A stretch of 40,773 nt of DNA from an uncultured Gammaproteobacteria bacterium (GCA_964532865.1 CAZHJA010000001.1:1-40773); one strand, 5' to 3'; counted from the first letter of the stretch, positions 1 to 40,773 are shown. Numbers and translations: made by a program. The notes: a model not told the origin generated them from the letters alone.

Positions 1-60
1 TATTCTTGAAAGAACTTTCAGATTATCTTCTAGAATAAGAATTGTTTTGCTTAATGTCAT
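1..60 (-). CDS. Partial CDS running off the left edge; the N-terminus resembles a response-regulator receiver domain
   Basis: My own minus-strand translation from the ATG at 58-60 gives MTLSKTILILEDNLKVLSRI. The ILILEDN pattern is typical of receiver-domain N-termini. Only 20 codons are visible. Confidence 0.3.
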   Translation of the reverse strand, partial: MTLSKTILILEDNLKVLSRI

Positions 61-219
61 ATTGTTGTGTGAGTATTATGATTATCTTACCAAAAATTGA
101 CAAAATAAGATGAATAGTGGTAAAGACGTAATGACTATATTAACTAGTAAAGAAGATGAAACCTTACCTACTTCTATATATGGAGAACTTTCTGTTAAAT
201 AGCTTTTGTGTTTCACGAC

Positions 220-597
220 TCACAATCCTTTGTCGTGTAAACAGAACTGATATTCCTCTTTATTTGCTTTTCTCCACTTTTCTTTTGCAGGAATCGCATC
301 ACGCTCAATACTATATTCTTCAATAATTTTTTTATTATTTCTTTTACAATCACTAGCTAGTGATTGTTCCAACTTCCAAAAAGTAGAATCAGGATCTAAT
401 ACCATAATAGTACAATCTTCTATCAGTCCTTTTACTTGTAATTCTCCTTCAGTTAATGCAGAGTAAGCAGGTTTTGCTGCTTCAAAATATTTTACCCATG
501 AACAATCATGTTTAATTTGTGCTGGTCTTATTTGAAGCCAATAAAAAAGGGATGCTCCAATAATAATAGTTAATAAAATAATTAATACGCTTTTCAT
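220..597 (-). CDS. Hypothetical membrane-anchored or secreted protein
   Basis: 125-aa ORF with an N-terminal hydrophobic segment (VLIILLTIIIGASLFYWL) and four Cys in the soluble part. I recognise no family. Confidence 0.5.
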   Translation of the reverse strand: MKSVLIILLTIIIGASLFYWLQIRPAQIKHDCSWVKYFEAAKPAYSALTEGELQVKGLIEDCTIMVLDPDSTFWKLEQSLASDCKRNNKKIIEEYSIERDAIPAKEKWRKANKEEYQFCLHDKGL

Positions 598-736
598 TTT
601 AATTCACTTTAATTTTCATTATTACTATATTTTACCTGATTTGTTCATTTTATGTTCATCCGCTCTGAAGTATAGAATCAGCCTTAAAGCAAATCTAAAT
701 CTCTATTAATTTCGGTATTTTGGTATAGTAGCAATT

Positions 737-1351
737 ATGAGACCTCATTTTTATCACAGAATGGAAGCTGATTATCTGAAGAAAGTAAAGATATGGCGCC
801 TAAAAAGAAAAGGGTGGTTAAAAATAGGCAATACATACTCCATAACAATTGAATGGAAACATGACGAGAACAGGAGCGGTCTTCGCCTGGAAGTTTCTCT
901 ACTGTCAGATGTAGATAGAAAAATAAAGTCACAAGACATAGATAAGTATGCCCGCTTTACATATACTCAAACAGACCAAGAAGGTAATAAAAACGAGTTT
1001 GATTACAAAGTGCCTCTTACCACTACTCTTTGCAACTTTGGTGGCTGTAGATACTGGTTTATATGTCTATTCTGCCAAAGACGTGTTGGCGTACTTTATA
1101 AGAGAGGTGATTATTTTGCATGTAGGCATTGCCAGTATCTAACTTATGAAAGTAGAAACCTAAGCGGGCGCTGGAAGTGGGCAGGAAAGATTATAAGCGA
1201 ACCAGAAATTGAAGCTTTGCGGAAAGAGGTAAAACGAATATCTTATAATGGCAGACCAACTAGAAAGCTAAAAAGATACTTACGTAAGAAGAAAAAGTTT
1301 CAAGAAATCTATTACAGAAATGTTTATTTATTACAAACCATAAGCAGCTAA
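737..1351 (+). CDS. Hypothetical zinc-ribbon protein
   Basis: 204-aa ORF with the Cys cluster CNFGGCRYWFICLFCQRRV...FACRHCQYLTYESRN (paired CxxC-type motifs) and a basic C-terminus. Proteins of this pattern are often seen near mobile DNA. Its last 21 nt overlap the convergent ORF 1331-2209. Confidence 0.5.
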   Translation: MRPHFYHRMEADYLKKVKIWRLKRKGWLKIGNTYSITIEWKHDENRSGLRLEVSLLSDVDRKIKSQDIDKYARFTYTQTDQEGNKNEFDYKVPLTTTLCNFGGCRYWFICLFCQRRVGVLYKRGDYFACRHCQYLTYESRNLSGRWKWAGKIISEPEIEALRKEVKRISYNGRPTRKLKRYLRKKKKFQEIYYRNVYLLQTISS

Positions 1352-2209
1352 AATGGTATTTAGCTGGCTGGTATAATAGTTATTATTTAGAATTTGGGCG
1401 TAAACTTCTTGGTTATCATTTATCCAATCCTGATGAGCTCTTTGTTTTTTGCCTTCAATTACGTTCATGGCAACTGGTTGATTCTGTATTTGCTCAAGGG
1501 TTTGTCTTAACTCATCTAGCTTAGTCTCTATCTCTGGATTTGATTGCGTTTCTTGCTCATTATTATTAAGCTCTTGAAGTTTGTTTAGATAATCTTGATG
1601 TAGTTGGATTTCCTGTTCAAGCTCATGTTTATATTGGGGATAATATTTTTCAACTATCTTGAGAAGGTGTTCATTTTGTTGGTCATAATTCATGTATTGG
1701 AGATTGTGTGTTCTTAAAAACTCGTTGTAGGCATTAGTCCAAAGTGTCCGTTCTCTCTCTGGAAAGCTAGATATATCTCCGAGTGGAATGATAGAATATG
1801 TCTGTTGTTGGGTCGCAGTAGTGTTTTCTTGACTTACAGTAAGTGGAGATTCAGGTATAGATGAGGGAACGTCATTTATAAAAGAATTTTGTGTTTGAAT
1901 GGGCATTAAGGCTTCCTCTGTTTTTCCTTCCAATTCACTTACTCCTAATACTTCTGATTGTGCTTTCTTTGTTGGAATTTGACTAGATATTGATGTGGGT
2001 CGAGTAACATTATCTTCTTTTAATTGTGGTTTTTGTGTTGAGGTTGGACTAGATGTTGATGTGAATTGAGTGACATTGTCCTTTTTAGTAATAAAAGGCA
2101 ATTTCCCTTTTTTATATAAAACAATACCTGTGCCAGAAAGCGTCAAGACAGAAACAATAATAACTATTAAGAGCGGTATCTGGATAAACCCTTTATTAAA
2201 TTTTTTCAT
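1331..2209 (-). CDS. Hypothetical membrane-anchored protein with an S/T/P-rich linker and a Q/E-rich coiled-coil-like C-terminal half
   Basis: 292-aa ORF with an N-terminal TM segment (IQIPLLIVIIVSVLTLSGTGIVL). It contains an internal 22-aa duplication (DNVTQFTSTSSPTSTQKPQ / DNVTRPTSISSQIPTKKAQ). Confidence 0.55.
   Translation of the reverse strand: MKKFNKGFIQIPLLIVIIVSVLTLSGTGIVLYKKGKLPFITKKDNVTQFTSTSSPTSTQKPQLKEDNVTRPTSISSQIPTKKAQSEVLGVSELEGKTEEALMPIQTQNSFINDVPSSIPESPLTVSQENTTATQQQTYSIIPLGDISSFPERERTLWTNAYNEFLRTHNLQYMNYDQQNEHLLKIVEKYYPQYKHELEQEIQLHQDYLNKLQELNNNEQETQSNPEIETKLDELRQTLEQIQNQPVAMNVIEGKKQRAHQDWINDNQEVYAQILNNNYYTSQLNTILAAYGL
1981..2080. repeat. Imperfect tandem duplication with a 66-nt period, inside CDS 1331-2209
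   Basis: gactagatattgatgtgggtcgagtaacattatc (1981-2014) versus gactagatgttgatgtgaattgagtgacattgtc (2047-2080). About 28 of 34 positions are identical. Confidence 0.6.
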
Positions 2210-2258
2210 CTAAGTCCTTTTGAGTTAAAAAATAATAAGTTTTTTATTTTGTTCCACT

Positions 2259-2513
2259 TTATTTATTACTACTTGACAAAACTACTATAAAAAATCCAAG
2301 AGGAATCAAAATCATAAGTGCTATCACTACATAAAGAAACGCCTTCAAAATTTTGTAAGCTACTTTGTAACGTTTATATAATCCATGTTTTTTCAACTTC
2401 TCTTCGGCTTTCTGAACCAACGAATCTTTTATAGGAGGTAAAACATACCAACAGATATATAAAAGGATACCCGTTACACCTCCGATAATAATTTTTTTAA
2501 ATACCTTTTCCAT
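2259..2513 (-). CDS. Small two-TM membrane protein, hypothetical
   Basis: 84-aa ORF with two hydrophobic segments flanking a basic loop (KKHGLYKRYKVAYK). It lies directly downstream, on the minus strand, of a structured GC-rich spacer. Confidence 0.5.
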   Translation of the reverse strand: MEKVFKKIIIGGVTGILLYICWYVLPPIKDSLVQKAEEKLKKHGLYKRYKVAYKILKAFLYVVIALMILIPLGFFIVVLSSSNK

Positions 2514-2536
2514 ATGTCTTTTATTGGCAGAGACAT

Positions 2537-2642
2537 AAAAAAGCTCCCCGCCAGCTAGTAATCTTTTCAGATCACCATATTCCTTTCGGAATACGACCTA
2601 CCACAGGTTTGCTAGACGAGGAGCTCTCGCTCCTGTGGTAGG
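2537..2642 (-). ncRNA. Candidate structured RNA element (leader, complex terminator or sRNA) between the HTH gene and the 84-aa membrane protein gene
   Basis: A perfect 11-bp stem pairs cctaccacagg (2597-2607) with cctgtggtagg (2632-2642). On the minus strand there is a 6-bp hairpin with a GAAA loop (2578-2593). A 10-bp long-range pairing joins 2615-2624 to 2543-2552. It has two C-A mismatches on the plus strand that become G-U pairs on the minus strand. It is followed by U6 (2537-2542). The spacer is clearly more GC-rich than its flanks. Confidence 0.3.
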
Positions 2643-2698
2643 ATATTTATGCCATGCTCTATTTTGTAGAGTTTAGGCACTCTAATTATTAATCTTAG

Positions 2699-2881
2699 CT
2701 AAATCTTTTTATTCTTAATAAAATCTATTAGATCATTTTTATGATATCTTCTATCTCCTCTTTTACCAAAACGAATTGCTTTTAATAAACCATCTTTATC
2801 CCATTTACGAAGAGTGTTTGGGTGAACATTTAGAAGTTCTACTGCTTCTGAAAGTTTTATTAATTTGTTGTCTTTTTTCAT
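2699..2881 (-). CDS. Excisionase/MerR-type helix-turn-helix DNA-binding protein
   Basis: The 60-aa sequence LSEAVELLNVHPNTLRKWDKDGLLKAIRFGKRGDRRYHKNDLIDFI matches the excisionase-family HTH pattern (TLxxW...G.L...R....RRY...DL..F). Confidence 0.7.
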   Translation of the reverse strand: MKKDNKLIKLSEAVELLNVHPNTLRKWDKDGLLKAIRFGKRGDRRYHKNDLIDFIKNKKI

Positions 2882-2976
2882 TAAACCTTAATTTAACATT
2901 TGCTAACATTAATATACAACATTTTTGCTAAAATAGAAAGTGCCTAATAATTTAGGAATGATAATTAAAAATTAAA

Positions 2977-4185
2977 ATGAGTATGACGCCGAGAGAGAAA
3001 TCTATAGAGACGATCATTGCCGATTTGGAGACTAAATACGAAGAGACTATTAATGAACCTTCCAAAAATAACTTCTTTCTTAAGATAGCGGATTATGGTA
3101 AGTATCTTCTGGAAAGCAAGATTCTTGCATCTATCCTTAAACCTCTACCCAGACAAGCAAAGGAAGATCTAGAGAACTATAATGAAAAAAGAGATAGCTT
3201 TATTGAAAAATGGAAACAGTTAGTAAAAGACATACTGGGTAAAGTTGAAAAAACAGGAATAAAAGATCATCCTACAAGTCCTTTTATAAACCAGATTAAT
3301 CAGCTTAAAGGAAGATTTGACCAAGTTGAAACCTCATATTTTGAAGAAAATATTGATTATTTCTATCAACCCTACCAAGAGTTGATAGACAAATTTCGTA
3401 AGGAAGGGAAAGTAAAACTTATAAAAAACCACATATCTGAAGATAGACGTTGCCCCATGCTATTTAAAAAATATAACGAGGCTTGTACTGAATGGGGGGA
3501 ATTTAAGCGTTTAAGGGAAAACGCAGTATGGTGGGCTCATTACAACATTGAAAGATTGGCTTGCGGAGTACTGGGTTTAGAAAGGGCTAAAAGCTATTTC
3601 AAAAGGGATAACTATATAGATGATATGTATGGGTTTGAGTTCAAACAAATTACTAAGGGCAATAGCTCTGTCTTTCTCAGAAAGAAACGTTTTGAGAAGT
3701 GGTTGAAACGATTGCATAGATTCTTAATACCTAGGCTTGAATCTTACAGAAAAACACTGTCAGAATCTAAAGAAAGACACGGTCAACTTATAAATGAAAT
3801 CAAGGATGGAACAAAGGATCCCACCATACATTCTCAAGAAGATGCTCAAGAACACAGAAAACTTACGCTCCCCTCTGGTTGCAAGCTCGTAGAAGAAGAT
3901 AATCTTCTGAAAATCAGAAAGAATAAAACAGTCATCTTCACTTTCCCAAACAATTGGTCAAATAAGTGTAGATATTTTAAGTGCTTATGGGAAAACTATG
4001 GAATTAAGATGAGTTATAAGGAAACTTACGAATTTAATTCAAATCTCAAATACCCAGAAAAAAGTGTGTGGCGATTAAATCGTAATATGCGAGGGACTAT
4101 TAACAAGCTAAGAAAAGAGTTTAAAAATAAAAATCTGCCTCTGTCCATAGAAACGAATAAGGGTTTTACTCTAATAATCTCCTAA
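2977..4185 (+). CDS. Hypothetical protein; the C-terminal ~100 aa resemble an OmpR/PhoB-type winged helix
   Basis: 402-aa ORF. The C-terminal pattern FKCLWENYGIKMSYKE...RLNRNMRGTINKLRKEF...LSIETNKGFTLI resembles the Trans_reg_C consensus (L..N.G...S...L...........I..LRKKL.....I.T.RG.GY.L). The N-terminal part is unassigned. Confidence 0.45.
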   Translation: MSMTPREKSIETIIADLETKYEETINEPSKNNFFLKIADYGKYLLESKILASILKPLPRQAKEDLENYNEKRDSFIEKWKQLVKDILGKVEKTGIKDHPTSPFINQINQLKGRFDQVETSYFEENIDYFYQPYQELIDKFRKEGKVKLIKNHISEDRRCPMLFKKYNEACTEWGEFKRLRENAVWWAHYNIERLACGVLGLERAKSYFKRDNYIDDMYGFEFKQITKGNSSVFLRKKRFEKWLKRLHRFLIPRLESYRKTLSESKERHGQLINEIKDGTKDPTIHSQEDAQEHRKLTLPSGCKLVEEDNLLKIRKNKTVIFTFPNNWSNKCRYFKCLWENYGIKMSYKETYEFNSNLKYPEKSVWRLNRNMRGTINKLRKEFKNKNLPLSIETNKGFTLIIS

Positions 4186-4291
4186 CTTCTTCAATTACCG
4201 TCAAAAGGTTCTAAAAAGTTCTAATCTGCCCCAATTGACTAGCTAATATCTTGTTTTAAAATTAAATCAACATCTAATTTATGTAATTATT

Positions 4292-4546
4292 ATGAATCAA
4301 CAAAAATTAAACGCTAACAATTATTACTCTACTTCCGACCTTGCGTTAGCAACAGCTCTTTCTCTTTTTTATGCCCTAGAGACAATTGATCGCACCAATC
4401 CCCGCAAAGCCCAGTTTCTATTCAAGCGAGACGAAAACCTAAACCAACTCATTGAGAATTTTTGGAGAGGTCAATTAAAAGTTAATCCTATTGTCTATTT
4501 TAATCAAAAAAAGATGATTAAGGCAAGGCTCTACGGAGAAAAATAA
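4292..4546 (+). CDS. DUF5659-like small protein
   Basis: The 84-aa sequence YSTSDLALATALSLFYALETIDRTNPRKAQFLFKRDENLNQLIENFWRGQLKVNP fits the DUF5659 pattern as I remember it from phage and CPR proteins. Confidence 0.55.
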   Translation: MNQQKLNANNYYSTSDLALATALSLFYALETIDRTNPRKAQFLFKRDENLNQLIENFWRGQLKVNPIVYFNQKKMIKARLYGEK

Positions 4547-4548
4547 AT

Positions 4549-4704
4549 ATGGTTAGTCAAAGTCTTATTAAGGAGTTGAGAACGATTATAAGAGAAGACT
4601 ATAGTGTAGAACTGGAGATGAAAGAGATAAAAGAGATCGCAGACACTCTTGTAAATTATTTTGACATTTTATCAGAAGTTGAATATCAAAAGTATGTTAA
4701 ATAA
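4549..4704 (+). CDS. Small hypothetical ORF (51 aa), not in the supplied track
   Basis: My own translation is MVSQSLIKELRTIIREDYSVELEMKEIKEIADTLVNYFDILSEVEYQKYVK. The ATG is 2 nt after the stop of the previous gene, and the ORF overlaps the ATG at 4694 of the next gene. That packing is typical of translational coupling. Confidence 0.35.
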   Translation: MVSQSLIKELRTIIREDYSVELEMKEIKEIADTLVNYFDILSEVEYQKYVK

Positions 4705-6130
4705 TAAACAATTGGAGTTTTTGATAACACTTAAAGAACATCACTTAATAGAATACTTAAAGAACAGATCATTTGAGGAATTGTCCGCCATAACAACTGA
4801 TATAAAAGCCTGTACACTGCCTATTAATGGTCTTTCTAATCAACAAAGAGAAAAATATCTTACAACACTATCTTATGTTGAAGCTCAATTAAATGCGATT
4901 GCTCAAAGTCAAAATAGAGATGACGACTTTGAATTTATTGACACATCACAATTCAATCCGATGACATCAACTGAGCTTATTAAGATTTTAGGTCTAACCA
5001 TAAAAAGAGATGAAATAAACAAACTTATAACGTTTATGACTTGTATTTCAGCTTTTACAGAAGATTCTCAGCTTAATATGAGTTTTAATGCTCCATCCTC
5101 AAGCGGTAAATCTTATATTCCAATTGAAATTGCAACGCTCTTTCCTTCAGAAGATGTTATTGAAGTTGGATATTGTAGTCCAACAGCCTTTTTTCATAGT
5201 TACGGAGCCTTTGATAAAGAAAAACAGGGTTATATTGTAGACCTATCACGAAAGATTCTTATATTTCTTGATCAACCACACCAACAATTATTAGCTCATC
5301 TACGACCTACACTATCTCATGACAAGAAAGAGATGGTTATAAAAATCACTGACAAAACCCAAAAGTTCGGGCTCAAAACAAAAAATATATATATTATTGG
5401 TTATCCTTCTGTAGTATTTTGTACAGCAGGACTCAAGATAGACGAACAGGAAGCTACAAGACTACTACTTTTGTCTCCAGAAATAAGCCAAGAGAAGATT
5501 CGGGACGCTGTTATGGAAAAAATAAGAAGAGAATCTGATAAGAGAAGTTATTACGAAGCATTATACGAAAATCCAGAACGAACTCTTCTGAAGCTACGAA
5601 TAAAAGCTATAAAACGGGAGGCTGTCAGTGATATTGTTATAAAGAATCATGAACTTGTTGAGCAGATGTTCTTTAAAAGAATTAATAAACTGAAGCCTAA
5701 ACACCAAAGAGACATGGGTAGAATTATTAATCTTGCAAAGCTGTTTGCCCTTCTTAATCTATGGCATAGAGATAGGGATAACGATACTATCTTTGTAAGC
5801 GATGAAGATATAAAAGAAGCCTTTTCTGTCTGGGACACTATTGCACCAAGTCAAGAGTTAAATTTACCTCCCTACGTGTATAATCTTTACGAAGATATTA
5901 TTGTTGGAGCGTATAAAGAGAAAAATGACGATGCGGGAACTGTTGGTATAGATTCTGAAGGATTAACTAAGGCTGAGATTCAAAAGAAGAATTATGATGT
6001 TCAAGGGCGCTTTTTACCCGACTGGCAACTTAGACAACAGATACTACCAATGCTTGAGACAGCTGGACTTATAAGAATTGAGTCTGATCCTAAAGATAGA
6101 AGAAAAATATTGATTTATCCTATTATTTAA
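4694..6130 (+). CDS. P-loop NTPase with a C-terminal MarR-like winged helix; candidate replication or initiator protein of the element
   Basis: It has a Walker A motif (APSSSGKS), a Walker-B-like motif (KILIFLDQ) and a C-terminal LIRIESDPKDRRKILIYP wHTH-like motif. I prefer the ATG at 4694 over the track's TTG at 4661. Confidence 0.55.
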   Translation: MLNNKQLEFLITLKEHHLIEYLKNRSFEELSAITTDIKACTLPINGLSNQQREKYLTTLSYVEAQLNAIAQSQNRDDDFEFIDTSQFNPMTSTELIKILGLTIKRDEINKLITFMTCISAFTEDSQLNMSFNAPSSSGKSYIPIEIATLFPSEDVIEVGYCSPTAFFHSYGAFDKEKQGYIVDLSRKILIFLDQPHQQLLAHLRPTLSHDKKEMVIKITDKTQKFGLKTKNIYIIGYPSVVFCTAGLKIDEQEATRLLLLSPEISQEKIRDAVMEKIRRESDKRSYYEALYENPERTLLKLRIKAIKREAVSDIVIKNHELVEQMFFKRINKLKPKHQRDMGRIINLAKLFALLNLWHRDRDNDTIFVSDEDIKEAFSVWDTIAPSQELNLPPYVYNLYEDIIVGAYKEKNDDAGTVGIDSEGLTKAEIQKKNYDVQGRFLPDWQLRQQILPMLETAGLIRIESDPKDRRKILIYPII

Positions 6131-6256
6131 CTTACTAGATCTGGAAAACAAAACAATAGTGAGTCACACGGTAGGTTAGAAAATAAAGATAGGAAATAAA
6201 TAAGGCTTAAGTTAATATTACTTGACATTACTTTATATATTATTTAAACTAAAACC

Positions 6257-7852
6257 ATGAGGAGCATTTTATTTTGCAGAGTTTCAAGCAAGGAACAAGA
6301 AGACGAAGGCTATAGTCTACCCTCTCAAGAAAAATTGCTTAAAGATTATGCAGAAAAGAATCATTTAGAGATAGTTAAGGTATTTTCAATATCTGAAACT
6401 GGAAGTAAAAGTGATCAGAGAAAAACCTTCAAAGAGATGTTAGATTTTATAAAGAAAAATGATATTAAAGTTTTAGTGTGTGAAAAAACAGATAGGTTGC
6501 TTAGGAATAAAAAGGATGCAGTAAAAATAGATGAATGGATGAATGATAATGCAGATAGAAGTGTCCATTTCGTAAAAGAAAGCTCCGTTTTGCATAGAGA
6601 CTCAAAATCCCACGAAAAGTTTATATGGAATATACGAGTGAGCGTTGCACAGTTTTATACAGATAATCTTTCGGAAGATGTTAAAAAAGGTCAGGTAGAA
6701 AAAATAGCTCAAGGTTGGCTTCCAACAAAACCGCCAACAGGCTACAAAACCATTGGAGAAAAAGGACATAGAATTCACGTAACAAATGAGGACGTTTCTC
6801 CTCTTGTAATCAAAATGTTCCAGCTCTATGAGTCTGGAGAATATTCAGTTAAAAGACTTACTGATAAAATGTTTGAACTTGGCTTAAAAAATCTTAATGG
6901 TAATAAGATATGTAAAAGTAGGATTCATATCTTGTTACAAGAAATTTTCTATATAGGAAAAATAAAGTGGAATCGCCAGATATATCAAGGAGAACATAAA
7001 CCCATAATAGATAGAGACTTGTTTGATTGTGTTCAAAAACGGCTCAAAGGCAAAACTACTTCTCGTTATCAAAAACACAACCACTTATTTACTGGTCTAA
7101 TGAAATGCTTTGAATGTGGCGGTAGTGAATCTTGGGAAATTCATAAAGGAATTGTTTATGGACACTGCAATCATTACAGAAATTGTACCCAGAAGGTATG
7201 GGTAAGAGAAGATAAAGTAGAAAATCAGATTATTGCTGTATTGGATAAGCTTAAAATAATAAATCAAAGAATAACCGAATGGATTAAAAAAGCACTATTA
7301 GAACATCATAAGAAAAATATTGAATGTCGGGACAGCTCGGTTGAACAGCTTAATAGTAGAGTTAAACAGATTCAAATTAAGTTAGATAATTTATATGACG
7401 ATAAAGTCTCTATCCAGATAACTAAAGAGTTTTATAATAAAAAATTTCAACAATATTCAGATGAGCTTGATAAAGCTGAGAGACAACTAAGTAAACAGTC
7501 AAAAAACAATATGCAATATTACCAGCTTGGCATAAATTACTTTGATCTTGCTCAAAAGGGCTCTCTAATTTATAAAAGAGCAAAAAAAGAACAAAAAAGA
7601 CTTCTTCTTAAGCTTGTATTCAAGAATATGCAACTTAATGAAGGATTTTTATCCTTTAAGCTAACTAGAGCTTTTGAGATACTTTCTGAAATCGCAAAAG
7701 AGGTTAATAGTTCGAAAGTGCTTATAAAAGTTAAAGATCCTAATAGTATTTCCGAACTTGATAGAAAGATTAATACAACAAGCCAAATGATACAATATTT
7801 TGCTCTTCGTCCAGCCCTGCTCCCCCGAGTGGATTCGAACCACCAACCTTGA
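6257..7852 (+). CDS. Large serine recombinase (integrase)
   Basis: The N-terminal resolvase catalytic domain (ILFCRVSSKEQEDEGYSLPSQ with the catalytic Ser, DRLLRN) is followed by a recombinase domain. A Cys/His zinc module (CFECGG...GHCNHYRNC) and a coiled-coil region come next. The last 11 codons (LLPRVDSNHQP) are the antisense of tRNA-Asn. Confidence 0.9.
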   Translation: MRSILFCRVSSKEQEDEGYSLPSQEKLLKDYAEKNHLEIVKVFSISETGSKSDQRKTFKEMLDFIKKNDIKVLVCEKTDRLLRNKKDAVKIDEWMNDNADRSVHFVKESSVLHRDSKSHEKFIWNIRVSVAQFYTDNLSEDVKKGQVEKIAQGWLPTKPPTGYKTIGEKGHRIHVTNEDVSPLVIKMFQLYESGEYSVKRLTDKMFELGLKNLNGNKICKSRIHILLQEIFYIGKIKWNRQIYQGEHKPIIDRDLFDCVQKRLKGKTTSRYQKHNHLFTGLMKCFECGGSESWEIHKGIVYGHCNHYRNCTQKVWVREDKVENQIIAVLDKLKIINQRITEWIKKALLEHHKKNIECRDSSVEQLNSRVKQIQIKLDNLYDDKVSIQITKEFYNKKFQQYSDELDKAERQLSKQSKNNMQYYQLGINYFDLAQKGSLIYKRAKKEQKRLLLKLVFKNMQLNEGFLSFKLTRAFEILSEIAKEVNSSKVLIKVKDPNSISELDRKINTTSQMIQYFALRPALLPRVDSNHQP

Positions 7853-7891
7853 AGTTAACAGCTTCCTGCTCTACCGTTGAGCTACAGGGGA
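7820..7891 (-). tRNA. tRNA-Asn(GTT): tRNA-Asn (anticodon GTT); CCA not encoded
   Basis: Manual fold of the reverse complement: acceptor TCCCCTG/CGGGGGA, D arm GCTC-AACGGTA-GAGC, anticodon arm GGAAG-CTGTTAA-CTTCA, T arm GGTGG-TTCGAAT-CCACT, discriminator G. Confidence 0.9.
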
Positions 7892-7937
7892 TATGTATAT
7901 TATACAATCCCTTAAATCCTTTTTCATGATAAAATAT

Positions 7938-8414
7938 ATGTATATGCCTAAAGTATTTAATAGACCTTCATGGGATGAATACTTCATTCAAATAGCACAT
8001 GTAGTTAAAAAAAGAGGAAATTGTATAAGAAGAAAAGTGGGCGCTTTAATAGTAAAAGACAAACAAATTATTGCAACAGGATATAATGGAACTCCTACTG
8101 GAATAAAAAATTGTTTTGAAGGAGGATGTGAAAGATGTATGAAAAGAGAAAAAGGAATATTAAAATCAGGGGAAGAAAAAGGAAAATGCATTTGTATATG
8201 TGCAGAACAAAATGCACTTCTTCAAGCAGCACGCCATGGTACATCAACAAATAACGCAACAATGTATATTACTGATTCACCGTGTCTGTCTTGTTGTAAA
8301 ATGATAATTAATTCTGGAATAAGTAAGGTTATTGCTGAAAATATTCATCATGATACTGCAGGATTAAATCTTTTAAAAAAAGCAGGAATTGAATTAAAAA
8401 TATTAAAAAGGTAA
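7938..8414 (+). CDS. dCMP/cytidylate deaminase family protein
   Basis: It has RPSWDEYF near the N-terminus, GYNGTPTG, a zinc motif CAEQNA and PCLSCCKMI. The start is uncertain: ATGs at 7893, 7926, 7938 and 7944 are all in frame. Confidence 0.8.
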   Translation: MYMPKVFNRPSWDEYFIQIAHVVKKRGNCIRRKVGALIVKDKQIIATGYNGTPTGIKNCFEGGCERCMKREKGILKSGEEKGKCICICAEQNALLQAARHGTSTNNATMYITDSPCLSCCKMIINSGISKVIAENIHHDTAGLNLLKKAGIELKILKR

Positions 8415-8984
8415 AGTAAGCGGAACATTATTATTTTCATTTTCTCTTTCCAAATATTTCTTCCAATTAACGGGAATTGGTGTTTTCCCATGTTCTGTAA
8501 GATAAAAGATTTCTAGGTTTTCTACTCCATATTCAAATAGCTCTTTTGTAAGTAGAGTGTCATCTAAACAATATTTCTTTAGCTTATCCCATTCTCCATT
8601 TTTATAATACTCAATTGCCAGCAGTCCATGACCAGTTTTTTGTTTCCCAAGTGTTGCAGTAATACAATCATTTAATGATACTCTTCTTCCTATCTTCTCT
8701 TTAATGTCCGCCAATATATCAAATTGAGAAAAGCTAGATATCTTTCCAGGATAATATGCCTGCAAAACAGGAAGGTCAAAACTTATACTATTATATCCAA
8801 TAATATATGAGCTGTTTTCTAATATTGGAAACAGATTATTTAGTTCTTTTTCAGTAAAAACCTTAGATTTATGCTCTTTATAATCATAAATTGCAACAAC
8901 TGAAATACCTAATTTCTCAGGATCTTTGTATTCTCGAAAAGTATGTTTAGTCTCCAAATCCAAAACTACTGGGTACTTTTTCAT
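8403..8984 (-). CDS. DEDD/RNase-H-fold 3'-5' exonuclease-like protein (PolB-exonuclease-related type)
   Basis: Motifs VVLDLET, GYNSISFDLPVL and YCLDDTLLTKELF match the acidic exonuclease motif pattern. Confidence 0.6.
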   Translation of the reverse strand: MKKYPVVLDLETKHTFREYKDPEKLGISVVAIYDYKEHKSKVFTEKELNNLFPILENSSYIIGYNSISFDLPVLQAYYPGKISSFSQFDILADIKEKIGRRVSLNDCITATLGKQKTGHGLLAIEYYKNGEWDKLKKYCLDDTLLTKELFEYGVENLEIFYLTEHGKTPIPVNWKKYLERENENNNVPLTLPF

Positions 8985-8989
8985 AAAGT

Positions 8990-9391
8990 CTAATTTATGA
9001 TTTTTTTCTTAGGATGTTCTCTTATTATCTCCATAGAAGTAACTGAATCTTTTTTTGAAAAATATCCATCCTTTAAATTAATCTTATTCAACTGCTGTTG
9101 AAAACGCATATGAATATTATGAAATGCATTTATTACAATGTCTTTTTGTTTTTTAGGAGTTTTATTTATTTCTCTTTGAAAAAAGTCATCAAGCTTTCCT
9201 AATTTCCATAGTATCTCAATAAACCTGCTGTCATTTATGTGAATTAATGAAAAATCTCCCTTTAACGGCCTCATTTTATAATTCATCATTCTTACTTCTT
9301 TAGTCATAGCCTCTTTAGAAGGTTTGTTATTTAAAATAGAATTTAACTTTGAAAGCATTTCAACAATATCTTTACTATTGTCTTTCTTCAT
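8990..9391 (-). CDS. Hypothetical protein
   Basis: 133-aa ORF with no recognisable motif. It fills the gap between flanking genes. Confidence 0.4.
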   Translation of the reverse strand: MKKDNSKDIVEMLSKLNSILNNKPSKEAMTKEVRMMNYKMRPLKGDFSLIHINDSRFIEILWKLGKLDDFFQREINKTPKKQKDIVINAFHNIHMRFQQQLNKINLKDGYFSKKDSVTSMEIIREHPKKKIIN

Positions 9392-9407
9392 AGGTTATAA
9401 TTATGGA

Positions 9408-9845
9408 ATGTTAAAGCAAAAATTGCAAGCGGAATATTTACAATCACTTAAAGCTGGCGACAAAGATAAGGTACAAATATTAAGATATTTTTTGGCTAAA
9501 GTAAAAAATGAGGAGATTGACAAGGGAGAGGACCTAACAGATGAGGAAGTTATTTCTCTTCTTAAAAAACAAAAAAAGGAACTACTTGAGTCAATAGAAT
9601 CTTTTGAAAAAGGAAAGCGGAAAGATTTGGAAATTGAAAGCAAAAAACAATTAGAAATAATACTGGAATTTATCCCTCCTGAAATATCTGATGAAGAATT
9701 AAACCAAGAAATTGAAAAAATAATAGAGGATAATAAAGATATTTTTAATAAAAATCCAAAGATACTTATTGGAATATGTATAAAGGCTTTAAAATCAAAA
9801 GCAGAAAGTTCAAGAATAATAAAAATCTTAAAACAAAAATCTTAA
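9408..9845 (+). CDS. yqeY: GatB/YqeY domain protein
   Basis: MLKQKLQAEYLQSLKAGDKDKVQILRYFLAKVKNEEID...LTDEEVISLLKKQKKELLESIESFEKGKRKDL...EFIPPEISDEEL follows the YqeY pattern. The ATG at 9408 avoids overlap with the divergent gene. Confidence 0.75.
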   Translation: MLKQKLQAEYLQSLKAGDKDKVQILRYFLAKVKNEEIDKGEDLTDEEVISLLKKQKKELLESIESFEKGKRKDLEIESKKQLEIILEFIPPEISDEELNQEIEKIIEDNKDIFNKNPKILIGICIKALKSKAESSRIIKILKQKS

Positions 9846-9885
9846 AAAAATCTTGCTTCTTGGTCTTTTGATATAATTTATATAT

Positions 9886-10230
9886 ATGAAGATAATAAAG
9901 AAAATTGCCTTTATACTTCTTCTTGTTTTCTGTGCTTCAACTTTAATAAAATCTTTTCTTGATTACCGAAATAAAATAAGTTTTTATGAAGATTATAGGC
10001 AAAAATATGAAAAGGAAAAGGAAATAAATAATTCTTTAAAAGCACAAGTTATTAAAAACAAAGATTTAAACCAAATAGAAAAAACAATACGAGACAATTT
10101 AAATCTTAGTAAAAATAATGAGGTAATAATAATTATTCCTAGTCCTACTCCAGTTATTAATCAGATAACTCCTGCCTCTCTTCCAAATTGGAAGCAATGG
10201 ATACGGGTTTTTGTAAAGGCTGAAATTTGA
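9886..10230 (+). CDS. Septum formation initiator (FtsB/DivIC)-like protein
   Basis: An N-terminal TM segment is followed by a coiled coil and the DLNQIEKTIRDNLNLSKNNEVIIIIP motif typical of the DivIC/FtsB C-terminus. Confidence 0.6.
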   Translation: MKIIKKIAFILLLVFCASTLIKSFLDYRNKISFYEDYRQKYEKEKEINNSLKAQVIKNKDLNQIEKTIRDNLNLSKNNEVIIIIPSPTPVINQITPASLPNWKQWIRVFVKAEI

Positions 10231-10266
10231 TATTTTCATTTTTTTTTAGTACAATTAAGCATAATT

Positions 10267-10336
10267 TACGGGGTAGTGTACGGCCGCACAGGAGGCTCAT
10301 AATCTCCTAGACAAAGTTCGACTCTTTGCCCCGTAA
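10267..10336 (+). tRNA. tRNA-Met(CAT): tRNA with CAT anticodon (elongator Met or lysidine-modified Ile2; not initiator-like)
   Basis: Manual fold: acceptor TACGGGG/CCCCGTA, D arm GTGT-ACGGCC-GCAC, anticodon arm GGAGG-CTCATAA-TCTCC, T arm CAAAG-TTCGACT-CTTTG. It has no 1-72 mismatch and no three-GC anticodon stem. Confidence 0.75.
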
Positions 10337-10374
10337 CAAAATTTTTTGAAAATAAGCTATTATTATTTAAACAC

Positions 10375-11304
10375 ATGAATACTTTTTTACTTTCCGTAGT
10401 AATTCCTGTTTTCAACGAAGAAAAAAATATAGATCCTCTTTTTAAGAGATTGCTTCCAATTATTCAAAAATATAATTATGAAATAATCTTTGTAGATGAT
10501 GGATCAAATGACGATACTTCCAAAGAAATAAAAATCCAAGCCAAGAATAATAACTGCATTAAGCTTATTACTTTTCTTAGAAACTTTGGTCATCAAATGG
10601 CTCTTACATGCGCGTACACATATGCAAAGGGAGACTGCATATTATCTCTTGATTCAGATCTGCAAGACCCTCCAGAAATTATTCCTGAAATGATAGAAAA
10701 ATGGAAAGATGGAAAGCAAGTTGTCTATGCAAAACGTAAAAAAAGAAATGTTGATGGTTTTTTTAAAAAAAAAACTGCGTGCCTTTTTTACAAATTCATA
10801 AATATGTTATCTGATACCCCTATTCCTAAAGATGTAGGAGACTACAGACTTCTTGATAAAAAAGTCGTATTTTTTTTAAATAAATTACCGGAACACTCAA
10901 GATTTTTAAGAGGACTTGTCTCATGGGGAGGATTTTCAACAGATTATGTAACTTTTGAACGTGAAAAAAGACACTCTGGAGAAACACATTATACGTTTTC
11001 AAAAATGCTAAACTTTGCATTAGAAGGAATAACCTCATTTTCAATAAAGCCTTTAAGGCTTGCGATATTTTTTGGATTTACAACAGGACTTATTGGCTTT
11101 TTGGGAATAATATATGCAATAATTGGAAAATTCTTTTATTCACAGAACTTTATTGTAGGGTGGACAGGTCTTTTTGTAGGTATTATGTTTATTGGTGGCG
11201 TACAGCTTATTACTATTGGAATTATTGGTGAATATATTGGGAAAATTTATAAAGAAATTCAAAACAGACCAAAATATCTCATTAAAGAAAAAATGCATAT
11301 ATGA
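10375..11304 (+). CDS. Family 2 glycosyltransferase, polyprenyl-phosphate sugar transferase type (DPM1/ArnC/GtrB-like)
   Basis: It has VVIPVFNEE, FVDDGSNDDT and SLDSDLQDPPE motifs and two C-terminal TM helices. Confidence 0.85.
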   Translation: MNTFLLSVVIPVFNEEKNIDPLFKRLLPIIQKYNYEIIFVDDGSNDDTSKEIKIQAKNNNCIKLITFLRNFGHQMALTCAYTYAKGDCILSLDSDLQDPPEIIPEMIEKWKDGKQVVYAKRKKRNVDGFFKKKTACLFYKFINMLSDTPIPKDVGDYRLLDKKVVFFLNKLPEHSRFLRGLVSWGGFSTDYVTFEREKRHSGETHYTFSKMLNFALEGITSFSIKPLRLAIFFGFTTGLIGFLGIIYAIIGKFFYSQNFIVGWTGLFVGIMFIGGVQLITIGIIGEYIGKIYKEIQNRPKYLIKEKMHI

Positions 11305-11453
11305 AGAAAGTTATTTTTCTAATATTTTTTTCTCTTTTAGTCGCGATTATAATCTTTATTATCTACCAAAGAATACAAGAAAAAAACCGTTTTGTCTCTC
11401 CTATTCCTGAACAAAAAGGAATAAAAGTTATAATTGTAACACCGTCAAAATAA
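11301..11453 (+). CDS. Small single-TM protein (50 aa), translationally coupled to the GT2 gene; not in the supplied track
   Basis: My own translation is MKKVIFLIFFSLLVAIIIFIIYQRIQEKNRFVSPIPEQKGIKVIIVTPSK. Its ATG overlaps the GT2 stop (ATATGA). Confidence 0.4.
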   Translation: MKKVIFLIFFSLLVAIIIFIIYQRIQEKNRFVSPIPEQKGIKVIIVTPSK

Positions 11454-11465
11454 AAGAATAAAGCC

Positions 11466-11840
11466 TTAAGGAGTACTTCCTAAATTAAGTTTAAATATGC
11501 TTCCCTCTCCTCCTAAAAACAATACATCAATAATACTTAAAATAAGATATGAGCAGAGAAATAAGATAAATCCAATAATGGCAAATTTCAGTGTCCCTTG
11601 TGCTTTTTTAATTTTTTCAGGATCCCCAAAAGAAGTAAGATAATAAAATCCTCCAATAATAAGCATGATAAATAAAACAAGAATAATAAGTGCAGATGCT
11701 GCAAAAAGAATATTTCCAAAAACAATTTCTAAACACTGCAAAGTAGGAACTCCGTCTACTATACAGCTACTAGTACCAGCTGTGGCAGTATCCCAGTCTT
11801 GTATTTGTGCATTAACTACGAAGTTTGAAAATAATTTCAT
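11466..11840 (-). CDS. VirB2/TrbC-like (T4SS pilin-like) membrane protein, paralogue 2
   Basis: It has a short leader ending VNAQ, two TM helices, and the loop motif SFGDPEKIKKAQ between them. The architecture matches the neighbouring paralogue. Confidence 0.55.
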   Translation of the reverse strand: MKLFSNFVVNAQIQDWDTATAGTSSCIVDGVPTLQCLEIVFGNILFAASALIILVLFIMLIIGGFYYLTSFGDPEKIKKAQGTLKFAIIGFILFLCSYLILSIIDVLFLGGEGSIFKLNLGSTP

Positions 11841-11871
11841 TTTAAAAAGAAAGAATTATTTATTTTTAAGG

Positions 11872-12258
11872 TTATTCTTGTAACAAAGTACCAAACTGTG
11901 TTATATCTATTGGACAGGTAAATCCTAAACAAATTTTTTCTGCAAAAACAACCTGTTCAAGAACTGCAACCAAAGATACAACCGCAACTAATACTATTAA
12001 GCCAACAACGGCAGCTTGAATTTTTTTCTGAGCAGCTTCTACTTTTTCTTTATCTCCTGATGACGTAACCCATGAAAGAGCGCCTAATATTAAAAATATC
12101 AATGCTGCTAAGCCTGCAATAAAGAAAAAGAACCTTACAAGAAAAGTTACTATTTGTTGAAAAGTAGGAATGCCAAGTTCATCTATGATTCCTTGTGCAT
12201 AAACATCTTTAACTAATAATGAATTTACTGCTTGAAAGAAAGAGTTTAGTAATTTCAT
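11872..12258 (-). CDS. VirB2/TrbC-like (T4SS pilin-like) membrane protein, paralogue 1
   Basis: It has a leader ending VYAQ and a first TM helix. Then come SSGDKEKVEAAQKKIQAAVVGLIVL and a second TM helix. This is the pattern I associate with the CPR T4SS_pilin family. Confidence 0.6.
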   Translation of the reverse strand: MKLLNSFFQAVNSLLVKDVYAQGIIDELGIPTFQQIVTFLVRFFFFIAGLAALIFLILGALSWVTSSGDKEKVEAAQKKIQAAVVGLIVLVAVVSLVAVLEQVVFAEKICLGFTCPIDITQFGTLLQE

Positions 12259-12319
12259 ATCTTCTTATTCTAAAGTAATAATTGGCTATTTGTCAATAGG
12301 AAAAGGAAGAGTCAATAAT

Positions 12320-12345
12320 TAGCTTGATATATCAAGCTCCTTTTT
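12320..12345. promoter_or_regulatory. Perfect 18-nt palindrome followed by a T6 run in the divergent intergenic region (candidate operator or orphan terminator)
   Basis: agcttgatatatcaagct occupies 12320-12337, followed by cc and tttttt (12340-12345). It lies between the pilin-like genes (minus strand) and the surface protein genes (plus strand). Confidence 0.35.
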
Positions 12346-12420
12346 TGCCTTATTTTAATATAATAATGTAAATAGTATTAATAATTGAAAATTTGTTTAG
12401 ATTACCCTATATTATTATAT

Positions 12421-13011
12421 ATGCATAAAAAGAATTCCGTGTTAATGGTAATTATGATATTCTTTCTTCTTTTTGTATTTTCAAAGAATATATTTGCCAC
12501 AACCTATGATCTTTATTTACCTGAAGGACCATATAATCGTGGTGATGAATTTCAATTAACAATAAGTGTAGACACTGAAGGAAATTCAATTGAATCTGCT
12601 GAGATAGGATCAACATATGATACAGAGTTTCTGGAATTTTTAACAGTAACTCCTGGAGATACATTTTCAACTGTTACCGCAACGCCTCTTGGAGGAGGTG
12701 AATTAATGATTTCTGCGTCAAACACATCAGGATTTTCAGGCCAAGGTACATTTGCATATATTAATTTTAAAATAATTGCTTCTGCTCCTGGTGCAACAGA
12801 AATATGTACCCTTTGGGAGCCTTCTCCAACAACACCTCCAGGTCAACCAACAACACAACCAAGAACACCTCCAGGTCAACCAACAACGCCTCCTCAGCCA
12901 ACGCCTGGAAATGAAAAGCCATTTCTATATATAGCTATTGGAGGATTACTCTTTGTTCTTACTGCCTCAGGTGCGTTTGCTTTTTTAAATTCAAAAAGGA
13001 ATAATTCTTAA
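12421..13011 (+). CDS. Secreted cohesin-like domain protein with a P/T-rich stalk and a C-terminal TM anchor
   Basis: A signal peptide (MHKKNSVLMVIMIFFLLFVFSKNIFA) is followed by a beta-rich domain with FQLTISVDT...AEIGSTYDTEFLEFL...GTFAYINFKIIA, a cohesin-like pattern. The PPGQPTT repeats, a hydrophobic helix and the basic tail NSKRNNS come next. I prefer the ATG at 12421 over the track's TTG at 12385. Confidence 0.5.
   Translation: MHKKNSVLMVIMIFFLLFVFSKNIFATTYDLYLPEGPYNRGDEFQLTISVDTEGNSIESAEIGSTYDTEFLEFLTVTPGDTFSTVTATPLGGGELMISASNTSGFSGQGTFAYINFKIIASAPGATEICTLWEPSPTTPPGQPTTQPRTPPGQPTTPPQPTPGNEKPFLYIAIGGLLFVLTASGAFAFLNSKRNNS
12832..12887. repeat. Two perfect 23-nt direct repeats with a 33-nt period, encoding the TPPGQPTT stalk
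   Basis: acacctccaggtcaaccaacaac occurs at 12832-12854 and again at 12865-12887. Confidence 0.85.
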
Positions 13012-13092
13012 TAAGTTTTAAAAAAAATCATTTAATATCCCAAATTATTATATATAATGAAATATATATAAAGATAAATTAAAACATATCAA

Positions 13093-15792
13093 ATGAAAAG
13101 AATTATTATTCTTACAAGTATCGCTGTTATTGTATTATTGTCGTTTTTCTCCTTTATTCCAAAAAATGTATTATCCCAAACGCCAGATACATCTCCATAT
13201 ATACCATGTAATCCATGGATAAATGATGATGAAGGATATCTTGATTCAACAGAACATCAGTGTCCTATAGGTTCACCGTTAGAAAACTGCGCCTCATCTT
13301 ATGAAGAATGGAAAAAAAACCCATATATGGATTTTTGGGTTGCTGACCCAGAAGTAACGGCATTAGGAAAAGGAGGACAACGCTCATTACAATTTCTATA
13401 TTGGAACCTTACACACAGTTCTATTGTAACTCCGGTTTTATCTCAAATCTGGTCTACCTCACGAATGGTTGCAATAATTCTTCTTACTATTGTAGTTGCA
13501 ATAATTGGCGTTGGGATAATCGTTGGAAAAAAATATAGTTTTGGATTTAAAATTGATGTCTCTTCCTATCTTATTAAGCTTATCCTTTCCGTTCTATATA
13601 TATTCTTTTCTTTTCTAATTGTTGTTACTTTAATTGAGATTTCAGAATATATTATGAAGTTTTTTACTGAGACCTTAGGAGTAATGGATTTATTTAATAT
13701 TCATTTCATTCCAACTACTGATTCTGATAAAGTTCTTAAAACTTCTGAGAAGGGGTATACAATATTTCGCGGATGCTCTAATCTTAATATTGACGCTGTA
13801 GAATCAGTAAAAACATCTAAATTTCTTGTAAATATTACCAACCTTACATATTATCTTTTAGGAATTATGCTTATTTTAAGAAAAGTAATTCTTTGGTTTT
13901 TGCTGTTTGTTTCTCCATTTTTAGCAATATTAATGCAGTTTACCTTTATCCGAAACATTGGATGGATATGGATAGGAGTATTTTTTCAATGGCTAATGTA
14001 TGGACCATTATTCTCTCTGTTTTTGGGAGCTGTTTCAAAAATATGGAACTCAGTAAATCATATCCCATATATTTTTGACTTTACAAGAGCTAAGGTTCAA
14101 GAAACTCTTTATCCTACCGCTACAAACCTGACCTACGGAGGCCCTGCTCAAACTTTAGGTTTTGGAAACACTTCAAGCTATATAGACACACTTGCAGAAT
14201 ACATAATTTCTCTTATTATGCTGTGGGCAGTTGTATTTTTTCCATGGTGGCTTCTTAGAATATTTAGAGACTATTGCTGTGATGGAATATATGCTATGAA
14301 AAATATTCTTCTTTCAATGTACGATCAGGCAAGGTCTAATAAGCCACCTCCAACTCCCCCAGGATTATCACAAACACCTCATACTCCAAGCACAACAGGA
14401 ACTGCTATGAAAATACCAACTGAACAAGCAGTTACAGCAAAGGTTAAATTAGAAACAGTTCAGGAAATAAAACAAGCAAGAACAGAAGAAATTAGAAAAT
14501 CAATGGATCTTTCAGTTAATAAACTTACTGATATTGCAAGAGTTGAAACAAATAAAACAACTAATGAAACAGTAAAAAGAAATCTTGAAAATTTGGCCAA
14601 TCCAACAAAAGCAAGCACCCCTCAAGAAAGACAGAAGTTTATGAATATAAGGACGGAATTGTTTAATAGAGCAATTAAAAAAGATGTTGCAGCAAAACAA
14701 ATGCTGTCATCAATTTCTTCATCTAAAACAGAACAAATTCAAAAAAGAGATGAAATAATAAAAACCATACCACAAGTTCAAAGGCAACCTGTTACTAATA
14801 TTATCTCTATAAAAGTAAAAATTCCAACAGAAAAAGTTTCATCTATAAGCAGTTCTCTTCTTAATAATATATCGACAAATAACAATATTATAAATTCAGT
14901 TTCTCAAACATCAGGCGCTCCTCCACAACAAATACAGCAAGTATTAATGGCTTTTAAACGTAATATTGAAAATAACGAAAAACCTGAAAAAATAATTGAA
15001 AATGTTTCAAAAAAAACAAATGTACAAAAAGAAAATATAATTAAAATACTGCAGGCTGCTTCAAAGACCGTAAAGGAAAATGAAGCAGTAAAGCAAGAAA
15101 TTGCCAAGCAAGAAAATATTAATCCTGAACAGGTTGAAAAAGTACTAAAAGAACAAGTGTCAGTCGCAATTTTACCAGGACAAAACATTGAACAGACAAT
15201 TTCAATTCCTCCAACAGTTTCAATACAGGATTATGAAGAAGTAAAAAAAATGTGGGTAAAACAATACGAAAAAGGAGAGGTGCCTGTTACAGAAAATATT
15301 AAAACAAGAGAAGAATGGGTTGATACAGACATTATATTTGTTACAAATACACTTAATAAGCTTGTAGCAACTGATAATACTTTAAAACAAGAGGGAATAG
15401 ATGATCTTGGCTATATACTTCCAGTATTTATGATAAATAATCTTAAAGGAGAAGAGATTGTTGTATATCTTAAGGCAAAAATAGAAGCTGCAAAAACAAT
15501 AAAAGCTCAAATTGAAAAGGAAAAAGAAATTACAAACAAACTAAAAGATGCATCAAAAGAAGAAGAATTTGTTGATATAAAAAAGCAAACAAAAGAAACA
15601 CCAAAAACAATGGAAATGAAAAGAGAGATGAAAATAGAAGATGATAAAAAAGATAATAAAGGAACACAAAACCCCAACCAACAAGACATAATATCAGACA
15701 TTCAAAAACAACATGATAATAAGCAAGAAAATAATAAAGTTCAAACAAATCCTCAAGAAAATAAGGACGAAGGAAGCCAAAGCGTGGTATAA
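13093..15792 (+). CDS. Large polytopic membrane protein (VirB6/TrbL-like architecture) with a ~480-aa low-complexity K/E/Q/N-rich C-terminal tail
   Basis: A signal peptide and a Cys-containing N-terminal domain are followed by at least five hydrophobic helices (aa ~125-400). A proline patch (KPPPTPPGLSQTPHTPS) and a long charged tail come next. The VirB6 call rests on architecture and the pilin-like neighbours, not on motif identity. Confidence 0.45.
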   Translation: MKRIIILTSIAVIVLLSFFSFIPKNVLSQTPDTSPYIPCNPWINDDEGYLDSTEHQCPIGSPLENCASSYEEWKKNPYMDFWVADPEVTALGKGGQRSLQFLYWNLTHSSIVTPVLSQIWSTSRMVAIILLTIVVAIIGVGIIVGKKYSFGFKIDVSSYLIKLILSVLYIFFSFLIVVTLIEISEYIMKFFTETLGVMDLFNIHFIPTTDSDKVLKTSEKGYTIFRGCSNLNIDAVESVKTSKFLVNITNLTYYLLGIMLILRKVILWFLLFVSPFLAILMQFTFIRNIGWIWIGVFFQWLMYGPLFSLFLGAVSKIWNSVNHIPYIFDFTRAKVQETLYPTATNLTYGGPAQTLGFGNTSSYIDTLAEYIISLIMLWAVVFFPWWLLRIFRDYCCDGIYAMKNILLSMYDQARSNKPPPTPPGLSQTPHTPSTTGTAMKIPTEQAVTAKVKLETVQEIKQARTEEIRKSMDLSVNKLTDIARVETNKTTNETVKRNLENLANPTKASTPQERQKFMNIRTELFNRAIKKDVAAKQMLSSISSSKTEQIQKRDEIIKTIPQVQRQPVTNIISIKVKIPTEKVSSISSSLLNNISTNNNIINSVSQTSGAPPQQIQQVLMAFKRNIENNEKPEKIIENVSKKTNVQKENIIKILQAASKTVKENEAVKQEIAKQENINPEQVEKVLKEQVSVAILPGQNIEQTISIPPTVSIQDYEEVKKMWVKQYEKGEVPVTENIKTREEWVDTDIIFVTNTLNKLVATDNTLKQEGIDDLGYILPVFMINNLKGEEIVVYLKAKIEAAKTIKAQIEKEKEITNKLKDASKEEEFVDIKKQTKETPKTMEMKREMKIEDDKKDNKGTQNPNQQDIISDIQKQHDNKQENNKVQTNPQENKDEGSQSVV

Positions 15793-15801
15793 TAACCTTC
15801 A

Positions 15802-16347
15802 ATGAATTATTACAAAATAAAACAGATAATTGCTAAAGTAGATAAAAAAGATAATATTATTGGAAAAGTTGACAAACTAAATGCACATAAGAAAGGAGTT
15901 TTTCATCGAGGATACACTATTTGTCTCACTTTCCAAAATCAAATAATTCTTCAACACAGGAAACATCCTGCATTTGATGGATATTTTGATTTTACATGCT
16001 CGTCTCATCAAATATATGAAAAGAATACACTTCAAGATAATAATACATCCATATACAAAGCCTTAAAAAGAGAATGGAATATTTCAAAAAAAGATTTGTT
16101 AAATAAACCAAGGCTTGTTGGATATGTAATTTATAAGGCAAAAGATGACAAAAGCAAACTTATTGAAAATGAATTATGCTATTTCTTTACGGCAAAAATA
16201 AAAAGAATACCCTATCCAAATATGGATTATGCATATGGATTTTCTCTTATTAAAAAAAGTTCATTAAACAAAAACAATAAAATCTATACTCTCCTTGCCC
16301 CATGGGCAAAGAAAATAATTGAAAAAGAAATGTTAGAAACAATATAA
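15802..16347 (+). CDS. idi: Type 1 isopentenyl-diphosphate isomerase-like Nudix-fold protein
   Basis: It aligns by eye to E. coli Idi. NAHKKGVFHRGYT matches AAHTADTRLHLAFS, FTCSSHQ matches NSVCGHP (catalytic Cys), IENELCYFFTAK matches VENEVCPVFAAR (catalytic Glu), and LAPWAKK matches FSPWMV. Confidence 0.6.
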   Translation: MNYYKIKQIIAKVDKKDNIIGKVDKLNAHKKGVFHRGYTICLTFQNQIILQHRKHPAFDGYFDFTCSSHQIYEKNTLQDNNTSIYKALKREWNISKKDLLNKPRLVGYVIYKAKDDKSKLIENELCYFFTAKIKRIPYPNMDYAYGFSLIKKSSLNKNNKIYTLLAPWAKKIIEKEMLETI

Positions 16348-16402
16348 TATTGAAAATAATAAAAAGATATTTATAATAGCTTATATTAAGCTAAATACTT
16401 AT

Positions 16403-16612
16403 ATGAGCAATCAAACAATAGAATCAGGTCAAAGAACTATTGCTACAAGACAAATAAGCATGCTTATGGAAGAACAAATGGATATTCCTAAAGAACTCTT
16501 TGACATATATGGGGATGCCTTAGTGCGCCTTATTGTAATAAATCCTTTTGATGGAAAAGAAGTATCAGATACTTTATATGACCCAAAAGATTATACCCCA
16601 ACAGATCAATAA
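16403..16612 (+). CDS. Hypothetical small acidic protein
   Basis: 69-aa ORF with no recognisable motif. Confidence 0.35.
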   Translation: MSNQTIESGQRTIATRQISMLMEEQMDIPKELFDIYGDALVRLIVINPFDGKEVSDTLYDPKDYTPTDQ

Positions 16613-16637
16613 AGAATGTGAACAAGCTAGGAAGATT

Positions 16638-17111
16638 TTATACCTTTAGCCAACGAGGTGTTTTTTTACAATATTCAGTATAGGAACTTCCAAATCTTCT
16701 TCTTAAGCTGGGCTCTTCATAGAGAACTATGAATAAATAATAAAACATAAATGCTAAAAGCGTATAGATATATAACAGTAAATGTCCAAATATTAAGGAT
16801 ATACCAAGAAAAATTAACGTATCACCAATATATATCGGATTTCGGGAATGCTTATATAATCCTGATGTTACAAATTCTTTTGGTGGCTCTATGGGAACTG
16901 GCGTTCCCTTACCAATCTTGAAGAATAATAAAATACAATAAAGTATCATTACTATTCCACTTGAAAAAATTATTAAACCTAATATTTGCGTTAATGAATT
17001 TGTTATCTGTAATAAGTTTAAATTAGTATTTAAGGTTATGGCAGCTAATGGAAAAACAATAAACACAATAGATATGTATACAAAACTAAGAAATAAAGAA
17101 GTCAATTTCAT
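16638..17111 (-). CDS. Isoprenylcysteine carboxyl methyltransferase / phospholipid methyltransferase family membrane protein
   Basis: It has multiple TM helices and the motif VTSGLYKHSRNPIYIGDTLIFLG...EEPSLRRRFGSSYTEY, characteristic of the ICMT/PEMT family. Confidence 0.75.
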   Translation of the reverse strand: MKLTSLFLSFVYISIVFIVFPLAAITLNTNLNLLQITNSLTQILGLIIFSSGIVMILYCILLFFKIGKGTPVPIEPPKEFVTSGLYKHSRNPIYIGDTLIFLGISLIFGHLLLYIYTLLAFMFYYLFIVLYEEPSLRRRFGSSYTEYCKKTPRWLKV

Positions 17112-17159
17112 ATATAAATTATACCAAAAAGTTCTAGCTATCTAATAGGGGTTATAGGA

Positions 17160-17177
17160 TTTAGATTGTAATAGAAG
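17160..17177. repeat. Left copy of an imperfect direct repeat bracketing the two-gene insert next to ssrA
   Basis: tttagattgtaatagaag (17160-17177) versus tttagattgtcatagaag (18322-18339) matches at 17 of 18 positions. It is followed by a degenerate match to the ssrA terminus (ctggaga at 17194-17200 versus gtggaga at 18352-18358). Confidence 0.5.
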
Positions 17178-17427
17178 CTTATTTGTGGACAAGCTGGAGA
17201 ATAGTTTAAACCAAGTTGAAGAGTATGTTTGGAAATGGTATCCAGTGCTCAAAGATAGGATTATGGGCACAAATAAACAGAGTGTTTATTTATCACATGA
17301 AGGCATTTAAACAATATCAGCACAAAATTTAATATTAAAGAATAATATAATAGGGATGCATCTTGCTGTTTTTGAAAAAAAGGTAATGAAGTATGATCTG
17401 CTAAGAATTACTGCTTTCGTAGTATTT

Positions 17428-18078
17428 TTAGAAATCTACGCCCTTAACTTTAATGTCTAGTGTCGGATATAGTATTTGGTCAACCTTTTTTTTTAACGGA
17501 GCCGCTTCAAATTCTACTTCGTCTTGTGTATGCATGTCTGTACCCACTAAGTCTATGGTGTCTTTCCTTTCTCTACCCCAATGAACGTGTTGTATGTGAT
17601 GAATCACCTCTTCTACAATCGCAATTCCTGCCTTTGTTTCTAATGGAATTTCCTTTGAACCTTTTGTAAACATATCGTCAATTTTTCGTAAATTCACAAA
17701 TAGGACATTATTCGGGGTTTCTAATGCATTATGTTCACGGCCTTTGTAGTCAAGTACTGGAAGAGTACTTAGAACAATTACCAACATACTCTCGTCTATA
17801 TTTTTCTTTCTTGGGAAAGTTCTTTGATTTTGCTCATTTTTTGCCCAGACATTTATTAAATCTTCAAACCTTATACCCCTCTGATATTTTGTTGTATCCT
17901 CATCAAGTACTTGAAAAGTGGTTAATGTAGCTCGCTCTACTTCTCTAACAACACTATCGCTTATGGGTTTTTTTGGTGCTTCTAGTTTGTATATCGGAAA
18001 GTGAGTTTTTCCCAACACCTCTTTCTTTCTTAATTTATCTGGTTTTTGTGCTTGATCTATTATTCCCTCGTTGTCCAT
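17428..18078 (-). CDS. Hypothetical protein (His-rich patch EEVIHHIQHVHWG)
   Basis: 216-aa ORF that is visibly more GC-rich than the surrounding genes. I recognise no family. Confidence 0.5.
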   Translation of the reverse strand: MDNEGIIDQAQKPDKLRKKEVLGKTHFPIYKLEAPKKPISDSVVREVERATLTTFQVLDEDTTKYQRGIRFEDLINVWAKNEQNQRTFPRKKNIDESMLVIVLSTLPVLDYKGREHNALETPNNVLFVNLRKIDDMFTKGSKEIPLETKAGIAIVEEVIHHIQHVHWGRERKDTIDLVGTDMHTQDEVEFEAAPLKKKVDQILYPTLDIKVKGVDF

Positions 18079-18090
18079 GTACGTTCTCCT

Positions 18091-18273
18091 TTAGTATTTT
18101 TTTGAAATTTTAATAAAATTATTTAAGTCTGATTTATTACTAGCTTCCCTTCTTAGATGTTTATAGTTTTCTCCAAACTCTCCTTGAGGAATATTAACAT
18201 TATCAATATCTATTGAAAACAGACTATTCTTTTTTGAATAAGTTGGATTATAATCAACTCTTACTACATTCAT
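18091..18273 (-). CDS. Hypothetical small protein
   Basis: 60-aa ORF located 12 nt upstream of the 216-aa ORF on the same strand. Confidence 0.3.
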   Translation of the reverse strand: MNVVRVDYNPTYSKKNSLFSIDIDNVNIPQGEFGENYKHLRREASNKSDLNNFIKISKKY

Positions 18274-18321
18274 TAAGACTATTATATCAAAAACTCAAAT
18301 ATTTGAATTGAAGAAATATAG

Positions 18322-18339
18322 TTTAGATTGTCATAGAAG
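18322..18339. repeat. Right copy of the direct repeat, 13 nt beyond the ssrA 3' end
   Basis: See the left copy at 17160-17177. Confidence 0.5.
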
Positions 18340-18352
18340 GCTGTTCTACGAG

Positions 18353-18750
18353 TGGAGATGCCGGGAGTTGAACCCGGGTCCGAAAAAACACTAATATAAA
18401 TGTTTAGTTAGAGATAGAATATTTTAACTTTTGTGTCTTTTTAAGAAAATATTCAAAGCTTAAATAGACTGCCAATTATATGTTTTCAAGCCTTTTAACC
18501 AATTGGGAATGTTAAAAAGCCTTACCTTGATTGGTTTTCCCTTCTTAGATTGAATCAAGGGAAATCTAAAAAGAGTTTATTAAAGCTAATTATGCTTCAA
18601 GAAATGCAAAGTTTGCACTCCTACTATAAGCCATAGCTTCGTAAGCTTCTGCTTTATCAGCGTCTGCATTTAAAATTTTTCCTATTTACGGATAAGTCCG
18701 CCCTAACCATTTGTAAAAGTGCAAGTTTTCCGTCGATACCTATCATCCCC
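18353..18750 (-). ncRNA. ssrA: tmRNA (SsrA)
   Basis: The reverse complement starts GGGGATGATAGGTATCGACGG and ends GGACCCGGGTTCAACTCCCGGCATCTCCA. This gives a tRNA-Ala-like acceptor with a G3:U pair and a T arm. An internal tag ORF reads GCA GAC GCT ... AAC TTT GCA TTT CTT GAA GCA TAA (…SANFAFLEA*). Confidence 0.9.
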
Positions 18751-19199
18751 TAGCTCTTTAAATATTCTTTCATTTCTCTTTTTTCTTCTCTTATTATATC
18801 CTGTTTTTTTTCTTGCTTTTTCCTTTCAATATCTCCTTTTCCTTTAACCAAAGCTATTTTAAGCTTAATTAAATTACCCTTATTATAGCAGCCTATAGGC
18901 GCTATTGTCAATCCAGGAGAAGAGCTTATTTTTGTTTTTAATCTAATTAATTCTTTTTTATGAAGCAAAAGTTTTCTAGTTTTTTTTGAATCATATTCAT
19001 GTGGCCTTGCAAACTTATATACAGATATTTCTGCATTAATAAGATAGGCTTCATTATTAATAATCTTTACAAAAGAATCATCAAGAAGCATCCTTCCTGC
19101 TCTAACAGACTTAACTTCTGCACCCAAAAGCTCTATTCCCGCTTCATATTCTTCAATGCTTTTAAATTTTCTTGAAAATTTTCTATTAATTATTTTCAT
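18750..19199 (-). CDS. smpB: SsrA-binding protein SmpB
   Basis: It has GIELLGAEVKSVR, FVKIINNEAYLINAEISVYKF, RKLLLHKKEL and a basic C-terminal tail. Its stop codon overlaps the first base of ssrA. Confidence 0.9.
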   Translation of the reverse strand: MKIINRKFSRKFKSIEEYEAGIELLGAEVKSVRAGRMLLDDSFVKIINNEAYLINAEISVYKFARPHEYDSKKTRKLLLHKKELIRLKTKISSSPGLTIAPIGCYNKGNLIKLKIALVKGKGDIERKKQEKKQDIIREEKREMKEYLKS

Positions 19200-19233
19200 G
19201 TCTTTATTTTACCAAAAATAGTAAAATAGCCTT

Positions 19234-20565
19234 ATGCAAATTATTACTGATCTTCATATTCATTCAAAATATTCTCGTGCAGTTTCTCCAAAGATGAACC
19301 TTGAAGAAATGGCAATATGGGCTTCAAAAAAAGGAATTGATCTTATTGCAACAGCAGACTGGGCTCACCCAATATGGTTTAGAGAAATATGCTCAAGCCT
19401 AAAAGAGGTGGAAAGTGGAATATTTACTCTTAAAAAAAGACCAAAAGAGCAAAAACATGATGTAAAATTCCTTCTTTCTTTTGAAATATCAAGCATATAC
19501 GCCCAAGGAGACAAAACCAACAGAAGAGTACATAATCTCATATTCTCTCCTTCTCTTTCAACATGTGAAAAAATAATAAAAAAATTAACAAGTCTTGGAG
19601 TAAACCTTATTTCAGATGGAAGACCAATAACAGGAATTTCATCTAAAAACCTAATTGAAATAGTTCTTGAAATTGATGAAAAAGCAATGCTTATTCCAGC
19701 CCATATCTGGACTCCATGGTTTTCAATGTTTGGATCAAATTCTGGATTTGACTCTATTTCCGAATGCTTTGGGGATTATAAAAAGTACATATATGGAATT
19801 GAAACCGGACTTTCTTCAGATCCTATTATGAACTGGCAAATAAAAGAGCTTGAAAATAGATCAATCCTTTCTTTTTCAGATGCCCATTCAGGACCTAAGA
19901 TAGGACGTGAAGCAACAGTCTTTGTATCAAAAGAGCCTAAGTTTAACTACTCATACAATGATATTGAGCGTGCAATAAAACAAGATAAAAAAGGGCATCT
20001 TGAAATTGGATATACAATAGAATTCTTTCCAGAAGAAGGGAAATATCATCTTTCAGGTCATAGGAATTGCAATATAAAATATGATGTATTTGATGTAAAA
20101 GAAAAGGGAAAGATCTGTCCTGTTTGCAAAAAGCCATTAACAATTGGAGTTAAAAATAGAGTTTCTGATCTTTCAAATAAAATATTAAAAAAAACAGATT
20201 TACTATTTAAGAAAAACAAAGTTGGAGTAACATTTGTAAGTGATAAAAATAAAAAAAGAAGGCCATTTGTATCAATAATCCCTCTTCAAGAGATATTAAT
20301 TGAAGTAAATAACAACTCCAAAGCAAAAGGATTAAAAGAATATGAAAGATTAACAAATTTTTTTGGAACAGAGTTTGATATTCTTCTTAAAATGCCTTAT
20401 GAAGAAATTGAAAACATAGGTGGAATAAAATTAAAAAAAGCCATTGAGAAAATGAGAGAAAGAAGCGTGTATATTGATGCAGGATATGATGGTGTTTTTG
20501 GAATTGTAAAAGTTTTTGACGAAAAACATGAAAAAAAAGAAAAAAAACAACTTGGCCTATTTTAA
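19234..20565 (+). CDS. Endonuclease Q-like PHP-domain protein
   Basis: An N-terminal DLHIHSKYSRAVSPKM motif and GIDLIATADWAHPIW are followed by downstream His/Asp PHP motifs (PAHIWTPWFS, SFSDAHS). It also has a zinc finger (HRNC...CPVCKKPLTIGVKNRV). This arrangement matches archaeal EndoQ as I recall it. Confidence 0.65.
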   Translation: MQIITDLHIHSKYSRAVSPKMNLEEMAIWASKKGIDLIATADWAHPIWFREICSSLKEVESGIFTLKKRPKEQKHDVKFLLSFEISSIYAQGDKTNRRVHNLIFSPSLSTCEKIIKKLTSLGVNLISDGRPITGISSKNLIEIVLEIDEKAMLIPAHIWTPWFSMFGSNSGFDSISECFGDYKKYIYGIETGLSSDPIMNWQIKELENRSILSFSDAHSGPKIGREATVFVSKEPKFNYSYNDIERAIKQDKKGHLEIGYTIEFFPEEGKYHLSGHRNCNIKYDVFDVKEKGKICPVCKKPLTIGVKNRVSDLSNKILKKTDLLFKKNKVGVTFVSDKNKKRRPFVSIIPLQEILIEVNNNSKAKGLKEYERLTNFFGTEFDILLKMPYEEIENIGGIKLKKAIEKMRERSVYIDAGYDGVFGIVKVFDEKHEKKEKKQLGLF

Positions 20566-21748
20566 TAAATGGCTTTTGTTCCTATTCGTTCTTCTTCTTC
20601 CAACACAACTTGGGAAACATTTCTTTTTTGACTTTTCATATATATCAGGAGTAAGAGTAGATTATCTTGCACCAACAATATATTTAACAGATATATTGGT
20701 TGGAATAATAGCAATAATAAATATTAAGCATATATATAATTTCTTTAAAAGTAAAAAAATACTAATTCTTATCTTCTTGTTATTAATAAATATTCTCACT
20801 TCTTTATCAAAACCTTTGGCAATATATAGTTTCCTAAAAATAATTGAGTTTTTAATAATATTTGCAGTTTTTAAAAAGACAAAAATAAGCGCCAAAAGCA
20901 TATTATATGCATTGTTTATTGGAGCTTTAACTACCCTTTTTTTATCAATTCTACAATTTGTAAGTAAGCATTCAATTCAAGGTATATTTTACTTTTTAGG
21001 AGAGAGATATTTTACATTTTCAACTTATGGAATTGCAAAAGCAACAATAAATAATATAGCTTTTTTAAGACCATATGCCTCGTTTTCACATCCAAACTCT
21101 CTTTCTGGATTTTATTTATTGATATATACGCTCATACTTACCCACCCTTTGTTTAAAAAATCATCTCTTGTTAAAACTCTTCTTCTTTTTATTTCAACAA
21201 TTTTAGTATTTTTATCATTTTCAAAAATAGCAATCTTTACATTTTTAATAATAAATTTCTTATACATCTTAAAAACAAATAAAAATAATCCTTGTGTACT
21301 TTGCAAATATTCTAAAATAATCATATTTTTAATCTTAAGCATAGTTTTTATACAAGCAAAAACTGATCCATTAACCATACAAAAAAGGCTTGAGCTCATT
21401 GTAAATTCATGGAATATAATAAAAGAGAATATTGTTTTTGGAACAGGAATAGGAAATTATCTTATTGCCCAAAAAGGCTTTTTTTCAAAATATTATGTTT
21501 TCTTTAATCAGCCCGTTCATAATATATTTCTTTTATATTTTGCCGAAATTGGAATAATATTTGGACTACTTATTATTTTACTTTTTTTTAAAATATTAAA
21601 AAAAGTCGTACTTAAATATCCATTTATAATTTCTTGTGTAGTAATCACTGGATTTTTTGACCATTATTGGTTTACTCTTCAGCAGAATATATTGCTTTTT
21701 GCAGTAGTTTTTGGATTGTTAAAAATTAAAAACTCTGCAGACTCTTAA
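20516..21748 (+). CDS. O-antigen ligase/polymerase (Wzy_C)-like polytopic membrane protein
   Basis: It has about 10 or more TM helices. The N-terminal LLPTQLGKHFFFDFSYISGVRVDYLAPTIYLTDILV pattern is typical of CPR O-antigen-ligase-like proteins. The start is either 20516 or 20528, and both overlap the EndoQ 3' end. Confidence 0.6.
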   Translation: MTKNMKKKKKNNLAYFNKWLLFLFVLLLPTQLGKHFFFDFSYISGVRVDYLAPTIYLTDILVGIIAIINIKHIYNFFKSKKILILIFLLLINILTSLSKPLAIYSFLKIIEFLIIFAVFKKTKISAKSILYALFIGALTTLFLSILQFVSKHSIQGIFYFLGERYFTFSTYGIAKATINNIAFLRPYASFSHPNSLSGFYLLIYTLILTHPLFKKSSLVKTLLLFISTILVFLSFSKIAIFTFLIINFLYILKTNKNNPCVLCKYSKIIIFLILSIVFIQAKTDPLTIQKRLELIVNSWNIIKENIVFGTGIGNYLIAQKGFFSKYYVFFNQPVHNIFLLYFAEIGIIFGLLIILLFFKILKKVVLKYPFIISCVVITGFFDHYWFTLQQNILLFAVVFGLLKIKNSADS

Positions 21749-22271
21749 ATATTTGAGAATTTAATTCAAGAAGCTGGTTAATCTCTTCATTTTGACCTTG
21801 TGGTAATTCTTTAAGAAATGATTTGGCAATTTCTCTATGTTTTGCATTGCTTAATTTAAGATTGTTTACAAAATCAGATTCTGGGCTTGTCCCTTGCTTT
21901 TTTGAGTTTTTTACTAAATCTGGAATTTTAAGAAAATATTTTTCTCCTTTAGAAAAAGTTGTAATTGCAAGACTGTCTTTGCCTTTTTTTGCAAGGGCTT
22001 CAGCCATTGCAGCTCTCTTATCAGAAAGTAAAAGATATAATTTTGCTTTTTTTAAATTATCACGAGTTTTTAGCTGTAATAATTTGTCTCTTACAACTTT
22101 AATAAAATACAAAGGATGATCTGGTAGTATTCCAGGATAAGGAAGAGTGTATATTACCTCATCATTACTATCCAAAGTTGCCGACTGAGAATAATCAAGA
22201 AGATAAATTGTAGGAGGAACAATTAGAAAAAATAAAACTACTGCAATTCCAAAAATATATTTTCTTATCAT
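21726..22271 (-). CDS. DUF5667-like membrane-anchored protein
   Basis: A TM anchor is followed by LPDHPLYFIKVVRDKLLQLKTRDNLKKAKLYLLLSDKRAAMAEAL, the DUF5667 pattern. I moved the start to the ATG at 22271 because the track start at 22304 lies inside the hup terminator hairpin. Confidence 0.6.
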   Translation of the reverse strand: MIRKYIFGIAVVLFFLIVPPTIYLLDYSQSATLDSNDEVIYTLPYPGILPDHPLYFIKVVRDKLLQLKTRDNLKKAKLYLLLSDKRAAMAEALAKKGKDSLAITTFSKGEKYFLKIPDLVKNSKKQGTSPESDFVNNLKLSNAKHREIAKSFLKELPQGQNEEINQLLELNSQIFKSLQSF

Positions 22272-22294
22272 TTGTATATTTATTATACAAAACA

Positions 22295-22318
22295 CCCCGT
22301 CCATTGTAAAGGACGGGG
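22295..22318 (-). terminator. Intrinsic terminator downstream of hup
   Basis: An 8-bp GC-rich stem pairs ccccgtcc with ggacgggg around the loop attgtaaa. On the minus strand it is followed by TGTTTTGT. Confidence 0.6.
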
Positions 22319-22337
22319 GCTTTGTTATAAAAATAGT

Positions 22338-22610
22338 TTATTTAACTACTCTTTTTAAGCTTTTACCTGCTGTAAATCCAGGTGTTTTTGTTGCTGGGAT
22401 TTGAATTTCAGCTCCTGTTTGAGGATTTCTACCTTTTCTAGCGGCTCTTTTTCGAACCACAAATGTTCCAAATCCAGTTACTACTACTTTTTCTCCTCTT
22501 TTTAATGCATCGGTCATGGTAGAAAAAACAGAGTTTACAGCATCTTTTGATGCCTTTGCTGTAAGTCCAGCTTTTTTTGCAACCTGAACTACTAAATCTG
22601 CCTTAGTCAT
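22338..22610 (-). CDS. hup: HU family DNA-binding protein
   Basis: MTKADLV...[41 protein letters not shown] is a canonical HU sequence. A strong SD (AAAGGAGGTG) lies upstream. Confidence 0.92.
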
Positions 22611-22660
22611 ATTTTTTCACCTCCTTTTAGCATTGACTTTAAAATAATAATTTTCAATAC

Positions 22661-22689
22661 AGAATAATAAGTTTTTAGCGTCTTGTCAA
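22661..22689 (-). promoter_or_regulatory. Candidate sigma-70-type promoter for hup
   Basis: On the minus strand, TTGACA (22689-22684) is followed by a 17-nt spacer and TATTCT (22666-22661). Confidence 0.35.
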
Positions 22690-22791
22690 TCCATATTTAA
22701 AATATCTTATTATAACAATCTATATCATTTGCATACTATGCTAGCAGTATAAATAGAATTTATTGTGTATAAAGAAAGAAATTTGCGCTAA

Positions 22792-24249
22792 TTATATTTT
22801 TGTTGTAGCTTCACTTCTAAATTCTCTAATGACAGTCACCTTAATCTGGCCTGGGAAAACATCAAACTTTTTCTCAAGTTCATCTTTAATCTTTGAAGCT
22901 AAAACAATTGCATCATTATCGCTGATTTCAGAAGAGCCAACAATAACACGCAATTCACGTCCTGCCTGTAAAGCATAAGCCTCTTTTACTCCTTTTTTTG
23001 TCTTTGCTATTTCCTCAATTGTTTTTATCCGCTTTAAATATTCACCCATATCTTCATGCCTTGCTCCAGGACGTCCTCCAGAAACTGCATCTGCAATATA
23101 CACTATTACTCCTTCAAGGGAAGTAAATGGAATATCTTCATGATGAGATGCAACTGACTCTATTATCTTTTCAGGAAATCGATATCTTTTCAAAAGCTCT
23201 ACTCCCAAATCAATATGAGAACCTTCTTTGTCTATAATAACTTTTCCAATGTCATGAAGAAGACAGCCTAGTTTAACTGCATTAACATCTGCCTTTAACT
23301 CATGTGCCAGTGCCGCACCTATCCTAGTTTCTTCAAGAGTATGAAGAATCATATTTTGACCATATGAATATCTATATTTAAAACGTCCTAATAATCTTGT
23401 AATTTCCTGTGGAAGATTAAAAATACCCACCTTATGAGAAAGCTCTTCTCCTGCTTTGTAAATAACTTTATCTATTTCATTTTTTGTCTTACTTACAATC
23501 TCTTCAATTCTTTGGGGCTGAATACGCCCATCTTTTATCAACTGCTCCAGTGAAATACGAGCAACCTCTCTTCTTATGGCGTCAAAAGAAGAAAGACGAA
23601 TAACCCCTTCTTCTTCAAGATCAACATCAACTCCTGTTGCAAGCTCAAAGGCACGAATATTCCTGCCGTCTTTCCCAATAATTCTTCCCTTAAAATCATC
23701 GCTTGGAAGATTAATTACAGAAAGAGTAAATTCTGAAACATAATCTGTTGCTCCAAAACGCATTGAATCTATAAGAATTTCTTTAGCTTTTTTATCAGCC
23801 TTTTGTTTAATTTGCTCTTCAGATTCACGTATTCTGTTTGCAATATCTGCTTTTAATTTTTCTTCCCAGCCTTGCAAAAGAAGGCTTTTTGCCTGATCCT
23901 TAGTAAGTTTTGCAATTGTTTCAAGCTTTTGAAGCATTAAGTCTCTTTTTTCTTCAAGCTCTTTTTTGGTTTTATTAACATGATCTTTTTCCTTAATCAT
24001 ACTGCTCTTTTCTTTTTCCAATAATCTTCTTTGATCTTCAGTATACTGTTCTTTTTTTGAAAGTCTTTTTTCAACCTCAAGAGTCTTATTTATACTTGCT
24101 CTTGACTGTTCTTCTGCTTTCTGTTTAACGCTTAAAGCCTCTTCATTTGCATTTAATATAATTTCCTTGCTTTTTTGTTTTGTTTTATCAATCTCCTGCT
24201 TTTCAAGTTCTTTACTATAAAAGATTTTTTTAAGTATTTGTTTAAACAT
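22792..24249 (-). CDS. rny: Ribonuclease Y
   Basis: A coiled-coil N-terminus is followed by a KH domain (GRIIGKDGRNIRAFE) and an HD domain (LLHDIGK, ASHHED). Confidence 0.92.
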   Translation of the reverse strand: MFKQILKKIFYSKELEKQEIDKTKQKSKEIILNANEEALSVKQKAEEQSRASINKTLEVEKRLSKKEQYTEDQRRLLEKEKSSMIKEKDHVNKTKKELEEKRDLMLQKLETIAKLTKDQAKSLLLQGWEEKLKADIANRIRESEEQIKQKADKKAKEILIDSMRFGATDYVSEFTLSVINLPSDDFKGRIIGKDGRNIRAFELATGVDVDLEEEGVIRLSSFDAIRREVARISLEQLIKDGRIQPQRIEEIVSKTKNEIDKVIYKAGEELSHKVGIFNLPQEITRLLGRFKYRYSYGQNMILHTLEETRIGAALAHELKADVNAVKLGCLLHDIGKVIIDKEGSHIDLGVELLKRYRFPEKIIESVASHHEDIPFTSLEGVIVYIADAVSGGRPGARHEDMGEYLKRIKTIEEIAKTKKGVKEAYALQAGRELRVIVGSSEISDNDAIVLASKIKDELEKKFDVFPGQIKVTVIREFRSEATTKI

Positions 24250-24425
24250 AAATATGTGTGTAAGGGTTTACTTGAAGAAGAAATATGTCTTAATTATGCA
24301 AAATATTATCGGTTGTTAAAAAAATATTAGATTTAACTATATGTTCCACAAATAATTTTTTAAAATTGTATTAATTTCTGTTTCTTTCTATTGCCTTCTT
24401 CAAGCAATTAATAATTGTTCCTATT

Positions 24426-24911
24426 TTACTCTCTTTTATGCATTTGCGCAATACTATTTTTTGAAAGCTCATAACTAAAGCCTCTTCTTCCTAAAAACTG
24501 TATTGCTTTTTCAAATTGTTTTTTTAAAGGAAGACTTTCAAAAATATGCCATTTAGAAGAAAGTGCTTTAAAAGCAAGTTTTTCTTCATTTATTGGATTT
24601 TCTAAAAAATAATCATCTATTAATCTTCGATCTACTCCATGCCTTATTAACTCATATCTTAAGGCAAATTCTCCTTTTGGTTTATACTTACACCTCTCAT
24701 CTACCAATTTTAAAATAAACTCCTTGTCATTTACTAAGTTCTCTTCTTTTAAATTGGAAATTACTGATTCAATAATATCAGAGTCCCATTTAAATCTTTT
24801 TTTCTTAAGAAGATAGTTTCTGATTTCTTTTTCTGTTCGCGATCTGAATTTTAAAAAGAAATATGCATGCTCTAGAGCTTTTTGAATATTTTGCTCTCTG
24901 TCTTTATTCAT
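24426..24911 (-). CDS. recX: RecX regulatory protein
   Basis: It has AYFFLKFRSRTEKEIRNYLLKK and repeated helical modules, and it lies immediately downstream of recA. Confidence 0.8.
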   Translation of the reverse strand: MNKDREQNIQKALEHAYFFLKFRSRTEKEIRNYLLKKKRFKWDSDIIESVISNLKEENLVNDKEFILKLVDERCKYKPKGEFALRYELIRHGVDRRLIDDYFLENPINEEKLAFKALSSKWHIFESLPLKKQFEKAIQFLGRRGFSYELSKNSIAQMHKRE

Positions 24912-24945
24912 AAATATCCAATAATCATGAGTTCCATATTAAAAA

Positions 24946-25950
24946 TTACTTTCCTTTTGTTTTTGTCTTTTCTTCCAATGCTTTTAATATTTTTGATTTA
25001 AAATCTTGGTCTTTTGTTAATATTTCCTTTACCTGATCCATTCCATGGCCTAAAACCTTATCATTAAATTTAATAAATGAGCCGCTTCTTGTAAGAAGAT
25101 TTGCCGCAATTGCGGCTTGGATTATTCCTTCTTCTTTATCAATTCCATCTGCATTAATTACAAATTCTGCAATTTTAAAAGGAGGAGCAATTTTGTTTTT
25201 AACAATTTTTACTCTAATTCTTGCTCCATATGCTTGATTATTCTTTTTTAAAGTTTCAATCTTTCTAGTATCCATGCGTATTGAGGCGTAAAATTTCAAC
25301 GCCATTCCTCCTGGTGTTGTTTCTGGGTTTCCAAACATTATCCCTATTTTTAATCTAAGCTGATTTGTAAAAATAATTGTTGTTTTTGATTTTGAAACAA
25401 CTCCTGTTAATTTGCGCAGTGCCTGAGACATAAGACGGGCCTGCAGCCCTATTTTTGCCTCTCCCATTTCTCCTTCAATTTCTGCTTTTGGAACAAGTGC
25501 CGCAACAGAATCAATAACAATTAAATCTATTCCTCCTGAACGAATTAATGATTCTGTTATTTCAAGAGCTTGTTCTCCAGTATCGGGTTGAGAAATAAGC
25601 AGGTCTTCAAGTTTTATCCCTAGTTTTTTAGCCCATACAGAATCAAGAGCATGCTCTGCGTCAATAAAAGCAGCAGTTCCTCCTGCTTTTTGTACTTCTG
25701 CAATAATAGAAAGACAGACTGTAGTTTTCCCAGAGGCTTCTGGACCATAAATTTCAATAACCCTTCCTTTTGGAACTCCACCAATACCAAGTGCAACATC
25801 AAGTGGAAGTATGCCTGTTTTAAAAATATCAACTGCTTCTGTAAGCCTTTGTCCCAATCTCATAATTGCACCTTTTCCAAATTGCTTTTGTATTTGTTCA
25901 ATTGCCGTATTAACTGCTTGTTTTTTTGGATTCTTCTCATTTTTTTTCAT
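24946..25950 (-). CDS. recA: Recombinase RecA
   Basis: It has [16 protein letters not shown] (Walker A), [12 protein letters not shown] and [22 protein letters not shown]. Confidence 0.97.
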
Positions 25951-26029
25951 AAATATATATTTAATTATTAACGCCTTTTATTATTGTAAATATTTCAAAT
26001 AATGTCAACGGACTATATGCTACAAAAAG

Positions 26030-26950
26030 TTAAAATATATATATTAAAGATACAATCGTCACTCCCCATAAAATAATTGTTGCTAAAAGCGGAATGTCTG
26101 TAGTAACAATTTTTTCAGGTCTTTCTCCTTCTGCTTTCTCATATAAAAGCTGTGCATATCTTGCAATACCATATACAATTAAAGGGATTGTTATCATAAA
26201 CCATTTTCTTGCTTCAAAATCAGGAAATATTCCTTTAAAAAAATCAGTAAAAACAGTTTGTACCACAGGAGGTTTTTCAAGATAAGTATAAAATGAATAT
26301 GAAATAATTGTTGTTGTTGCAAAAGTATATGTTAAAAAATCAAGAAAGTTTGCTTTATAATTAAAAAGAGATTCCCGAGCTGATCTTCCGCGTACAGAAA
26401 GTTCTGCCTGGCGCTTTATTGCGGCCATAAAAAGAGAGCCAAAAAAGATTGTTAAAATTAGCCAAATAGGAATATGCCAGCCTGACACAATTTCACCCGC
26501 AAAAGCTCTCATCATAAAAGAAAAAGAGATTACAAAAATATCAATAACAGGTTTTTTCTTAAGATAAAGAGAGTAGAAAAAATGAAGAAGAAGAAATATA
26601 AAACATAGTAGAAAAAATTCAACAGAGAAAAACAAAGAAACAACTAAAGAAAAGATGGATAAAATAAATAGTATAAATGTTGCCTCAGGAATGCTTATCT
26701 TCCCTGATGCAATAGGTCTGTTTTTCTTAACAGGATGTTTCTTATCATATGGATAGTCAATAATGTCATTTAATACGTATGATGCAGAAGAAAGAAGACA
26801 AAATACTAAAAAGGCATAAAAAACTGTTAATGTAATATCAAGCTCAAATAAATGTCCTGAGAATATTACAGCAGTAAAAACAACTAAGTTTTTAATCCAT
26901 TGATTAACTCTTAATGTTTTAAGAATTATATAGAATTTTCCTTTTTTCAT
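26030..26950 (-). CDS. UbiA-family prenyltransferase (decaprenyl-phosphate phosphoribosyltransferase-like)
   Basis: It has NDIIDYPYDKKHPVKKNRPIASG and eight to nine TM helices. Confidence 0.8.
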   Translation of the reverse strand: MKKGKFYIILKTLRVNQWIKNLVVFTAVIFSGHLFELDITLTVFYAFLVFCLLSSASYVLNDIIDYPYDKKHPVKKNRPIASGKISIPEATFILFILSIFSLVVSLFFSVEFFLLCFIFLLLHFFYSLYLKKKPVIDIFVISFSFMMRAFAGEIVSGWHIPIWLILTIFFGSLFMAAIKRQAELSVRGRSARESLFNYKANFLDFLTYTFATTTIISYSFYTYLEKPPVVQTVFTDFFKGIFPDFEARKWFMITIPLIVYGIARYAQLLYEKAEGERPEKIVTTDIPLLATIILWGVTIVSLIYIF

Positions 26951-27019
26951 TTCTACGATATATTGAATTATACTACACTATATATTAAGATAAAACTATT
27001 AAAAATCAATACTAAAAAT

Positions 27020-28093
27020 ATGATTGACCTTGATAATAAACAAGCTGTTCTTAAAACACAAGGCGGTGGTGCTGTTTTAGATTCAATTAATGCTCTTCCA
27101 AATCAACTTAAACAAGCATGGGAAGAATCACAAAAAATTGATTTTCCTGAAAGTTATAGAAATATTAAAAATATTGTTGTGTGTGGTATGGGGGCATCAA
27201 GATTTCCTGCTTTTATTACACAACAGCTGCTTAAAGAAAAAATATCTGTTCCATATACAATTTCAGACAACTATACAATCCCAAGATATGTAAATGAAAA
27301 TACCTTGTTTATTTTATCCTCATATTCAGGAACAACAGAAGAGGTTTTGTATAATGGAAAGCTTGCACTTGAAAGAAATGCAAAATTAACAGGTTTGTGT
27401 TCTGGAGGAGATGTTGCAGATTTTCTTAAAAAAAACAATTGTCCTGTTTATGTTTTTAATCCAAAACACAATCCATCAGGTCAGCCTAGAATTGGCTTTG
27501 GATATGGAGTGGGCGCACATCTTGGAATACTTGCAAAACTTGGATTAATAAATAATGCAGATATTGAAATTAATAACGCAATTCAAAGCCTCCCAAATCT
27601 TCTTGGCTCCTTTTCAATTGATGTTAAACAAGAAAACAATCCAACAAAACTTGTCTCAAAGCAGATTTATGAAACATATCCTTATTTTATAGTGTCAGAA
27701 TTCTTAACTGGAGTTGGAAATGCTTTGGCAAACCAGATTAATGAAACATCAAAGTCAATTTCCTCATTTAGAGTAATCCCTGAACTTAATCATCATCTTA
27801 TGGAAGGGTTAAAATTCCCATCAGAATTAAAAAAACTAGCTATATTTGTTTTTTTCTTTTCTCATCTTTATCCATTAAGAGTTCAAAAAAGATTTCATAT
27901 TACAAAAGATGTTATTGAACAGAATAATATAAAAACAATATGGATTGAGTTAAAAGGGAAAACCAAGACTGAGCAGGTTTTTGAACTTATGGGATTTGGA
28001 AGCTATATGAGCATGTATTTGGCAGCTCTTTATAATGTAAATCCAGCATTAATTCCATATGTAGATTATTTTAAAGCAAAATTAAAAGAATAA
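27020..28093 (+). CDS. SIS-domain bifunctional phosphoglucose/phosphomannose isomerase-like protein
   Basis: It has VVCGMGASRF, LFILSSYSGTTEE and a C-terminal PGI/PMI-type domain. I prefer the ATG at 27020 over the track's TTG at 26963. Confidence 0.6.
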   Translation: MIDLDNKQAVLKTQGGGAVLDSINALPNQLKQAWEESQKIDFPESYRNIKNIVVCGMGASRFPAFITQQLLKEKISVPYTISDNYTIPRYVNENTLFILSSYSGTTEEVLYNGKLALERNAKLTGLCSGGDVADFLKKNNCPVYVFNPKHNPSGQPRIGFGYGVGAHLGILAKLGLINNADIEINNAIQSLPNLLGSFSIDVKQENNPTKLVSKQIYETYPYFIVSEFLTGVGNALANQINETSKSISSFRVIPELNHHLMEGLKFPSELKKLAIFVFFFSHLYPLRVQKRFHITKDVIEQNNIKTIWIELKGKTKTEQVFELMGFGSYMSMYLAALYNVNPALIPYVDYFKAKLKE

Positions 28094-28119
28094 AATCTAA
28101 TATTTTTTAATTTTAATAT

Positions 28120-29397
28120 CTAAAAGAATTTAGACACACTTTTTCCAAGTTTTACTGCATAATTTGTCCCTCTGTCATATGGATATGTCATATCAAGATT
28201 GGCAATATAAAAGTTGTCTAATGGAGTTTTAAAATCAGGCTTATTATTAATAAAAGTCTTGTTAAATATGGGCTGGGAATAAGGAGAACGGAAAATAAAG
28301 CTTTTTGAGTTTTTTAAAGAAAAACTTGAATTAATTTTTTTTAAATATGGAAGAAAGTATTTAATTATTTCTTCCTTTTCCATATTATAAAGCGCGCTGT
28401 CCTCCTCAACATAGTTTCCGATATATAAAATACATTTTCCTCCATAATGCTTTTTATTAATAAAATTAGTATGCTGAACTAAAACCATAATAGGAACTTC
28501 CCTTATATTAATATTTACCCAGTATGATTTTTTAAAAAGAGGCATATCTGTTTCAATAATGCAGTTTATAACATGAAGATATTTAAGCTTTTTTAATCTT
28601 TCAGTATATTCTTTAGGGAACATGTCTTCTGTTGCCTTTATTAAAACAGGCGTTGGCAGTGTTGAAATTATAGCGTCGTATCTCTCCCCTTTTCTGTTAT
28701 TTTCAAAACTATTAATATAGTACCCTTCTTTTGTTTTTTGTATATCTCTTACATCTTCTCCCCTGTTAATAACAACATTATTCTCTTTGTTTATTCTTTC
28801 CAAATAATCAATAAAGTTTTGAAATCCATGTGTTGGATATCCTAATTTTTTTGTTCTTTTTTTAAAGCGGGCCCAGATAAAAGAAGCCAAAACTTCACTT
28901 GAATATTTACCAAATTTTTTCTTAAACATTTCTTCCCATAAATTATTCCATATACCAGTCCCCATTGTTTTTTTCAAAAATTCCTCTGCGCTTTGTTTTT
29001 CATATACTTTCATCATAGGAGAAAGTTTTAAAGTGGCAAGCACAAGTCCTGCACGAATTTTTTCAAAAATGCTTAAATTAGGAAGTTTTAAGAAATCTTG
29101 CGGAGTATCTACAGGAAATATGCGGTAATTATTAATAAGGGAGGCTGTTTCTGGACTTTTAAAAAAAAGGCTTTCATATCCAATCTCTTTAGCAAACCCT
29201 AAAATATCATAATCTTTTGAGAAAATATGATGATATGTTTTGTCTAAATACCAATTCCAGTTGTCTTTTTTAAAGCCTGATGCTAATCCTCCAAGAGTTT
29301 TTTCTTTTTCAAAAATAGTAATCTTATGTCCTTTTTTGGATAAATAATATGACGCGCTAAGTCCTGTTAATCCTCCTCCAAGTATTGCTATTTTCAT
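28120..29397 (-). CDS. FAD/NAD(P)-binding oxidoreductase (amine oxidase / protoporphyrinogen oxidase-like fold)
   Basis: It has an N-terminal dinucleotide fold, KIAILGGGLTGLSASYYLSKKGHKITIFEKEKTLGG. Confidence 0.7.
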   Translation of the reverse strand: MKIAILGGGLTGLSASYYLSKKGHKITIFEKEKTLGGLASGFKKDNWNWYLDKTYHHIFSKDYDILGFAKEIGYESLFFKSPETASLINNYRIFPVDTPQDFLKLPNLSIFEKIRAGLVLATLKLSPMMKVYEKQSAEEFLKKTMGTGIWNNLWEEMFKKKFGKYSSEVLASFIWARFKKRTKKLGYPTHGFQNFIDYLERINKENNVVINRGEDVRDIQKTKEGYYINSFENNRKGERYDAIISTLPTPVLIKATEDMFPKEYTERLKKLKYLHVINCIIETDMPLFKKSYWVNINIREVPIMVLVQHTNFINKKHYGGKCILYIGNYVEEDSALYNMEKEEIIKYFLPYLKKINSSFSLKNSKSFIFRSPYSQPIFNKTFINNKPDFKTPLDNFYIANLDMTYPYDRGTNYAVKLGKSVSKFF

Positions 29398-29483
29398 AAA
29401 TGCTTATTATATCTGTATTTTATACAGTGTAAAAATAATTAATATATATTTCCCGCATATTTAACGTATTATTGCCGCATAAA

Positions 29484-30461
29484 TTAAGAGGTTTTTCTAT
29501 AGCTAAGAATCTCAAGAACAATAGTTTCAATAAAAAGAGTTGTTGGTATTGCAAGTAAAACCCCAATAATTCCTGCTAATTTTCCTCCAATAATTAGTGC
29601 AATTAAAGATACAATCGGACTTAATCCAACGGCTTTCTTCATAATATAGGGGACTATTAAATTATTTTCCAGTTGCTGGACAATAAGATATAGCGCTATT
29701 GCTGCAAGTCCTAAAAAATATGACTGCGATAAACCAATAAGAACTGCAGGTATTGCAGAAACAACAGGTCCAAGATTGGGAACAACTTCAAATAAACCTG
29801 CAAGAACCGCAAGAGGAATTGCATATCTTCCCATGCCAATTAAACTCAAACCAATAAAAGTCATAACTCCAACAACAAGCATTAAGGTTGCCTGCCCCCA
29901 AAACCAAGCGTTCATTCGCCTATGAGCTTTTTCAAATACTTCTGAGATTTGTTTTGACCTCTCAGAATCAAAAAACTTTAAAAGGGTAGTTTTAATAACA
30001 TCGTCATCCAAAAGAAGATAAAAGGAGAAAAATAAAGTAGAGACAACAAAAAATATATTTGAAAAAATAGTATTTGCAAATTTAAACGCATTATCTGTAA
30101 TATCAGGTATGTATTGAGAAAAAGACTCAATATTTACAGCTTTAATATCAAATATTGAATTATCAAGAATAGCTGGAAGGTTTGCAAAAAGCAATAAACT
30201 TTCAATAATTAAAGGAGGAACAACAACAGTTAAAAGAAAAACAAAAAATGCAATAAAAGCCGTAAAAACAAGAAAAACACTTAATATTTTGGGGAATTTA
30301 TATTTTGTTAAAAAAGCAACAAAAGGACGAAGAGCACTCATAATAATAAAAGCAATAAAAAGAGAAAATATTAAATCTCTAATCAGCCATAAAAAATTAA
30401 GAAGAAGAATCAAAACAATTGTAAAAATAATTGTTTTTGAAGAAATTTCAATTTTTCGCAT
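29484..30461 (-). CDS. AI-2E family transporter (PerM/UPF0118)
   Basis: It has about eight TM helices with LAGLFEVVPNLGPVVSAIPA and a C-terminal AIPTT pattern. Confidence 0.8.
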   Translation of the reverse strand: MRKIEISSKTIIFTIVLILLLNFLWLIRDLIFSLFIAFIIMSALRPFVAFLTKYKFPKILSVFLVFTAFIAFFVFLLTVVVPPLIIESLLLFANLPAILDNSIFDIKAVNIESFSQYIPDITDNAFKFANTIFSNIFFVVSTLFFSFYLLLDDDVIKTTLLKFFDSERSKQISEVFEKAHRRMNAWFWGQATLMLVVGVMTFIGLSLIGMGRYAIPLAVLAGLFEVVPNLGPVVSAIPAVLIGLSQSYFLGLAAIALYLIVQQLENNLIVPYIMKKAVGLSPIVSLIALIIGGKLAGIIGVLLAIPTTLFIETIVLEILSYRKTS

Positions 30462-30498
30462 ACCTATATATTACCATATTTTCCATATATTACATATA

Positions 30499-31185
30499 TT
30501 ATCCTTTTGCAATTGTTATTGCATAAACAGAAATAAAGTCATTTTCTTTTAATGTCTTTGAGGCTTCTTTAAGAGTAGATCCTGTTGTTAATATGTCATC
30601 AACTAGAATAATGTTTCTCCTATCCGTCTCATTGTCTTTAATAACACCAAAAGAATCTTTAATATTTTTATATCTCTCATATCCTTTTCTTAAACTTGCC
30701 TGGCTATTTGTTTTTTTTACTTTAATTAGTTTGTTAATAATTGGAATATCAAGATATGTGCTTAAAAATTTGGAAATTATCTCTGTTTGATTAAATCCTC
30801 TTAATTTTAAGCTTTTTTTGTACAAGGGGATGGGCTGAATAAAAAACTTATGCTTGTTTTTTGAAAAAAAGGCAAGCTTATAAAGCAGATCTGAAGAAAG
30901 CTCTTTTTTAAAGTCTTTCCAAACATCAACGGCAAGCTGGTATTTAACAGCGCTAATAACTTTTTTTAATATTAAATTATAATGGAAAAAAGAAATTGCT
31001 CCATCTAAACCATATTTTCTTTTACAAAATTCATGAGTTAATCCATATTTGCTGTATTTATTACAATAAATACAAACGTCTCTATTAATTGGGATTAACT
31101 TTTTCCTGCATTTTATACAAAGATAAGTCCCTATTTTCTTACAACCCACACAAAATTTGGGAAATAATATATCTTCAAGAATCAT
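30499..31185 (-). CDS. comF: ComF family phosphoribosyltransferase-domain protein
   Basis: It has N-terminal CxxC pairs (CVGCKK..CIKCRKK..CIYCNK) and the C-terminal PRTase motif ILVDDILTTGSTL. Confidence 0.8.
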   Translation of the reverse strand: MILEDILFPKFCVGCKKIGTYLCIKCRKKLIPINRDVCIYCNKYSKYGLTHEFCKRKYGLDGAISFFHYNLILKKVISAVKYQLAVDVWKDFKKELSSDLLYKLAFFSKNKHKFFIQPIPLYKKSLKLRGFNQTEIISKFLSTYLDIPIINKLIKVKKTNSQASLRKGYERYKNIKDSFGVIKDNETDRRNIILVDDILTTGSTLKEASKTLKENDFISVYAITIAKG

Positions 31186-31476
31186 ATGTTTTTTAGGGCT
31201 TTAATATTTGAAAAACTAATACCCGTATATTAATTTATGCTTAAAATATGTCAATGGAGTATAGTCTACAATTCAATCTGTTTTTATTGGATAAGCACGG
31301 TTTATTTAAACAATTGTTCAACAAAATTTTGGGAAATCACCATATTCTATTTTTTATTTTACTTTTTAAGGCTAAAGTTAAAACATGATACATTTTAAGT
31401 ATATTTTGACACCTTGAAATGCTACAGATAGTGGTATAGTCTTTGAAAGAACGCTAATAGAGTTAAAATAATATTT

Positions 31477-31923
31477 ATGCATTGTATATTTTGCAAAAAT
31501 AAGGAGTCGGAGGTAATTGAAACCAGACTATCTGATGATGGTACAACAGTACGAAGGAGAAGAAGGTGCTTAAAGTGCCAAAAAAGGTTTACAACTTATG
31601 AAAGAATTGAAGAATTGCCTATACTAGTAATTAAAAAAGATGGAAGGCGAGAAAGGTTTAATAGAGAAAAGCTGAGAAATGGAATTTTAAAAGCATGTGA
31701 AAAAACATCAGTTGGAATTGATCAGGCTGATGAGATTATCTCGAATATTGAAAGAAAAATAAAACAACAGGATTCAACAGAAATTGAAAGCAAACTTATA
31801 GGAAAACTTGTTGCAAAAGAATTAAAAAAAATTGACAAGGTTTCATATATCCGGTTTGCCTCGGTTTTTAAAAGATTTATTGAAGTAGAAGATTTTGAAA
31901 AAGAAGTAAAAAAATTATTGTAA
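31477..31923 (+). CDS. nrdR: Transcriptional repressor NrdR
   Basis: It has MHCIFCKNKESEVIETR...RRRRRCLKCQKRFTTYE (zinc ribbon) and an ATP-cone. Confidence 0.92.
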   Translation: MHCIFCKNKESEVIETRLSDDGTTVRRRRRCLKCQKRFTTYERIEELPILVIKKDGRRERFNREKLRNGILKACEKTSVGIDQADEIISNIERKIKQQDSTEIESKLIGKLVAKELKKIDKVSYIRFASVFKRFIEVEDFEKEVKKLL

Positions 31924-31939
31924 TTTAACTCATAAAAGT

Positions 31940-34270
31940 ATGAAGTTGTCCAGATTAGCTGAAAAGGTATTTAAAGATAGGTACTCGTTAAAAGATAAAA
32001 AGGGGGAGCCTATTGAAAAAACACCTTTGCAAATGTGGAAAAGAGTAGCAAAAGCAGTTTCCAAAATTGAAAAAAAGAAAAATCAAGATTATTGGGAAAA
32101 TCAGTTTTATACTGTAATGGAGGGCTTTAAATATGTGCCTGGAGGAAGAATCTTAGCAGGAGCAGGTGGTGGTTTTTCAATAACCTATTATAATTGTTTT
32201 GTACTTCCTTCTCCTAAAGATTCAAGAGGAGGAATTCTTGAGTCTTTGGGGCAAATGGTTGAAATCATGGCAAGAGGAGGGGGTGTTGGAATTAATTTAT
32301 CTTCACTTAGACAAAGAGGTGCTAGGGTTAGAAAGGTAAATGGGTTTTCTTCTGGTCCATGCAATTGGGGAGAGCTTTTTTCTCTTACCACAAAAGAAAT
32401 TATCCAGCAAGGAGGAACAAGAAGAGGTGCGTTAATGCTTATGCTTAATGACTGGCATCCTGATATTGAAGAGTTTATTACAATAAAAAAAGACCTTCAA
32501 AAAATGACAGGCGCAAATCTCTCTCTTGCTATTTCAGATTCTTTTATGAATGCAGTAGAAAAAAACGCTGACTGGCCACTTGTTTTTCCAGACATTAAAG
32601 ATCCTGAATATGATGAAAAGTGGGATGGTGATTTAATAACATGGAAAAAAATGGGTAAAAAAGTTATTGTTCATAAGATTGTAAAGGCAAGAGAAATATG
32701 GGATCTTGTTGCTCAGGCAGCTTGGCAATCTGCAGAGCCTGGAGTTGTATTTATGGAAAGATATAATAAACTGCATAATAATTACTATTGGAATAGAATA
32801 AATTGTGTAAATCCATGTGGAGAAGAAGGCTTGCCTCCATGGGGAGTTTGTAATCTTGGATCTATTAACTTATCTTCCCTTGTAAAGTCAAAGAACATTG
32901 ATAAAAAGGGAGAGTTTGATTTTAAAGCATTAAAAGAAATTGTAAAAACAGCTGTTCGTTTTCAAGATAATGTTATTGAAATGGATCCATATTTTTTTGA
33001 TGGTATAAAAGAGGTCCAGCTTAAAGGAGAAAGAAGAATAGGGTTGGGAACAATGGGTCTTGGAGATGTGCTTATCAAGATGCATTTAAGATATGGGTCT
33101 AAAGAATCTCTTAAGTTTATAAACAAAGTGTATTCAACTATTAGAGATGAAGCATATAAAAGCTCTGTTTGCTTAGCAAAAGAAAAAGGGGCCTTTCCTA
33201 AATTTGATAAAAAATATTATTTAAAAGGCAAGTTTATTCAAAAACTTCCAAAGCCTCTTCAAAAAGAGATAAACAATAATGGAATTAGAAATTCTATTCT
33301 TCTTATGCAGGCTCCAACAGGATCAACTTCCCTTATGGCAAATACAACTTCCGGAATTGAACCTGTTTTTGAATTTGAATTTATAAGAAGAGATAGATTA
33401 GGAACACATATTCTGCGCCATCATTTATTTGAAGAGTGGCATAAAAAGCATAAAAAAGAAATAAAAGAAGGAAAAATAAAAAAACCTAAGTGGTTTGTTT
33501 CTGCAAATAATCTTACTCCAGAAGATCATGTAAATGTACAAGCAACTATTCAAAAATATATTGATGCCTCTATTTCAAAGACGGTAAATGCTCCACAAAC
33601 GCATACAGTTAAAGATGTAAAAAAACTTTATACTTTAGCATACAAGCTTGGGCTTAAAGGAATGGCATATATGAGAGAAGGTTCAAGACAGGGGGTTTTA
33701 GAAAGGAAAAAAAGTAAAGAAAAAGATAAAAAAATACCAAGCTACACTGTAAAACCAAGACCTGCGGTTGTTAATGGATCTACATATAAAGTAAATACCC
33801 CTGTTGGGGTTGCTTTTATTACAATTAATACTAATGGAAAAGGGGAGCCTCTTGAAGTATTTATTAATGTTGGCAAGGCAGGATCAGATGTATATGCAAT
33901 GGCAGAAGGATTAGGAAGAATAATCTCTCTTGCTCTTAGGTTTGCTTCTCATATACCTGCCCAAGAAAGAATTGAACAAATAGTAGATCAACTTAAAGGA
34001 ATTGGAGGAACAAGAACATTAGGCTTTGGAAAAAACAAGGTAAAAAGCTTCCCTGATGCTGTAGCAAAGACAATATCATTGCACTTTAATAAAAAAGAGG
34101 CTGATAAAAAAGATGAAATAACAGTTACTCAAACAACGCAACCATCTCTTCTTAATGGAAACGGGCACAAAATGGCCTCATATGATATATGTCCAAATTG
34201 TGGCGAGGCTTCGCTTGTACATGAAGAAGGGTGTAAAAAATGCTATATCTGTGGGTATAGCGAATGTTAA
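31940..34270 (+). CDS. nrdJ: Class II (adenosylcobalamin-dependent) ribonucleotide reductase
   Basis: It has VNPCGEEGLPPWGVCNLGSINL, APTGSTS, ISKTVN and a C-terminal Cys cluster (CPNCGE...CKKCYICGYSEC). Confidence 0.9.
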   Translation: MKLSRLAEKVFKDRYSLKDKKGEPIEKTPLQMWKRVAKAVSKIEKKKNQDYWENQFYTVMEGFKYVPGGRILAGAGGGFSITYYNCFVLPSPKDSRGGILESLGQMVEIMARGGGVGINLSSLRQRGARVRKVNGFSSGPCNWGELFSLTTKEIIQQGGTRRGALMLMLNDWHPDIEEFITIKKDLQKMTGANLSLAISDSFMNAVEKNADWPLVFPDIKDPEYDEKWDGDLITWKKMGKKVIVHKIVKAREIWDLVAQAAWQSAEPGVVFMERYNKLHNNYYWNRINCVNPCGEEGLPPWGVCNLGSINLSSLVKSKNIDKKGEFDFKALKEIVKTAVRFQDNVIEMDPYFFDGIKEVQLKGERRIGLGTMGLGDVLIKMHLRYGSKESLKFINKVYSTIRDEAYKSSVCLAKEKGAFPKFDKKYYLKGKFIQKLPKPLQKEINNNGIRNSILLMQAPTGSTSLMANTTSGIEPVFEFEFIRRDRLGTHILRHHLFEEWHKKHKKEIKEGKIKKPKWFVSANNLTPEDHVNVQATIQKYIDASISKTVNAPQTHTVKDVKKLYTLAYKLGLKGMAYMREGSRQGVLERKKSKEKDKKIPSYTVKPRPAVVNGSTYKVNTPVGVAFITINTNGKGEPLEVFINVGKAGSDVYAMAEGLGRIISLALRFASHIPAQERIEQIVDQLKGIGGTRTLGFGKNKVKSFPDAVAKTISLHFNKKEADKKDEITVTQTTQPSLLNGNGHKMASYDICPNCGEASLVHEEGCKKCYICGYSEC

Positions 34271-34291
34271 TAAAGTAAATAAATAACACAC

Positions 34292-34816
34292 ATGGTAATA
34301 TATACAAAAAAAGGGGACAAGGGAAAAACATTTCTTTATGGAGGAGATGAGACGTGGAAGTCAGATATTCGAATTGAGGCTTATGGAAGCGTTGATGAAT
34401 TAAACAGCTTTCTTGGTTTGGTTGGGGAGAAAATAAAGGAAGAAAAGTATAAAAAGCTTATTATAAAAGTCCAAAGAGATCTACATATAATTATGAGTCT
34501 TTTGTCTCAAGGCAAGACAAGAAAAACAGAATTAAAAAATAATACAAAATTATTTGAACAAGAAATAAATAATATTGAGTCACAACTGCCAAAACTCAAT
34601 AGTTTTATTTTACTATCAGGAAGCGAAATATCATCATGGTTTCATATATTAAGAAGCATTTGTAGAAGGGTTGAAAGAAATATTGTTAGATGCTTTCAAG
34701 ATGAGGAGGATATAAAAAAGTGGAAATTAGATGCATTGTCATATTTTAATCGCCTATCTGACTTGTTTTTTATGCTAGCAAGATATTATAATAAACAAAA
34801 AGAAATTAAAGTTTGA
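34292..34816 (+). CDS. pduO: PduO-type ATP:cob(I)alamin adenosyltransferase
   Basis: It has IYTKKGDKGKT..L and IEAYGSVDELNSFLG. It also has the C-terminal RSICRRVER and LNRLSDLFF motifs. Confidence 0.85.
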   Translation: MVIYTKKGDKGKTFLYGGDETWKSDIRIEAYGSVDELNSFLGLVGEKIKEEKYKKLIIKVQRDLHIIMSLLSQGKTRKTELKNNTKLFEQEINNIESQLPKLNSFILLSGSEISSWFHILRSICRRVERNIVRCFQDEEDIKKWKLDALSYFNRLSDLFFMLARYYNKQKEIKV

Positions 34817-34861
34817 TAAAAAATACAAAAAAATATTAATTAATTATTAAATCATAAAGCT

Positions 34862-34975
34862 GTCTTGGTAAAGCTATAAGTAAAAGCTTTTCTAACTAGG
34901 GAACACTGTGAAATTCAGTGGCTGTGCCGCAGCGGTTAAAGTCCGAAGACCGACCAAGATCTGCTCCCCGAGCAG
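34862..34975 (+). promoter_or_regulatory. Cobalamin riboswitch (compact form lacking the large peripheral extension) with an RBS-proximal hairpin
   Basis: P1 pairs tcttggt (34863-34869) with accaaga (34953-34959). A hairpin pairs aaagct with agcttt (34870-34890). Conserved blocks align to E. coli btuB: UAGGGAA, CACUG-UGAAAUU-CAGUG (btuB CCAGUGCGAAUCUGG) and GCUGUGCCGCAGCGGUUAAAG (btuB GCUGACGCGCAGCGGUAAGG). The B12 box is AGUCCGAAGACCGACC (btuB AGCCCGAAGACCUGCC). The hairpin ctgct-ccccg-agcag (34961-34975) abuts the purine-rich RBS (gggaaaaat) before the ATG at 34984. Confidence 0.85.
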
Positions 34976-34983
34976 GGAAAAAT

Positions 34984-36081
34984 ATGGAAAAGTTAACTAT
35001 AAAGAGGCCTGATATTAATGCATTTTCTATTGAAGATGAACGTAGTGCAAAAAGAAGTGTAATTTCTAAAGATATTGAATCATATCTTGGAGAATATAGA
35101 TTTGAACTTTCTGTATATGAATATAAGCTTGCATTAAATAATTATGGAGAAATTTGCAGTGTGTTTGATAATGAACCAATGCGTACAAAAGGAGAAAGAG
35201 CAATAAAAAAAAGAAAAAAACAAGGAGTAAGCGTTAACAGAGAAATGGCAGATCTTAAAGGAATGATGTCTTTAGAAGACCAGCTTAAAGAACGTGAAAA
35301 CGGAAACTCTATTTTGTGGATTAGTCCTCCTGGACCAGGAAGTCAAGGATATGGTGATTATGGATTTATCTATGCTGGAAAAAGGTATGAAGATACTATT
35401 TTTATGACTGCAATCCGTATAGAGCATCCAACTATTGAACAGTTTAATCATGCCTACTCTCAAATAACAGGAAAAAGTGTAAGATATCAAAGCGCAGAAG
35501 ACTTTATTGCAAATCCAATAGTATTACCTACAGATCCTAAACAATTTGAAACCCACCTAGATAATGTTTTACAAGATATTTTTACTTTTGAAAATGTTCA
35601 AGAAAATGTTAATGCGTTTAATAATGCCATGCCTATTTTAAAACCACTAATAAATCATTTTGTTGACATGGTTGAACAAGGAAAGTCCGAACAAGAACTT
35701 AAGGTTATATTAAATGCAATTGAAAATTATGCAATAGAGTTAAAAGATAGGGCTTTAAATAAACCATATGAGCTTTATCAAGAAGTAGAAAAAAAACCTG
35801 ACTTTAAACAAATAATTTACCAATATGGATATAAAAAGCCCGCACCTGTTGCCGGAAGCTGTGGAAGCACGTCGTCTGATAAGAGCTCTACATTAAAAAG
35901 CAATAATGTATTTGACTTATTTTCATCATTAAAAGATCTTTTTTCTGAAAAAAAAGAGAGAAAATTTATTTGTCCAAATTGTAAAGCAGAGTTAACGCCT
36001 CCTGTTGGTAATGAGTGCCCTGAGTGTGGAATGACAAAAAAGAAGTGGGCTGAACAAAGTAAAGAACCCATTTGTAATTAA
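34984..36081 (+). CDS. Uncharacterised soluble protein (366 aa) with a C-terminal zinc ribbon, directly controlled by the cobalamin riboswitch
   Basis: The ATG at 34984 lies 5-10 nt after a purine-rich RBS. The track's GTG at 34918 lies inside the riboswitch core. The protein has no TM segment or signal peptide. Motifs are ILWISPPGPGSQGYGDYGFIYAGK and CPNCKAELTPPVGNECPECG. Confidence 0.7.
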   Translation: MEKLTIKRPDINAFSIEDERSAKRSVISKDIESYLGEYRFELSVYEYKLALNNYGEICSVFDNEPMRTKGERAIKKRKKQGVSVNREMADLKGMMSLEDQLKERENGNSILWISPPGPGSQGYGDYGFIYAGKRYEDTIFMTAIRIEHPTIEQFNHAYSQITGKSVRYQSAEDFIANPIVLPTDPKQFETHLDNVLQDIFTFENVQENVNAFNNAMPILKPLINHFVDMVEQGKSEQELKVILNAIENYAIELKDRALNKPYELYQEVEKKPDFKQIIYQYGYKKPAPVAGSCGSTSSDKSSTLKSNNVFDLFSSLKDLFSEKKERKFICPNCKAELTPPVGNECPECGMTKKKWAEQSKEPICN

Positions 36082-36120
36082 CAATCAACATTAACTTAAT
36101 TTTTCTTTTATAATAAATAT

Positions 36121-36558
36121 ATGAGTCAATATAACTACACACCAATTGATGAAATTGTTAAAAAGTATGAAGAAGAAACAGAAAAATATTCTGCAACCAT
36201 TGAATCAGAACCAATACAAGAAGAGCCACCAATCCATGGTGCTGAGTATAGTGAAATGAAACAGGTTGTTGAGCACGAGCCTGATAAAGAAGTAGAAAAA
36301 CATGTTAGAAAAAGACATGAAAAAGTAAGGCTTGATAAGGAATTAAAAGGGGCAGGAGTAGAAACAACAGAACATATAAAATTTCAACAATATGATGATA
36401 TTAAGCTTCCAATATCCGACGAAAATGTTTTAAAAGGTCTTCATAAGCCCATATCTTCATCTTGGAGATGGCTTTCAACACTAGCTGTGTATATTTTAAA
36501 AAAAGCACATCTTACTTTAAAAAGCGTGGGGGGTAAAATTATTAGAGCAAAAACTTAA
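36121..36558 (+). CDS. Uncharacterised acidic protein with a conserved-looking C-terminal amphipathic or TM segment
   Basis: 145-aa ORF with KLPISDENVLKGLHKPISSSWRWLSTLAVYILKKAHLTLK near the C-terminus. It lies 39 nt downstream of the riboswitch-controlled gene on the same strand. Confidence 0.5.
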   Translation: MSQYNYTPIDEIVKKYEEETEKYSATIESEPIQEEPPIHGAEYSEMKQVVEHEPDKEVEKHVRKRHEKVRLDKELKGAGVETTEHIKFQQYDDIKLPISDENVLKGLHKPISSSWRWLSTLAVYILKKAHLTLKSVGGKIIRAKT

Positions 36559-36878
36559 TCTTTCTTAACTTTGTTTATTTCCTCAATTGTGTCCTCTTTG
36601 CTTTTTACTCCAACAAATTGTGAAACAACTTTACCGTCTTTGAAGATATGAAAACTTGGAATAGAAGATATTGAGTACACAGAAGCCAAACTTCCATTTT
36701 CATCTACATTAACTTTTACAAAATTCACGTCTTTCATTTCTTCTGATAATTCATCAAGCATTGGAGACATAATCTTACAAGGGCCACACCAGTTAGCATA
36801 AAAATCTACAAAAACAATACCTTTTTGCTCTATTACCTCTTTTTTAAACTCATCACTATTAATATCTTTTGCTGACAT
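36555..36878 (-). CDS. trxA: Thioredoxin
   Basis: It has the WCGPCK active site in a 107-aa thioredoxin fold. Confidence 0.92.
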   Translation of the reverse strand: MSAKDINSDEFKKEVIEQKGIVFVDFYANWCGPCKIMSPMLDELSEEMKDVNFVKVNVDENGSLASVYSISSIPSFHIFKDGKVVSQFVGVKSKEDTIEEINKVKKD

Positions 36879-36961
36879 AAATTAAAAAATAACTTTTAAT
36901 AGAAAATAGTAATATAAAAAAATAGAATAGTCAACAGGAATTTGATAGAATATGTTAGTTA

Positions 36962-37032
36962 TGCGGGATCATCTAATGGTAGGATAGTAGACTCTGAATC
37001 TACTTATCTTGGTTCGAATCCAAGTCCCGCAG
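36962..37032 (+). tRNA. tRNA-Gln(CTG): tRNA-Gln (anticodon CTG); CCA not encoded
   Basis: Manual fold: acceptor TGCGGGA/TCCCGCA, D arm ATCT-AATGGTA-GGAT, anticodon arm GTAGA-CTCTGAA-TCTAC, T arm CTTGG-TTCGAAT-CCAAG, discriminator G. Confidence 0.88.
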
Positions 37033-37183
37033 CAAATAAATATTAAACTTTTAAACAGAATAAATAACTCTTTCGACCTTACAGTTTCTTTTTTTATTTG
37101 CAGGTAGCTTATCCTTTCTATGCTATTTACTAGAATCAAGTAAGTTTGCCTTTATTTTGTTTATTTTTAGGTATAATTTAATT

Positions 37184-38473
37184 ATGGATTTTATTTTGCT
37201 TGTTATCATGATTTCGGTTTGGGCGCTATTTGGCCTTTTAACATATGTCTACTTTGCTTATAGCCTGATAGTGATTGCTAAAAAGACCGCTACTACCAAT
37301 GGCTGGATGGCTTGGATACCAGTTCTTAATCTTTATCTTATGGTCAAAACTGCAGGCAAGGCTGGTTGGTGGCTAATTTTATTTTTTTTTCCTATTGCTA
37401 ATTTGATATTTGCCATAATTATTTGGGTGGAGATTGCCAAGAAATTAGGTAAGCCTGATTGGCTGGGATTTCTGATATTAATTCCCGTGGCTAATTTTTT
37501 CCTGCCCGCCATTGTAGCTTCAGGCTCAAAAAACAAAAAAACTCCAAGTAATTCCACACCTATCATATTGGCTACGGCTTGTTTTGTGCTTTTGATGATT
37601 AATATTGGTTTAACTACTGCTTTTATTTTCAAAGGGACTTTGTCCACGCCAAACAAAATATATAGCTTGGTGGAATCTGGCGATGTTCAAATACAGATAG
37701 ATAAAGATGTTTCTACTAGTCTCAAAAATCAACCTCAAGATAAAAGTGAAGTTAAATCAGATAGTAGTTTTGACACAACAGCTTTTAATCTTTGGAAAGA
37801 TCAAGCCATAAATTATTGGAATTGCACCTATTGGTATAGCTTATACTATCCAACTGCTTGGGCTAATAATTCTATGACTTTGAATTCTGCTCAGGTTGAA
37901 CTTTATGGAGATGGATTGACGGTAAGTGTGAATAATTTTAGCTCTGCTAATTATCGCGATTTGGATTCCTTTGTAGAAAACAGACGGCAAAACATATCTG
38001 GAAAAGTTACTAGCACTAGAGATAAAACTAGGAATCAAACTCGAGTGATTGCTTTTGAATATCAAAATCCTGGCTCAGTTGTGCTTTTTTGGGATTCTAC
38101 CAACGGTTTTATGGAAATGAGAATTTTTGGTAATAAATATGCTCAGCAGCAAGATTTGGTAGCCAATATAGTAGCAGGGCTTAATACCAACCCTACTCAA
38201 TTGGACTGCGATCAGTCATATTTTATTGATGACTATGTAGAAGGCGATTGGGGTGGAGATGTGCCTAATTGTGATTATGAAAATGATCCAGATTGTTGGC
38301 CAGCTGGGGAATTTCCCGGATATGATAATATCAATATTTATGGTGAAGATTATGATACAGATCCAGTTTGTAATCTTCCCAATGGCGATTTAGATTTATG
38401 GTGGTGGAATGTTTCTCAAGAAGTCAGAGACTGCTATATCGCTAATTATGGCGATCCCTTTTTTACTCCGTAG
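37184..38473 (+). CDS. DUF5684-like membrane domain fused to a C-terminal extracytoplasmic domain ending in an acidic Cys/Trp-rich region
   Basis: The N-terminal IAKKTATTNGWMAWIPVLNLYLMVKTAGKAGWWLILFFFPIANLIF...LGKPDWLGFLILIPVANFFLP matches the DUF5684 pattern. I prefer the ATG at 37184 over the track's TTG at 37157. Confidence 0.6.
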   Translation: MDFILLVIMISVWALFGLLTYVYFAYSLIVIAKKTATTNGWMAWIPVLNLYLMVKTAGKAGWWLILFFFPIANLIFAIIIWVEIAKKLGKPDWLGFLILIPVANFFLPAIVASGSKNKKTPSNSTPIILATACFVLLMINIGLTTAFIFKGTLSTPNKIYSLVESGDVQIQIDKDVSTSLKNQPQDKSEVKSDSSFDTTAFNLWKDQAINYWNCTYWYSLYYPTAWANNSMTLNSAQVELYGDGLTVSVNNFSSANYRDLDSFVENRRQNISGKVTSTRDKTRNQTRVIAFEYQNPGSVVLFWDSTNGFMEMRIFGNKYAQQQDLVANIVAGLNTNPTQLDCDQSYFIDDYVEGDWGGDVPNCDYENDPDCWPAGEFPGYDNINIYGEDYDTDPVCNLPNGDLDLWWWNVSQEVRDCYIANYGDPFFTP

Positions 38474-39247
38474 TTTTTCCAAAATTATTTTATTGATGAA
38501 TTAGGTAGTGCCAGCTTAAAAGCAACTCAATCAAAACTTTATATTTTAAGCGGAATTATGGTTATTTCCGAATCAAGGAAACAACTCAAAATTAAGGCCG
38601 ATCAGATTAAATTTAAGTATTGGGATAAAACTAGTATAATCTTTCATTCGAGAGAAATTGGAAGAAAAGAAGGAGATTTTCACATTTTGAAGGATAACAA
38701 GATAAACAAGGATTTTTCTAGAGATTTAATAAGGTTTTTACATCAAGGTAATTTTCAGCTTTTTGGCGTATTGGTAGATAAAACAAAAATGCCTAAAAAC
38801 TGGAACGAAAAGACGCTTTACAAAAAGACCTCCGAGATTATTATTAGGAATTTTATTTTTGCTTTACTTGCACAACGTAATTGTAGAGGACGATTAATAG
38901 TAGAATCAGCAACGGCATAGAAGGATTTTTACTATCACAAGGCAGCAGGATGTTTTTTATCAAATGGTTTTAGAGAATTAGGCGTTGATTATAAACAAGT
39001 TCAGAATGTATTGACAGAGGTTTCCTTTGTAACTAAGAAAAACTTTGACGTTGAAGAACAGCTTGCTGATATTTTAGCTTATGGGTTGAGACTTAAGTAC
39101 GAAAAATCGACAAAAAATAGTTTATCAGAATATGAGAAGAAACTAATTGAGGTGGTTAATAAAAAACTTTTTAATATCTGTCCAAATACAGGCAAAAAGA
39201 AGAAAAAACTATATTCTCAAATTGAAAGTTTTAAAGTATTGCCTTAA
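38474..39247 (+). pseudogene. DUF3800-like gene with no usable start codon and one in-frame TAG
   Basis: A single frame runs from the upstream gene's stop (38471-38473) to 39247. It begins FFQNYFIDELGSASL...YILSGIMV, the DUF3800 N-terminal yiDEsG motif, with no ATG before it. A TAG at 38918-38920 splits track ORFs 38558-38920 and 39011-39247. These share a frame with no other stop between them. Confidence 0.6.
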
Positions 39248-39500
39248 AAAGCAGAAAAAACTGGGTTGTGGCATCACGCTCACTCACCAGTTTTTATCTA
39301 AAAAAATTATATAAAAATGCTAAAGAAAAGTCAAACGAAAATCTTGTTAAAATTATGGGATAACTCCAAACATCACAAAATGTTTTAATGACTGTTTTGG
39401 TATTTTTAGTAAAAAATGTTTCTTCAATTACTGCCGCATGGAGTTTTGTTTTAACGGCAATTTTTATTTTGCCGCAAAATCTTAAAGTGTTTAGATGCTT

Positions 39501-40490
39501 TCATCTTAGCGCATAGCGTACGCCTCGAGTTGAACCAAGTTTTTTAATTAAACCTTTTTTTATAAGCTCCCGAAGATCATAATGCAAACTGCTATTTGGT
39601 ACTTTAATAAATCTACGTTTAATAAAATTAAAAGAGACCATCCCATGATTTCTAACTATTTCCCAAATCTCTCGTCGTCTTGGAAGAAGAGTGTCTTCTA
39701 GTCTTTCTTCTTTAATATCTTTTAAATTATTAATCGTCTTTTCTGCCTGTTCTGCAAGCGCTTCTAAAAAAAACTCAATAAATCTTGTAATATCTATTTT
39801 GGAGATTGCAAGAAGATCATAATATACCTGTTTATTTCTTTCAAGATATTCTTCTAATGAAACGAGTCCTCGGAAATCAGATTGACCTTGCTTAAGAATA
39901 AAAGTGGACAGCAATCGACCAACACGGCCATTTCCATCTAGAAAAGGATGAATTTTTTCGAAACCAAAATGAAAAAGCGCCATCTTAATATACTTAGTTT
40001 CGCGAGAGGATTTTGTTCGGTTAATTAATGTTTTTATAAGTTCAGAGATTTTATTTGGGGGTGGAGGAAGATAAACTGCAATTCCGGCTTGATTAAATAT
40101 TGCCGAAACTTCTTTTCTAAAAATGCCCGCAGAAGGAGAAATATTTTTCATTACCATCTTGTGCAATTTTAAAATGAGACCAATACTGAGAGTTTTAGGA
40201 GACTGAGAAGAATATAACCAGTGAAGAGCATCAAGGATATTAAAGACTTCAATTTTCTCAAGATTGTTTGTTTTTGATCTTTCACTGACGAAACGAACAT
40301 CCTCGTAATGCAGTTTGCTCCCTTCAATGCGAGCTGAGAAAAGAGAGCTTTTAAGAAATGATTTTCTCTGAAGAGTTCTTTCAATATGCGGCAATTGTGG
40401 TAAAAGCTCAATAACTTTTTTAGCAATTTCTAATCTTTTAAGACAATTTTCTATTTTCTTGTTTTTTTTGTATCTATAATCTAATAACAT
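39501..40490 (-). CDS. fic: Fic family protein (AMPylase-type) with an N-terminal inhibitory motif and a C-terminal winged helix
   Basis: It has the Fic core HPFLDGNGRVGRLL and an inhibitory-helix motif SARIEG that fits (S/T)xxxE(G/N). The C-terminal GMVSFNFIKRRF...LRELIKKGLIKKLGSTRGVRY is wHTH-like. Confidence 0.88.
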   Translation of the reverse strand: MLLDYRYKKNKKIENCLKRLEIAKKVIELLPQLPHIERTLQRKSFLKSSLFSARIEGSKLHYEDVRFVSERSKTNNLEKIEVFNILDALHWLYSSQSPKTLSIGLILKLHKMVMKNISPSAGIFRKEVSAIFNQAGIAVYLPPPPNKISELIKTLINRTKSSRETKYIKMALFHFGFEKIHPFLDGNGRVGRLLSTFILKQGQSDFRGLVSLEEYLERNKQVYYDLLAISKIDITRFIEFFLEALAEQAEKTINNLKDIKEERLEDTLLPRRREIWEIVRNHGMVSFNFIKRRFIKVPNSSLHYDLRELIKKGLIKKLGSTRGVRYALR

Positions 40491-40506
40491 TAGATAATAT
40501 TTTAAC

Positions 40507-40543
40507 AGATATTAAAAGATATTGTAAGAAGTTGAAAGATATT
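40507..40543. repeat. Three helically phased AGATATT direct repeats upstream of fic
   Basis: agatatt occurs at 40507, 40517 and 40537, so the spacings are 10 and 20 bp. This is 17-53 nt upstream of the fic start codon. Confidence 0.45.
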
Positions 40544-40773
40544 AGAAAAATCGGCTTTCTTGTAAAAAAAGGCCTGTAAAAAAAGTTTGATTCTCTAAGG
40601 TTGTAAATTGTTGGTAACGAGATTAAACCTATATATTCAGTTGTTTCCAGGGCTTCATATATACCTACTTCCAAAACCAATGAAAGAAATTCTATATATC
40701 TTTGTATTATTATTAGACTGTCAATTGGAATGGTAAATTGTGCATAGAAATAGTTTAATTTTGTGCATTAAAT

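Follow-up and report, generated by a model that had tools for sequence, protein, structure and literature searches.

The stretch of DNA analyzed here (the window, 40,773 nucleotides) comes from a genome of the Microgenomates (Patescibacteria) and carries a polycistronic cluster with the order nrdR-nrdJ-pduO-FamA-FamB, inside which lies a cobalamin riboswitch (Table 1). NrdJ is the cluster's cofactor-consuming enzyme and the sole B12-dependent enzyme seen in the window and among the genes identified in related loci. The class II RNR and the PduO-type adenosyltransferase adjoin on one strand, a pair that is kept in related loci, and nrdR lies upstream of nrdJ in 29 of them. The PduOC domain is missing from the product of the window pduO. 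No cob, cbi, or btu genes were found in the 40.8-kb window, which is too short to judge B12 synthesis by the host. A first-pass annotation of this DNA had reported that no obvious terminator separates pduO from the aptamer and that there is no room for an internal terminator at the end of the 145-aa gene, and our scan agreed, given that no terminator-like site was found between pduO and the aptamer or, on the + strand, within FamA-FamB. The stop-stop overlap that it had described between the 145-aa gene and convergent trxA is likewise present, in a TTAA at 36555-36558, and the convergent trxA arrangement recurs in seven other loci (L001, L005, L015, L029, L034, L035, and L047). A promoter of its own for the riboswitch unit was considered and rejected, as the promoter-like scan performed no better than shuffles and gave no + strand site in 34816-34860.

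Table 1. Genes of the cluster and elements of its riboswitch, with positions counted from the first nucleotide of the window.
Feature	Position	Strand	Basis or detail
nrdR, Zn-ribbon and ATP-cone repressor, first gene of the conserved cluster	31477..31923	+	PF22811 7e-19, PF03477 4e-21
nrdJ, class II AdoCbl-dependent RNR, TSCPD domain and C-terminal Cys-rich tail	31940..34270	+	PF02867 2e-124, PF00317, PF12637
pduO-type ATP:cob(I)alamin adenosyltransferase, catalytic domain only	34292..34816	+	PF01923 3e-49, TIGR00636 1.4e-46
Cobalamin riboswitch aptamer	34849..34972	+	RF00174, R1; P2 arm and minimal P6 extension
Aptamer P1	GUCUUGG 34862-34868 with CCAAGAU 34955-34961	+	sequence
Aptamer GGGAA block	34899-34903	+	sequence
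Aptamer CACUG/CAGUG hairpin	34905-34921	+	sequence
Aptamer L5 GCCG	34926-34929	+	within GCUGUGCCGCAGC
Aptamer B12 box AGUCCGAAGACCGACC	34940-34955	+	sequence
Expression platform hairpin P13	34965..34978	+	stem UCCC 34965-34968 / GGGA 34975-34978; loop L13 CGAGCA 34969-34974
FamA, 365 aa, uncharacterized family	34984..36081	+	sequence
FamB, 145 aa, co-conserved partner	36121..36558	+	profile iteration
trxA (thioredoxin), convergent	36555..36878	-	PF00085 2e-30

The aptamer scored 50.7 bits against RF00174, for which the gathering score is 31.5 (E = 6.7e-10 over the whole window and 3.9e-12 locally), and 67.4 bits against our own covariance model, R1. This match bears out the first-pass call of a cobalamin aptamer, all of whose named core blocks were located in the sequence of 34862-34961. 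The large peripheral extension is absent, as had been remarked, given that 2 nt in P6 stand for 71 positions of the RF00174 model; the P2 arm is kept. Among 46 orthologous copies, 99.2% of the cells were paired and 111 were compensatory, counts that refer to 8 modeled pairs in 2 helices only. The covariation score was 0.76, compared to 0.14 in shuffles (0 of 500 as high) and no more than 0.14 when slid. Minimum-free-energy folding of the leader gave a z-score of -0.98, a value that is not informative where the tertiary fold depends on a ligand. The Cbl-I class combines a large P6 extension (P7-P11) with a P2 arm, and the P6 part is missing from the window aptamer. Structurally, it is closest to the P6-minimal classes (Cbl-II) and to the B. 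subtilis yvrC "hybrid," a promiscuous type that it resembles in pairing a P2 arm with a minimal P6 (PMC7367189). The four-way junction core, the B12 box, the L4 T-loop hairpin, and the L5-L13 kissing loop that buries the ribosome-binding site are common to this element and to Rfam clan CL00101 (RF00174/RF01689). It is unlike the norm of that clan in being internal to an operon, after nrdJ-pduO, instead of in a 5' leader, and in having an uncharacterized protein family as its target.

The small hairpin that had been noticed next to the ribosome-binding site of the ATG at 34984 is present and corresponds to P13. Sequence and folding place the Shine-Dalgarno of FamA in its 3' arm (GGGA), 5 nt ahead of the ATG, and an alternative hairpin pairing CUGCUC (34961-34966) with GAGCAG (34970-34975) would free it. 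L5 GCCG is complementary, at the sequence level only, to L13 CGAGCA of the hairpin that hides the ribosome-binding site, and an L5-L13 kissing loop is general to all classes of cobalamin riboswitch (PMC7367189). A P13-type hairpin (CGNGCN loop, stem of at least 3 bp) was found in 34 of 47 riboswitches, where 0.017 would be expected per 162 nt and about 0.8 over all 47; L5 GCCG was found in 42 of the 47, and U tracts of the terminator type in 29. The kissing-loop platform is thus established at the level of sequence and covariation. Once a corrinoid is bound, L5 would kiss L13 (CG-A-GC) of the hairpin just 3' of the aptamer, the Shine-Dalgarno would be masked, and translation of FamA would be blocked. 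In many sister genomes, the P13 element would instead promote an intrinsic terminator, with its 3' arm as the Shine-Dalgarno (GAGGAG-U7-AUG), and so turn off the entire downstream unit. Given that the 3' arm of P13 is the ribosome-binding site, B12 is expected to switch the genes off, and we regard the window element as a genuine cobalamin riboswitch, predicted to be of the OFF type. The switch in the window is translational and directly gates only the 365-aa FamA gene. FamB has its own start, 39 nt past FamA, and could escape a switch that acts on translation; its control in the window is therefore indirect or unproven. The earlier claim that the riboswitch gates two proteins consequently holds for FamA and not, in any direct sense, for FamB.

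We surveyed 49 species-level FamA loci, searching 543 kb on both strands with model R1. A cobalamin-clan riboswitch reached the Rfam gathering score in 27 of these loci. R1 gave 49 matches, every one of them on the + strand and 5' of FamA or pduO-FamA, which covered 44 of the 49 loci plus the window, and the five loci that lacked a match have at most 288 nt of upstream sequence. FamA is immediately preceded by pduO in 35 of the 49 loci, and in 10 loci the gap is no more than 14 nt or the two genes overlap. Where close-spaced pduO-FamA loci had enough upstream sequence, the riboswitch always sat in the nrdJ-pduO spacer (8/8). Four loci carry two riboswitches, one before pduO and one before FamA, and pduO is also under the same riboswitch or a second copy in 10 loci. 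These counts establish a near-universal association of the riboswitch with FamA and a coupling of FamA to pduO. The first-pass annotation had anticipated that homologs of the 365-aa protein would recurrently follow cobalamin riboswitches or sit next to nrdJ and pduO, and both were found (27 of 49 at the Rfam score and 44 of 49 by the family model; 35 loci for nrdJ-pduO adjacency). Together with the co-conserved FamB, these results give good support to its proposal of an undescribed B12-linked module. Its statement that the regulated genes belong to none of the usual classes does not hold for the entire regulated set, which in 10 loci includes pduO, a salvage gene.

The riboswitch is kept with FamA where nrdJ and pduO are not adjacent (L015, L022-24, L031, L034, L044, L046, and L049). 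The neighbors of FamA at atypical loci (MurG-like, ComF-like, NUDIX-NMNAT, Band 7, PIN, amine oxidase, PadR, and FtsW) were considered as parts of the module and dismissed as unrelated housekeeping genes. Orthologous riboswitches also differ among themselves, being RF00174-like or RF01689-like, in whether they have the P2 arm and the P6 extension, and in their platform, which is of the translational or the terminator type; the RF01689-like relatives could be HOCbl/MeCbl sensors. A PduO-FamA fusion (P0092, L014) was rejected as strong Rosetta-stone evidence given that it occurs only once, in a single 5.3-kb contig (JACOYD010000017), and that the proteins nearest to it (68% identity) are not fused; it could be a 1-nt assembly error at the overlapping stop and start. 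Our literature search found no paper linking Patescibacteria or Microgenomates with B12 riboswitches.

FamA has 365 residues, one fewer than first annotated; a 387-aa GTG ORF in the window also reads through the riboswitch into it. An AF2 model (pLDDT 81.8, pTM 0.71) predicts an alpha/beta domain and a helical bundle, followed by a flexible tail in which lie an invariant GSCGS (Cys293), a Cys4 knuckle (C330/C333/C345/C348), and a near-terminal Cys364. The motif G[ST]C[GP] is present in 48 of 48 FamA sequences, the core is free of cysteine in 24 of the 48, and all six tail cysteines are found in 37. The knuckle reads CPNC...CPEC, with C330 and C348 invariant, and its type differs across the family. 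Pfam ribbon models all scored below gathering (DZR_2, 15.5 versus 27 bits), and the best PDB matches were L37Ae, rubrerythrin, and rubredoxin, at E of about 0.1. The tail was also considered as a copy of the NrdJ redox tail, and this was rejected, as the similarity is generic only (CPNC...C..CG; BLASTP E = 0.006 in a single comparison).

No Pfam or NCBIfam family matched FamA above threshold, and PDB sequence and profile searches returned matches to the Cys4 ribbon only, at E of 0.09 or more. Foldseek searches of this confident model returned no match below E = 0.007 or above TM = 0.2 in either PDB or BFVD, the best PDB match having E = 0.07 and TM of at most 0.2; weak recurrent matches to PAS/GAF, longin, and BT_1490 (probability no higher than 0.3) were judged to be noise. 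The first-pass annotation had suggested a search for corrinoid-binding folds with AlphaFold and Foldseek; no such fold or motif was found in Pfam, NCBIfam, PDB, or Foldseek searches. In particular, Pfam gave no match to the canonical B12-binding domain (PF02310, DxHxxG His-on), no invariant or near-invariant His occurs among 36 aligned FamA sequences, and sequence and solved-fold searches showed no similarity to CblC/MMACHC, PduS, or CobR. The family comprises 137 clusters at 90% identity, and an exhaustive profile search of 1.84 billion representatives, with 146 representative clusters at E < 1e-30, enlarged it without adding any member that carries a known domain. It is a compact family whose every named source is a member of the Patescibacteria, and its proteins diverge to 27-40% identity. 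The N-terminal extensions of some members are devoid of Pfam domains and probably arise from miscalled start codons, with the reading frame running through the riboswitch.

FamB was found 3' of FamA in 31 of 49 loci by profile iteration, so that the 145-aa protein is a genuinely co-conserved partner. Its family comprises 57 clusters, all standalone and hypothetical. The N-terminal ~95 residues are acidic and modeled with low confidence, and they precede a small folded C-terminal module with an invariant LPISD and W117; AF2 gave a pLDDT of about 90 for residues 100-145 only and predicted a pair of helices with a beta-hairpin there. What the first-pass annotation had described as a hydrophobic C-terminal segment is thus predicted to be a small folded module, and a tail-anchored membrane protein was rejected on the strength of this soluble helix and beta-hairpin prediction. 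A fold search gave no match, with winged-helix-like Foldseek matches at E > 2.7 being meaningless.

Putative B12 uptake genes accompany FamA in several genomes. DUF4430 and DUF6580 genes occur in seven loci (L002, L016, L021, L015, L034, L035, and L014), placed in the nrdJ-pduO interval or a short way 5' of FamA. In L002, L016, and L021, DUF4430 and CbrT-related S-component genes sit between nrdJ and pduO; FamA lies directly 3' of DUF4430 and DUF6580 in L015, L034, and L035 and of DUF6580 in L014. DUF4430 is of the transcobalamin C-terminal type (PMC4350170), and a profile of DUF6580 matched an unnamed 182-aa membrane protein that forms chain A of the ECF-CbrT structure 6FNP (E = 1.4e-4). We found no paper that mentions DUF6580. 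These genes are not under riboswitch control, given that R1 had no match there and that the spacer upstream in L034 is only 28 nt. The 40.8-kb window contains no DUF6580 or DUF4430 ORF and thus no cbrS/cbrT counterpart. An nrdJ-cbrS-cbrT-pduO cluster for B12 salvage is known in Lactobacillus delbrueckii, according to the part of Santos et al. 2018 (PMC5997447) that cites Rodionov 2009. Assuming that cbrS is the DUF4430 gene, the loci described here share its logic and gene order, a class II RNR with a PduO-type adenosyltransferase. The published description is of four genes, without FamA or FamB, and it is by description only that the two clusters are set apart. In the Microgenomates loci, a riboswitch-FamA-FamB unit is appended, and the riboswitch-FamA-FamB cluster is a variant of the known B12-salvage cluster.

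Our best explanation, which we consider probable, is that an OFF cobalamin riboswitch controls FamA and FamB and that the two act with PduO in the intracellular processing or hand-off of corrinoids. FamA and FamB would be a lineage-specific pair that forms one functional module with the adenosyltransferase, made when B12 is scarce, as salvage genes are. Many genomes have them translationally coupled to pduO, and some have them in one island with putative uptake genes (DUF4430 and the CbrT-related S-component) and with the B12 user NrdJ. FamA may act on or escort corrinoid that has entered the cell, ahead of adenosylation or during it, through upper-ligand removal, cobalt reduction, or hand-off to PduO and on to NrdJ, and for this it would use three features of its tail, namely the invariant cysteine, the terminal cysteine, and the Cys4 metal knuckle. 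As no cysteine that would need re-reduction is conserved in the folded core, the tail would have to act on a ligand or a partner, and thioredoxin is a plausible recycling partner. FamB may serve as an adaptor that binds through its C-terminal module. We infer the identity of the ligand, the chemistry of FamA, the FamA-FamB and FamA-PduO contacts, and the control of FamB in the window. Against this explanation, FamA has neither a B12-binding motif (invariant His, PF02310) nor similarity to known processing families, and nrdJ-cbrS-cbrT-pduO suffices in Lactobacillus, which means that a further processing protein is not a requirement. The product-feedback logic would also be weaker if the riboswitches sense HOCbl rather than AdoCbl.

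Known systems offer parallels to such a role. In eukaryotes, dedicated chaperones carry out these B12-handling steps: CblC removes the upper ligand with thiols or flavin, and a cysteine of CblD forms a Co-S complex. FamA would occupy the same slot as CblC (MMACHC) and CblD (MMADHC), from import to a PduO-type adenosyltransferase (MMAB), and like them it has an essential-looking cysteine on a flexible segment; there is no likeness in sequence or fold, and the analogy is one of function only. In class II RNRs, a C-terminal Cys-rich zinc-finger redox tail relays the reducing equivalents that thioredoxin supplies. The FamA tail is similarly flexible, with a Cys4 knuckle, two extra conserved cysteines, and an adjacent thioredoxin gene, but FamA is unlike the RNRs in that its folded core has no conserved cysteine to re-reduce. 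The PduOC domain (DUF336/PF03928) of Salmonella PduO binds haem, is octameric, and is required for cobalamin transformations in vivo, whereas adenosyl transfer in vitro proceeds without it (PMC4923194). FamA would be like PduOC in being an accessory module with a physical link to the catalytic domain of PduO. It differs in fold and in being encoded by a gene of its own, which is coupled to pduO in translation; the one fusion seen is doubtful. Fusion to PF03928 was the commonest PduO architecture among matches to the PduO-FamA fusion query.

We considered that FamA, with FamB, could instead be an NrdJ-directed cofactor chaperone or repair factor that loads AdoCbl from PduO or extracts damaged cob(II)alamin, by analogy to MeaB/MMAA for the mutase and PduGH for diol dehydratase. 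FamA always lies within or close to the nrdJ cluster, no B12-dependent enzyme other than NrdJ is in view, the FamA tail generically resembles that of NrdJ from the same operon, and a convergent trxA is present. We nevertheless regard this as unlikely, given that Pfam and NCBIfam searches found no G-protein or ATPase motif in FamA, unlike known B12 chaperones and reactivases, that a factor on which NrdJ activity always depends should not be turned off in the presence of ample B12, and that the physical coupling is to pduO and not to nrdJ. Transport is the commonest target of B12 riboswitches, and FamA lies directly 3' of DUF4430 and DUF6580 genes in three loci and of DUF6580 in a fourth, which would fit a part in corrinoid acquisition, the role that the first-pass annotation had named at the head of its list. 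FamA and FamB would then be a cytoplasmic receiver or high-affinity sink for an ECF-CbrT-like importer or an intracellular B12 store. However, neither protein has a predicted signal peptide or transmembrane segment, the putative uptake genes lie outside riboswitch control and accompany FamA rather than being replaced by it, and the gene that FamA overlaps is pduO, all of which makes this role quite unlikely.

It is very unlikely that FamA and FamB form a B12-independent bypass that is expressed only without B12, as metE and nrdDG/nrdEF are expressed in other bacteria when B12 is lacking. The OFF-switch logic would suit such a bypass, and FamA, which adjoins nrdJ, is the most constant riboswitch target in the island, but it is co-regulated and translationally coupled with pduO, which is useless without corrinoid. 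FamA is also unlike any RNR, RNR activase, or flavodoxin-like partner, and its model predicts an alpha/beta domain and helical bundle, not an RNR barrel. We also weighed whether the riboswitch is real and FamA and FamB are unrelated to B12, with the association reflecting inherited synteny in one clade. All loci do belong to a single class-level lineage, and their counts therefore do not represent independent events. Yet this reading is highly improbable, given the 27-40% identity to which FamA proteins have diverged, the changes of the riboswitch in architecture, expression platform, and position (before pduO or FamA), and its persistence with FamA in at least four unrelated neighborhoods; such rearrangement with linkage retained points to selection.

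In summary, we propose FamA and FamB as a candidate new part of B12 salvage. The steps that take salvaged B12 from import to PduO-type adenosylation in bacteria, which are upper-ligand removal, cobalt reduction, and protected hand-off, are poorly defined. Riboswitch-controlled in nearly every carrier genome and coupled to pduO, FamA and FamB offer a concrete, clonable handle on this gap, and FamA adds a family without detectable fold relatives to the B12 regulon. The locus itself represents an operon-internal riboswitch that has stayed with its target gene through repeated changes of architecture, platform type, and position. Patescibacteria are ultra-small, mostly uncultured symbionts, and in those with this cluster, DNA synthesis depends on a B12-dependent reductase, for which the B12 presumably comes from other organisms. 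More tentatively, FamA may be the founder of a new bacterial class of cobalamin-trafficking or -processing proteins with an unseen fold, in which a Cys-free core would hold the imported corrinoid, the invariant tail cysteine, supported by the Cys4 metal knuckle and the terminal cysteine and recycled by thioredoxin, would coordinate or reduce the cobalt or remove its upper ligand, and cob(II)alamin would pass to PduO. If so, FamA would be the prokaryotic functional counterpart of eukaryotic CblC/CblD and would explain how the sole RNR of a minimal-genome B12 auxotroph is supplied.

The cobalamin riboswitch that the first-pass annotation placed upstream of two uncharacterized genes, which we call FamA and FamB, is confirmed by our analysis, small corrections apart. 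The Rfam cobalamin model RF00174 matched window positions 34849-34972 (+) with 50.7 bits against a gathering score of 31.5 (E = 6.7e-10 when the entire window was searched, 3.9e-12 with the local stretch alone), and every aptamer block that had been named is present in the sequence (see table). The reading of an aptamer without the large peripheral extension also held, given that P6 is reduced to 2 nt in place of 71 model positions. The combination of a P2 arm with a minimal P6 extension makes the window aptamer similar to the promiscuous yvrC type, and many copies in sister genomes are RF01689-like; some members of the latter class are selective for HOCbl/MeCbl (PMC7367189). As had been noted, the window scan found no terminator-like site between pduO and the aptamer, and the FamB stop overlaps that of convergent trxA. 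FamA is 365 aa long rather than 366 aa, and the hydrophobic C-terminal segment ascribed to FamB is not a membrane segment but a predicted small folded module. No cob, cbi, or btu genes and no cbrS- or cbrT-like gene were found in the window. A ComF-like protein with a double zinc ribbon is encoded divergently upstream of nrdR (window 30499-31185, -). Its equivalent at locus L008 (7116-7820), with a phosphoribosyltransferase domain, lies just downstream of FamA, as does a same-sized 234-aa ORF, recognized by size and position only, in L027 (7188-7892) and L041 (7036-7740); the ComF-like gene looks like a recurrent neighbor of the FamA/nrdR cluster.

Coordinates of the window cluster and of selected features at FamA loci of other species (L numbers)
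Feature	Location	Position	Strand	Remark
nrdR	window	31477-31923		
nrdJ	window	31940-34270		class II RNR
pduO	window	34292-34816		single-domain PduO adenosyltransferase
P1	window	34862-34868 with 34955-34961	+	GUCUUGG/CCAAGAU; sequence
GGGAA	window	34899-34903	+	sequence
CACUG/CAGUG hairpin	window	34905-34921	+	sequence
L5-bearing stem	window		+	GCUGUGCCGCAGC, 3' of CACUG/CAGUG hairpin; sequence
B12 box	window	34940-34955	+	AGUCCGAAGACCGACC; sequence
P13	window	34965-34968 with 34975-34978	+	
FamA	window	34984-36081		365-aa ORF, 3' of aptamer
FamB	window	36121-36558		145-aa ORF
trxA	window			convergent; stop overlaps FamB stop in TTAA, 36555-36558
Two riboswitches	L007	3980-4065, 4694-4777		
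Two riboswitches	L012	5101-5185, 5785-5886		
Two riboswitches	L020	5056-5139, 5752-5860		
Two riboswitches	L032	4276-4380, 5475-5599		
DUF4430/DUF6580	L002	4202-5217		between nrdJ and pduO
DUF4430/DUF6580	L016	4293-5368		between nrdJ and pduO
DUF4430/DUF6580	L021	4363-5358		between nrdJ and pduO
DUF4430/DUF6580	L015	237-1147		immediately 5' of FamA riboswitch
DUF4430/DUF6580	L034	4843-5768		immediately 5' of FamA riboswitch
DUF4430/DUF6580	L035	4795-5735		immediately 5' of FamA riboswitch
DUF6580 only	L014	2-271		directly 5' of pduO-FamA
Group I intron	L025	12118-12300	-	RF00028
Group I intron	L018	12668-12861	+	RF00028
Group I intron	L038	7094-7287	-	RF00028

FamA has no Pfam family, no NCBIfam family, and no sequence relative in the PDB. 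Among 90%-identity clusters, we found 137 relatives. All are annotated as hypothetical and, where the source is named, all come from Patescibacteria (e.g., Levybacteria, Roizmanbacteria, and Microgenomates); an exhaustive profile search with a cutoff of E<1e-30 recovered 146 representative clusters, 340 to 430 aa long with few exceptions. The association with the riboswitch, which the first-pass annotation had proposed to check, is recurrent. Of 49 FamA loci from different GTDB species, 27 have a riboswitch of the cobalamin clan (RF00174 or RF01689) that passes the Rfam gathering thresholds, on the FamA strand and directly upstream. We used 16 of those 27 to build our own covariance model, which had 49 matches when both strands of 543 kb were searched, all on the + strand and all upstream of FamA or of pduO-FamA, and these span 44 of the 49 loci plus the window; the remaining five have at most 288 nt of upstream sequence. 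Across 46 riboswitch copies, 99.2% of cells in the modeled helices pair, with 111 compensatory cells and a covariation score of 0.76, compared to 0.14 in shuffles, none of 500 reaching the observed score, and at most 0.14 with partners slid.

The order nrdR-nrdJ-pduO-FamA is retained in most loci, with pduO directly upstream of FamA in 35, and FamB, a standalone family of 57 clusters, follows FamA in 31/49 (profile iterated from window FamB). When pduO and FamA are more than about 60 nt apart, the riboswitch lies between them. In 10 loci, the two genes overlap or are at most 14 nt apart; in 8 of these, the only ones with enough upstream sequence, the riboswitch lies between nrdJ and pduO, and both pduO and FamA are thus controlled. 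Four clusters (L007, L012, L020, and L032) have one riboswitch before pduO and another before FamA. Where FamA is found elsewhere in the genome (L015, L022-24, L031, L034, L044, L046, and L049), it still carries the riboswitch, and its other neighbors are unrelated housekeeping genes. The orthologous riboswitch alternates across species between RF00174-like and minimal RF01689-like forms and between translational and terminator platforms.

Several further features of these loci were observed. In L032, a 131-aa ORF (4437-4832) that is unannotated and gave no Pfam hit separates the first riboswitch from pduO and may also belong to the B12 regulon. The NrdJ genes of L016 (1016-4429, 1137 aa) and L021 (758-4372, 1204 aa) are oversized, and that of L007 is split into two ORFs (388-2619 and 2668-3927), suggesting inteins or split genes. 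The 912-aa protein P0343 combines PduO and RNR domains. Three genomes have group I introns (67 to 82 bits) a few kilobases away from the FamA cluster, that of L018 adjoining a tRNA gene.

Almost every aptamer is followed by a hairpin with the loop CGAGCA, and this type occurs in 34/47 copies versus 0.017 expected per 162 nt. The loop 5'-CG(N)GC-3' can pair with the L5 sequence 5'-GCCG-3', which is near-invariant (42/47 copies); judged by complementarity, this putative pairing corresponds to the L5-L13 kissing loop, a feature shared by all cobalamin riboswitch classes (PMC7367189). A translational platform, yCCC-CGAGCA-GGGA-N5-AUG, with the Shine-Dalgarno sequence as its 3' arm, is found in the window and in about a dozen loci. 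Folding of the window leader also gave a competing CUGCUC/GAGCAG hairpin (34961-34975), which would leave the Shine-Dalgarno sequence free in the unliganded state. The terminator platform (29/47 copies have a U tract of at least 6) reads CUUC-CGAGCA-GAAG and then CUCCUC...GAGGAG-U7-AUG, the latter being an intrinsic terminator in which the Shine-Dalgarno sequence forms the 3' arm. Complementarity between UUCCGAG of P13 and CUCGGAA of the terminator could allow the former to serve as an antiterminator. Both platforms are predicted to be OFF switches. The earlier proposal that the riboswitch gates both proteins stands for FamA, the only gene predicted to be gated directly in the window; FamB starts 39 nt after FamA, and any control of it there may be indirect.

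Seven loci carry further B12 genes in the island, encoding DUF4430 and DUF6580 proteins. Transcobalamin-type B12 binders have DUF4430 as their C-terminal domain (PMC4350170), and our own DUF4430 profile matches transcobalamin-1 (E = 0.011). The DUF6580 profile matches a 182-aa membrane protein that is unnamed in PDB 6FNP (chain A; E = 1.4e-4). This structure is that of the vitamin B12 transporter ECF-CbrT from Lactobacillus delbrueckii, where cbrT is located in an nrdJ-cbrS-cbrT-pduO cluster (PMC5997447). The gene pair in the Microgenomates island mirrors that cluster, suggesting that DUF6580 is a CbrT-like B12 S-component family and DUF4430 is CbrS. Given this match and precedent, the island is a known salvage cluster with an appended riboswitch-FamA-FamB unit. 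FamA therefore co-occurs with the putative importer and does not replace it, and the riboswitch target is always FamA, not the importer genes.

The AlphaFold2 model of FamA is confident (pLDDT 81.8, pTM 0.71, 36-sequence alignment) and comprises an alpha/beta domain (residues 20-200), a helical bundle (206-281), and a disordered linker (292-325) followed by a small Cys4 knuckle. Foldseek gave nothing against the PDB (best E = 0.07, TM at most 0.2) and no match in BFVD. The invariant residues (Y34, E37, Y38, R39, Y47, R86, E87, W112, S114, P115, G117, G122, G124, Y126, G127, G132, A143, R145, and E247) are found on one face of the sheet and its neighboring helices, and the alignment has no conserved His. 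The most distinctive feature is the tail: G[ST]C[GP] is present in 48/48 sequences, and 37/48 have exactly six tail cysteines (the GSCG Cys, four in the knuckle, and one near-terminal). The near-terminal Cys is within the last six residues in 40/48, the knuckle type varies across the family, and the folded core has no cysteine in 24/48. For FamB, the first ~95 residues are of low confidence, and the predicted end is a small helix, helix, beta-hairpin module (pLDDT about 90) with no fold match. A PduO-FamA fusion (protein P0092, locus L014) was set aside as evidence, given that no second fusion was found on search and its nearest relatives are unfused.

Given the predicted repression by B12, the translational coupling to pduO, the position within an uptake-adenosylation-use island, and a riboswitch retained through many rearrangements, we infer that FamA and FamB function in B12 salvage, working with PduO. 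From this context and by analogy, we favor a role in which the FamA tail cysteine would process, reduce, or escort imported corrinoid inside the cell, and FamA would then hand it off to PduO. CblC and CblD act upstream of MMAB, and class II RNRs have a Cys-rich redox tail; the proposed position of FamA is comparable to the former, and its Cys tail to the latter. FamA alongside PduO can also be likened to PduOC on Salmonella PduO (PMC4923194). FamA could alternatively be a chaperone that loads or repairs NrdJ, or a cytoplasmic protein that serves the importer as receiver or store. A B12-independent bypass fits least, because FamA is coupled to pduO and has no RNR-like feature.

The window holds other features of note. 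A LOOT RNA (RF03000) at 2558-2679 (-) scores 79.6 bits, far exceeding its gathering score (46.4). Also on the - strand, smpB (18750-19199) is followed directly by a tmRNA (96.3 bits); they abut at 18750 and together span 18350-19199. A large serine recombinase gene with Resolvase and Recombinase domains (6257-7852, +) overlaps an opposite-strand tRNA gene (7820-7891) at its 3' end, and this region (6257-7891) may mark the boundary of an integrated element; several ORFs without a Pfam hit lie upstream (737-6130). A Fic/DOC-family protein (39501-40490, -) and a cohesin-domain protein (12385-13011, +) are apparently unrelated to the riboswitch.

In summary, the riboswitch adds a new member to the established cobalamin riboswitch family, and the nrdJ-(cbrS-cbrT)-pduO cluster is already known. 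We found no description of the riboswitch-FamA-FamB unit in the literature; neither Pfam nor NCBIfam covers it, and no structural relatives could be detected. What is new is a protein family within a B12 salvage cluster, the function of which is now directly testable.
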